A DNA stretch of 55,186 nt, filler included, from Jimgerdemannia flammicorona (GCA_003990765.1; 3 parts of 3 records of this genome joined end to end with filler, not necessarily neighbours in it), one strand, 5' to 3'; shown: positions 1 to 55,186, counted from the first letter of the whole stretch. Notes: generated by a model from the sequence alone, not told the origin. Program-made: numbers and translations.

Positions 1-326
1 AAATTTCCAAAATCGGCAAATCAAAGAATTTCCAAAATCGGCGATTCAGACGTTTTCCTTCATAACTCAGCAACGCATGATCCGATTTCAATGTTCTTAG
101 TATCATTAGATAGGCTTTATTAAGGGCATTCAAATGACACCAAGATCATCAAATTTGGATGATTATTCATCAAATTATTGATGTAAACATTTAATTGTCT
201 AATTTGGAAATCAAAACAATGGTTGATTCGAATCCGATTCGAATCCCATCCGAGTTGATCCGGATGGGATTCAATCCGAATCAATCCGAATCCAATCTGG
301 ATTAAATTGACTCGTTAGGAGCACTA
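1..326. mobile_element. Right arm of a hAT-like non-autonomous DNA transposon (MITE)
   Basis: Ends in ATTGACTCGTTAGGAGCACTA, whose reverse complement TAGTGCTCCTAACGAGTCAAT matches the terminus at 36414. Has subterminal GATTCGAATCC-type repeats. Interrupts an LTR-A copy. A TAG-start TIR, with an 8-bp TSD in the relative at 19973, fits hAT. Confidence 0.7.
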
Positions 327-1302
327 GTTGAAGTAATCAGGGATGAATGCGGGTTGGTGTTCATACTAGTGGTCATTATCCCAATAAGTCTCGTATATAG
401 TTATGAACTGTTGTAAGTTCATTGGCAAGGTTGGCAGAGTGATCAGGGTTGGCAGGGATCCTTGGCTTAAGGTCATGTCAGCATCAGAGGGATCATTGTC
501 TTCTGCTTCATCTTTATTGAAGTGGATTATATTATAGATATCCTTCATAGTATATCCAACTTGGGGTATTTGCAGGATATGATCATTGGAGTGTGGGAAG
601 GTTCTGTCTGTGGTTTTGATGTACTTGAGATACTTCTGGTTGAGTTCTTGTATCATGTTATCGATTTGGCCATAGGACAGAGTAGCAACCATTTTACTGG
701 TAGTAACTCGGAGGCGAGGAATAATGGTACTGTACTTATAGAAGAGTTCTTGATGTTTGTGGGCGATGAGCTTCTGGTGTTGAGACATCTGGGTAATGTC
801 TATATTGTAGTGGTATTCGACCATGTCTTCCAGGAGGTGGCCGATCTGATACTAGCTTGAGATTTATCTGATTCAGTGGACCTCGCTAAGTATGTTCAGG
901 GCATTCCATTGGGCTTCCACAAAGTAGAGGGGTGCTAGACTATGGATATTCATGAGGGGCAGAGGGGGTATAGCTCAGTTGATAATGGCATTCCAAATGT
1001 CAGCGTGGATATGGGTATAGATCTCGGTAGTCATGTTTGTGTGTTTTGGTTCTCTGATTCAACGCATCTTGGTGCTTAGTATACATATATACATTTGGTC
1101 CTGATTGATAAGATTCCGTTTGTGTAACTCTTATATTCTATGACTTCATATTGACTCAGCTTTGTGCACTGTGACTTTGGTTTGACTCAGCTTCATGATT
1201 GAGCAGATGATTTTCAGATTTGTTCAGAGGTTATATGAGATTTCAGTGGCTTGTTCAGAGAGTGATGTATAATTTCAGTGGCTTGGAGGTTGTGTGCCTA
1301 CA
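327..1302 (-). mobile_element. Partial LTR-A copy (5' ~975 bp including decayed U3 ORF), antisense, inserted in the integrase of its own family
   Basis: Reverse complement starts TGTAGGCACACAACCTCCAAGCC like 10256 and 33926. ORF track 366..824 matches the LTR-A protein. Confidence 0.9.
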
Positions 1303-1720
1303 AGATATCTGAGGATACCAAGTCGACAACCTCAAGTACAGACCATCTACGAAGCTGAACAGCAAGTTCATTGGACCATTTGAAGTCATCACACAAGTCT
1401 CTCCTACCTCCTACAAACTGATGCTATCAGACACCATTAAGATTCACCCAGTCTTTAATGTCCAATATCTCAAGTGATACAATGAGAATGATGATAAACT
1501 ATTTCCAAACTGGACAACCAAACCACCTGCACCTGTCATTATTAATGATCAAGAAGAATACAAAGTTGAACAAATCCTCAATAAATGTGGCCACAAGAAC
1601 CACCTAGAGTACCTTGTCAAATGGAAAGGTTACCTAATCCATGATGCAACCTGGGAACCCAAGACCAATCTCCAGAATACTACTGACTTAGTTCAGGAAT
1701 ATGATTCCTTGAATAACTAA
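1303..1720 (+). pseudogene. Gypsy-A (chromovirus) integrase C-terminus with GPF motif and chromodomain
   Basis: Translates KLNSKFIGPFEVI...IHPVFNVQYLK*...EEYKVEQIL...EYLVKWKGYLIHDATWEPKTNL, with an internal stop. Confidence 0.92.
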
Positions 1721-2135
1721 AACCGAATACTCTGACACCTATCAGTATATACTATATATTATACCTCCTGAACATTATAATTATCACAAACCAAACCAAG
1801 AACTCAGCAAAATAAGACAAGAATACTGACTCTCTGGAAAAATAGCAAAACTGAAAGCAAGTCTATTCTCCCTATACCACTAGTGGGAAATGAGGTATAG
1901 ACATTTAAGAAGATTCCTTAGAGGAAATTCTCTAGTAGTGAATAATATCAGAATCACTTCTGGCACATGGCATTAAACACACAACCCTTTAACATGTGAA
2001 TCCAATATGTTAGACAACTGTACTACAAGTATGTAACTTTCTGAGAAAAATGGACTTTACCAGACTTTTGACCTCCCAAATGGTGTAACAACATTAGAAC
2101 AAAATTAGAAGGCCCCAACGAGAACATTGAAAGCT

Positions 2136-2148
2136 AAGAAGGGGAGAG
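2136..2148 (+). promoter_or_regulatory. Polypurine tract of Gypsy-A
   Basis: AAGAAGGGGAGAG lies immediately before the LTR start TGTAAG at 2150. Confidence 0.85.
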
Positions 2149-2149
2149 T

Positions 2150-3044
2150 TGTAAGTATACAACCTCCAAGCCACCGAAATCACATATCACTCTCTGAATA
2201 AAGTCACTGAAATCACACGCGACCTTCAAACAAATCTGGAAATCACCTGCTTGATCATGAAGCTGAGTCAAACTGAAGTCACAGCACACAAAGCTGAGTC
2301 AACATGAAGTTACAGAACATAAGATTCACATAAACAAAATCTTACCAATCAGGACCAAATGTATATATACTAAGTACTGAGATGCGTTGAATAGAGAACC
2401 AAAACAAATAATAACCACAACTTCTGAACATACTCAAACATGATCAGTGAGATCTACAACCATATCTGTGCTGACATTTGGAATGCCATTGTCAACCGAG
2501 CCACACTCCCTCTACCCCTTATGAATATTCATAGCCTAGCACTCCTTTACTTCATGGAAGTCCAATGGAATGCCCTGAATATGCTTAATGAGGCCCACCA
2601 GATCAGACAAATCTCAAGCTACTACCAGATCAGCCACCTCCTGGAAGACATAGTTGAACACTACTATAATACAGATATTACCCAGATATCTCAACACCAG
2701 AAGCTCATTGCTCACAAACATCGAGAACTCTTCTATGAGTATAGCACTGTTATTCCCCGCCTCTGAGTTACCATAGCCGAAATGATTGCTACCTTGTCCT
2801 ATGGCCAAATCAATGACATGATACAAGAACTGAACCACAAGTACCTCGAGTACATCAAAACTACAGACAGAACCTTCTCACACCTTAATGATCACATCCT
2901 GCAAATGTTCTAAGTCAGATTGTCATGAAGGATGTCTATGATATAATCCACTTTGACGAGGATAATGCAGAAGACAATGATCCCTCTGATACTGATATGA
3001 CCTCAAGCCAAGGATCTCTGCCAACCCTAATCATACTACTAACT
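2150..3044 (+). mobile_element. 3' LTR-A of Gypsy-A, truncated by the Penelope-like insertion
   Basis: Colinear with the first ~890 bp of the solo LTRs at 10256 and 33926, and follows the PPT. This links LTR-A to the chromovirus. Confidence 0.9.
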
Positions 3045-3380
3045 GAGGAGGAAGAAGGCCCAGCGGAAGCCAAGGGAGCGAACCCAGAGCCAGTGTCAAA
3101 GCGAACGGAAGACATGTGGAAGAGCGTGTATAAGGGGGACGAACAAAGAACATAACCAAAAATGCATCAGCCATTTATTGCCATGTAAAAACGTGGTCCT
3201 TATATACAAAATATGACATCCCAAATGGGAGGATATGCCACAACTCGGGGCGAACCGAATTAGGAACCACATGACCGCCGGAGATAGGCAGAGATAAAGG
3301 GAGAGCCAATCCCAGTTGCAGGATAAAAATCACAAACAAACACAAACAAAACAAATCCAAATCGAGATTAAAAAACATCC
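3045..3380 (-). repeat. Inverted partial pLTR
   Basis: Reverse complement of 3532-3867, making 3045-3867 a long imperfect palindrome. Confidence 0.92.
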
Positions 3381-3867
3381 TTGCCCCCTCTAGGGTCTCG
3401 TGCTCACTCCAGGGTCTCGGCCTTACTCCGCTCCCCTCCGCTGCCTTTGGCCCCTCGCTTCGCTTGGGCTCGCTGTGGCTTGCTCCGTTTCGGCCTCACC
3501 CCTCGCTCATGCTCACCCCTCCAGGGTCTGCGGATGTTTTTTAATCTCGATTTGGATTTGTTTTGTTTGTGTTTATTTGTGATTTTTATCCTGCAACTGG
3601 GATTGGCTCCCCCTTTATCTCCGCCTATCTCCGGCAGTCATGTGGTTCCTAATTCGGTTTGCCCCGAGTTGTGGCGCATCCTCCCGTTTGAGACGTCGTA
3701 TTTTGTATATAAGGACCACATTTTTACATGGCAATAAACGGCTGATGCATTTTCGGTTACGTTCTTTGTTCATCCCCCTTATACACGCTCTTCCACATGT
3801 CTTCCGTTCACTTTGACACTGGCTCTGGGTTCGCTCCCTTGGCTCCTGCTGGGCCTTCTTCCTCCTC
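3366..3867 (+). repeat. pLTR copy 1 (502 bp)
   Basis: Runs GATTAAAAAACATCC...CTTCCTCCTC. Contains TATATAAG at 3706, AATAAA at 3733 and the ORF1 ATG at 3797. Confidence 0.9.
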
Positions 3868-5014
3868 TACTGTACCGCCTGCCCTCGGGGCCTCTGTCCT
3901 CGTTGACAAGCTTATGGATGAGGTACTTCCTCCTCCCCCTCTCCCTGCCTTCACCCCCGCCACTGTCTCCTTCGAGACCTATGTCTCTTCTGCCATCCTT
4001 TCCCTCCCCCTGGACCTTCGTCCTTCTGGTCATCCGCTCCTCTCTCAGTTCCGGTCGGTTCTTGCCCTCTCTGCCAAAGAGGCTCGTCTCCACCGTGACG
4101 TCGACGTCATCGCTTCGCCCGCCATCTGCTACTCCATTCTCCCCGAGGCCCACCACCAAGCCCTCTCCGAAGAGGTCCGTGCCGCCACTGCCGCCGCCAA
4201 GCTTGCTGCCGCTGATGCCGCCGCTGCTTCCGCTGCCACTACTTCTATCTCCTTCCAATGTGCCTGTGCCGCTTTCGTGGCCTTCGCCTCCTCTCACCTT
4301 TTGGATGCTGCCCCCTTCTGCGGCTTCGCCATCCAAGACATTCCTTCTGTCACCACCGACATCGATGCCGTATGTCCCTTCCTCCTTGCCGGCACTTCTT
4401 TTGTTGCTCACCTTCACGAGCAGGAGTCATCTCGTGCTGCTGCCACTGCTCATGCCACTGCCACTGCTCCTCTGCCTACCTCCCCCGAGGTTTCGGTCTC
4501 CGAGGCCATCCACACCGAAGCTCGTACTGCTGCTCATGCTGAGGTTCATTCCTTCGCCGCTGCCGCCACCAAGGCCCCCTCCCAGACCCCCGCCAAGACC
4601 CCCGCCAAGCCCAACCGGGCTTCGTCGGCCTCTTCCCGGTCCCCCTCCCCCGCCAAGGCTTCCTCCTCCATTCCCCCTGCCCCCAAGCATGGCCGCCAAC
4701 TTGGTTCTCACCCCGTCGGGGCCTGGCCTTGTGCTGTCTGCTCCAGTCGCCTCCACCATGCCTACTGGCACCCAGCCAAGTCCGTCTGTCCTCATGGTGG
4801 TGTTCCTCGTGCTGCTGCCCCTTTGGCTGCTCGCTCGCCTTCGGCCTCCTCCGCCGGTTCTTCCTCCGCCTCCTCTCCCTGTACCCCTGAATGTAAGGGC
4901 TACACGAAAGCCTGTGGCCGCAAGGTCTGGCACTCTGATGGGGTGTGCTCTTGTTCGTCGAGTTTGCCACCCTCAAAAAAAGTCAGAGAGAAGAGGAAGG
5001 CCTCCTGCTCTTAA
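3797..5014 (+). CDS. PLE ORF1, Ala/Pro/Ser-rich with C-terminal Cys/His clusters
   Basis: Open 405-aa frame downstream of a TATA box, with the same C/T-ending codon bias as the RT. Motifs CAVC..H...HPAKSVCPH and CTPEC...C...H...C. Confidence 0.7.
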   Translation: MSSVHFDTGSGFAPLAPAGPSSSSTVPPALGASVLVDKLMDEVLPPPPLPAFTPATVSFETYVSSAILSLPLDLRPSGHPLLSQFRSVLALSAKEARLHRDVDVIASPAICYSILPEAHHQALSEEVRAATAAAKLAAADAAAASAATTSISFQCACAAFVAFASSHLLDAAPFCGFAIQDIPSVTTDIDAVCPFLLAGTSFVAHLHEQESSRAAATAHATATAPLPTSPEVSVSEAIHTEARTAAHAEVHSFAAAATKAPSQTPAKTPAKPNRASSASSRSPSPAKASSSIPPAPKHGRQLGSHPVGAWPCAVCSSRLHHAYWHPAKSVCPHGGVPRAAAPLAARSPSASSAGSSSASSPCTPECKGYTKACGRKVWHSDGVCSCSSSLPPSKKVREKRKASCS

Positions 5015-5100
5015 ACTTCCCCCTGGCGTGGTTCTCCCCCGGTGTCCCCGTCCCTTCTCGGATTCCGTCGTCGCTTCTGGTGTGCCCTGAGTAGTTCCTC

Positions 5101-7029
5101 ATGCTGTCCCCCCTTCGCCTTTCCCAGTTGCTTGTCCCGAATTTTCGGGTTTACTCTTCTCTTGGAACACTTTTATCTCCTCCTTTTTCTTCGGCTAACT
5201 GCTCCCTTTCTCCCCTTCAAGTCTTTGCCTTATCCTTGGGTCCTCGCTTTGTTTTTCCTGCGACTCCCTCACAATTCTCCTTCACTGATCTGGCTCATCT
5301 AATACGTTTTCATCGTGCTCTTGACCTTGCCATTTTCTTTCAAGATCATGGTGAGATGCCCTCATGCTATTTTGTTCCTAGCGATTGGGTCCTCCCTCTC
5401 AATGTCTCTTCACACTGCATATTCCTCGACATGGCTTGCTCACTGTCCGTTCCTGGATGAGCTCGCTCTTGCTTGGTTTCAGACCGTGCCATGCATACCA
5501 TGCTTAAATCAGTCAAGCAATTGCCTATGCACTTGCTCACAGTCACTGATAAGAATCAGGGTTTTGCACTTATTCCTAAGTTGCTCTACCTTGATGGCCT
5601 TTCTGCCCTCCTTCGAGCCACGGCTTACGAGCCTAGTGCTCTTGGATTGGATGAGGTTCTCACTCTTCTTCGGGTTTCTCTGGCTCACGCTAGATCGCTT
5701 TTGGATTTCTCATTCGCGAACCCCATTTTTAACTTCTTCCAGGACTCTTTGTCCTCTCCAGATATTTCTCTTCTGGTTTTCTATGCTCTTCCTAAAGTTC
5801 ACAAGCCTATTCTGGCTTGGCGTCCTATTACGGCTACTTACAGTTCTCCTACCACTGAGATTTCGAAGTGGTTATCCCGCTTCTTTCTCTCCTGGATGGC
5901 TCTCTTACAATACCGTCTTGGGCCTGAGTATACTATTCTTCACGATACTCAGGAGCTCGCCCTTCTCTGCTCCACCATTGTGCCTGTTCATTGCTTTTCC
6001 CATTTGGCCTCTGGTGACTTCTCTTCCTTCTATACTGCTATTCGTTTTGATGAGATCGATGATTGCCTTTGCTTCTTGGGTTCCTTGGTTTTTCCTTTGG
6101 ATTCCCCAGTTTCGCTGGCTTCCATTGTTGAGCTTACGCTCCTCGTCTACGGCTCTAATTATTTTGAGTCGGCCCTTGGCTCCTTTCACCAGACTTCTGG
6201 TATTGCCATGGGTACGAATTGTGCCCCCACCCTTACCAACCTCGTTGGCCTGGCCCACAAATTGCATGCATTACATGATATTACTTCACCTCTTTCCATT
6301 GCGTTCCGGGCTGGAGATATCTTCTTTCGCTGATACATTGATGACTTTATTGTCTTCACTGTTGCTGGTATTGATATCCCTAGTGTGTTCCTGGGCATCT
6401 ACCCTCTCCACCATTCTATTACCTGGGTGTGTGGTACGACTAGTATTCCCTTTTTGGACCTTTCCATTTCTCTTTCTCCTTTCCGAACTGTTGTTTATTC
6501 TCATTTTCCCCGTTTCCAACAGTTCCCTGACTTCTTGTCCAACCATCCTCGTTGCACTCTTCTTGAATATGTTCAGGGTGAGGCTCGTCGTCTTGCACTT
6601 TGCTGCTCCCATCATTCTGATTGGGTGTCTGCTGTTCAGGTTCTTGGCAACTTCGTAGTCCATCATCATGCCTACCCTATTTCTATCGTTTGTGATTTGC
6701 TTGCTTCTGTTGAATGGTCTGTTGTTCGCTCTACCCTTCTCTCTCCTCTTTATCCCCCCTCCCTTTCCTCTCTCCCCCCTTACCCTCTCCGTACCCCCTC
6801 TTCTTTCCCACCCCCGATTCTTATCATACCATTTGATCGTGCTCACTGGGTTGCTCAACGCCCTGATACCGTCCTGCACTCTTCTCTTTCATGCTATGGA
6901 CTTTCATCTCTTTCCTGATGCCCTCTGATTGCTCGTTCGTGTCTTCCTTCTGTTTCTTCTTCAATCCATCACTCTCGCTTTGCGTTTTCATCACCTTCTG
7001 GTGCCTCCGGTTCTGCCAGAGAGGATTAA
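5101..7029 (+). pseudogene. PLE reverse transcriptase (single frame, 3 premature TGA stops)
   Basis: LSLGPRF, TDKNQG, FYALPKVHK..RPI, DFSSFYT, QTSGIAMGTNCAP, *YIDD, FLDL, SNHP..GEARR..AYP. Stops at 5458, 6331 and 6916. Ends GAG GAT TAA inside pLTR 2. Confidence 0.92.
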
Positions 7030-7525
7030 AAAACATCCTTGCCCCCTCTGGGGTCTCATGCTCGCTCTGGGGTCTCGGCCTTACTCCACTCCCCTCCACT
7101 GCCTTCAGCCCCTTGCTTTGCTCGGGCTCGCTGTGGCTCACTCTGTTTCGGCCTCACCCCTTGCTCACGCTCACCCCTCCGGGGTCTGCGGATGTTTTTT
7201 AATCTCGATTTGGATTTGTTTTGTTTGTGTTTGTTTATGATTTTTATCCTGCAACTGGGATTGGCTCCCCCTTTATCTCCACCTATCTCCGGCAGTCATG
7301 TGGTTCCTAATTCGGTTCGCCCTGAGTTGTGGCGCATCCTCCCATTTGGGACGTCATATTTTGTATATAAGGACCGCATTTTTACGTAGCAATAAATGGC
7401 TGATGCATTTTCGGTTACGTTCTTTGTTCGTTCCCCTTATACACGCTCTTCCACATATCTTCCATTCGCTTTGACACTGGCTCTGGGTTCGCTCTCTTGG
7501 CTCCCACTGGGCCTTCTTCCTCCTC
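7024..7525 (+). repeat. pLTR copy 2 (502 bp)
   Basis: Direct repeat of 3366-3867. Confidence 0.92.
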
Positions 7526-7527
7526 TG

Positions 7528-8514
7528 CATTTTGATGAGATCGATGATTGCCTTCGCTTCTTGGGTTCCTTGGTTTTTCCTTTGGATTCCCCGGTTTCAC
7601 TGACTTCTATTGTTGAGCTTACGCTCCTTGTCTGCGGCTCTAATTATTTTGAGTCGGCCCTTGGCTCCTTTCACCAGACTTCTGGTATTGCCATGGGTAC
7701 GAATTGTGCCCCCACCCTTGCCAACCTCGTTGGCCTGGCCCACAAATTGCATGCATTACATAATATTACTTCACCTCTTTCTATTGCGTTCTGGGCTGGG
7801 GATATCTTCTTTCACCAATACATTGATGACTTTATTATCTTCGCTGTTGCTAGTATTGATATCTCTAGTGTGTTCCTGGGTGTCTACCCTCTCCACCATT
7901 CTATTACCTGGGTGTGTGGTACGACTAGTATTCCCTTTTTGGACCTTTCCATTTCTCTTTCTCCTTTCCGAACTGTTGTTTATTCTCATTTTCCCCGTTC
8001 CCAACAGTTCCCTAACTTCTTGTCCAACCATCCTCGTCGCACTCTTCTTGAATGTGTTCTGGGTGAGGCTCGTCGTCTTGCACTTTGCTGCTCCCATCAT
8101 TCTGATTGGGTGTCTGCTGTTTGGGTTCTTGGCAACTTCGTGATCCATCGTCGTGCCTACCCTATTTCTATCGTTCGTGATCTGCTTGCTTCTGTTGAAT
8201 GGTCTGTTGTTCGCTTTACCCTTCTCTCTCCTCTTTATCTCCCCTTCCTTCCCTCTCTCCCCCCTTACCCTCTCCATACCCCCTCTTCTTTCCCACCCCC
8301 GATTCTCGTCGTACCATTTGATCGTACTCGCTGGATTGCTCAATGCCCTGATACCATCCTGCGCTCTTCTCTTTCACACCATGGACTTTCATCTCTTTCC
8401 CAACGCCCTCTGATTGCTCGTTCGCGTCTTCCTTCTGTTTCTTCTTCAATCCATCACTCTCGCTTTGCGTTTTCATCACCTTCTGGTGCCTCCAGTTCTG
8501 CTGGAGAGGATTAA
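7528..8514 (+). pseudogene. 5'-truncated second PLE RT unit
   Basis: Duplicates 6044-7029 (FDEIDD...YIDD...AGED*). Confidence 0.9.
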
Positions 8515-9010
8515 AAAACATCCTTGCCCCCTCTGGGGTCTCGCGCTCGCTCCGGGGTCTCAGCCTTACTCCGCTCCCCTCCGCTGCCTTCGGCCCCTCG
8601 CTTCACTCAGGCTTGCTGCAGCTCGCTCCATTTCGGCCTCACCCCTCACTCATGCTCACCCCTCCAGGGTCTGCGGATGTTTTTTAATCTCGATTTGGAT
8701 TTGTTTTATTTGTGTTTGTTTGTGATTTTTATCCTGCAACTGGGATTGGCTCCCCCTTTATCTCCGCCTATCTCCGGCAGTCATGTGGTTCCTAATTCGG
8801 TTCGCCCCAAGTTGTGGCGTGTCCTCCCGTTTGGGACGTCGTATTTTGTATATAAGGACCACGTTTTTACATGGCAATAAACGGCTGATGCATTTTCGGT
8901 TACGTTCTTTGTTCGTCCCCCTTATACATGCTCTTCCACATATCTTCCGTTCGCTTTGACACTGGCTCTGGGTTCGCTCCCTTGGCTCCTGCTGGGCCTT
9001 CTTCCTCCTC
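8509..9010 (+). repeat. pLTR copy 3 (502 bp)
   Basis: Direct repeat of 3366-3867. Confidence 0.92.
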
Positions 9011-10089
9011 TGCTCTATGCATGATAAACATTATGCAAATGAGATACCAAAACATACAGAATAAATATATCATGTAGTTTAGATCATATACACCTTTGCA
9101 TACTTCATTAGGTAGTTCAAAAAATTCTCTGGCATGGTAGAGAGGTTGTGCTTCTGGTGTGTATGAATCTCATTCAACTTGGCTATTGTAAAAATTTTTT
9201 TTGTCGACATAAGAAGTGTTGTCTGGGTCTAGCACGAAGCTATGAGACAGGCTAATAAAGCAGTAAAAAAAATAATAATAAAATAAAATAACGTTAAGAA
9301 TAGAAAAATATGTAAGGCATCAAATTCAAGTATATTGAAACATATAGCTCCTCCATGCATTTTAATCCGAATTCATACAGGGTATCCTCCACCACTTTGC
9401 CCATCGAAAGTCTCCACTTTCATTCATCTGGCATTTCTTTGAAAGTCTTGGTGAAACGTTTTATGAACACCAACGCTGGTTCTTCGGTCACTTCCAATCT
9501 CCTCTTGCCATTTAAGCGAGTATCTCTTCTAGCTCTCACGGCTTCGGATGGAGAGCGACTCCCCACATCGCCTTCGGTTCCAGAATCTTCACCGTTACTA
9601 AACGCGAAAGAATGTAGTGTTAAATTTGCAGATCATTAAACAGTGATACATAAAAATAAACTTACAAAGGGACATATTCTGAAACCGCAGACTCGGTTTC
9701 ATCTTCATCACTATCCTAGCACTTTTGTTGTCCCCAGTTGTCTGGTACATAAAAGTATGTGGGCAATACCAGAGAATTTTCTTCATCGCCTTGATTTGAT
9801 GGAATGCTGATGTAGTCATAACATTAGATCTAATATGTATCAGGAGATAAAGGTTGATCATAGAGAATAAGGAGGCTTACCTCGACTTGAGACGATTTTG
9901 TCTATGTTGGCCCACTAAGTTTGAATACTTGTTCAATTCTTGTAGCTAGTCAACATGGTAATTAAACTAGTAGAAGAATAAAACAGGTAAATAACCAGAT
10001 AAATAATTCAAGAATAAAAGGAAACAACTCACATCACACAGCTCTGCCTCAAGCTGCTTCTCTTTTCTTTTCAATTGATAGTCTTTCAG

Positions 10090-13000
10090 TGGTCAGGTGC
10101 CTCCTGAAGATGGCAAGGACATGGATCTGGACTAGACAGTGGAGTCAGATAGGATGGGAGGTGCTGACCCTATCTGTGGATGGTGGCAGACTGGGCTTGG
10201 TGGACTTTCCCAAATGACTTCATTGCTTGCAAGCATGGTGGCTGAAAAGGGCAAGTGTAAGCACACAACCTCCAAGCCACCGAAATTACACATCACCCTC
10301 TGAACAAGCCACTGAAATCACACATGACCTCTGAACAAATCTGAAAATCACTTGCTTAATCATGAAGCTGAGTCAAACTGAAGTCACAGTGCATAAAGCT
10401 GAGTCAATATGAAGTCACAGAACACAAGATTTACACAAACGGAATCTTACCAATCAGGATCAAATACATATATACCAAGCACTGAGACACGTCAAATCAG
10501 AGAACCAAAACAAACAACAACCATAACTTCCAAACACACAAACATGACCACCGAGATCTATACCTATATCTGTGCTGACATTTAGAATACTATTGTCAAT
10601 AGAGCCACACCCCCTCTGCCCCTCATGAATATCCATAGCCTAGTACCTCTCTACTTCATGGAAGCCTGATGGAATGCTCTGAACATACTTAGCAAGGTCC
10701 ACTGAATTGGACAAATCTCAAGCTATTATCAGATCAGCTGCCTCCTGGAAGATATAATCAAACACCACCATAATACAGATATTACTCAGATGTCTTAATA
10801 CCAGAAGCTCATTGCCCGCAAATATTGAGAACTCTTCTATGAGTATAGCACTATTATTCCCTGCCTCCGAGTTATCACAGCCAAAATGGTTGCTACCCTG
10901 TCCTATGGCCAAATCGACAATATGATATAAGAACTCAACCACAAGTACCTCGAGTACATCGAAACCACAGACAGAACCTTCCTACACCCCAATAATCATA
11001 TCCTGCAAATGCCCCAAGTTGGATATACTATGAAGGATATCTACAATATAATCCACTTTGATAAAGACAAAGCAGAAGATAATAATCTCTCTGATACTGA
11101 CATGACCTCTAGCTAAGGATCTCTGCTAACCCTGATCACATCACTAACCTTGTCAATGAACTTATAACAATTCATAACAGTATACGAGACTTATTGAGAC
11201 AATGACCACTAGTATGAATACCAACCCACATTTACCCCTGATTACTTCAACTACAATGAAGAGACCGGAGAACACAACCTGTACCTCCAGACAATCCTTG
11301 AGATTGAACCAACCACTCCACCACCCAAGTATGAGCAATATGAACTACAGCCACTAGCTTACTACAATCCCATAACTCATAGTACTGTAACCTACAGAAG
11401 GTATGCAGACAGTGAATCTGATGAAAGTGAAGATGATGCACCCCTCCTTCGCCCACCAACACCTTATCCAATATATGTGACAGATGATGCCATTTTGTGG
11501 GATAGAGACAAAGTTCCAATGTATTATTACCTCAGCGAATAAGGAGAAGTAATCCATGAACCACTCTTCCTAGATGACTACTTCATCAGAGATGATGCAA
11601 TCGATGGTGATGTCATCGAGGACTATCCAGATAGCACCTAAATCCATAAATAGTCTAGCAGTCATAGTATAGTTAGATTAGCCTTATATGATATGACTGT
11701 GAACTGACTCAGCAGTCAGATGATCTCTTGATATATCAGATCACACTTGTACTACATGACTATATTCTGACTCAGCAAGGCACTTAGTGCTACATCCATA
11801 TTCAGTATAGTCCAGATAGCCCCTTACTAGTATAAATACCCCCTCCCCCAGATCTCAGAATCTCAGACTTGAATACACAAGAATATTCCTGAATACTTCC
11901 CCATAATATTCCTTTACACAACTACTCTTAGTATAGCAATATCGTAAATAGCGAATAAACCTATTCAAATAACCCACAAACTACCCTTAAGTAAATTCAC
12001 TCCCCATTAGGTCCTACTCCTAACCCCATCACAAAATTTTCTAATTGAGTATTGTCTGCAACAATACACCGATTCAACTAAGCTGGTCTTAGTTTCTTGA
12101 ACTTCCTGAAATACAGAAAATCCTGAACATCCAGAACTAGTCCCAAAAAAGGACTTTAGTTGAGACATCAATCTGATCTTGAAATCAATAAGTGTAGAGG
12201 ATATACTCCATATAAAATTGATCTTGACCATAAGAAAATAGTCTTCCAGAATATCTAGAAAACCTTTCCAGAACTATGTAATAGTTATCCTAAAAAGTAA
12301 CCCTCTTACAGCAAGTGAGTTGAGGGGCCAGGAGTGGGTACCACTTATACAAAGGGTGTGAGAGGCCTGGTATTCCCCCTGCAGTACATCTGGTGATCTG
12401 CTTGTAATGGTGGTCCTGAAAGAGAGTGAGAGGATGCAGTATAAGGGCTTTTGGTGAGGAGTGGTGGATGGCATCTGAAGGATTGGTCTTCGATGGCAAG
12501 ATGGTGAAGGCAAGAGAGATTGGAGACTATAGATGTAGAGATGGAACAGACTACTGTTAGGTAGTACTTTGGTGGAGGAATTTCAGCTTGGTGATAGTAT
12601 GGAGTACTTGCAGGGCTTAGGGGGGGACCTGTGGTCTATAGTATAGCAGAGGATAGAGATTAGCGAGGAGTGAGACTGAAATGAGCTTTGGCCTTAGAGC
12701 AAGCAGGTGATGTGATAGCTTCCCCTCAAGTTCTGAGTCATATAGTGGTAGTGCCTAAGGTGGAATGTGATATTAAACTTTTGATCTGGTCACTTGGTGA
12801 CTGATAACCAGTATGAGTATGAGAAATATTTAGATATTAAACAAGAAGAGAAAGTGATACAAACATCTGAATATTGGCTTAGCAAGTGTAATGTTCTAGG
12901 AATTTTTTGACATCTATTGCAAATAGGTTAGAACTGCAAGCTCTGGTGGGAGGGGAAGGGGGGAGATGGGGAGAGCTCTGCCACAGATTGATGGAAGGGA

Positions 13001-13395
13001 TTGATGATAAATGACTAATCTTAGGTTGGGCTCTGGCAATTTGGGTTAGACTAACTAAGCATTAGTTATATGTATTCAAGGAGGGTCAGCAGATTGTGAT
13101 TGAGGATAGGATGGTACATTGAGAATGGCTATTATTAGACATTTTGAATAACTGGTAACAAGGGTAGAGACTGAGTGGAAGTAACAAGTAAGGATTAGTG
13201 AATTGTATTTATCAGAAAAGTGAAGGGAGGGTTAAGGTAGTGGGTGGAAGAATTGTCCTCCAACTAAGTAAAGTTGAAGGAGACAAGGGGGATCCAAGGG
13301 GTATCAGTTGAGGGGATGAGAGTAATATTGTATTATTAATATAGATTAAGTAATAAAGGGAAGTCCAAGTGACTATAAAAAAAAAAAAAAAAAAA
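10090..13395 (+). mobile_element. 5'-truncated L1/Tx1-like LINE with poly(A) tail and 17-bp TSD
   Basis: TSD AATTGATAGTCTTTCAG at 10073-10089 and 13396-13412. A-tail starts at 13377. Encodes RLGLVDF..LHCLQAWWLKRA, homologous to 54150-54230. Split by a solo LTR. Confidence 0.9.
10256..12310 (+). mobile_element. Solo LTR-A (2055 bp) with 5-bp TSD GCAAG
   Basis: TGTAAG...CTTACA termini. GCAAG at 10251-10255 and 12311-12315. TATAAATA near 11831. Carries a decayed internal ORF at 10544-11641. Confidence 0.95.
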
Positions 13396-13557
13396 AATTG
13401 ATAGTCTTTCAGGAGACGCAGGCCTTGTTCGGACCCCCAAACTTTCCAGAATTCATCGACAGCTTTAGAATTCCTGGCATTCTTGAAAAAACGAAATCGA
13501 TTAGTAACGGTAATGATAGAGCTGCAGAAAATATACAACTTAACAGCCCAAGGCGAA

Positions 13558-13768
13558 CTACGACGGGCTCAAGGGCCTGACTACGACGGACTCAAGGGAC
13601 CTTGCACCGAGCAACTCAAGGGATGCACCGATGTGTCGTAATCATTGTCATATAGCCTTGTGCTCTGTGGAAGATCCTACAACGGGCTCAAGGGCCTGAC
13701 TACGACGGACTCAAGGGACCTTGCACCGAGCAACTCAAGGGATGCACCGATGTGTCGTAATCATTGTC
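13558..13768 (+). repeat. Intronic 92-bp direct duplication with CTCAAGGG sub-repeats
   Basis: 13558-13649 and 13677-13768 are nearly identical, separated by 27 bp. Confidence 0.85.
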
Positions 13769-14881
13769 GCAGAAACGGAATAAATAAAAAGCAGGCACCT
13801 TCCAATCGTTGATGAGTTCTTGAGCCTTTTTTGCACGCGCGTTATCTTCGTCAAGGGTGATTCTTTTTAGCAGCGCGAAAAATGCGCCGTGTTGAGCAGT
13901 TTTGTTCCGCGTAATTCTGCCCAGATTCCACTCGAGGAAATCTGGTAGGGACCATTTCGAAATCTCAGTTTCGTTAAAGTAATTTTCGTATTCAGATTTT
14001 GGAGCCTTGGAATGCGTCTTGCGCTCATTAAAGTCACCATCGGCGTCGGCGCTGGTGTCTGGAAGCCAACGAGAATAGCCAATTTTAGATGGTTGATAAG
14101 GGAGAGTGTGGATCAAGGTCGAACCGTATTCACGTATCTTACCAGGTTTCGAGGTACTCATGGAAAATGGTTTTGGTGTCAAGACGATGGAAAATGGTTT
14201 TGGTGTGTACACGTATACATAACCACCATGTGTGACGTCACAAATGGAAATTTGCAAGACCTGGATCGGAAGGCGACCTTTTGTGTTGTTAACAACGCAT
14301 ATAAAAGTATACCCTGCATCCATTCTTTTTTTTCAAAAAGGAATATTTACCGACGGCAAAGTTGCGAGTTTGATTGAGATAAGAATCAATAATATGTTCA
14401 CTTTGTCTGGTTTTGTTGCAGTATGCCCCATATAATAGGGACAACATTGATTGGGTCCATACTGGTTAGCGAGAAAATCCTAAGCCACAGGAAATTGGTC
14501 AGTTAGAGTACGAACCGATTTGATTTTTGAAAAGTACAACTATTTGGCAAATTTATACAGAGATACATATCGCAAGGCATGGAAGCTCGAGACATCGTAT
14601 CGAAAAAGTGTCTAATGCCTATATCCTAAACAAATGGGTTAAGAGCAAACAAAGCCGAAGTGACACTCGAAGAGAGCACAACAGAAACCAAGAAACATCC
14701 ATTACAGATTTCCAGAGAGAGCGCGCCCCTCTCACCAAAAAAAAAAAAAAAAAAAAAAAAAAAATTATTCAATCACAATAGCCACTATATATCATCACCA
14801 CACGAACCAAAGATCTAAAAGATCCACACTTTAAAGTTCACGCACATTTGTCCAACTCCATTACATCCATTATGCCCACGT

Positions 14882-17800
14882 TTACCCGATCAAACTTTGC
14901 ACGACATGCACCAACAATTGCAACGTTTGCAGGACGTTCGGGTTCGGTTCATCATCCGAGCCCAGCTGGTAGTAGCGCTCCTGAAAGCGGCGTTGGAGCT
15001 GTGGCAGGATCACGGTGCAGTGATCTACGATCTCGGAGTCCTATATATGATCGATGCGTAGAGTGCAGGGAGTTCAATGGATCTTTCGTCCGACAGAGAA
15101 GCACATGTTTGGCGGTCACTACTGGAACAACGTTTGGATAGAAAATGTTGTGGAACACACCTTGGGGTTCAGTTTCACCAATACATTTTGAATCCAATTG
15201 AACCGCAGCTCCATATACGAAGTCAAGTCGAGGCTCAAATGATGCAAGAGTGATATCAGCACGGGCTGGCTGAGTGACCCGCGCGCGGAATTCAATACCA
15301 TCGATGGGTTTAACTTGGAGCAGAGTCGCAGAATCACAGCTTGATCGGTTGATTGGAGAGCCTGTGTAGGACGTACAATGTTTGATATACAGTTAACATC
15401 GACGATACCAAGTGATAAATATAAGAACGTGCCCAACACGAACCTTCATAAATGCATCTTCATAATCCATATTCGCAATCGCCACATCAATTTCACCATT
15501 CAGCTGCACAATGTGCGACGACACCGTCAGCGGGAACAGTTGCCCCAACGACCCAGACCGATATGCCAACGTGGACCCGGTGGACCCAGCCGACAACGGG
15601 CCCTGCTGCGATGGAGCTTGCACGCGCTGGACGTACGAATCGGGCGACTCGTACCTACCCGTGCCGACGCTCAGGGCTGCTTGGTGCGTAGCGGGACGCC
15701 GGTCGAACGAGTTCACGGGTGGAGTGGGCATGGGCATCTGTATTGAGGGCACGGGTTGCGCCATCACGCCCAGTTGAGCTTGACGACCTGACGACAGAGT
15801 CGGAGAGGAGGCGGCGACCTGGGCTTGGAGATCGCGGACCTGTTGGGCCAGGGCGTCGACGGAGCTCTGCATGCGCGCGAGGGCCGAGTGCACGTCCGCA
15901 ACACCGTCGCTGACGGACTTCGTCACGGTGTTCTGCAGGCCCTGGTCGAAGGCCGCACCGATCTGATTAAACATCTGCGTTGTGGCACTTTGGTACGCCG
16001 GGATTAGGAGGGTGCTGAACGAATCCTTGAACGTGTCCTCGACGAGGGGCCGCAGGGATTTGGCGACGGATTTGGAGACGGATTCGACGAAGGCCGGCTT
16101 CGACATGATCTTATTGACGTTCTCGGCCACAGATTTGTCGATCGCCGAGGGGACGGCCTGATTATTGGGGAGAATAAAATCAACGTCAGATTTCCAACAT
16201 GCGCACTGTATTTCTCATACCGACTAATGCCAGTCATACCCTGTTCACTGTTTCCGCAACCCCCTTTCCAATCTGCTTTTCCACCGCCGCTGCCACAATC
16301 TTCCCCAACGACGGTATAACTGCGTTTTGCATCTCGCTCCGGATGGTTTGCTCCAACAGCTTCTGCGTGTTATTGCTTAGCGTTTGCGAGACCACCTTCA
16401 AGATCGTCTCTTGGCGTGAGGTTTCAGCGGCTTGGTGTGCGATTCGGTCTTCTTCCAGGCGTTGGTCTGGAAAGGCATAATACGTAATGATGTCAAAACG
16501 AGGAAGGCAAGGAAGACAAAGAAAGATGTCAAAAAAAAAAACTCACATTGACGGTTCATCTCCTTCCCCACCACCTTCCCAACCTTATTCGCCACATTAT
16601 CCTCCACTTTCCTCAGTTCCTTCACCATTTGATGCATTCCCACATGGTTCCCATGGCTGCTCTCTCCCCCAGGCCCCGCGACAGGCAATGTCAGGGGGGG
16701 TGACTGCTGCGACATGGTATCCGCCACGGGGTTCAGCTTTGGCGATGGTGGCGATGCCGGGCCGGACGGTGATGCAGTTGCCATCTTAGCGCCTGCTTGC
16801 TTGTCCTCTGGAGGTATCTGCGGACTGAGGCGTGGGATGTCTGCGAGGGGGAGGCGGTGCGGGGTTGAGGAAGCGGAGGATGTCTCGGGTTTCAATGCGG
16901 AATCCTCATTGTTGGAAGAGGACACCGATTCCTTTCCCTTATCCCCTCTGTGCCTCTCTTTCCTCTCCTTCTCAGGTTTCTTGGGCGCCAGCAACTCCCT
17001 CAACGCCTTAGATGCGTCCGCCATCTTCTCGTCCTCGGTCGTGATCGCCGGCTGGTTCCTTAGCTTCTTGGGAGCCGTTATTTTTTCTTCCTCGGCTGTG
17101 GACGGCGGAGGCGGACCCCTCGGTTTCTCCTTCTCCGACTTTTTGAGGTTCACAGTCTCCCTTATCGCTTTGTTGGTTGCCTCTTCCTCTGCCCTTTCCG
17201 CTTCGGTCCCTTCCTTTCTCGTCGTCCCCACTGCCTGCTCCGCCTTCCGCTTCTCCTTGAGTTTAGCGATCGCGCCGTTCACCACGGGCCCGGATAGCTT
17301 GATCTCTTTGGCCACCTCCACCTCCTTCCTCACCTCCTCATCGCACGCCTCGACTTTGACCCCGACTTCCTTGACCGTCTCCACCTTCTTAACACTCTCC
17401 ACGACCTCGACCGCCGCACCGCCCTCGACCTCACTCGTGGCCACGATCTGTTCCTTCCTCTCCTCCTCGACCATACTCACGTTGGCACCACCCACAACCT
17501 GAATGATCTCCTCCCTCTCGAGTAACCCCGCCTTCTCCCACCCCGTAGGCCTAATGACTTCACCCTCGAGCTGGTACATGCTCACGGCGCGCGACTGCAC
17601 CGTGTACACATTCACTAGGGGGCCCTCGGCCACCTCGTCCGACGTGACGACCATACTCGTGATCGGGTGCTTGACGGGGATCTCGACCATGTAATCGAAC
17701 CGTGCCGGGTTCGACGACGATGCGGCAGTGGTGGTGGCGAGGGACCGGATAAGGTCGACAGTGTTCGCCGGTGGCTGACCCAAATCATCGTGAGGTGCGA

Positions 17801-18233
17801 AGTGAACGTGGAACGAGAAGAAGGAAGCGCGGGCGCTGTTTGCCAAGATGACACTCTGGGTGGCCTGGTCGAACTCAACGAGGTTGAACATGCCAATCTC
17901 GTGCCTATGTAGGACGGAGGGGGGGGCGGATTTGGAGTTTTTGGGCGGGGGCGGAGGGATGAAAGTGACGGTGTGCAGGGGACCGCTGGAAACGTCGCGG
18001 AGCGACCAGAGCTTGAGTACTCGGTTGCGGTCGTGGCACGTAAGAAGGTAGCGCGTGGCGGTGATGGTGTCATGCGGGTGGTCGATGAAGGTAAGGAGAG
18101 TGGCCGGTTCAGAGATGAAAGAGGTGAGAAGCGTTGGGGGCTCGTCGGTGGTTGACCAGACGCGGACGAGGCCATCTGCACCGGCTGTGGCGAGGACCGT
18201 GCCATCCGGGGAAAAGGCGAAATCACCGACGGC
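14882..18233 (-). CDS. EDC4: Enhancer of mRNA decapping 4 (Ge-1/Varicose/Pdc1) homologue, 5' exons lost in gap
   Basis: Approximate exons 18233-16547, 16466-16240, 16157-15444, 15362-15162, 15040-14882. WD40 part (DFAFSPDGTVLATAGADGLVRVW, RFDY), low-complexity linker, helical region (LIPAYQSATTQMFNQI) and the EDC4 C-terminal motif LSQPVLISLLHHLSLDL...W...LNP. GC- and CpG-rich, no stops seen. Confidence 0.88.
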
Positions 18234-18431
18234 CTGTTGGCATTACGACAGAATAAGTAAATAAAAACATGGAAACCAAAATCGTCACTTCACAATCCAG
18301 CAATGGACATTCGTGCATCCATCTCAAAAAANNNNNNNNNNNNNNNNNNNNNNNNNNNNNNNNNNNNNNNNNNNNTTAATTAATTAANNNNNNNNNNNNN
18401 NNNNNNNNNNNNNNNNNNNNNNNNNNNNNNN

Positions 18432-19022
18432 CATCTGCCATGCTGAATTCAGTCCACGAAGGAGGTGTTGGAAACAATCACGCTGTTCTGCGTCAACGTA
18501 CCCGTCTTGTCCCTTCACTGATCCCAAAGTTTCGACCGTTGTCAGCGACTTGCATATACCCTTCTTGTTCTTCATCGCGTTCGCAATTATTGTTAGTGCG
18601 AGGTACCTGCCACTGGACGGCCCTCAGGGACGCCACAATGACCGTGATCATGTTCACAAGATTCGCTGGCACGACGAGGTCGGGGCATTCACAGTTCACC
18701 CATGAACCACATCCAATCACGAAGATGGCGCCTGTCGATATGGCAGCGATGACGATAATGATGATGAGTCGCATGATTTCATGCTTTAATGTCATCATCC
18801 CCGTGTGCTTAACTGAAGAAATATTGATGATTCTCCCAAATAACGTGTTGTCTCCCGTCTGCAGCACCATCCCTTCGTCAGACCCGGACACTGTATATGT
18901 GCCATCAGGGATACATTCTGCGTCTCTAGAAAGTTGTTGTCCATTGCATCCACGGAGCCCTGAATTGCATCCGACTCGCCCGTCAGCGTTGCTTGATCGA
19001 AATGAAGGTTATTTAAAGCCAT
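18432..19022 (-). pseudogene. Frameshifted P-type (type II-like) cation ATPase fragment
   Basis: LTGES, TGDNTLFGRI, VPEG, VETLGSV and DKTGTLTQN motifs occur in the correct order but in different frames. Runs into the gap. Confidence 0.85.
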
Positions 19023-19160
19023 AATACATCAACACTACAATCATGCAACAAAGTTACAACACGATCAGCTGTGACATGAAAACTCCAGAAGGGAAACCAC
19101 AAGCGGCAAGGGATGGGAAACAGCAAGGGATGGGAAACCGCAAATGAAACCGCAACTGAT

Positions 19161-19530
19161 GTAGAAAGAGGAAGAATTAAATGCAAATAGCAGACATTGC
19201 AAATACAAAGGAAAGTGAAAAAGTGAAGTAGGAAGAGAACGAATTGATTGCAAAGAGCAGGTATGACAAATATTAAGGAAAGTAAAGAGTGATGTTAGGA
19301 AGAGAAATTATTAAATGAAAAGAGTAGACATCATGAATATAAAAGAAAAGTGAAAAAATGATGTAGGAAGAGAAAAATTCAAATGTAATACAAAGGAAAA
19401 TTAAAAAGTAATGCAGGAAGAGAAAGAATTAAATACAAATAGTGAATATTGCAAATACTTAGGAAATTAATACATATAGAAAGAGAGGGAATTAAATTAA
19501 AAAGCTGATATTATAAATATAAATGGATCA
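19161..19530 (+). repeat. Degenerate purine-rich minisatellite, ~66-bp unit, ~6 copies
   Basis: Recurring GTAGGAAGAGAA..ATTAAATGCAAA..GCAAATACAAAGGAAA units starting near 19161, 19228, 19294, 19363, 19413 and 19476. Confidence 0.7.
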
Positions 19531-19972
19531 GAAAAGGAAAAAGAACATCCAACTGAACATCTACACATGAGAATTATCTAAATATATAATAAGACAGATT
19601 AATTAGAATTTTTTTTTTTAATAATATAAGATATACCAGAAGTACTAGTCACTAATATTACCTTGATCACATCAAGACCTTTAATGGCATTCTATTTATA
19701 TATCAGTCATCTTAGAGACTGATGATAAAATAGCTCATTCTTAGATCTGCTTCTCATTAGTTCAGATGTCAACTTCTCTATTATATCTATTCTAAAAGAC
19801 TTTAATCAAATGGTTAAGATGTTTTGCCAAATTGATCAAATTATCATATTTGATAATTAGCCATTTGGGTAGTCTAGAGATAGAACCAGGTACTTGAACA
19901 ATATTGCACCTATCAGATATTATAATAGAATAGTGAGTTCTTATCACTATATATATATAATTTACTTATAAT

Positions 19973-20371
19973 TAGTGCTCTCAATGAATTAAATTGAATC
20001 AAATTAGACCCAAATTTGATTTGAATCAAATCAAGGTCCAATTTGATTCGATTTGAATCAAATCAAGGTCCAATTTGATTCAAATTTTGATTTGAATATA
20101 AATTTTTAAAATCCAATAACTTGATGGAAAAATGTCCAAATTTAATGATCTTTGTTATACTGGATTTGCCTTATCAAGGCAAATCCAATAAGCTAAAATA
20201 TATCAAATTTGGACATATTTTCATCAAGTTATTATATTTCAAAGTTTGATATTCAATTTGAACTCAATTTAATTTAAACATAATTTGAATTGAAAAATCC
20301 CCAATTTGATTTAATTCAAATCACCCTTAATTCAATTTCATTCAAATTGTTTGATTTATTTAGAAGTACTA
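19973..20371. mobile_element. Complete decayed hAT-like MITE (399 bp) with 8-bp TSD
   Basis: Termini TAGTGCTCTC... and ...AGAAGTACTA. Flanks CTTATAAT / TTTATAAT (1 mismatch). Subterminal repeats and central palindrome are related to 1-326 and 36414-36760. Confidence 0.78.
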
Positions 20372-21457
20372 TTTATAATATTAAAGATAAGAAGTTATTA
20401 TTATAATTTATTTTACAACTATAATAGTACTTATTATGAATACCTCAAGTATATAGATTATGACTTTCAGTAGCTTTTTCTGAAAGTAGCTTCTATGGAT
20501 TTTATAAATCTGAGATAGAGAAACTAGAAAAGTCTAAAAGAAGCTAAAAATAAGAATATAGAGATATGTATTGGTCAATTCTCTGGATCATTATACATAT
20601 GAGTGATAGATATATCTTAAGATAATAGATATATATTAGAGTCTCTAAGAATATATATCTATATTTCTTATATAGTGTGATAGTTAATCCAAATTAATAG
20701 TATGAATCAGAGAAATAGATATTTAATCACAGTATCTGAAATTGATTCTCAAATATAGTATAAGTCTTACAAATAGTAGTTATTTAGGTAATATAAAAAC
20801 TTTAACAATTGTCAAAGATTTTGTAGATATTGTGAATTATACTAAAATCATAAATTAGCCATATACTATATCTAGTCCACTAAGCAACCAAGACTGCTTT
20901 ACTGCACCAACTTATATATTTAGCCAGAGATACCAGAAACAGTATGTTTACCTGTACCCTCAAGGTATACCATACCCTCAAGGTACACCATACTCTCAAG
21001 CTACACTGTATCCTCAAGGAATACTTACCATAGTTAACAATCTAATGTTAGCAACATAGCAACCAGATAGCAATCAAACTTATATAAATTACCCCAGAGA
21101 CAAGAGTGAATAAACCTCAGTCTGAATTGAATCCAAAGCAAAAGTCAAGTCTGCCTACCACACTTCAAGAGGAACTCTACAGCCACTGCTAGGAGATTGT
21201 GAGCAAAGCATTCCTTTCCACTCCAGTCTACTTTCCAATATAAAGAGTTTGTTATATTTTTGGTTTGCTTGCCAGATAAGCCTGAAGTTTGCCACCAAGT
21301 TCAAGGAAGAACTTCGCCACCATTTCCAAGTTATTTGCTACATTCCCAGAAAGCTGTCTTGCTCAAGCCAGTTTCTGACACAACTTCACAGTGATCTGTC
21401 ACACAAATGAAGCCAGTCTTTAATATAACTTTACCAAGATACTCTTTCCCAGTCAAA

Positions 21458-21702
21458 GCTGCCGATTCAGGAAGATTCTGCACCATCCAAGTTACTTCCC
21501 AGTTGAAGCTGCCGATTCAGGAGGAATCCGCGCCACCCGAGTTATTATTCCCAGAACCCTGCCGATTCAGGAAGAATCCGTGACATCTGAGTTATCCGAG
21601 TTATCTGTATCATCCGAGTTATCCAAGTTATCCGCCACCAAGTTATTTGTCTATTCCCGATGAACCCAATTCAGAAGAATCCGTGCCATCCGCTATTCCC
21701 AG
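21458..21702 (+). repeat. ~50-bp tandem repeats with 9-bp CCGAGTTAT sub-repeats inside the Gypsy-B LTR
   Basis: CTGCCGATTCAGGAAGAATCCG...AGTTA units at about 21458, 21508 and 21559, plus a degenerate copy near 21668. Confidence 0.75.
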
Positions 21703-22813
21703 AAGAGTCTGCCGCCAGTATAATTCCTGAAGGAAACCATTCGCACTACACATGAAATTCTACCGATTCCCAGAAGGAAATTGCCAAATTGCCAGATCAT
21801 CATGCATAAGGTACCTGCCACACTATACAAGAAGATCATCATGCAGAAATCAGAGATCGTCACCCAAGAAGAAAGGACATTAAATCCCCGTCTTACTCTT
21901 CCGAACCCAACCCTCCCGTCCCTTCGTGAATAATAAATTGGATGAATATATGTTTGTGTATTGGGCGAATGCGTGCATGAGGAAAGTTCTGTCTCGAATG
22001 CATTGCATCGGTCAGTTCGAAGAACCCGACATGAAAAGGTGCACAAGAGAGAGGTGGGTGGGAGTGAAAACCATATGGTAGTGATTGAGCGGGATGGGAA
22101 GAGGTCAGGATGTTGGCGAACAATGATTAATTATAAATGTATATTGCCTAATCGAGTAATACACGTCTTTAACGCGCTATCCCTTCAGGATCCCTTCATT
22201 AAATCCCCGTCTTACTCTTCCAAACCCAACCCTCCTGTCCCTTCGTGAATAATAAATTGGATGAATATATGTTTGTGTATTGGGCGAATGCGTGCATGAG
22301 GAAAGTTCTGTCTCGAATGCGTTGCATCGGTCAGTTCGAAGAACCCGGCCCAAAGAAATTAGATGAGCTTACATCGTGGTCATAGGGCCTACATGGAGCG
22401 TGGTCATTAGGACCTGCATTATGTTAATGCGATTTGTCTATGGTCTAGGGCCCTGCCCGAGTAAGGATAGATAGCCTGCCCATGGTCTTCAAATCCTACA
22501 CTACCCGCAATCTTAAGACTTGGCATTAGAGCACGTGTCCTATCCGGGTCTTTGTGATCATAGGATTCTGCGTCATGGGGGCAAGTGAGCCAACCATGGT
22601 CTTCAAATCCTGCACTACTGCAGTCGTAGGACTCGGGTCATTGTGGTCTTAGGATTCTGCATCATGGGGCATACCAAACCATGGTCGTGGAAACTTCACT
22701 GCCTCACAATCTTGGGACTCGGCGCAAAAGCGGGTCCTATGTAGGCGCTCATGGTGAAGAGTTCTACATGGATGGCCGATAAAGGTTGGATGTGACGGCG
22801 GTGATTTGTATGA

Positions 22814-23130
22814 TCACATAGCATGTCTGGCCATATTATGAGAGGCCAGAATCGTCGTCAAGGAGAGGATGCGAGAGATGGGCATCCGAATATATAGTCG
22901 ATAGGCATCACTATGCCACCGCCCAAGAATTTGAATCTTGTAATCTGAGAACCCAGCCTCGGCGGCGTCAGAAGTGGCCCCGATGCAAAAGCTGTGTCCG
23001 GCAAAGGCGGATGCTTGCAGCCCGACAGCCGTAAGAAGGAGCCGTAGCCCCGAAAGGAGCCATGCTTGAGAGAATGAAGCATCGTTGACCCAGCGGAAAA
23101 GTGGCAAGTCAGAAGGGGATAGAGCCAAAA
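22814..23130 (-). pseudogene. Tyrosine recombinase C-terminal catalytic region, downstream copy
   Basis: PLF...FAGHSFCIGA...IQILGRWHSDAYRLYIR (H-x-x-R position mutated, LGRW, catalytic Tyr). Confidence 0.9.
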
Positions 23131-23384
23131 ATTGGCATAATATATAAATGCTAGCCCGTGGTCCTCGAAACCTGTACTGCCACCGTATATATCCTACGTG
23201 GGTCATCGTGGGCCGATTCTCATCACGGGGGCGAAGCCAAACTATGGCCATACACCATGGTGGTGAAAGTTGACGTCAAATGGCGTCAGATAGCATCATA
23301 AAGTGGACAAAGCGCCAAACGGCATGTCCTATACGGGTCGTCGTAGACCGAGTCATAAAGGTCGAAGGGTAGCACATGAGGCTA

Positions 23385-23790
23385 AGGCCGTCGTTAGATG
23401 AAGTATCCGGGAAGTTGGCAACCGGATGTAGAGTCGATAGGCGTCACTACGCCACCGCCCAAGATTTTGAATCTCATAATATGAAGACCTGGCCTTGGTA
23501 GCATCGGAGGCGGCCCCGATGCAAAACTATATCCAGCAAAAGCGGATGCCAGAAGTCCGATGGCAGTGAGGAGAGGCCGTAAGCCAGATAAAAGCCATGC
23601 GCAGGTGAATGGGGCATAGCCAGATCATCAGAAAAGGGGCGATTCAGGGGGAGCCAGGAAAGAGAGGAAGAGGGCTCGGAGGAGGAGAATGGCGCATGGG
23701 CCCGGTAGGTGTGCGGGCAATATAAAGAGTAACACCCTTGCGAAATGGGTCAGTGTGGGAATAACAAAGTAGCGAGGAAGTGGGGCAATC
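23385..23790 (-). pseudogene. Tyrosine recombinase C-terminal region, upstream diverged copy
   Basis: TDPFRKGVTLYIA...AFAGYSFCIGAA...IQNLGRWRSDAYRLYIR, frameshifted. Confidence 0.85.
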
Positions 23791-24183
23791 AGCAGTCGCG
23801 GGCCAATATAGACCAGATGTGAATATGTGCCGGCGCAAGAATGTCAAGGTGGTGGAGAAGTGAGGCGACGAGCAGTTGCAGGCCAATGTGGAACAGATGT
23901 GAATATGTGCCAGCGCGGGAACGTCAAGGTGGCGGAGAAGTGAGATGATGAGCAGTCGCGGGCCAATGTGGAACAGATGTGAATATGTGCCAGCACGGGA
24001 ACGTCGGGGAAGTGGGGCGATGAGCGGTCACCAGCCAATGTAGAACAGATGTGAATATGTGCCAGCACAGGGACGTCAGGGTGGCATAGAAGTCGGACGA
24101 CGAACGATCGCGGGCCAGTGAAGAGCGGATGAGAATATGTGCCGGGCAAGGTGGCGGAGAAGTGGGGCGTCAAGCAGTCGTGG
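23791..24183 (+). repeat. ~80-bp tandem array (~5 copies) within the YR coding region
   Basis: AGCAGTCGCGGGCCAATGTGGAACAGATGTGAATATGTGCC.. units at 23791, 23871, 23951, ~24023 and ~24103. Confidence 0.85.
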
Positions 24184-24734
24184 TAAACGAGTGCGTGAGC
24201 GGCACAGGTGGAGGGGGCGACGTGTGGTCGCGGTAGGCGGGTGCGCGAGCGGCACAGGCGGAGAGGGGTGACAAGCGGTCGACCTAGTCCAGCAGCCGCG
24301 GCATCCGAGGCAGCGCCAATCCGAAGCTATAACCGGAGGATCAAGGCCGGCCAACCATCGTTGCAAAATTGCTTGCCGACCGGGCAGGGAAACAAAGTGT
24401 GTTGACCTGTGGTCAAGGAGAGAAAAGAGGTGCCGGAGAAAAGAAACGGCACATAGTAGGCATCAAAATGGGTCTGACTTGAAGGAGAGGAGTGTCAGGA
24501 CGATGTGAGCGGGAACAAAGACGGATGGATGGAAACCAATGCAGCCCCGAGAGATATGCATGAGGGGTTGTTCGAAGGGGTGATCCCACGTAATTTCGCC
24601 AGGCCGGAGGAACCCAAAGTATGCAAGCATGATGGCCGCGGCGAACGTAATATCTGGGGCCCGGTAGCCGGAGATGTGAGAACAATTGGTGGATACAAGA
24701 ATATACCAGGGAAGATGGGGATGGGTAGCCTGGA

Positions 24735-24965
24735 CGCCGTTCCCAGTGTTCTGGATAAATTATGATATATCGGAAGGCGTTTGCCAGATCAACCTTGAAT
24801 AATAAGGTGACGCCATACCATGTCAAGTGTCTGGTCAAAGGCCATGAATGTTACAGCCAAATCGATCCCGTCATTGACAGACATGCCATGGGGCCAAGAT
24901 AAATGGTGGATGCGGTACTGCGTTGCGGGTCCCTTCTTTGCAACAGTGCCCAGCAGCGATGCCCG
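24735..24965 (-). pseudogene. Ngaro RT N-terminal remnant
   Basis: LGTVAKK...RIHHLSWPHGMSVNDGI and FKVDLANAFRYI. No YxDD or RNase H follows. Confidence 0.85.
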
Positions 24966-24989
24966 AAAATTTTGAAATGGGGGATAGGA

Positions 24990-26312
24990 GAAGGGGACAT
25001 GACGTTTGCCACAGTGGGAGCATTGGTGTTGGTAAGGATATTGCTGGCGGGTGCAGCCAGTAATAGAGAAGTTGATGGCACCATTACGATCGATGTGGTT
25101 GAAGGCCTGGTACACGTTTGGTGGCGAATATGGTTGATTGCGTCGAGGAGGTCCGGAGGAATAGGAGGTTCTCGAGACAGTGGGTAGAGAGGACGAGGGA
25201 GAAGGTGTAAAGACAGGAGCTCACCATCCTGCGAAGCCCAAGCCATGTAAGCAGTACGGGAGAGGGGAGACGCGATCCGTCGAACATGAAATTCGAGGTG
25301 ATAATTGGGGAGTGCCTCCCATTGATAATCAACATTCAATTGAATAAGGTCGGCGATGTAACGAAAGAATGTGGTAGGGTCAGTGAGGCCTGAAAAAGCA
25401 TCGTAAAAGTCAGGTGCAGCGGGCCGCATAATGCGAGGAGGTTGGAAAATCCTTGATGATCGCGACCTCCCATGGGCATACAATGCGAGAAAGAATAGCA
25501 GGAGCGATTTCCTCAATGAAATGGGGGTCGTGGGGTATAATGACAGAAGGAGAGCGGATGACAAGCTTCCCCAGATTACATGGGCGAAATGTATTGTGGA
25601 TGATAGCAGAAACCGTGGTAGGGTTCGCATCAGAACTTGACAAGGATAGAGGTATCATATGTAGAAGGAGAAAGAGGGATGCACCTAAGGGCATTACACC
25701 AGACATCGAGGCAGCCATTGGGATAGGCACTGCCGTCATAGTTTTGTAGTGCTTGCCATATACGAAAATGGGTGGGTGCCGGAAATGGAGGTGGGATGCC
25801 GGGATAGAGTGGAGCTCCGGGTGATGCCGGGAGTAGAACAGCCATAGGCGGGTGGGATGGCCAGAAAACGGATGGAACTGTCACGAAATAATCCGAGACA
25901 GTAATGCCTGAAACCTGACTGGAGACCGGATAAACACCTGAGACCCGACTGGAGACCGAAGGAGTGCCTAAAACCGAAATTGGCACAGAATAAGAAACAG
26001 GCATCGCCGGTGGGGCTCAGGTTTGTCCGAGGTGGCGACGTAAGGTGGCGATAATCTGGTCTTGCTCGGCGATATGGGCGTCTCGGTCAGAGTAGGCTGC
26101 GATGTGGAAGATGAGCCGGCGAGGTCAGGGGAAAGTTGGTGAAGGGTCGGTAAATCGACGGTATTATCGTTGTTGGTGCATGCGGCAATAGCAGCCATTA
26201 TGGCCTCGAGATCATGGGATAAGGGGCATGGAATAGAGCCGATAGCATGGCGTCCTGGGAAGTCGTTACCAGCGATGTGGCAGACTTGGCAAGCATGGCG
26301 CAAACGTGCCAT
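24990..26312 (-). pseudogene. Ngaro gag-like ORF1, frameshifted
   Basis: N-terminal CQVC...H...CP motif, YIADLIQLNVDYQW...YHLEF, and C-terminal C...YQHQCSHCGKRH zinc finger typical of DIRS/Ngaro ORF1. Confidence 0.75.
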
Positions 26313-26774
26313 GTATGTGGTCTTGCACGGATTGGTGTAGGTTGGGTTATGTGTGTATATTAGGTTATTTGTGTACGTTAGTTTTATGATGTATTATTAT
26401 TATTCGAAGATAATAAATGTGTGAGTGAAATGTATGGAGTGAAAACCGTATGGTAGCGATTGAGCGGGATGGGAAGAGGTCAGGATGTTGGCGAACAATG
26501 ATTGCATAATTGCTAATTATGAATGCATATTGCCTAATCGAGTAATACACATCTTTAATGTGCTATCCCTTCAGGATCCCTTCATACAAATCACTGCTAT
26601 ACCCAGAGAACCTGTCCCAATAAGGAAATCGCTCGCAGATATCCAGATTGACTATTATACCACTAAACACCAAGAACATTTTGTTGCTTTTAACAAAGTA
26701 ACTGGGGGCTCAAGCCAAACTACATCAACCCCCAACCTTGTAATTTGCCTCCATTGAGCCAGACATGTTACATT

Positions 26775-26792
26775 TGGGGGCTCAACTGGGAA
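26775..26792 (+). promoter_or_regulatory. Primer-binding site of Gypsy-B, tRNA-Pro-like
   Basis: TGGGGGCTCAACTGGGAA lies 2 nt after the LTR end and resembles the tRNA-Pro PBS TGGGGGCTCGTCCGGGAT. Confidence 0.7.
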
Positions 26793-29700
26793 GATTTCAA
26801 ATTGACATAACTTTTCAGCTCATAAGAACTTACAGTCAAACTGGATACATTTGATACAATACCAATCTCTGCCACTACAGGAGAACCAGTTATCACCAGC
26901 ATCTGGACAGGAAGAGAAGTAATCACATCAAGACTTGTCAACTACCCAGCATCAAAAGGATCCCAACCAGAACCAGAAGCCAGTATAGCCTGAAATCTCC
27001 AATCAGATCAACCAGACAATACAGGAGGCCCAGTTGGAGATTTTGAAGAACTTGTATAAGAACTAGAAGATCTTATTACACAAGCCTGAGATCTTATAGC
27101 CAGACACCCCATATCAGTCCCATCAATCTCACCAATAAAACCTTTACCACAAGCCCTCACAGAATTGGAAGTAGCTTCTACAAGAATACCTAGATTCATT
27201 CCACTTCATCTAAGGTCCAGAACACCATCCTCAGGATGCTCAAGCATCCCCATCTCCAGTGATAGTTCAGAAAGTGAATCAGAATCAGAATCTGGACCTG
27301 AATCAGAATCAGAAGAAAGTGATGACAAAATGGCCACCTTATTGCCAACCTTTGCAGAATACTCAGAGGAAGACCCCAGAGAATTTCTTGATGTAATCGA
27401 AGGAACTGCAGCTCTCAGAAATCTCTCAGATGAAAGAAATATCACCATCTACAAGGCCCAGCTTAGAGAACCAGCCAGAGGAATCTTCCACCAAACAGCA
27501 AATGACCCAAATTCAGAACAGATAAGACAGATATAAGTAGTAGTATCTTATGAGCTAGAATATGTAGCCATGGTCCACTGGCTCATTGAAAAGTATGCAG
27601 GAAATGAAACCCACTATAAGGCCCAAGAATCCATCATGGGGATGAAGATAAATCTTAGAGAATCACCCAGAGCCTTCTTCACAAAAATCTAAAAGAGAAT
27701 ACATATAGCTAGATTCAATGCCACTAACAAGGACATCATAGGTCCAATGATCTTCATGAATGGGATTCCCCCAAACATTGCCCAGCATGTCTGTACTCTA
27801 GGCATCAGAAGGTCTAAAGAGCAAATAGATGCAGCCCAAGGATTCTTTGATATCAGACAAGGAACTACCTGGAGTAACCATGATAAGAAAGAAGATAAAG
27901 AAGACATCTTGGTCAAAGCTCTAAAAGAGCTCCTCCAAGGAGAAGAGAGATCTGAAGAAAGAAGACAAGCCAAAGAAGAGAAGAAGGACAGAAGTGAAAT
28001 CCAAAACCTCAGCTCCAAATTGGATGGATTGGTTGAATAGATCAAAAAACTTACCATATATGAAAATCAGAGCTACCAAGACAATAGAGGATACCAACCA
28101 GAGAGGAGCCAAGGTTATCCACCTAGAGATAACAGGAGTTATCAGCAAGAAGAAAGAAGATATTCTATCTGAGATAGAGCCCAAGTCCAATACTTCTACT
28201 GTAGACAATTTAGACACTATATCACCAAATATGACAACAAAAGAAGTGACCAAAGGGACTCAGAACCATCAAACAGAAGGAATGACACTCAGTACAAGAA
28301 GACTGAAGCCCATCCTGTTGAGGATTTCGAAGAAGTAAGCAATAGTAAAGACTACAGTGATCTAGACTTATACCCTACCAAGGTTACCTCTTGAAAAATA
28401 GTCTATCCAGCAGAAAGAGGAAGAGACCTGTAGGAAGGCCATCCAGGAATATCAGCAGAAGAATCATCCAAGAAGAAGATGAAGAACATGAAGAGGAGCA
28501 GGTAGAAACACCACCCTGAACCCCCTCACCTTTTGTCTCTGAGACAAATGAGCTGCAACCTAAAGATGAAGAAATAAAACAAGAAGAATGGGAACATGCT
28601 GTTCCAAATCCCAAGAAGAAGTACACCCCAAAGACTGTGCCCAGAGACATCTACAATGAAGCCTAGCAGAAGATTCAAGAAGCCAAGATGGAAGTCCCCC
28701 TTCTATAGTTCCTGCAACTGATACCAGCTGGAGTTCGAAATATATTATTAAGAACTACTAGGTCCAGTACTGGCTGAGTTCTGATCCCACAACAAGAGCC
28801 AGCTCCCATCTCTATCCAAGCTACAGAAAGACATATCAGCACCTATCTATATGGAGATATTGGAGGACAAAAAGCAAAAATCCTCATAGACATAGGAGTA
28901 ACTATCTATATTATTGCCAAATGGTTCCTAGATACCCTCTAATGGCCCATTGATGGACCATCCAACCTCAGCATCATAGTAGCATATGGGGCCCAAATTC
29001 TACCCCTTAGAGAAGTATGAAACATTACTATCTCTCTGGGACACATTCAGTTAAAGCTGTTGTCACTAAAGCTGTCACCTATAATATCATTCTTGGCACC
29101 AACTGGATGAAGGAAATGAATGCAGTTGTTGATATCAGTCAACAAGTACTTAAGTTTGACTATTGAGGCAAGAAGTACAGAGTCAAGGTGACTAGCTATG
29201 AGCAATTAAAGAAGAAGAAGAAGGTCACCATCCAAGAAGAATATACTAGCAGCAAAGAATCTACCATAGAGAAGAAAGAAGAATCTGAAGATAGAAATGA
29301 TCCCAGACTTAATCCCTGGATCAACCTAGTGGATGACAGACCAGAAGACAATATATAGGCTAAGAACACTGTCCCCATTACCATTGGAGCCATTGCAGGA
29401 GAAATCAAAGAATGCCCCACCTGCCTCAAGAGATACAAGTGCCCTGAGCACTCCTCCAAGATCATTGGGATTAGGAATTCGCCTGGCACAGCCTGCCCTG
29501 AGTGTAGAAGGAAGAAGAAGAAATACAGACATGTTCCAGAAACACCTGCAACTGAAGCTACAGAAGTACAAGCAATTTAGGGTCAGGAATCATCTGAGGA
29601 AGAAGAAGCTCCAGACCAAGAAGTTCCTGAACAAGAAGTACCTGAAGAAGAAGAGATCCCCAAACTCATTCCCTGGGATGACCCTCACTGGAAACCATCT

Positions 29701-32700
29701 AAAGACAATGACCCTTGGAATATAGAAGAAGGATCCAGCACAATCACCATTATCTCTAAGAAAGCAACCTACCAAGAAAAGGCTTTTTGGCTAGAAAGAT
29801 GTCTACACCAAATGGTCTTTCACTCTCCCCAAGACTATTGTTATCAGTGCCATCTATAGACCAACAGGAGAGATAGAGACCAGAACCCCCAAACACAGTT
29901 GCACAGTTAACTATCTTCCAAGAAGTTACTACCAAGTTGCAAAGCCAATTTAGAGAATAAGGTCTCTTCATCCAGACAGAAGTATACCCCTTATCTACTC
30001 TTCCACCAACTTATACAAGATGGGTACTAATTCCCAAAACAACATAAGATCAATAACTGAGAACATCATTTCTGAGTAATGAGATATTGCGACCATGGAA
30101 GACACCCAGATTGCTGAGACTGCAGGCATCAGAAGATCTATCACAGTCATGATATTGCAATCCACACTTTAAAGAGAGGAGATAACCAAAGCCAGATCCA
30201 AAAAAGCCAGACCAAAAAGCCAGAAAGAAGGATCTTTAAGATCTATAATTTAGGAGAAGACATCCTAGCTTTCATCAGACATGCAACCTGCCAAGGATAG
30301 ATAGAGGATGTCACCAACTTCATGGAAGCCCTAGACTCTACAGGAAGAAGAGGAATCAACTATCTCCAAGACCCCTCTACTGGAGCCAGATGGCCACACC
30401 TCAATCTCAGAGCTTGGAGGTACTCTGCTAGTGGAGCATCAGCCTGAGAACAGGCCAAACTTAGCAAGGATATTACCCAGTATACCCTGCTACATCCCAA
30501 GGCCAAACCCCGACCAAAGCACACCCAGAAGATATAGGATATGATCTTCACAGTCTGGAGGATAAATCTATTAAGCCTGGAAAAACATTCATAATTTGAA
30601 CTGAACTAGCCATGCAACCACCCCAAGGAGCTTTTATCCAAATGACCTCAAAGTCTGGACTTGCCAGACAAGGAATAACCATAGAAAGAGGAACCATTGA
30701 CCCAGGTTATATAGGTGAAAACAAGGTCATCCTACACAACAGCAGTACAGAATGATACCAAATTATTAGAAGACAGAAGATTGCCCAAGCAGTCTTTATG
30801 AAGGTCAAGACTCTGTAATTACAAGAAATTGACTGAAGGAATAAGATAAGCCAAAGGATTTGGAAGTTCAGACAAGAAGGAAGTATATCTCCTTTAAGTC
30901 AACTACTTCAAAAGGAATGTTCCTTAGCAAGTATACTGCCAACCAGTCAAACTACACAAGAATCTCATTCTGGAGCCTGGAGAACAAACCACCTTTGAAA
31001 TCTTTACACTGCCCGACCCTAGAAACCTTTTCTTTGAACCCAATGAAGATATCCCATACCTGGATATAGAAGGACACACATTCCCTGACAAGATGAATCC
31101 AGTACACTCCTGAGCAATCAACCAAAGTTAGGAAACCATCATCTTGCCAAAAGGAACCATCATAGGGCATCTGGTGCCTTTTCTCAACCGAACTCATAGA
31201 GAAGTTTATGAACTAAACTTATCAGGAAATGGCAAAAGGTCCCAGAAGAAAGGAAAGGCCCCTCTGCGAACCAGGAGACAGTGAAGCCTTCCACCAACAT
31301 TGGAGAAGAATTGACACCTCAACAATAGCAACAACTAGTAGAACTTCTCAACAAATATCAAGATATCTTCACCACCAACTATGGCAACCTGCTATACAAC
31401 CCATCATATCACCACAGCATAAATACAGGAAATGCAACACCTATCTGGCATAAATCCTACAGAATACCCCATCACCTAAAAACATTTGAAAAGGAGCACA
31501 TTCTAGAACTCTTAGATAATGGAGTCATCCGACCCTCTAGCAGCCCTTGGGCCAGTCCTATGCTTATTATACCAAAGAAAGGAGGATAGAGACTCTGTGT
31601 AGATTACAGAAAACTCAATTCAGTCACTGAAAAGGATGCCTATCCTTTGCCCAGAATCAATACCTTTTGGATTAGCTACAAGATGTCAGATACTCAGCAG
31701 TATGGTCCTTTTCACAGGATTCCATGAGATCCCCATGGACCCTAAAGACATTCAAAAAACAGCTTTCCTTGCTTTAGGAAAACTGTTTGAATACCTCCAA
31801 ATGACTTTTGGACTTTGCAATACACCCCACATTTCAGAGGATAATGAATTCAGTCTATGCCCCTTTGATCCACTACTGTCTGATTTTATACATGGATGCT
31901 TCCAACATCTATTCAGTAAATTTCAAAGAACACCTGCACTACCTAGAGGAATTCTTCAAGCTCACTCACAAGAACTACCTGAGACTCAATACAAAGAAAT
32001 GCTACTTTGGAAAACAGAAACTTAAATTTCTTGAATTTATAGTTTCAAAGAAAGGAACTCATGCAGACCCAAAGAAAACCAAGAAGATCAACAACTGGCC
32101 AGTACCCAAGATCCCAAAGGAAATACTATCATTCCTGATGCTAGTATCCTACTACAGAAGGTTTATTAAGGACTTTGCCCAAATTGCTACCCTAATCTGG
32201 ATCCTTCTCAAGAAAGGAGTACCATTCAAATGAACAGAATTACAAGAACTGTCTTCAAAGAACTCAAGAACTACATAACTACAGCATCAATCCTTATGTA
32301 ATCCAATCTACAGAAGCCATTCATCTTATATATAGATGCTTCCAAAGATGGCCTAAGAGTAGTTCTAGCCTAAGAAGAACCTGACCAACAATACTATGTG
32401 ATAGCTTATACAAGCTAAGCTACCAATTAGTAGCAGATGATCTATAATAGCACCAAATTAGAATGCCTTATAGTCATATAGGGTGTCACCCTGTTCAAGC
32501 ATTATCTTATCAGAAAAAGGTTCACCCTGATCACAGACCATATAGCCCTCAAATAGCTATTCAACTGCAAGAAACCTACCAGAATCCTAGCCTGCTTGAT
32601 CCTTATCCTTCAGAATTACAAGATCACCATTATCTATAAAGCAGGGAAAGCTCACAACAATATTGATGTACTTTCCTACCAGCTCCAATGAATCAGAAAA

Positions 32701-33086
32701 AGGGTGTCCTGAGAAACTATACCCTAAAGGAAGCTCCTCAGATTATCATGACACAAGAAGATCTCATCCAAAAAGAACATCAGAAAGTCCACCAGGGCAG
32801 GTGAATATAGAAGAGAAGCTGCAAACAACATATCAACATTGGCCCAATCTCAGAACACAAGTCTGGGACATATTCAAGAAATGTGATATCTGCCAGAAGT
32901 ATCAAAGAAGGAAGAATTATCAAGCACCACTGCAACCAATTACACTACTAGACAATATTCTTCAGAGATGGGGAGTAGACATAATTGGACCTCTACTAGT
33001 TATACTAAGAAGAAACAAATATATCCTTATATTTGTGGAACATCTGACTAAGTGGCCCAAGGCTTTTCCAATAGAAATTGCAGACG
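26793..33086 (+). mobile_element. Gypsy-B internal region (decayed): gag, protease, Cys-rich insert, dUTPase, RT, RNase H, partial integrase
   Basis: LPTF...EDPREFL (27340), decayed knuckle (~28190), ILIDIG (~28880), SPWASP..RLCVDYRKLN..DAYPLPRI (31540-31660), YIDAS/ECL/TDH (32330-32540), C..CQ and WGVDIIGP (32880-32990). Many stops. Confidence 0.92.
30480..30872 (+). pseudogene. dUTPase domain between protease and RT of Gypsy-B
   Basis: All five dUTPase motifs: DIGYDL, SKSGLA, GTIDPGYIGE, KIAQ, GFGSS. Confidence 0.9.
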
Positions 33087-33925
33087 CATCTCTTTTCAGT
33101 ACCATTCAGATTACACAACCTTTGGAAGGTGCTTTCGACATCATTTTCAGCAAAAAGAGACTAACAACATGGCAACTGACAGACAACCTGAGGTGCATAC
33201 TGGGCAGGGCGGCCCTAGCGCTTTCGACTGGCAGCAGGTGGGGAGGGGGCCAGGCCTGGGGGGAGGTATGAGGGGCCTGCTGGTGGGTGGATGTAGAAGG
33301 GGTGGAGGAAGTGGTGGTGGATCGGGATCTGGGAGGGCGAGCTTCACGGAGATGGTAAAGGGGAGACAGCAGACATCGGGGCTGGAGGGCTGGCTGAAGA
33401 AGGGCAAGGAGACTGAGAAGGCGAGGGTGCCGGGGGGTGTGGCCCTTGGAAGGGGGGGTGGTGGAGCTGCAGGAGTAGTGGCTGGGAGGGGTGTGACTGC
33501 TGATGGTGTTGGGACTGTCAATCTGGAAAAAAATCCAGATGTGACGGCTGATGGCGAGGCTGAGCGGCTGAGGCTTAGAAGACAAGGAGACTTGGCAGAT
33601 GGTGTAACGGGTCTGGTGGTGGCCCCATTACTCAAGAAATCGATTTCGGCATTCACGGTCACACTATGCTTCCAGGGCCTGGCGGTGACAGCAAAAATGG
33701 TGCTGGGGCTCATCACTAAGCAGGTGGCAGGTGCAGCATCTGTGAAGTTTTTGAAGGGACTGGAAGGAGTGGAGGTGGGTTTTGAGGAGGCGGCACCACT
33801 GGAGGAGGTGCTGAAGATTGGATTAGTGGTTGGGGAGGTATGTGTTCTGATGGCACAGTGCCTGAAGTGGGATTCCAGGGTGGTCCAACTGCTGGTAAAG
33901 GGAGTGCCGACAGTGACAGCAATGG

Positions 33926-35990
33926 TGTAAGTGCACAACCTCCAAGCCACTGAAATTACATATCACCCTCTGAACAAGCCACTGAAATCACATGCGACCT
34001 CCGAACAAATCTGGAAATCACCTGCTTGATCATGAAGCTGAGTCAAACCGAAGTCACAGTGTACAAAGCTGAGTCAATATGAAGTCACAGAACACAAGAT
34101 TTACACAAACGGAATCTTACCAATCAGGACCAAATGCATATATACCAAGCACTGAGATGCGTCGAATCAGAGAACCAAAACAAACAACAACAACCACAAC
34201 TTCCAATATACACAAACATGACCACCGAGATCTACAACTGCGTCCGCGCTGACATTTGGAATGCCATTGTCAACCAAGCAACACCCCCTCTGCCCCTTAT
34301 GAATATCCATAGCCTAGCACCCCTCTACTTCGTGGAAGCCTGATGGAATGCCCTGAACAAGCTTAATGAGGCCCACTGAATCGGACAAATCTCAAGCTAC
34401 TACCAGATCGGCTGCCTCTTGGAAGACATGGTCGAATACCACCATGATACAGATATTACCCAGATGTCCCAACACTAGAAGCTCATCACCCACAAACACC
34501 GAGAACTCTTCTATGAGTATAGCACCTTTATTCCCTGCCTCCGAGTCACTACCAGCGAAATGGTTGCCACTCTGTCCTACGGCCAAATTGATGACATGAT
34601 ACAAGAACTCAATCACAAGTACCTCGAGTACATTGAAACTACAGACAGAACCTTCCTGCACCCCGACGATCACATCCTGCAAATGCCCCAAGTTGGATAT
34701 GCCATGAAGGACATCTACGATATAATCCACTTTGACAAAGATAAAGAAGAAGACAATGATCCCTCTGATGCAGACATGACCTCAAGCCAAGGATCCCTGC
34801 CAACCCTGATCACACTGCCAACCTTGCCAATGAACTTACAACAGTTCATAACTGTATATGAGACTTATTGGGACAATGACCACTGGCATGAATACTAACC
34901 CACGTTCACCCCCGATTACTTCAATTATAATGAAGAGACTGGAGAACACAATCTGTACCTCCAGACAACCCTCGAGATTGAACCAACAACTCCACCACCC
35001 GAGTATGAATGATAGGAACCACAGCCGCCAACTTACTACAACCCCGCGACTCATAGTGCTGTAACCTATAGAAGGTATACAGACAGCGAATGCAATGAAA
35101 GCGAAGACAATACACCCATCCTTCGCCCACCAACACCTTATCCAGCATACGAAACAGACAATGCTATCCTGTGGGATGGAGATGAAGTTCCAATGTATTA
35201 TTACCTCACCGAACAAGGAGAAGTAATCCGTGAACCACTTTTCCTAGATGACTACTTCATCAGAGATGATGCAATTGATGGTGACATCATCGAAGACTAC
35301 CCAGACAGCACCTAAACCTATAAATGGCCTAGCAGTCATAGTATAGTTAGATTAGTCTTGTACGACGTGACTGTGAACTGACTCAGCAGTCAGGCAATCT
35401 CTTGACATGTCAGATTACATTTGTACTACGTGACTGCATTCCGACTCAGCAAGGCACTTAGTGCTACATCCATTTTTAGCATAGCCCAGATAGCCCCTCA
35501 CTAGTATAAATACCCCCTCTCCCAGACCTCAGAATCTCAGACTCAAACACACAAGAACATTCCTGAATACTTCCCCACAATACCCCTTCACACAACTACT
35601 CCTAGTATAGCAATATCATGAATAGCAAATAAACCTATTTCATAACCCACAAACCACTCTTAAGTAAATCCACTCTCCGTTAGGTCCTACTCCTAACCTC
35701 ATCATGAAATTTCCCAATTGGGTATTATCTGCAGCAATATGCCAATTCAACTAAACTGGTCTTAGTTTCTTGAACTTCCTGAAATACGGAAAATCCTGAA
35801 CATCTAGAACTAGTCCAAAAAAGGACTTTGGTTGAGACGTCAACCCGATCTTGAAATCAATAAGTATAGAGGATGTACTCCATATGAAATTGATCTTGAC
35901 CATAAGTAACGGTCTTCCAGAATATCCAGAACTTCCAGAAAACCCTTCCAGAACTATGTAACAGTTACCTTAAAAAGCAACCCTCTTACA
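33926..35990 (+). mobile_element. Solo LTR-A (2065 bp) with 5-bp TSD AATGG
   Basis: TGTAAG...CTTACA termini. AATGG at 33921-33925 and 35991-35995. TATAAATA at 35505 and AATAAA at 35628. Confidence 0.96.
34218..35315 (+). pseudogene. LTR-A U3-encoded ORF (365 codons, unknown protein with acidic/Pro-rich C-half)
   Basis: One frame from ATGACCACCGAG to ACCTAA with no frameshift. Several internal stops are sense codons in other LTR-A copies (e.g. TAG vs CAG, TAA vs CAA). Confidence 0.8.
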
Positions 35991-36413
35991 AATGGAGACA
36001 AGGAAGAGAGTTGAGGATTTCATGGCGGAATATGGCGAGGTGGTAGATATCGGGTTCAGGGTCTGGGAAGGGACCTCGCTCAGGACTGGTGACGTGGATG
36101 TGAGGATTTGGCTGGCTGGGAAGGAAGCCACTGGGAAGGCAAGGGATTGGCCTTCAGCGATGGTCTGGAGAGCGATCCTGTGTAAGGTGACAAGGGTGAA
36201 GGGGAGTGAGGAGGAGGAGGAGGATTTACTGGAAGCACTTGAAGAGCTGGGGGGTGCTGTGGAGAGGCGAGCAAAGGCTTGGGAGGCTTTTGAAGAGGCG
36301 ACACACTTGGAGGTGGTGGATGGGAAGCGGATTCGAGTGACCAAGGAGCAGTGGGAAAGGGCTCAGGGGTGTAAGAGGCAGAAGGAGTTGCTGGCCAAGC
36401 TGGATAGCGGACC

Positions 36414-36760
36414 TAGTGCTCCGAACAAGTCAATCCGGATGGGATTCGGATGGATTCGAATTGGATTCGAATCAGATTCGAATTGGATTCGAATCCCATC
36501 CGGATGGATTCGAATCGGATTCGAATCGGATTCGAATCGGATTCGAATCAACCATTGTTTTGATTTCCAAATTAGACAATTAAATGTTTACATCAATAAC
36601 TTGATGAATAATTATCCAAATTTGATGATCTTTGTGTCATTTGAAAGCCCTTAATAAGGCCTTTCTAATGATACCAAGAACATTAAAATCGGATTACGTG
36701 TTGCCGAGATATTAAGGAAAACGTTCCATTTGACGAAATTTCCAAAATCGGCAAATCAAA
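36414..36760. mobile_element. Left arm of a hAT-like MITE, running into the gap
   Basis: Starts TAGTGCTCCGAACAAGTCAAT, has a GGATTCGAATC array, and is an inverted homologue of ~50-326. Confidence 0.75.
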
Positions 36761-36869
36761 NNNNNNNNNNNNNNNNNNNNNNNNNNNNNNNNNNNNNNNN
36801 NNNNTTAATTAATTAANNNNNNNNNNNNNNNNNNNNNNNNNNNNNNNNNNNNNNNNNNNNAAAAAAAAA

Positions 36870-39800
36870 GAAGTGGAGAAGGCAGTAGTAGAGGACAGGG
36901 GTCTGGGAGAGCAAGCTTTGTAGAGATGATGAAGAGGAGATGGCAGGCATCTGGGCTAGAGGGATGGCTGAGGAAAAGCAAGGAGATAGAGAAGGTAGCA
37001 GTATATAGGGGAGTAGCTCTTAGCAGTGGGGATAGTGGAGCTGGGGGTATAGTGGCTAGAGTAAATATGACTGCTGATAGTATGGCTGAGTGGCTGGGGC
37101 TTGGAGGGCAGGGGGATTTGGCAGATGGTGTAACAGGCCTAACAGTAGCCCTGTTACTCAAAAAATTGATCTCAGCATTTATAGTTATACTGTGCTTCTG
37201 GGGCCTAGCAGTGACAGCAAAAATGGTACTGGGGCTTATCACTAAGCAGGTGGCTGGAGCAGTATTGGTAAAGTTTCTGAAGAGATTGAAGGGAGTGGAG
37301 GTGAGCTTTGAGGAGGCTGAGCCTTTGGAGGAGGTGCTAAAGGTTGGATTAACTGTTGGGGAGATATGTATCTCTATGGCATATTGCCTAAGATAGGATC
37401 TCAGGGTGATACAACTGCTGATAAAAGGAGTACCCACAGTGATGGCAGTGGAGATAAGAAGGAGAGTTGAGAAGGTTATAGCAGAGTATGGCAAGATAGC
37501 AGACATCAGATTTAGGGTCTGGGAAGGGACCTCACTCAGGACTGGGAATGTTGGTATATAGATTTAGCTGACAGAAAAGGAAGCTACCAGGAAGGCAAGG
37601 GACTGGTCTTCAGTAATGGTCTGGGAGGCAATCTTATATAAGGTGACAAGGGTGAAGGAGAGTGAAAAGGAGGAAGAGAACTTGTTGGAAGTGCTGGAAG
37701 AGCTGAGTGGTGCTGTAGAGCAACAGGTGAAGGCTTGGAAGACTTTTGTGGAGTTGACACACTTGGAGGTAGTGGATGGAAAGTGGATTCGAGTGGACAA
37801 GGAGCAGTGGGAAAGAGCTCAGAGATGTAAGAGATAGAAGGAGCTGCTGGCTAAGCTGGAAAATAAACCACAGAAGGATGCAGGTGGAGTGGTGGAGGCA
37901 AGGGGTGCCAAAGCAAGTATCTGGGCCAGTGAGAGTGGCAGGAGTGCAGAGAAGGAGACAGAAGAGGACAGAAAGATGACTGGCAATGACCTGTATGCTG
38001 ATGGTACATTTGAGGTCTGGGAGAAGGCCTGGGAGGAATTACCTACTCCTACTCCTCTTATTAGGTGAGGTCCAACTTCCCAAAGCAGGGTGGTAGAGGA
38101 TGTGCCAATGTGGGAGACCCAATATATGCAATTTGGAGTTCCTGAGATGGTGAATGGGGGACAAGTAGTGGTGGTTGGAGAGGAGGAACTGGTAGATATC
38201 CCAGAGGTATGGGATGAGTCTGCAAGTACCAGAGCTGACACCATGATGCTGGATAGAGAAAGACCAGTGACCCCTGGAGGGAAGAAGATGGGGAACCTAC
38301 TTTGGATATATAGGATGATGAATAATCTGGTGGCTGAAGAGTTGGAGGAGGTAGACTTGAGAGTAATGAGCAATAAGTATTGGGTACAGATCCTGTAGAG
38401 GGATGGAGTGATGTTGGCATTGAAGGCAGAAATCCTTACAGTATATCTGGAGGAGGAAGGATATGAGGTAGATAAGGAACAAGAGGCAGAGCTGACAGGT
38501 GTTGCTGGGGAGAGGGCTAAATACTGCTGGACCAAGTATCATAGATTGCAGCTCTGGCAGAAGGCCTATCTGAAGTACCAGGAGGAGTTTGAGGAGAAGG
38601 TAGATGGGGAGATAAATGAGCTGTTGGCTGGATTGGAGGCCCAGAGAGCTGAAGAGGAGGCATTGACTACAGAATATAATCTGGACATAGTGCAGGAAGA
38701 GATGAATATAGAGCAGTAGAGATGAACTAGATAATACACCATATTTCATTATGAATAGTATAACTAATATTTTCTCTTTAAACATGAATGGGTTATGGGG
38801 TGCTTCTCGATACAGAAACATTTTTACTTGGCTGAAGAGATTGGAGGCTGATCTCTTCCTCTTGTAGGATGTCAGGTGTGAGAATGACTTAGATAGGCTG
38901 GAATGGACAAAGAAATGGGGAGGTGAGGTAGTTTGGAAGGACAAGGTTGGAATTCTGGTCTGAAAAGGCAGAGGAGAGATATGGGATATAAGGAGCTGGG
39001 GGAATAGATTGGTCTAGAGAGAGTGGATACATATAGGTTGAGAGCCAGTCACAGTGGTCTCCTGTTACTGCTCTGCTATATGAAGTAAGTGTGTGGATTA
39101 GGTGAAGAGATTCCAGAAGAGTGGGGTCCTTGTAGAGACTGGGGTGGATGTGTTTGTGGAGACTTCAATATGGTCTAGAATATACTGATGGATAGAACAG
39201 ATGGAGAGCAGGGAGCTGAGAGTAGGAGTAGAGGGCTGGTGGTATAGGAGGAAGTGGAAAGGCTAAGTGCTCTGATAGATACTAGTAGGGAGTATTGGGA
39301 GGATAGGAGGGTATACATGCACTGGGCAGGGGGCCTGGAGATGAGGATTGGCTGGATATTGATGGCCAGCTACTGGGGCTTAGATGTTTGGAAGTTACTG
39401 GAGGTGGAATGGTGTCCTTGGTCAGATCATTGGGGGCTGTTGGAGCAGAGGCATTTTGGGGGGAGTGGGGATGGGCCTGGACATTGGTGCCTCAATTCCT
39501 CTTTATTAGATAATAGGATCTGGTGAGATGAGTGAGCTGAAGACATTCAACTGAAGGTGGAGAGCTAGAGGCAGAAAGGTGCTCCAGTTGGTGTTCAGTG
39601 GATGAGGATGAAGGAGATAGCCAGGGTCTACTGGAGTGAGGCTGGCAAGGAGGCTGGGAAGCAGAGGAGGTAATGGGTGAGATGGGTTTCTATTAGACTG
39701 ACTAGACTTTTGGAGGATTGAGCAGGGCTAGCAACATTGGAGGGGGGAGAGGATTGGAGATTAATGAGGGTGAAAATGGAGGTTGGAGAATTACAACAGA

Positions 39801-40495
39801 TGCTGCAGGAAGAGGAGGAGGCAAGGGTGCAGAGCTTGGTGGTACAGCTTCATTGGCAGGGTTTGGAGGAAGGGAAGAGGCCCTCTAAGTATCTCACAAG
39901 GGCCCTTCAGGTAAGAAGAGTACAGCAAAGGTGGGAGGGGGTGCTTGACTCTGATGGTATACTGGTTCATAGTATATAAGATATTTTTGAATCATTAAAG
40001 AAGCAATGGAGTGGATTGTGGAGTAAGAAGGAGGGTGGGGCAGATGCTGCTAATATTGACCAGATATTGGAAGACTGGCACCCTCTACAAGTGGATGGGC
40101 TGGGTGACTTGGTATTGCCAGTATAAGAGAAAGAGATCCATCAGATTCTTGCCACTACAATACTGGATACAGCATCTGGAGAGGATGGTCTGCCCTGGGA
40201 CTTCTGGAAAAGATGGTGGGAGTCCCAGGAGTACTGGATGAGATGATAGCATTGTGTGATTTTATACTACAGACAGGGAGATGGGTGGGGGAGCAGAATC
40301 TGGGGCTGGTGATATTGCTTTACAAGAACAAAGGAAGGTGAGAAGACTGGAAGAACTGGCAACTAATTATGCTGCTGGATATGGACAGAAAGTTAGTGAC
40401 TAAGGTAGTGGTCACAAGGCTACAGAAGGTGACCCAGCAAGTCTTGGGTGTTGAGCAGAGGGGCTTTATAGGAGGCTGGCTCATTAGAGATAGTA
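36870..40495 (+). mobile_element. L1/Tx1-like LINE copy B (decayed ORF1, APE endonuclease, start of RT)
   Basis: ORF1 is homologous to copies A and C. ORF2 has IFSLNMNG (38768), GDFN, SDH (39422), then GEDGLP and DWKNW..I.LL...EQRGF. Confidence 0.9.
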
Positions 40496-40499
40496 CAGT

Positions 40500-42948
40500 C
40501 TGTAAATGCTATTTAGAATATGCAATGTCTCAGCAAGTTTTTAGTGAATAATGAATAGAGTCTTCAGTAATGAGATTGGAAAATAGCTCTTTGTCTATGT
40601 TGATAATGTGATTATCTTCAGCAATACTATATGGAAATATGTCAACCATATACAGCTAGCTCTCAAGAAGCTCAAGGAGTATGACCTCTATATTAAGTCC
40701 AAGAAGTATAAGTTTGCAGCTCAAGAAATTGCCTACCTAGGACATATTATCAACCAGACTGGAATTTACATGGACTCCATGAAGATTGAGGCTATAGCAG
40801 CCTATCCAAGATCCAGAACAACTATAGAAGTTCATACCTTTCTTGGACTGGCCTCCTACTATAGAATATTTATCAAAGGATACTTTAACATTATAGTACC
40901 TATCTATGAGCTACTGAAGAAGGAGACCAAATTCAAATAAACTAAGAAGTATTAAGAAATCTTTAATAAACTCAAGACCAGATTGACTCAAAGCATCTAT
41001 TCTCAGAAGACCAGATTGGAACCTAGAGTTTATTCTGTAGACTGATACAAGTACTATAGAACTTAGAGCAGTCTTAGCTCAGAAGAAAGATAGACATGAA
41101 TATGTCATCTCCTATACAAGCTAAGAGCAGAACACAACTATGAGTCATATAAGCTAGAATGCTTAGCAGTAGTTTGGACAGTAGACAAGTTTCACTACTA
41201 TCTAGCCAGAAAATACTTCACTATTCAAACAGACCATTCTGCTCTTACCTGGCTATTCTACATACTGAATCTCAAAGAAATATATGTCAGATAGATCTAC
41301 AGACTATAAGAGTATGACTGTACTGTCAAGCACTACTCAGGAAGAACTAATGCCAATACTGATGTACTCTCAAGAATACTCTAAAATATCTCCATCAAGA
41401 CTATTTAACATGAATAAGGAGCTATACTATAGATTAATAAAAGATATCCAATCATATCAAACCCTGGACTATCACTATCATCAATCAGACTTGGAAATAA
41501 TTTGAACTAGACAATACTATACTTAGAAACAGAGAAAAGCTCATAATATCTAAATATAAGAAGTATCAAGTAATGAAGGAAGTATATAAACAAGGATATC
41601 TAGAAGAAACCAATACATATGACAAGGTAAGAAGAACTATATGGTGGCCCAAGATAGAAGAAGATCTGTACCAATTTGTCAAAGAGTGTGACAAGTACCA
41701 AAAACAGAAATAAGATCAGTAAGACCAGATACCCAGGTCATCAAGAATTGAGTCTATCTCCTTCTACCACATTGTAATAGATATCATTGGACTACTATCA
41801 ATAATACTATCAGAAAACTACTATATTATAATTATTGTAGACCTCTTTATCAAATAGATAGAAGTAGGAGTATTACAAGAAGTCAATGCTCTCTCTATAG
41901 TCAACTTCCTATACTGAGAAATCATCTGCCACTACAAGACACTAAGGCAAATCACCACAGACTGCAGCACAGAATTTGTCAATAGATTCCATGAGATAAT
42001 ATATCAGAAATATAAGATTCAGTATATCAAGACCACTGTATACTACTCTCAAGAAAATGGACAGATAGAAAGAACCAATAAGACTCTTAAGAATATCCTG
42101 GCAAAGATCTCAGACATATATGATAATTGAGATAACTACCTCCCAACTGCCCTCTCTGTCCTACAAGATATATAGTTACAGAGTACACACTTTACCTCAA
42201 GAGAACTGCTCTTCAGAGAAGAAGATTCTGATGAAACCTTGGTTATAAATCTAGACCTAACTTGGAGACAGATTGACTCAGAAATCTGAAGACTACACTA
42301 AATCAGAAAGAAGGCTGAGAATTATATTATCAAGTTATAAATACTGACAAGGAAGAGTAGAAAAGAATTACAAGACTCTAGAACTCATCCAAATCAGAGA
42401 AAAGATCCTACTATATTAAAATATGGTAGAAGCCTCATGGTTATGAAAACTAGAGCTCAAATGAGAAGAATCTTTCTATATATAAGATATCAAGAGAACT
42501 ACCTTCTGGCTTAGACAACTCTCAGTTACTATACTGTCTACTATGGTATATAGGAACAGACTGAAGTACTATAAACCTATATAAGAGAAATAAAACATGA
42601 TGACTGCTCATGAGGTTCTAGTTTGTGAATCATAACAGTATGTTCTATAACTAGCAGGTAATCTGTCTGGACTATTCTCTAAGAGATATGGTACCAACAA
42701 CTACTCATCCATAAGACTTTTGAAGCTAAAGGAGTTTGAACCATCAACTGATTAGTCAAAATCAAAATCAGGCCCTTGCTCTATATAAAGAGAGCAACTT
42801 TTCACCATTATACCAAAATATATAAGAAAGATGCTAGTCTATAAACACCACTTTTTGACCCCCTGCCAGAGGTTATGAGATCAGCAAATTTTTCAGACTA
42901 GACCAAAAATAAGAACATTCAAAAGAAGATCCTTATTCAGGAGGAAGA
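40500..42948 (+). mobile_element. Gypsy-C internal 3' part (RT C-half, RNase H, integrase without chromodomain, PPT), heavily decayed
   Basis: VYVDNVIIFS, FLGLASYYR, TDTS..ECLAVVW..TDHSAL, WWPKI..ECD, IDIIG, NGQIERTN. PPT AGGAGGAAGA at 42939-42948. Confidence 0.9.
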
Positions 42949-44403
42949 TGTAACAGTGACCTCAGAATGGTGATATCATCACAGAAGACAGCTTTTTCTT
43001 ACAAGTTACCAAATTGGAGCATAAGAAGATCATATAGCATAACTCACCCAAGCTACAAGATGAGTAATAATGACCAATCATGAGTCATCATGACTACAAG
43101 ACAGATATCTTGAGAAATATAAAAGAAGGATCAAGAAACCACAGTAGCAGTAACTCAAAAAGGCTCACATAAATAGTTCAAAAGACTTACTATAAATAAA
43201 ATATCAGCTGCCTGCCAAATCTTAAGGTCCAGGAACCACCAAGGCCCCTCAGTCCAGGAAAGAATATTCCAAGATATCAGAAGAGCTATGAGGATCTATA
43301 TAAGAAGAACTCCTAGCCTTAATCCTGGGTACTGGTGACCCTTATCATTATATTCTCTATTGCTATAAAATGGAAACAAAGATCACTATTGCTACTGAAT
43401 ACCTCTGGATATAGCAGGAGTATGAAATAGGAAACCTCCTCTACTAGGAATTCCCTCAGGCCAGTCCTCAAGAGATATAAGATACCACTCTCATAGATAT
43501 ATATAAAATAAGAACAGCTAAGAAAGTTCATCAGATCTTCAGGCATACACCATAGTCAATCTCCAACTTGGAGTATACTAGAATCTCAGACTTCAAGGAA
43601 CTGTTAGCCCACTATACCAATGTACTAGAGACCATAGTGACCACAGAAGCCTAGTCCACTATCACCCTCAATAGTGATGAGATAGAAGAGTTCTGGTATC
43701 TCATTCTCCAGAACAATCTAGATCAATTTCTATAAAGATTGATCTCAGCATTCCAAGGTTCCAGTATCTAAGTTAGATCTCTCCAAGACCCCACATTTGT
43801 TCCTTATTTTGAAGAAGAGAATGTCATAGATTGGAGTGCCCCCACTACTACTAAATATGATGACATCATCAGTAATGATGTCATTCTGCTAATTGGAGAT
43901 ATGTGTAAAGTATGCAAAATATATAATATATGCAAAACAGATGAGATATTCACAGATCTCATTTCCTTCAGTGGTGATGAAAATAAAGCCCCCATGGTCC
44001 TAAACATTCTGCTCTAAGTTCTTGATAATACTGAATTCTATCAGTATTCTTTTTTTATATAACTGTTATTCTTTTAGTATTCTGATCTTACATAACTCAG
44101 AAATTCTTCTAATATTCTTTTTCTGTACTACTGAAATCTACTGACATCCTGAACTTATATAATGTAACGGTGACCCCAGAATGATGACATCAGTACAGGA
44201 GACAGCCTTTCTTTACAAGCCACCAGATCAGAGTACAAGAAGATCATATGGCATGCGAGATGAGCAACGATGACCAACTGTGAGTCATTGTGACCACAGC
44301 ACAAGCATCCTGAAGAATATAAAAGAAGAATCAAGGAACTATAGTAGCAGCAGCCAACAAGAACCCCAATCCCAAAATAGCTCAAAGACTTACCACAAAC
44401 AAA

Positions 44404-45164
44404 ATGCCTGCTGCCTGCCAAACCTCAAGGTCAAGGAATCATCAAGGTATCTCGGTCGAGGAAAGGATGTTTCAAGACATCAGAAGAGCCATGGAGATCC
44501 GCTCAAGAAGGACTCCTAGTATCCACCTGGGTACTGCAGACCCCTATCACTTCATCCTCTACCGCCATGAAATGGAAACAAGGATCACCATCGCCACCAA
44601 ATGCCTCCAAATGTGGCAGGAGTACGAAATAGGAAACCTCCTCTGCTGGGAGTTCCCACAGGCCAGCACCCAAGAGCTACAAGATGCCACTCCCATGGAT
44701 ATATGTGAAACAAGGACAGCTAAGAAGATCCATCAGATCTTCAGGCATGCACCATGGTCGATTCCCAACCTGGAGTATGTTAGAGTCTCAGATTTCAGAG
44801 ACCTGTCATCTCGCCACATCAATGCACTAGAAGCCAGGGTGGCTACAGAAGCCCAGTCCACTATCACCCTCAACAGTGAAGAAGTAGAAGACTTCTGGCA
44901 CCCCATCCTTCAGGATAACCCAGACCAATTCCTGCAAGGATTGATCTCAGTATTCCAAGGCCCAAGCATCCGGGTTAGATCCCCCCAAGACCCCACATTT
45001 GTCCCCTATTTTGTGGAGGAGAACCTTATAGACTGGAGAGCTCCAGACCTTGTTCCCGATTTTCCCGCCACACCCGAACGTGATGATGTCATCGATGACG
45101 TCATCCCGCGCAACATCGAGGCACGCGAAAATGACGAAGTATTCGCGGACCTCATCTCCTTCAG

Positions 45165-45195
<31 letters not shown>

Positions 45196-45225
45196 GCTCC
45201 CATGATCCTGAACTTTCTGCTCTAA
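44404..45225 (+). CDS. Intact LTR-C U3-encoded ORF, 273 aa, unknown function, acidic C-terminus
   Basis: Open frame with TATAAAAG at 44318 upstream. A colinear decayed homologue lies in the older LTR. Ends in a poly-Asp tail. Confidence 0.8.
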
Positions 45226-45232
45226 AGTTCTT

Positions 45233-45400
45233 TGTTACACTGGATAATGCCAGCACCGGTATTCTCATGTAACACTGGATAATGCCAGCACTGGTATTCT
45301 TATGTAACACTGGATAATGCCAGCACCGGTATTCTGAGGTGATGCGAAATTGTTCCAGCACTGGTATTTTGATGTAGTACTAAATAATGCCAGCTCTGGA
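45233..45400 (+). repeat. 35-bp tandem repeats in U3 of LTR-C (enhancer-like)
   Basis: TGTAACACTGGATAATGCCAGCACCGGTATTCT at 45233, 45268 and 45303, plus two degenerate copies, upstream of the LTR TATA box. Confidence 0.85.
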
Positions 45401-46360
45401 ACTCAGTAGTTTTAGTTATTGGAATTTATATTTAGCTTTATATCTTAGCAACCATTGAATTATATTTTGTATAAATACCTCCCTTATTTCCTCTGAAATA
45501 AAGTCAGTCAAGTTCTGGTTTTATCTACACACACTTCCTTGCAAGCAATCTAAGAGATAACAAGACAGTTAAAGATAAGAATTTTGAGGACTATAAGACC
45601 TTGGGAAGGCACTCCAATAAGAACTTGCTTATAACAACTTGAGTTAGTCTAAGAGATATATCTTGAAGAGAATCTGGCATATTTGAAGAACTCAGCGACC
45701 ACTACGTGACAATAATTATTTGTACAGATACTTGAATTTGTACTTATAACTATAGTTTTCTGTGTTCTAGTATTTTATTCAGTTATGGACTTTATATTTA
45801 GCTTTATAACTTAACAACTATTGAATTATATTTTGTATAAATACCTCTCTTATTTCCTTTGAAATAAAGTCAGTCAAGTTCACTTATACTAATTCTATAC
45901 AAGCAATCTAAGAGATAACAAGACAGTTTAAAGATAAGAAGTTTGAGAACTATAAGACCTTAAAAATATACTCCAATAAGAACTTACTTATAACAAACTT
46001 GTGGTTAGTCTAAGAGATATATCTTGAAAGACTCAGCAACTACTATATAACACTATAGAGCCTTGATAAAAGATCATTATTTAGTAAATAATTTCTTATA
46101 TTCTTAACCAATTACTAGTATATTTAAATAGATTTTCTAACAAAGAGATAAATTGTGATTCTGGCAATAGATAGTTCTCTTATTGATATAAACTTTGGTT
46201 TTGAGATATTGACTAGTATTGATCACTCTCTCATCTATGACCTTGAGTTAGATCATTAAAAAGATATCTTATTTAAGCTTAGAAAGTACTTGAAAAGCTT
46301 CTCATAATTTAGTAAACTCTTCTTTAGAAACCTTGAATAAGTAACTATAACTATATCTTA

Positions 46361-46444
46361 TATAAGCACACAATCTCTAAGTTACTGAAATTATATATCA
46401 CCCTCTGAATAAATCCAGAAATTATATGTAAGATTATGAAGCTG
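46361..46444 (+). mobile_element. Decayed 5' tip of an LTR-A-like LTR, interrupted by Gypsy-D
   Basis: TATAAGCACACAATCTCTAAGTTACTGAAATTATATATCACCCTCTGAA aligns to the LTR-A start. Confidence 0.7.
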
Positions 46445-49400
46445 TGTAACAATTTCACAGTTATATTTAGTCATAGTATATTTTTACATCTTTTAGTTAG
46501 TCTTTTCTTATCATTTCTTGAACATTCTACTATATTCTGCCACCTTCTACTTGCTTAGAAACCTTCTCTCAGTATCTAGACACTACTAGAATATTCTTAT
46601 CTTTCCTTGGCACTAAGCTTCTTATCTTAGCTAGTTATAGAACCTTTTGGAATTTCTCTTTCTTTCCAAGATCCTTCTAGATCTTTCTTTTAGATTATAT
46701 ATAAATATCCTTATTCTCTACTTGAATAAAGCTCAGAATATTTTCTTTCAGAAATCTTTCAAGAACATTTGAATCTTTAAGTATCTCTTTGAGCTACTTT
46801 AGATCAACCAGAACTTCCAGATTTAGCTACTTCCTCTTAAAGAAACTAGAACTATTATACTTAGTAGCAATAGTGTTGTTATATCTTGTCTTATTAAGAA
46901 ATCTTACATGAATTCAGAAACCAGTCACAACTAGTCACATGAATCCAAAATGAGTCACAAAGAGTCAGTCTATCAGCCAGACCTCTCTGGAGAAGCAGGA
47001 GAACTACAAGTCAATATAGAGAATATGATCAATACTATGGTCCACCAAATCTAAGAACTTCAAGTATATCACATTCTGCTATAGTACCAGTCAGTTTCAA
47101 GTCACTCAAGTCAGATATCTTTGATAGCTATTGAGGAGGACTATCTACAGATGCATGGACCTTCTAGTTGGACCAATACTTTGAGCTTACAAGAATGGAA
47201 GAAGACATATAAGTTCAATTTGCTGCCATACTCCTCTGAGAAAATACAGCCATCTGGTGATATAATCATATTATAGTTATATCTATATACTCATATACAT
47301 GAATCAGAGACTGGAAAGCTTTCAAGAGAGCTCTTCACAAGTAGTTTAAACCTGCTAATGCTATCAAGCTAGCCAGAGACAAGCTAACAAATATCAAGCA
47401 ACTCAAGTCTATGCAAAGCTATAATATACAATTTCTGTCAATCTTACTTAAGCTACCAGCAATATCTGAGGATGAAAAGATGGACTGCTATGTCCAAGGT
47501 CTGAAGGGAAATACACAAGTCAAGGTTGAGCTAGAAGAGCCCAAGAATCTTGATGAAGCCATGAGAATTACTAATAGGTTTGATGTTATTATCTTTGGCA
47601 ACTGCTTTGAACCAGAACACTATAAGAAGAACTACTTTGAGAACTATCACAGAAACCAACCAAGGACAGTTGGCCTGGTACCAATGGACTTAAATACTAT
47701 AAATAAAAAGAACACCAAGCTCACCTCTGAAGAAAAGGACTACCTGAAGAAATCTGGAGTCTGTTTCTTCTATTGCCAAACAGGATATATTATAATCAAA
47801 TATTCTAAGAAGACTAGTGAACCCTCAAGACTAGTCACCATATTGTCCAAAGACACACCCATTAACTCCACTACTAGTCAACTTAAGCTCAAGATCAAGA
47901 AGCTTCACCTAAAGGCCCAGGTCCCTCAATATCAAACAGAAGGAGTCATTGATCTTAATCTACACTCAGTCAAACAAGTCATTATTTCAGCAAAGGGCTG
48001 AACTCTGATGTCTACTGGAATTGCAGTCCAATGTCCTAAAGGACATTATGCTAGAATTATATCATGATTAGGACTCAGTATCAAATATTATTTAGATATA
48101 GGTACTGGTATCAATGATCCAGACTTTCAAGAACAAGTCTAAGTTCTACTTGTCAACCAGAAGGATCAAGACTATACAGTTAAAGAAGGAGACTAAGTCA
48201 CACAAATGATCCTGGAAAAAGCCAGTTAACTCAAGATTATAGAAGTCCAAGAACTCCCTGAAACCAAACTAGATCAAAAAGGTTTTGGTAGCACCAATCA
48301 AGCAGCAAGTCTTACTGAAAATTGAGCTCAAGCCATGCTAATTTTCAAAGACCTAGTCAAGAGAAAAGAAGTTCAAGTACTCATAGACAGTAGAGCTACA
48401 GAGAACTTTATCAACTAGAACCTCATTGAAAATTTCAAGATTCTTACTAAGTCTGTACCCAAGAACAACAGCATAGTTACTGCAGATGGTACTCTACACC
48501 CCATCAAGTCAATTGTCACCAAACTACCTATCAAGATCCAGAAATATTGGGAATGAGTAGACATTGAGATTACACTACTAGGAGATCATGACCTGATTCT
48601 AGGAAAACCCTGGCTTATGAAACATAACCCAGATATTAATTGGTGCTAGAATAAAGTCACCTTACTTCAAGATGGAGCCAATATCACTATCAAGACAGAC
48701 AAGACCACAAGCAAGATACAGATTGCAACACTGTCAGCCATATAGTATAAGAGAGTACTCAAGAAGGCAATGCAAGCTTTTATTATAATAGTCTGTTCCA
48801 AGAAACAAGACAAGAGACTATCAGTCAATAAAAGTATCAAGCTACTACTAGAAGAATTCAAGGATGTCTTTCCAGATAAGCTACCTGGTTTACCACCTAT
48901 ACAAGAAGTTGATTATAAAATTGAACTGACCCCAGGAGCTGTACCATCCAAGAAACACATATACTACATAAATTAAAGCAGTCAAGAAGGAACTAGAAGT
49001 ACTACTTATATGAGGAGCCATTCAGCCAATCAAATATCCTTATGGCTCACCAGTCTTATTCATCAAGAAGAAGGATGGTACCCTGCAAATGTGTATAGAC
49101 TACCATATACTCAATAAGCTTACTATCAAGAACCACTATCTGCTACCCTTAATTGATCAAATCTTTGATGCTCTTAAGAATGCCAAGTACTTCACCAAGT
49201 TGGATCTTATGTCAGGATACCACTAGATCCGAATCAAGTCAGAAGATATCTCCAAGACTGCATTTATGACCTCTTTGGACTTTACAAATTCCTGATCTTA
49301 GCATTTGGTCTCACCAATACACCTACTACATTCCAGACCCTGATGAATAAGATATTTAAGAACAAACTGTTTATTCTTCTGTTGATATATCTTGATGACA

Positions 49401-50156
49401 TCCTGATCTTTAGTACAACTAAAGAAGAACACCTCAAACACATTCAAATAGTCCTGGAGATCCTGCAAAAATATAAGCTTTATGCTAAGCTCAAGAAGTG
49501 TGAATTCTTCAAGGAATAAGTTGAATATCTTGACCACATTGTCTCTGCTCAAAGAATTCAAGTAGACCCACACAAGATAGAAGTAATTGAAGAATGGTCT
49601 ATTCCATCAAACCTCACAGAACTCTGATCCTTCCTTGGTCTAGCTAACTACTACTGCTACTTTGTCAGAAACTTCTCTGGTATTGCTGAGCCACTGACTA
49701 ACCTCATAAGGAAGGCTCCATACTCAGACCACTATATACTCTACATCTGGCACCTCTTCTGTCAATAAGCCTTTCAAGAACTCAAGAACAGCCTGACTCA
49801 TACTCTAGTTCTATATAATGCAGATCAAGGTCTAAAATTCACAGTCACTACTAATACATCAAATTTTGCCATTGGAGCAGTCTTGTTATAAGATGATGGC
49901 AAAGGACATCATTCTATTGCTTTTGAGTCCTACAAGTTGACCCCAGCTGAACAAAAGCTAGCCATTCACAAGAAAAAACTACTGGCAATAATATATACAC
50001 TAGATCACTGGCAATATTATCTAGAAGATATTGAGTTTGATATTATTACTAACCATCAATCTCTTAAGTATATCAATACCTAATCCATACTGTCACATTT
50101 ATAAGCCAAGTAGAGTCTCAAGCTTCAAACCTTCAATCTAACAATCATCTACAAGC
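46445..50156 (+). mobile_element. Gypsy-D (decayed): 5' LTR ~46445-46859, gag, dUTPase, protease, RT, RNase H; cut by a LINE
   Basis: TGTAAC start and decayed PBS TAGTAGCA (~46862). Gag VPMDL and decayed knuckle, VLIDSRATENFI (~48377), [17 protein letters not shown] (~49388), FLGLANYY, RNase H FAIGAVL. Confidence 0.9.
47895..48297 (+). pseudogene. dUTPase domain between gag and protease of Gypsy-D
   Basis: VPQYQTEG..L.LHS, TGIAVQCPKGHYARI, G.NDPDFQ, GD*VTQMI, KGFGST. Confidence 0.85.
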
Positions 50157-53100
50157 CATCTTTCTCTGATACCATTCAGGTTACACAACTTTGGAAAGTA
50201 CTTAAAACATTGTTTTTAGAGTAAAGAGACTAACAATATGGCGACTGATAGGCAATCTGATGTGTATACTGGGCAGGGTGGCTTAAGCACTTTCAAATGG
50301 CAGCAGGTGGGGAGAGGCCCAGGCCTAGGGGGGGGCATGAGAGGGCTGCTGAAAGGTGGACAGGGAAGGGGTGGAGGTAGTGGTGGAGGCCAAGAGTCTG
50401 GGAGAGCAAGCTTTGCAGAGACAGTGAAAGAGAGGCAGCAGGCATTAGAGCTGGAGGGCTGGCTGGAGAAGGGCAAGGAGACTGAGAAGGTGGCAGTACA
50501 TGGGGGAGTAGCCCTTGGAAGTGGGGGCAGTGGAGCTGAGAGAGTAGCAGCTGGGGGGAGTGTGACTGCTGATGGCAACAAGACTGCTAATCTGGAAAAA
50601 AATCCAGATACGATAGCTGATGGAGCAGCTGAGTGGCAGGGACTTGGAAGACAAGAGGATTTGGTGGATGGTATGATAGGCCTGGTGGTGGCCCCATTAC
50701 TCAAAAAATCAATCTCGATATATGTGGTTACACTGTACTTCTGGAGCTTAGTAGTGACAGTGAAAATGATGCTAGAGCTTATCACTAAGCAGGTGGTAGG
50801 AGCCATATCAGTGAAGTTTTTGAAGAGACTGGAGGGAGTGGAGGTGGGTTTTGAGGAGGCTGAGCCACTGGAGGAGGTACTGAAGGTTGGATTGATAGTT
50901 GGGGAGACATGTGTTCTGATGGCACATTGTCTGAAATGGGATCCCAGGGTTGTTCAACTACTGGTGAAAAGAGTGCCCATAGTGACGGCAGTAGAGATGA
51001 GAAGAAGAGTTGAGGAAGTTATAGTGGAATATGGAGAGGTGGTAGACATCAGGTTCAGGGTCTGAGAAGAGACCTCACTCAGAACTGGTGATGTGGATGT
51101 GAGAATTTGGCTAGCTGGGAAAGAAGCTACTGGGAAGGCGAGGGACTGGCCTTTGGTGATGGTCTGGAGAGCAATCTTGTGCAAGGTGACAAGGGTGAAG
51201 GGAAGTGAGGAGGAGGAAGAGGATTTATTGGAAGCACTAGAAGAGTTGAGTGGTGCTATGGAGTGGTGAGTGAAGGCTTAGAAGGCTTTTGTGGAGTCAA
51301 TGTACTTGGAGGTAGTGGATGGCAAGTGGATTCGAGTGGACAAGGAGTAGTGGGAAAGAGCTCAGGGGTGTAAGAGACAGAAGGATCTGCTGGCTAAGCT
51401 GGAGGGCAGACCACTGGAGGATGTGAGCAAGTTGAAGAGTATGGGGGGGGCCAAAGTGAGTATCTGGGCTAGTGAGGGGGGTGGGAATGCCAGAAAGGAG
51501 ACAGGGGAGGATAAGGAGGTAACTGGTAATAACCTGTATGCTGATGGTACATTTGAGGTCTGAGAGGAGAACTGGGAGGGCTCCCCTACCTCTACTCCTC
51601 TTATCAGGTGAGGCCCAGCTTTCCAAAACAGGGTGGTGGAGGATGTGCCAATGTGGGGGGCCCAGCAGGTGAAATTTTGAGTTCTGGAGATAGCAAATAG
51701 AGGACAAGTGGTGGCAGCCAGAGAGGAGGAACTGGTGGATGTCCCAGAGGTATGGGATGAGTCTGCAAGTACTGGGGCTGACACTACAATACTGGATAGA
51801 GGGAGGCTGGTGACTTCAAGAGGGAAGGAGGTGGGGAACCTACTTTGGATGTACCAGGTGATGAACAATCTAGCAGCAGAAGAGTTGGGGGAGGTGGACT
51901 TGAGAGTGATGGGTGATGAGTATTGGGTGTGGATACTGTAGGGAGATGGAGTGATGAGGGCATTGAAGGCAGAAATTCTTGCAGTGTATCTGGAGGAGGA
52001 AGGGTATGAGATAGATAAGGAGTGAGAGGCAGAGCTGGCAATTGTTGCTGGGGAGAGGGCTGAATACTGCTGGAACAAGTATCATGGATTACAGCTCTGG
52101 CAGGAGATCTGCCTAAAGTACCAAGAGGAGTTTGAGGAGAAGGCAGATAGGGAGATGAATGAACTGTTGGCTGGATTAGAGGCTCAGAGGGTTGAAGAGA
52201 AGGAGGTGACTGCAGAACATAATCTGGATATGGTACAGGAGGAGGTGAATATGGAGCAGTAGGAATTGATTAATAATATAATGTATTTCATTATGAACAG
52301 TACAACCAACATTTTTTCTTTGAATGTGAATGGATTACAGGGCACTACTAGATGTAGGAATATTTTTACTTAGCTGAAGAGATTGGAGGCTGATCTCTTC
52401 CTCTTGTAGGATGTCAGGTATGAGAATGACTCTGATAGGATGGAATGAACAAAGGAATGGAGAGGTGTGGTGATTTGGAAGGGCAAGGTTAGGATTCTGG
52501 TTCAGAAAGGCAGAGGAGAGATAAGGAATATGAGGAGCTAGGGAGAGAGACTGGTCTGGGGTAAATGGATTTGTACAGGCTGGGAGCCAGTTATAGTTGA
52601 CTCCTGCTACTGCCCTGCTGTATAGAGTGAGTATATAGATTGGGTGAAGGGTCTCCTGGAGAGTGGGATCCTTGCAGAAGCTGGGGTAGATATACTTGGA
52701 GGAGATTTCAATATGGTTCAGGATATACTGATGGATAGAACAGATGGAAGATGGGATATTGAGAGCAAGAGTGGAGGGCTGGCAGTATGGGAGGCAGTAG
52801 AAAGACTAAGTGTACTGGTAGATACTGGTAGGGAGTGCTGGGGGAATAGGAGGGTTTATACTCATTGAACAGGGGGCCTGGGGACAAGGATCGACTGGAT
52901 TCTGATGGCCAGTTGCTGGGGCCTAGATGTTTGGAAGTCACTGGAGGTAGAATAGTGTCCATGGTCAGATCACTGGAGGCTTTTGGGATAGGAGCACTTT
53001 GGGGGGAGTGGGGATGGGCCTGGACATTAGTACCTAAATTCCTCTTTATTGGATGATAAGATCTGGTAGAATGTATGGGCTAAGAACATTCAGCTGAGGG

Positions 53101-55186
53101 TGGAGAACTGGTGGCAGGAGGGTGTCTCAGTTGGTGTTCAGTGGATGAGGATGAAAGAGATGGCCAAAATCTACTAGAGTGAGGCTGGCAAGGAGGTAGG
53201 GAAGCAGAGAAGACGAAGAGTGCATTGGGCTTCTCCTAGCTTAGCTAGACTCCTGGAGGAGTAGATGAGGCTGACAATGTTGGAGGAAGAAGAAGATTGG
53301 AGATTAATGAGGGCAAAGATGGAAGTTAGAGAACTACAAAAGGTGCTACAGGAAGAGGAAGAAGCAAGAGTACAAAGCTTAGCAGCATGACTTCATTGAC
53401 AGGATTTGGAGGAAGGGGAGAGGCCTTCCAAGTTTCTTATGAGAGCTCTTCAGACAAGAAGAGTACAGCAATAGTGGGAAGGGGTACTTGACTCTGATGG
53501 TGTACTAGTACATAATGTACAGAACATTCTTAGATCATTGAAGGAGTACTGGAGTAGATTGTGGAGTGAGAAGGAGGGTGGGGCAGATGCTGCTGCCATT
53601 GACCAAACATTAGAGGATTGGTACCCACCACTAGTCGAGAGGCTGGGTGACTTAGTGTTGCCAGTACAGGAGGATGAGATCCACCAGGTTCTTGCCATGA
53701 CAACACTAGGTATGGCACCTGGAGAAGATGGTCTGCCCTGGAACTTCTGGAAGTGAATGGTGGGAGTCTCAGGAGTGATGAGAGAGATGACTGTATTGTG
53801 TGATCTTATACTGCAGACAGGGAGTTGGGTGGGGGAACAGGATCTTGGGCTGGTAACACTGCTTTATAAGAACAAGGGAAGGCAAGAGGATTGGAAGAAC
53901 TGCCCTGAGTATGGTGGGAGAGCAGGGTGAATATTTGGGGGGAGGCCCTTTAAGGTTGGGGAGGTCACCATATCTCTCTAGTGGGGTGGGTGTCAATCCT
54001 GAATGTATATTGGTTCCCCAAGCTGTGGTATGTGGCTTATCATCTTGACTTCCCAGCATGGGTGGTGAAGCAGCTGATAAAGGTGGCTAGGGATTGGATT
54101 TGGGTAGGGAGGAGGTCCCAGGTTAGTTGGGATACTCTTGCAAGACCAGTAGTCAGGGGAGGTCTTGGCCTGGTGGACTTCTCTAAGAGGCTGCACTGCT
54201 TGCAAGCTTGGTGGTTGAAGAGAGCAGTAGAACTGCAGGGAAGAGGTTGGGTGCCTCTGCTACAGAAGGTATAGGAGATGCAAACATCCCCTCGAGGGTC
54301 CTCCGGAGATCTGCTCTCTTTGGTGAGATTAAATGGAATTCAGAGACTGCGGTTCAAGGGCTTTTGGTGGGAAGTGGCTGATGGAGCACACCAAATTGGC
54401 CTGTGCTGGTAAGGCAATGAGAGGGAGGAGGTATGGAGGCCTAATATGTGGCATTGGGATAGACTGCTCCTGAGGGGTGCTCCACTGGCTATGTTCGATA
54501 TTGGGGAGGGAGTGGAGTGTCAGCAGGGGCTTGGCCAGGATCTTTGGCCAAGTGGCTGGTAGGCAGCAGGGATCAGTGAGGAGTGGGATTGGGCAGGTAT
54601 CTGGTCTTGGAGTGCAGAGGTGCGGAGGTGGCTTTCTCCCAAGTTCTGGGTGGTATGGTGGAGAATGTTACAGAGGAATATCATACTGAATTTCCACATG
54701 GGGCATTTGGTAGAGAGTGGACAATTCGACTGTGAGGAGTGTTATGATGTTGGGCAAGCTGAGGGTTATATATAGATGCCAGAACATTGACTGAGAGAGT
54801 GTGAGGTTTTGGGGGAATTTTGGGCTGAAATAGGAGATAGACTGGGTGTGGAGAGGAGGCTGGAGAGGGAGGGAGGTCGCTGGGGGGACTTGAGATCTCG
54901 GCTTGTGGGTGGGGTGGGTGATAGTTGGCTCACTGTAGGGTGGGTATTAGCAGTATAGGTGGGACTGGCAGGACATTGGCTTTTTGTATTTAAGGAGGGG
55001 CAGTGGTTGGGGCTGTGAGAGAAGGTGTTAAGGTGGGAGGAGCTGTTGGGGGATCTGCTGACTGGATGGTGGGTGGGTTGGGGCCCTCAAGGGGGTCAAC
55101 ATCACAGTTTAGTGGTTAGGATCTGTGAGCAGAGTAGTGAGAGGGTGGCGATGGTGTTAGACAAAGTGGTCTTTCATCGAGAAGGG
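50157..55186 (+). mobile_element. L1/Tx1-like LINE copy C: ORF1 50238-52262, ORF2 from ~52293, RT core deleted near 53905, runs off the window
   Basis: IFSLNVNG, GGDFN, SDH, APGEDGLP, DWKN joined almost directly to YLG, then PKLWY, GGLG and a Cys/His finger near 54730-54805. Many stops. Confidence 0.92.

Follow-up and report, generated by a model that had tools for sequence, protein, structure and literature searches.

Two different Ty3/Gypsy lineages in the window carry a gene inside their LTRs. The window is the whole stretch of Jimgerdemannia flammicorona DNA analysed here (55,186 nt; GCA_003990765.1). In the full reading, the LTR-borne gene is under selection in both lineages, its products have a homologous N-terminal domain, it would be expressed from within the LTR, and the product may be a regulator. 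We give this reading a probability of about 0.6. A selectively maintained gene lying wholly inside an LTR is unusual for Ty3/Gypsy elements.

LTR-A and its open reading frame

The window contains four copies of LTR-A. They and their surroundings contain the following features.

33926..35990, + strand: solo copy of LTR-A with ends TGTAAG...CTTACA
34136..34146, + strand: TATA-like element GCATATATACC, ~75 to 80 nt 5' of the ORF-A ATG, a putative promoter
34218..35315, + strand: remnant of ORF-A, a 365-codon frame with no frameshift and six in-frame stops
35504..35514, + strand: TATA box GTATAAATACC, common to LTR-C and the metagenome contig L001
35628-35633, + strand: AATAAA, 3' of GTATAAATACC
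10256..12310, + strand: second full solo LTR-A, with target site duplication (TSD) GCAAG
2150..3043, + strand: truncated 3' LTR of the LTR-A type, in which the N-terminal part of ORF-A begins at 2440
2136-2148: polypurine tract adjoining the 5' side of the copy at 2150
1304..1723 (within 1304-2148), + strand: end of a chromovirus pol with Tf2-type SH3 and chromodomain, adjoining the LTR-A at 2150
325..1303, - strand: truncated LTR-A copy with the ORF-A frame at 327-1034, containing five stops

The solo copy at 33926 is flanked by the 5-bp TSD AATGG (33921-33925 and 35991-35995). Repeat B is its insertion site. The Pfam matches upstream of the copy at 2150 had E values of 8.6e-15 for the SH3 domain and 4.1e-15 for the chromodomain (PF00385). 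Because these domains and the polypurine tract precede that copy, LTR-A is the LTR of a chromovirus, and the original prediction was right in this and in the length of the TSD. It had also placed a 365-codon ORF at 34218-35315. The length holds and the frame is kept, but the ORF is not open. Its six stops (TGA, TAG and TAA) are mostly CpG-type transitions. The frame in the second full copy lies at 10544-11641 and contains 11 stops, and none of the four window copies has an intact ORF-A. The upstream site of GCATATATACC is TATA-rich in 4/4 copies; its flanking bases differ, and one copy has a 4-nt insertion at the site.

LTR-C and its open reading frame

LTR-C was found as a solo copy nested within an older related 3' LTR.

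44163..45711, + strand: solo copy of LTR-C, 1549 bp, with ends TGTAAC...GTGACA
44316..44325, + strand: TATA-like element AATATAAAAG, 80 to 90 nt 5' of the ORF-C ATG, a candidate promoter
44404..45225, + strand: ORF-C, intact, 273 aa
45233..45407, + strand: 35-bp tandem repeats that separate the stop codon of ORF-C from the TATA box of the LTR
45469-45479, + strand: GTATAAATACC, a core-promoter-type motif 3' of ORF-C
45497-45502, + strand: AATAAA, a polyadenylation-type motif 3' of ORF-C
42949..44158 (left) and 45716-46052 (right), + strand: older LTR-C-like 3' LTR, split by the solo LTR-C
43201-44017, + strand: decayed ORF copy in the older LTR, start codon lost
42939-42948: polypurine tract of the older LTR
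40358..42948, + strand: decayed Gypsy pol (reverse transcriptase, RNase H, integrase H2C2 and core), 5' of the older LTR

The solo copy is flanked by the 4-bp TSD ATAA (44159-44162 and 45712-45715). ORF-C is intact at its predicted length. The ORF copy in the older LTR has seven stops within 43325-44014 and one frameshift near 43325. AATATAAAAG is identical in all three C-family sequences (LTR-C, the older copy and L001). The tandem repeats appeared as four overlapping 70-nt registers and were read as ~5 copies of the unit. In the heavily decayed pol region of the LTR-C lineage, a Pfam domain search at E<=0.01 detected no chromodomain, and tblastn with the C terminus of the LTR-A element gave no match. 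The predicted 4-bp TSD was confirmed, and the predicted lack of a chromodomain agrees with the search of this decayed region. Two distinct Ty3/Gypsy lineages are the source of LTR-A and LTR-C.

Both ORFs are on the sense strand of their own LTR, 5' of GTATAAATACC and AATAAA. Since they lie 5' of the conserved LTR TATA box, we infer that both are in U3. The span from GTATAAATACC to the LTR end leaves 210 to 455 nt for R plus U5. Whole ORFs are contained in solo LTRs bounded by TSDs. The ORFs thus lie wholly within the LTRs of two Gypsy families and persist in solo LTRs, both as predicted; the solo copy of LTR-C still carries an intact ORF.

Relatives and selection

Six of 498 database candidates were relatives of ORF-C. 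They were 59 to 87% identical to it and included a full-length 271-aa protein. A profile search of 1.84 billion representatives gave five matches, including the divergent proteins P0014 to P0016. L001 encodes an intact C-family ORF of 323 aa with TATA and AATAAA laid out as in LTR-C. Two intact relatives of ORF-A were retrieved: P0008 (247 aa, 64% identity; 1 of 588 candidates) and P0017 (128 aa; 1 of 6 candidates).

Omega was calculated by NG86, and frame 1 was compared with frames 2 and 3. For ORF-C and the older copy it was 0.235 in frame and 0.91 and 1.32 off-frame. For the two full LTR-A copies it was 0.169 in frame and 0.81 and 1.44 off-frame. For ORF-C and L001, whose ORFs are 63% identical at the nucleotide level, it was 0.156 in frame (estimates spanned 0.16 to 0.19) and 1.15 and 1.81 off-frame; these values are approximate because dS is saturated (NG86, pS 0.68). 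Third codon positions varied most (0.52 versus 0.35 and 0.235). The within-family values of 0.16 to 0.24 are well below 1, the level that, for a comparison between families, the original prediction had named as counting against it. By these substitution patterns and by the existence of intact relatives, both ORFs are real protein-coding genes under purifying selection.

Similarity between the two families

The LTRs have no DNA similarity beyond one motif. The best blastn match between LTR-A and LTR-C had an E value of 1.4 and fell at the 11-nt TATA motif GTATAAATACC, which is the sole motif common to LTR-A, LTR-C and L001. With this exception, the predicted lack of DNA similarity was correct.

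The window pair of ORF-A and ORF-C was not significant at the protein level (BLASTP best E 0.23; Smith-Waterman against shuffles, p 0.118; hhalign P 0.12). Homology was significant only via intact relatives. P0017, which corresponds to the ORF-A N terminus, matched the L001 ORF with 32.7 bits in BLASTP (E 9e-7, 24/104 identical) and with 20.9 bits in phmmer (E 1.7e-8 at Z=1). Its Smith-Waterman score against L001 was 86, and 0/2000 shuffles reached it (30.3±5.4, maximum 61; z ~10). Against the window ORF-C, the E value for P0017 was only 0.018. The best-scoring pairs were chosen from ~6 x 13 sequences, so the E values need a correction of up to ~80-fold.

The profile alignments were significant against shuffled controls in both directions. 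The C-family HMM scored 19.4 bits against P0017, and the A-family HMM scored 14.0 bits against L001. Neither score was reached in 60,000 shuffles, run as three sets of 20,000 per direction and including composition-keeping local shuffles. The set maxima were 11.6, 14.2 and 18.6 bits for the C-family HMM, and the maximum was 12.0 bits for the A-family HMM. Reversed-sequence decoys scored <=4.0 bits. When the entire window was scanned in six frames, the C-family HMM matched only ORF-A outside its own copies, and in the right frame. This single cross-family match was in the minus-strand LTR-A copy at 325..1303 (8.9 bits). Deeper profiles gave an hhalign probability of only 4 to 9.5% (P 0.0034 to 0.01; shuffle controls 0/253 and 1/252).

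The original prediction had aligned the two proteins by eye along a common motif. The same register was returned by tblastn, hhalign, HMMER, BLASTP and MAFFT, with a 3-residue gap in the motif alignment, but the window pair alone was at chance level. The broader prediction of homologous proteins holds for the N-terminal part and is not supported for the core of the C family or for the acidic tails. The region best conserved within the C family, residues 141-216, matched ORF-A 127-245 with E values of 0.025 to 0.06 and ~0 bits. The acidic tails did not align. A search of the 1.84-billion library with the C-family profile (E<=0.001) did not return any A-family protein. As aligned from sequence, the two proteins are homologous over their first ~105 to 125 residues, with ~23% identity, which makes this one LTR-borne accessory domain common to both. 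The remainder of each protein is diverged beyond recognition or of different origin.

Properties of the proteins

In ORF-C, helices are predicted to ~residue 185 and are followed by an acidic tail ending APMILNFLL. AlphaFold models of the two proteins were of low confidence (pLDDT 41.7 and 30.7), and the Atlas model of P0008 had a pLDDT of 0.39. Helices were predicted as the original prediction had proposed, but models of this confidence do not establish a conserved helical domain. By our own reading, the helices predicted in one of these models fall opposite those in the other when the proteins are aligned.

Pfam searches of both proteins at E<=1 gave scattered weak matches, no known domain and no match to Sag, Nef, Tas or Bet. 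PDB searches at E<=10 gave 0 and 2 matches (E 0.42) and no solved relative. The net charges are -26 and -49 for the whole proteins and -20 and -26 for their tails. The tails are acidic and hydrophobic in both. No DNA-binding domain or enzymatic feature was visible in either protein, and their strong overall acidity does not favour direct DNA binding.

Proposed expression and function

A gene inside the LTR is copied to both ends of new insertions and remains in solo LTRs. The accessory gene would travel in the 3' U3 of genomic RNA. Transcription would start at the conserved TATA-like element 80 to 90 nt 5' of the ATG and terminate at the polyadenylation signal that the LTR itself provides. A short LTR-contained mRNA of this kind is the most likely mode of expression, at somewhat less than even odds, and would make each LTR a self-contained gene. 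In the product, a predicted helical N-terminal part would be followed by a long acidic tail, Pro/Tyr-rich and probably disordered. Judging from these features, it would most likely act through protein contacts and regulate element expression or host silencing, a role that we regard as doubtful.

The widest form of the proposal is speculative to a similar degree. Every LTR, including each solo LTR, would be a gene with a U3 promoter, an ORF and a polyadenylation signal. The genes would form an old family across fungal Ty3/Gypsy lineages, spread by descent or LTR exchange, and the product would act in trans. Such action would increase the expression of the family to which it belongs, or weaken host silencing. 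If this is true, the hundreds of solo LTRs per genome would be a dispersed store of a factor that serves the transposon.

Alternative explanations

The ORF may instead be expressed in retroviral style. As with MMTV sag or HIV nef, it would be read only from element RNA that includes the 3' U3, be this a full-length or a spliced subgenomic RNA. The ORF itself would lack a promoter, and a solo LTR would not express it. U3 is present in every genomic RNA in the standard LTR-retroelement transcription scheme, which counts for this explanation. So does ctttctttacaag (~44205-44218), a pyrimidine-rich stretch with a terminal AG, which lies 5' of the ORF-C ATG, is kept in the older copy and is a candidate splice acceptor. 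However, judging from DNA sequence, no splice donor or spliced form was seen, and LTR-C and L001 have kept both AATATAAAAG and the leader that runs on to the ATG despite the 63% nucleotide identity of their ORFs, which fits a promoter and 5' UTR. We consider retroviral-style expression unlikely, although it is the best of the alternatives.

The ORFs may be passenger fragments of host genes, from one capture that then spread or from two captures of paralogous genes, and not an accessory gene adapted to the element. Both proteins are without a known family, and sections of PMC7264820 document gene capture by LTR retrotransposons in plants. Against this, no relative with a Pfam domain or outside an LTR-like context was found, and none of the database proteins (10 of the C family, 2 of the A family) came with a family assignment. 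Contigs are listed for 8/12 of them, the longest being 1.6 kb; none is given for P0013 to P0016. Among these 12 relatives, on contigs of <=1.6 kb where listed, no host paralogue outside a transposon context and no captured host-gene origin, which the original prediction had named as counting against it, was found. L001 has the LTR layout, and purifying selection went on inside the LTR. Host capture is improbable.

The upstream TATA-like element could be the main promoter, with the ORF as first cistron of genomic RNA in an R of ~1.2 kb. This element is conserved before the ATG in both families. However, GTATAAATACC, 3' of the ORF, is the one cross-family motif and leaves a typical 210 to 455 nt for R plus U5; to our knowledge, an R region of >1 kb would be unusual. 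This arrangement is slightly less probable than host capture.

ORF-A and ORF-C may be unrelated, with the N-terminal likeness due to chance or to convergence of two helical acidic proteins. The low hhalign probability (4 to 9.5%), the non-significant window pair and the lack of any match beyond residue ~130 fit this explanation. The scores between intact members (BLASTP E 9e-7, Smith-Waterman z ~10), the 0/60,000 shuffles in either direction, the reversed decoys at <=4 bits and the register identical across methods make it very unlikely.

Chance open frames in LTR DNA would fit the broken ORF-A in 4/4 window copies, the lack of a Pfam match and the lack of a confident fold, but this explanation is contradicted by omega (0.16 to 0.24 in frame, 0.8 to 1.8 off-frame), by the excess variation at third positions and by the persistence of intact ORFs at 59 to 87% protein identity, and we dismiss it.

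Comparison with known systems

The putative U3 position would resemble that of MMTV sag, a sense ORF within U3 that is therefore present in each LTR copy. MMTV is a vertebrate betaretrovirus, whereas the elements here are Ty3/Gypsy elements in a fungus. MMTV Sag is a type II membrane glycoprotein; the LTR-borne proteins are acidic, and no predicted membrane segment was noted in them. The foamy virus bel region (tas/bet) and HIV nef are also accessory genes at the 3' end with an overlap into U3. Foamy viruses make their accessory transcripts from a second promoter, located internally, which may parallel the putative promoter before the LTR ORFs. Both tas/bet and nef begin outside the LTR, in the internal region, and only extend into U3, so a solo LTR would not retain a complete gene; in the present elements the whole ORF and its putative promoter are within the LTR. 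Searches of Pfam (E<=1) and PDB (E<=10) detected no similarity to Sag, Nef, Tas or Bet.

VANC of the Arabidopsis VANDAL elements, which are Mutator-like, is a transposon-encoded accessory protein that evolves fast and works in trans on copies of its own family. These anti-silencing proteins may serve as a functional analogy only. They belong to a plant DNA transposon and have no sequence relation to the LTR-borne proteins.

Additional lineage-restricted ORFs (aORFs) with no assigned function occur in plant Ty3/Gypsy elements (Retand, Grande gene23, RIRE2, Ogre and Retrosat2 ORF0) and in Botrytis Boty (brtn), according to sections of PMC7264820 and PMC3485330. By the same sections, their rate of evolution is higher than that of pol, and selection acts on some of them. 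As described there, aORFs sit internally, from the 5' LTR to gag or from pol to the 3' LTR, in many cases in antisense orientation, whereas the present ORFs are inside the LTR and sense. The phrases 'within the LTR' and 'inside the LTR' do not occur in the text of the aORF review (PMC7264820). We rejected a plant-type aORF as the identity of ORF-A and ORF-C, since the whole ORF lies inside TSD-bounded solo LTRs and not in the internal region.

ORFs inside the LTRs of two Gypsy families

ORF-A (34218-35315) and ORF-C (44404-45225) lie inside LTR-A and LTR-C, the LTRs of two Ty3/Gypsy families, and both evolved as proteins.

(a) LTR-A. Self-BLAST and alignment found four copies of this LTR in the window. 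The copies and the signals downstream of ORF-A are as follows.

33926-35990, full LTR-A copy
10256-12310, full LTR-A copy, 86.9% identical to the first
2150-3043 (+), further LTR-A copy
325-1303 (-), further LTR-A copy
35504-35514, TATA motif GTATAAATACC, with AATAAA at 35628

LTR-A has the termini TGTAAG...CTTACA. The two full copies are solo LTRs, flanked by duplications of 5 bp (AATGG and GCAAG). The 33926 copy is hosted by another repeat, the two halves of which resume on either side. Upstream of the 2150 copy are a polypurine tract, a Tf2-type SH3 domain (E 8.6e-15), and a chromodomain (E 4.1e-15), which make LTR-A a chromovirus LTR. ORF-A is a 365-codon frame with zero frameshifts in both full copies and with 6 and 11 stops. 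At codon 42, for example, two copies have TGA and two have CAA, each one CpG-type transition from CGA. Two database relatives are intact: P0008 (247 aa, from residue 115 to the end, 64% identity) and P0017 (N-terminal, 128 aa, 88% identity to the 34218 copy). None of the 31 pattern matches to family A in metagenome contigs was confirmed.

(b) LTR-C. This LTR begins with TGTAAC, ends with GTGACA, and has ATAA flanking either side. It is inserted in an older LTR that is 76-79% identical to it.

44163-45711, LTR-C
42949-44158, resuming 45716-46052, older LTR
45233-45407, about five 35-bp tandem copies, after the ORF-C stop and before the LTR TATA box
45469-45479, TATA motif GTATAAATACC, after the tandem repeats, then AATAAA at 45497

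A polypurine tract and decayed RT, RNase H, and integrase domains immediately precede the older LTR. The Pfam scan detected no chromodomain upstream of it (E<=0.01), and the pol region there had no match to the C-terminus of the LTR-A chromovirus. About 1.2 kb past the older LTR is the gag-dUTPase-PR-RT-RNaseH of another element. The two internal regions flanking 42949-46052 have no mutual blastn match (E<=1e-10); their elements may have inserted separately side by side or may form a tandem array with one common LTR. As DNA, LTR-A and LTR-C share nothing beyond the GTATAAATACC motif (best E 1.4).

ORF-C is intact and encodes 273 aa. The start codon is missing from the older copy, which has seven stops in 43325-44014 and one frameshift. 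Relatives of ORF-C made up 6 of 498 database candidates, at 59-87% identity, and 1.84 billion representatives searched by profile gave five matches, including divergent members of 200-342 aa. An intact 323-aa member is encoded on the metagenome contig L001, where GTATAAATACC and AATAAA again come after the ORF. Pattern matches in viral contigs (40 and 24 for the two families) yielded no confirmed member. Contigs of four sequencing runs contain many fragmented, diverged copies, which differ mainly by C>T, G>A, and T>C; they yielded no usable evidence of transcript starts, ends, or splicing. Contigs from two runs guessed to be RNA skip 119 nt (45290-45410); the skip lies within the 35-bp repeat region, which suggests variation in repeat copy number. 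The 35-bp repeat is possibly of the enhancer type.

Coding constraint

Selection was measured as Nei-Gojobori omega, and each alignment was also read in its two off-frames as a control.

Omega by reading frame
ORF-C vs L001: frame 1, 0.156; frame 2, 1.15; frame 3, 1.81
ORF-C vs older copy: frame 1, 0.235; frame 2, 0.91; frame 3, 1.32
Two full LTR-A copies: frame 1, 0.169; frame 2, 0.81; frame 3, 1.44

In-frame omega was 0.156-0.235, against 0.81-1.81 off-frame. The ORF-C vs L001 value is only approximate, because dS is saturated. In that pair, third codon positions differ most (0.52 vs 0.35 and 0.235). LTR anatomy, the intact relatives, and omega together confirm that protein ORFs lie within the LTRs of two Gypsy families, as had been predicted.

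The window is transposon-rich eukaryotic DNA. Its single clear host gene, on the minus strand at about 15.1-18.2 kb, is an EDC4/Ge1-like WD40 gene. Observed/expected CpG is 1.01 in this gene vs 0.00-0.50 in the LTRs studied. C>T and G>A account for most differences among the repeat copies of the window. The low CpG of the LTRs and these changes form the pattern of methylated, decaying repeats.

Homology of ORF-A and ORF-C

The original prediction was that the two proteins are homologous. The window pair alone did not carry this claim: its best BLASTP E value was 0.23, its Smith-Waterman score was 44 vs 37±5.4 for shuffles (p 0.118), the predicted blocks appeared in tblastn only at E 58-68, and hhalign on shallow profiles gave P 0.12. 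With deeper profiles, hhalign gave P 0.01 (0.0034-0.0086 with other subsets), at a probability of only 4-9.5%. Its observed score was reached by 0/253 column shuffles and 1/252 local shuffles; reversed alignments score 16.

The intact relatives support homology of the N-terminal part and settle the question. P0017 and the L001 ORF matched in BLASTP at 32.7 bits and E 9e-7 (24/104 identical, 3 gap positions) and in phmmer at E 1.7e-8 (Z=1). Their Smith-Waterman score was 86 vs 30.3±5.4 for shuffles (maximum 61), and none of 2000 shuffles reached it. This pair was chosen as the best among about 78 possible ones, and E is still near 1e-4 after an 80-fold correction. The C-family HMM scored P0017 at 19.4 bits, a value reached by no shuffle (20,000 each of global, 15-residue-window, and 8-residue-window shuffles; maxima 11.6, 14.2, and 18.6). 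The A-family HMM scored L001 at 14.0 bits (maximum 12.0 in its 60,000 shuffles). The profile alignment therefore stood up to shuffled controls in either direction, at 0/60,000. Reversed sequences gave HMM scores of <=4.0 bits. When all six frames of the whole window were scanned, the C-family HMM matched, outside its own copies, only ORF-A and in the frame of ORF-A.

All methods and plain MAFFT returned the register originally predicted. The alignment reaches further toward the N terminus than that prediction did, with a P-x-[LM]-N-[LI] block and a DI..A block. The homology does not extend to the most conserved C-family region (residues 141-216), for which the HMM test found no ORF-A counterpart (E 0.025-0.06), or to the acidic tails, which had been proposed as a common feature and do not align by BLASTP or Smith-Waterman. 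Two further pairings were rejected. The C-terminal likeness of DPTFVPYFVEENLIDW and EPLFLDDYFIRDDAID was not significant (BLASTP E 0.24; best local Smith-Waterman p 0.118). The MAFFT pairing of the C-family FQGP...PYF...IDW block with QGSLP...QQFI...YWD of ORF-A was unsupported by the HMM test.

Protein properties

Both proteins are strongly acidic (net charge -26 and -49), most strongly in their tails. The AlphaFold models are poor, with pLDDT 41.7 for ORF-C and 30.7 for ORF-A. These low-confidence models place helices over the first ~140-185 residues of both proteins and little beyond. By our own reading of the models, the helix positions correspond under the sequence alignment.

At E<=1, Pfam gave only scattered weak matches, which were treated as chance: ATG5_HBR (4/12 members, best E 0.028), NpmA, DUF5338, KAR, and GrpE. 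PDB gave no match for family C and two for family A, at E 0.42. In Protein Atlas, the best scores for ORF-C were 0.87, below the lead level of 0.9, and its neighbours were labelled Basidiomycota, a label on very few members. P0008 had no usable feature match there, and TM in its structure rows did not exceed 0.30.

The ORF-A tail of the 34218 copy contains PPxY-type motifs (PPEY, PPTY) in an acidic Pro/Tyr-rich stretch at about 34950-35030. They are partly kept in the other ORF-A copy and absent from P0008. All three retain a PPTPYP[AI]Y block.

Proposed expression and function

Because U3 forms part of the 3' terminus of all element RNAs, genomic RNA would at least carry the ORF. Expression may be confined to element RNA. 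A very long R region is another alternative. We favour expression from a short LTR-contained mRNA, which would start inside the LTR and end at the LTR's own signal. This reading draws on the TATA-like elements upstream of the ATG. The C-family element, AATATAAAAG, lies 80-90 nt upstream; LTR-C, the older copy, and L001 all share it without change, along with much of the leader. In LTR-A, GCATATATACC is similarly spaced from the ATG. An LTR-internal mRNA would make solo LTRs expressing units. Our best guess for the product, at low odds, is a regulator or adaptor that works through protein contacts.

Relation to known systems

The usual view of retrotransposon LTRs is that they are control regions without coding capacity and that solo LTRs are remnants, either inert or only regulatory. 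A selected, conserved protein gene wholly within the LTRs of two Gypsy lineages alters this view, and LTR annotation pipelines would overlook such a gene family. Among the 'orphan' hypothetical proteins of fungal and soil metagenome data, some may be LTR-borne. These elements may also have a retrovirus-like accessory function (regulation or counter-silencing) that outlasts loss of the element, and the LTR-borne gene is a directly testable case.

The nearest parallel in location is MMTV sag; HIV nef and the foamy-virus bel genes are partial parallels. None has a sequence relation to the LTR ORFs here. The additional ORFs that plant Gypsy elements carry, and likewise Retrosat2 ORF0, are in the internal region, outside the LTR (PMC7264820, PMC3485330), whereas ORF-A and ORF-C are inside it. 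The available excerpts on Podospora crapaud describe variable U3 regions of <200 bp and mention no ORF in them (PMC10787394). A full-text literature search, with most subscription journals outside its coverage, found no published case of a gene inside a Ty3/Gypsy LTR.

Other repeats in the window

(a) dUTPase elements. Two decayed Gypsy elements, at about 26.4-33.1 kb and 46.05-50.17 kb, contain dUTPase domains at 30504-30842 (+; Pfam E 2.2e-17) and 47915-48295 (+; E 1.4e-20). In the second, the dUTPase is placed between gag and protease. In the first, the Pfam scan detected neither gag nor protease.

(b) Repeat B. This long repeat is present at 33100-33921 plus 35993-36413, at 36869-40358, and at 50170-53902 and beyond, in copies 70-85% identical. 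It has a strong G-over-C skew (0.4-0.5) and no Pfam match, and at 33100 and 50170 it adjoins truncated Gypsy pol. Two 44-N runs (36761-36804 and 36817-36860) lie at its border, and the assembly there may therefore be uncertain.

(c) 18496-19008 (-). This segment adjoins two N runs (18332-18431). Its match to E1-E2 ATPase is weak (E 4.7e-5) and falls short of the Pfam cut-off.

(d) 3045-9017. This region is GC-rich and contains long ORFs without a Pfam match. Units of about 1.5 kb are tandemly repeated in it (6026-7528 vs 7512-9013, 93% identical), and a 336-bp repeat occurs in inverted orientation (3045-3380 vs 3532-3867, 7190-7525, and 8675-9010).
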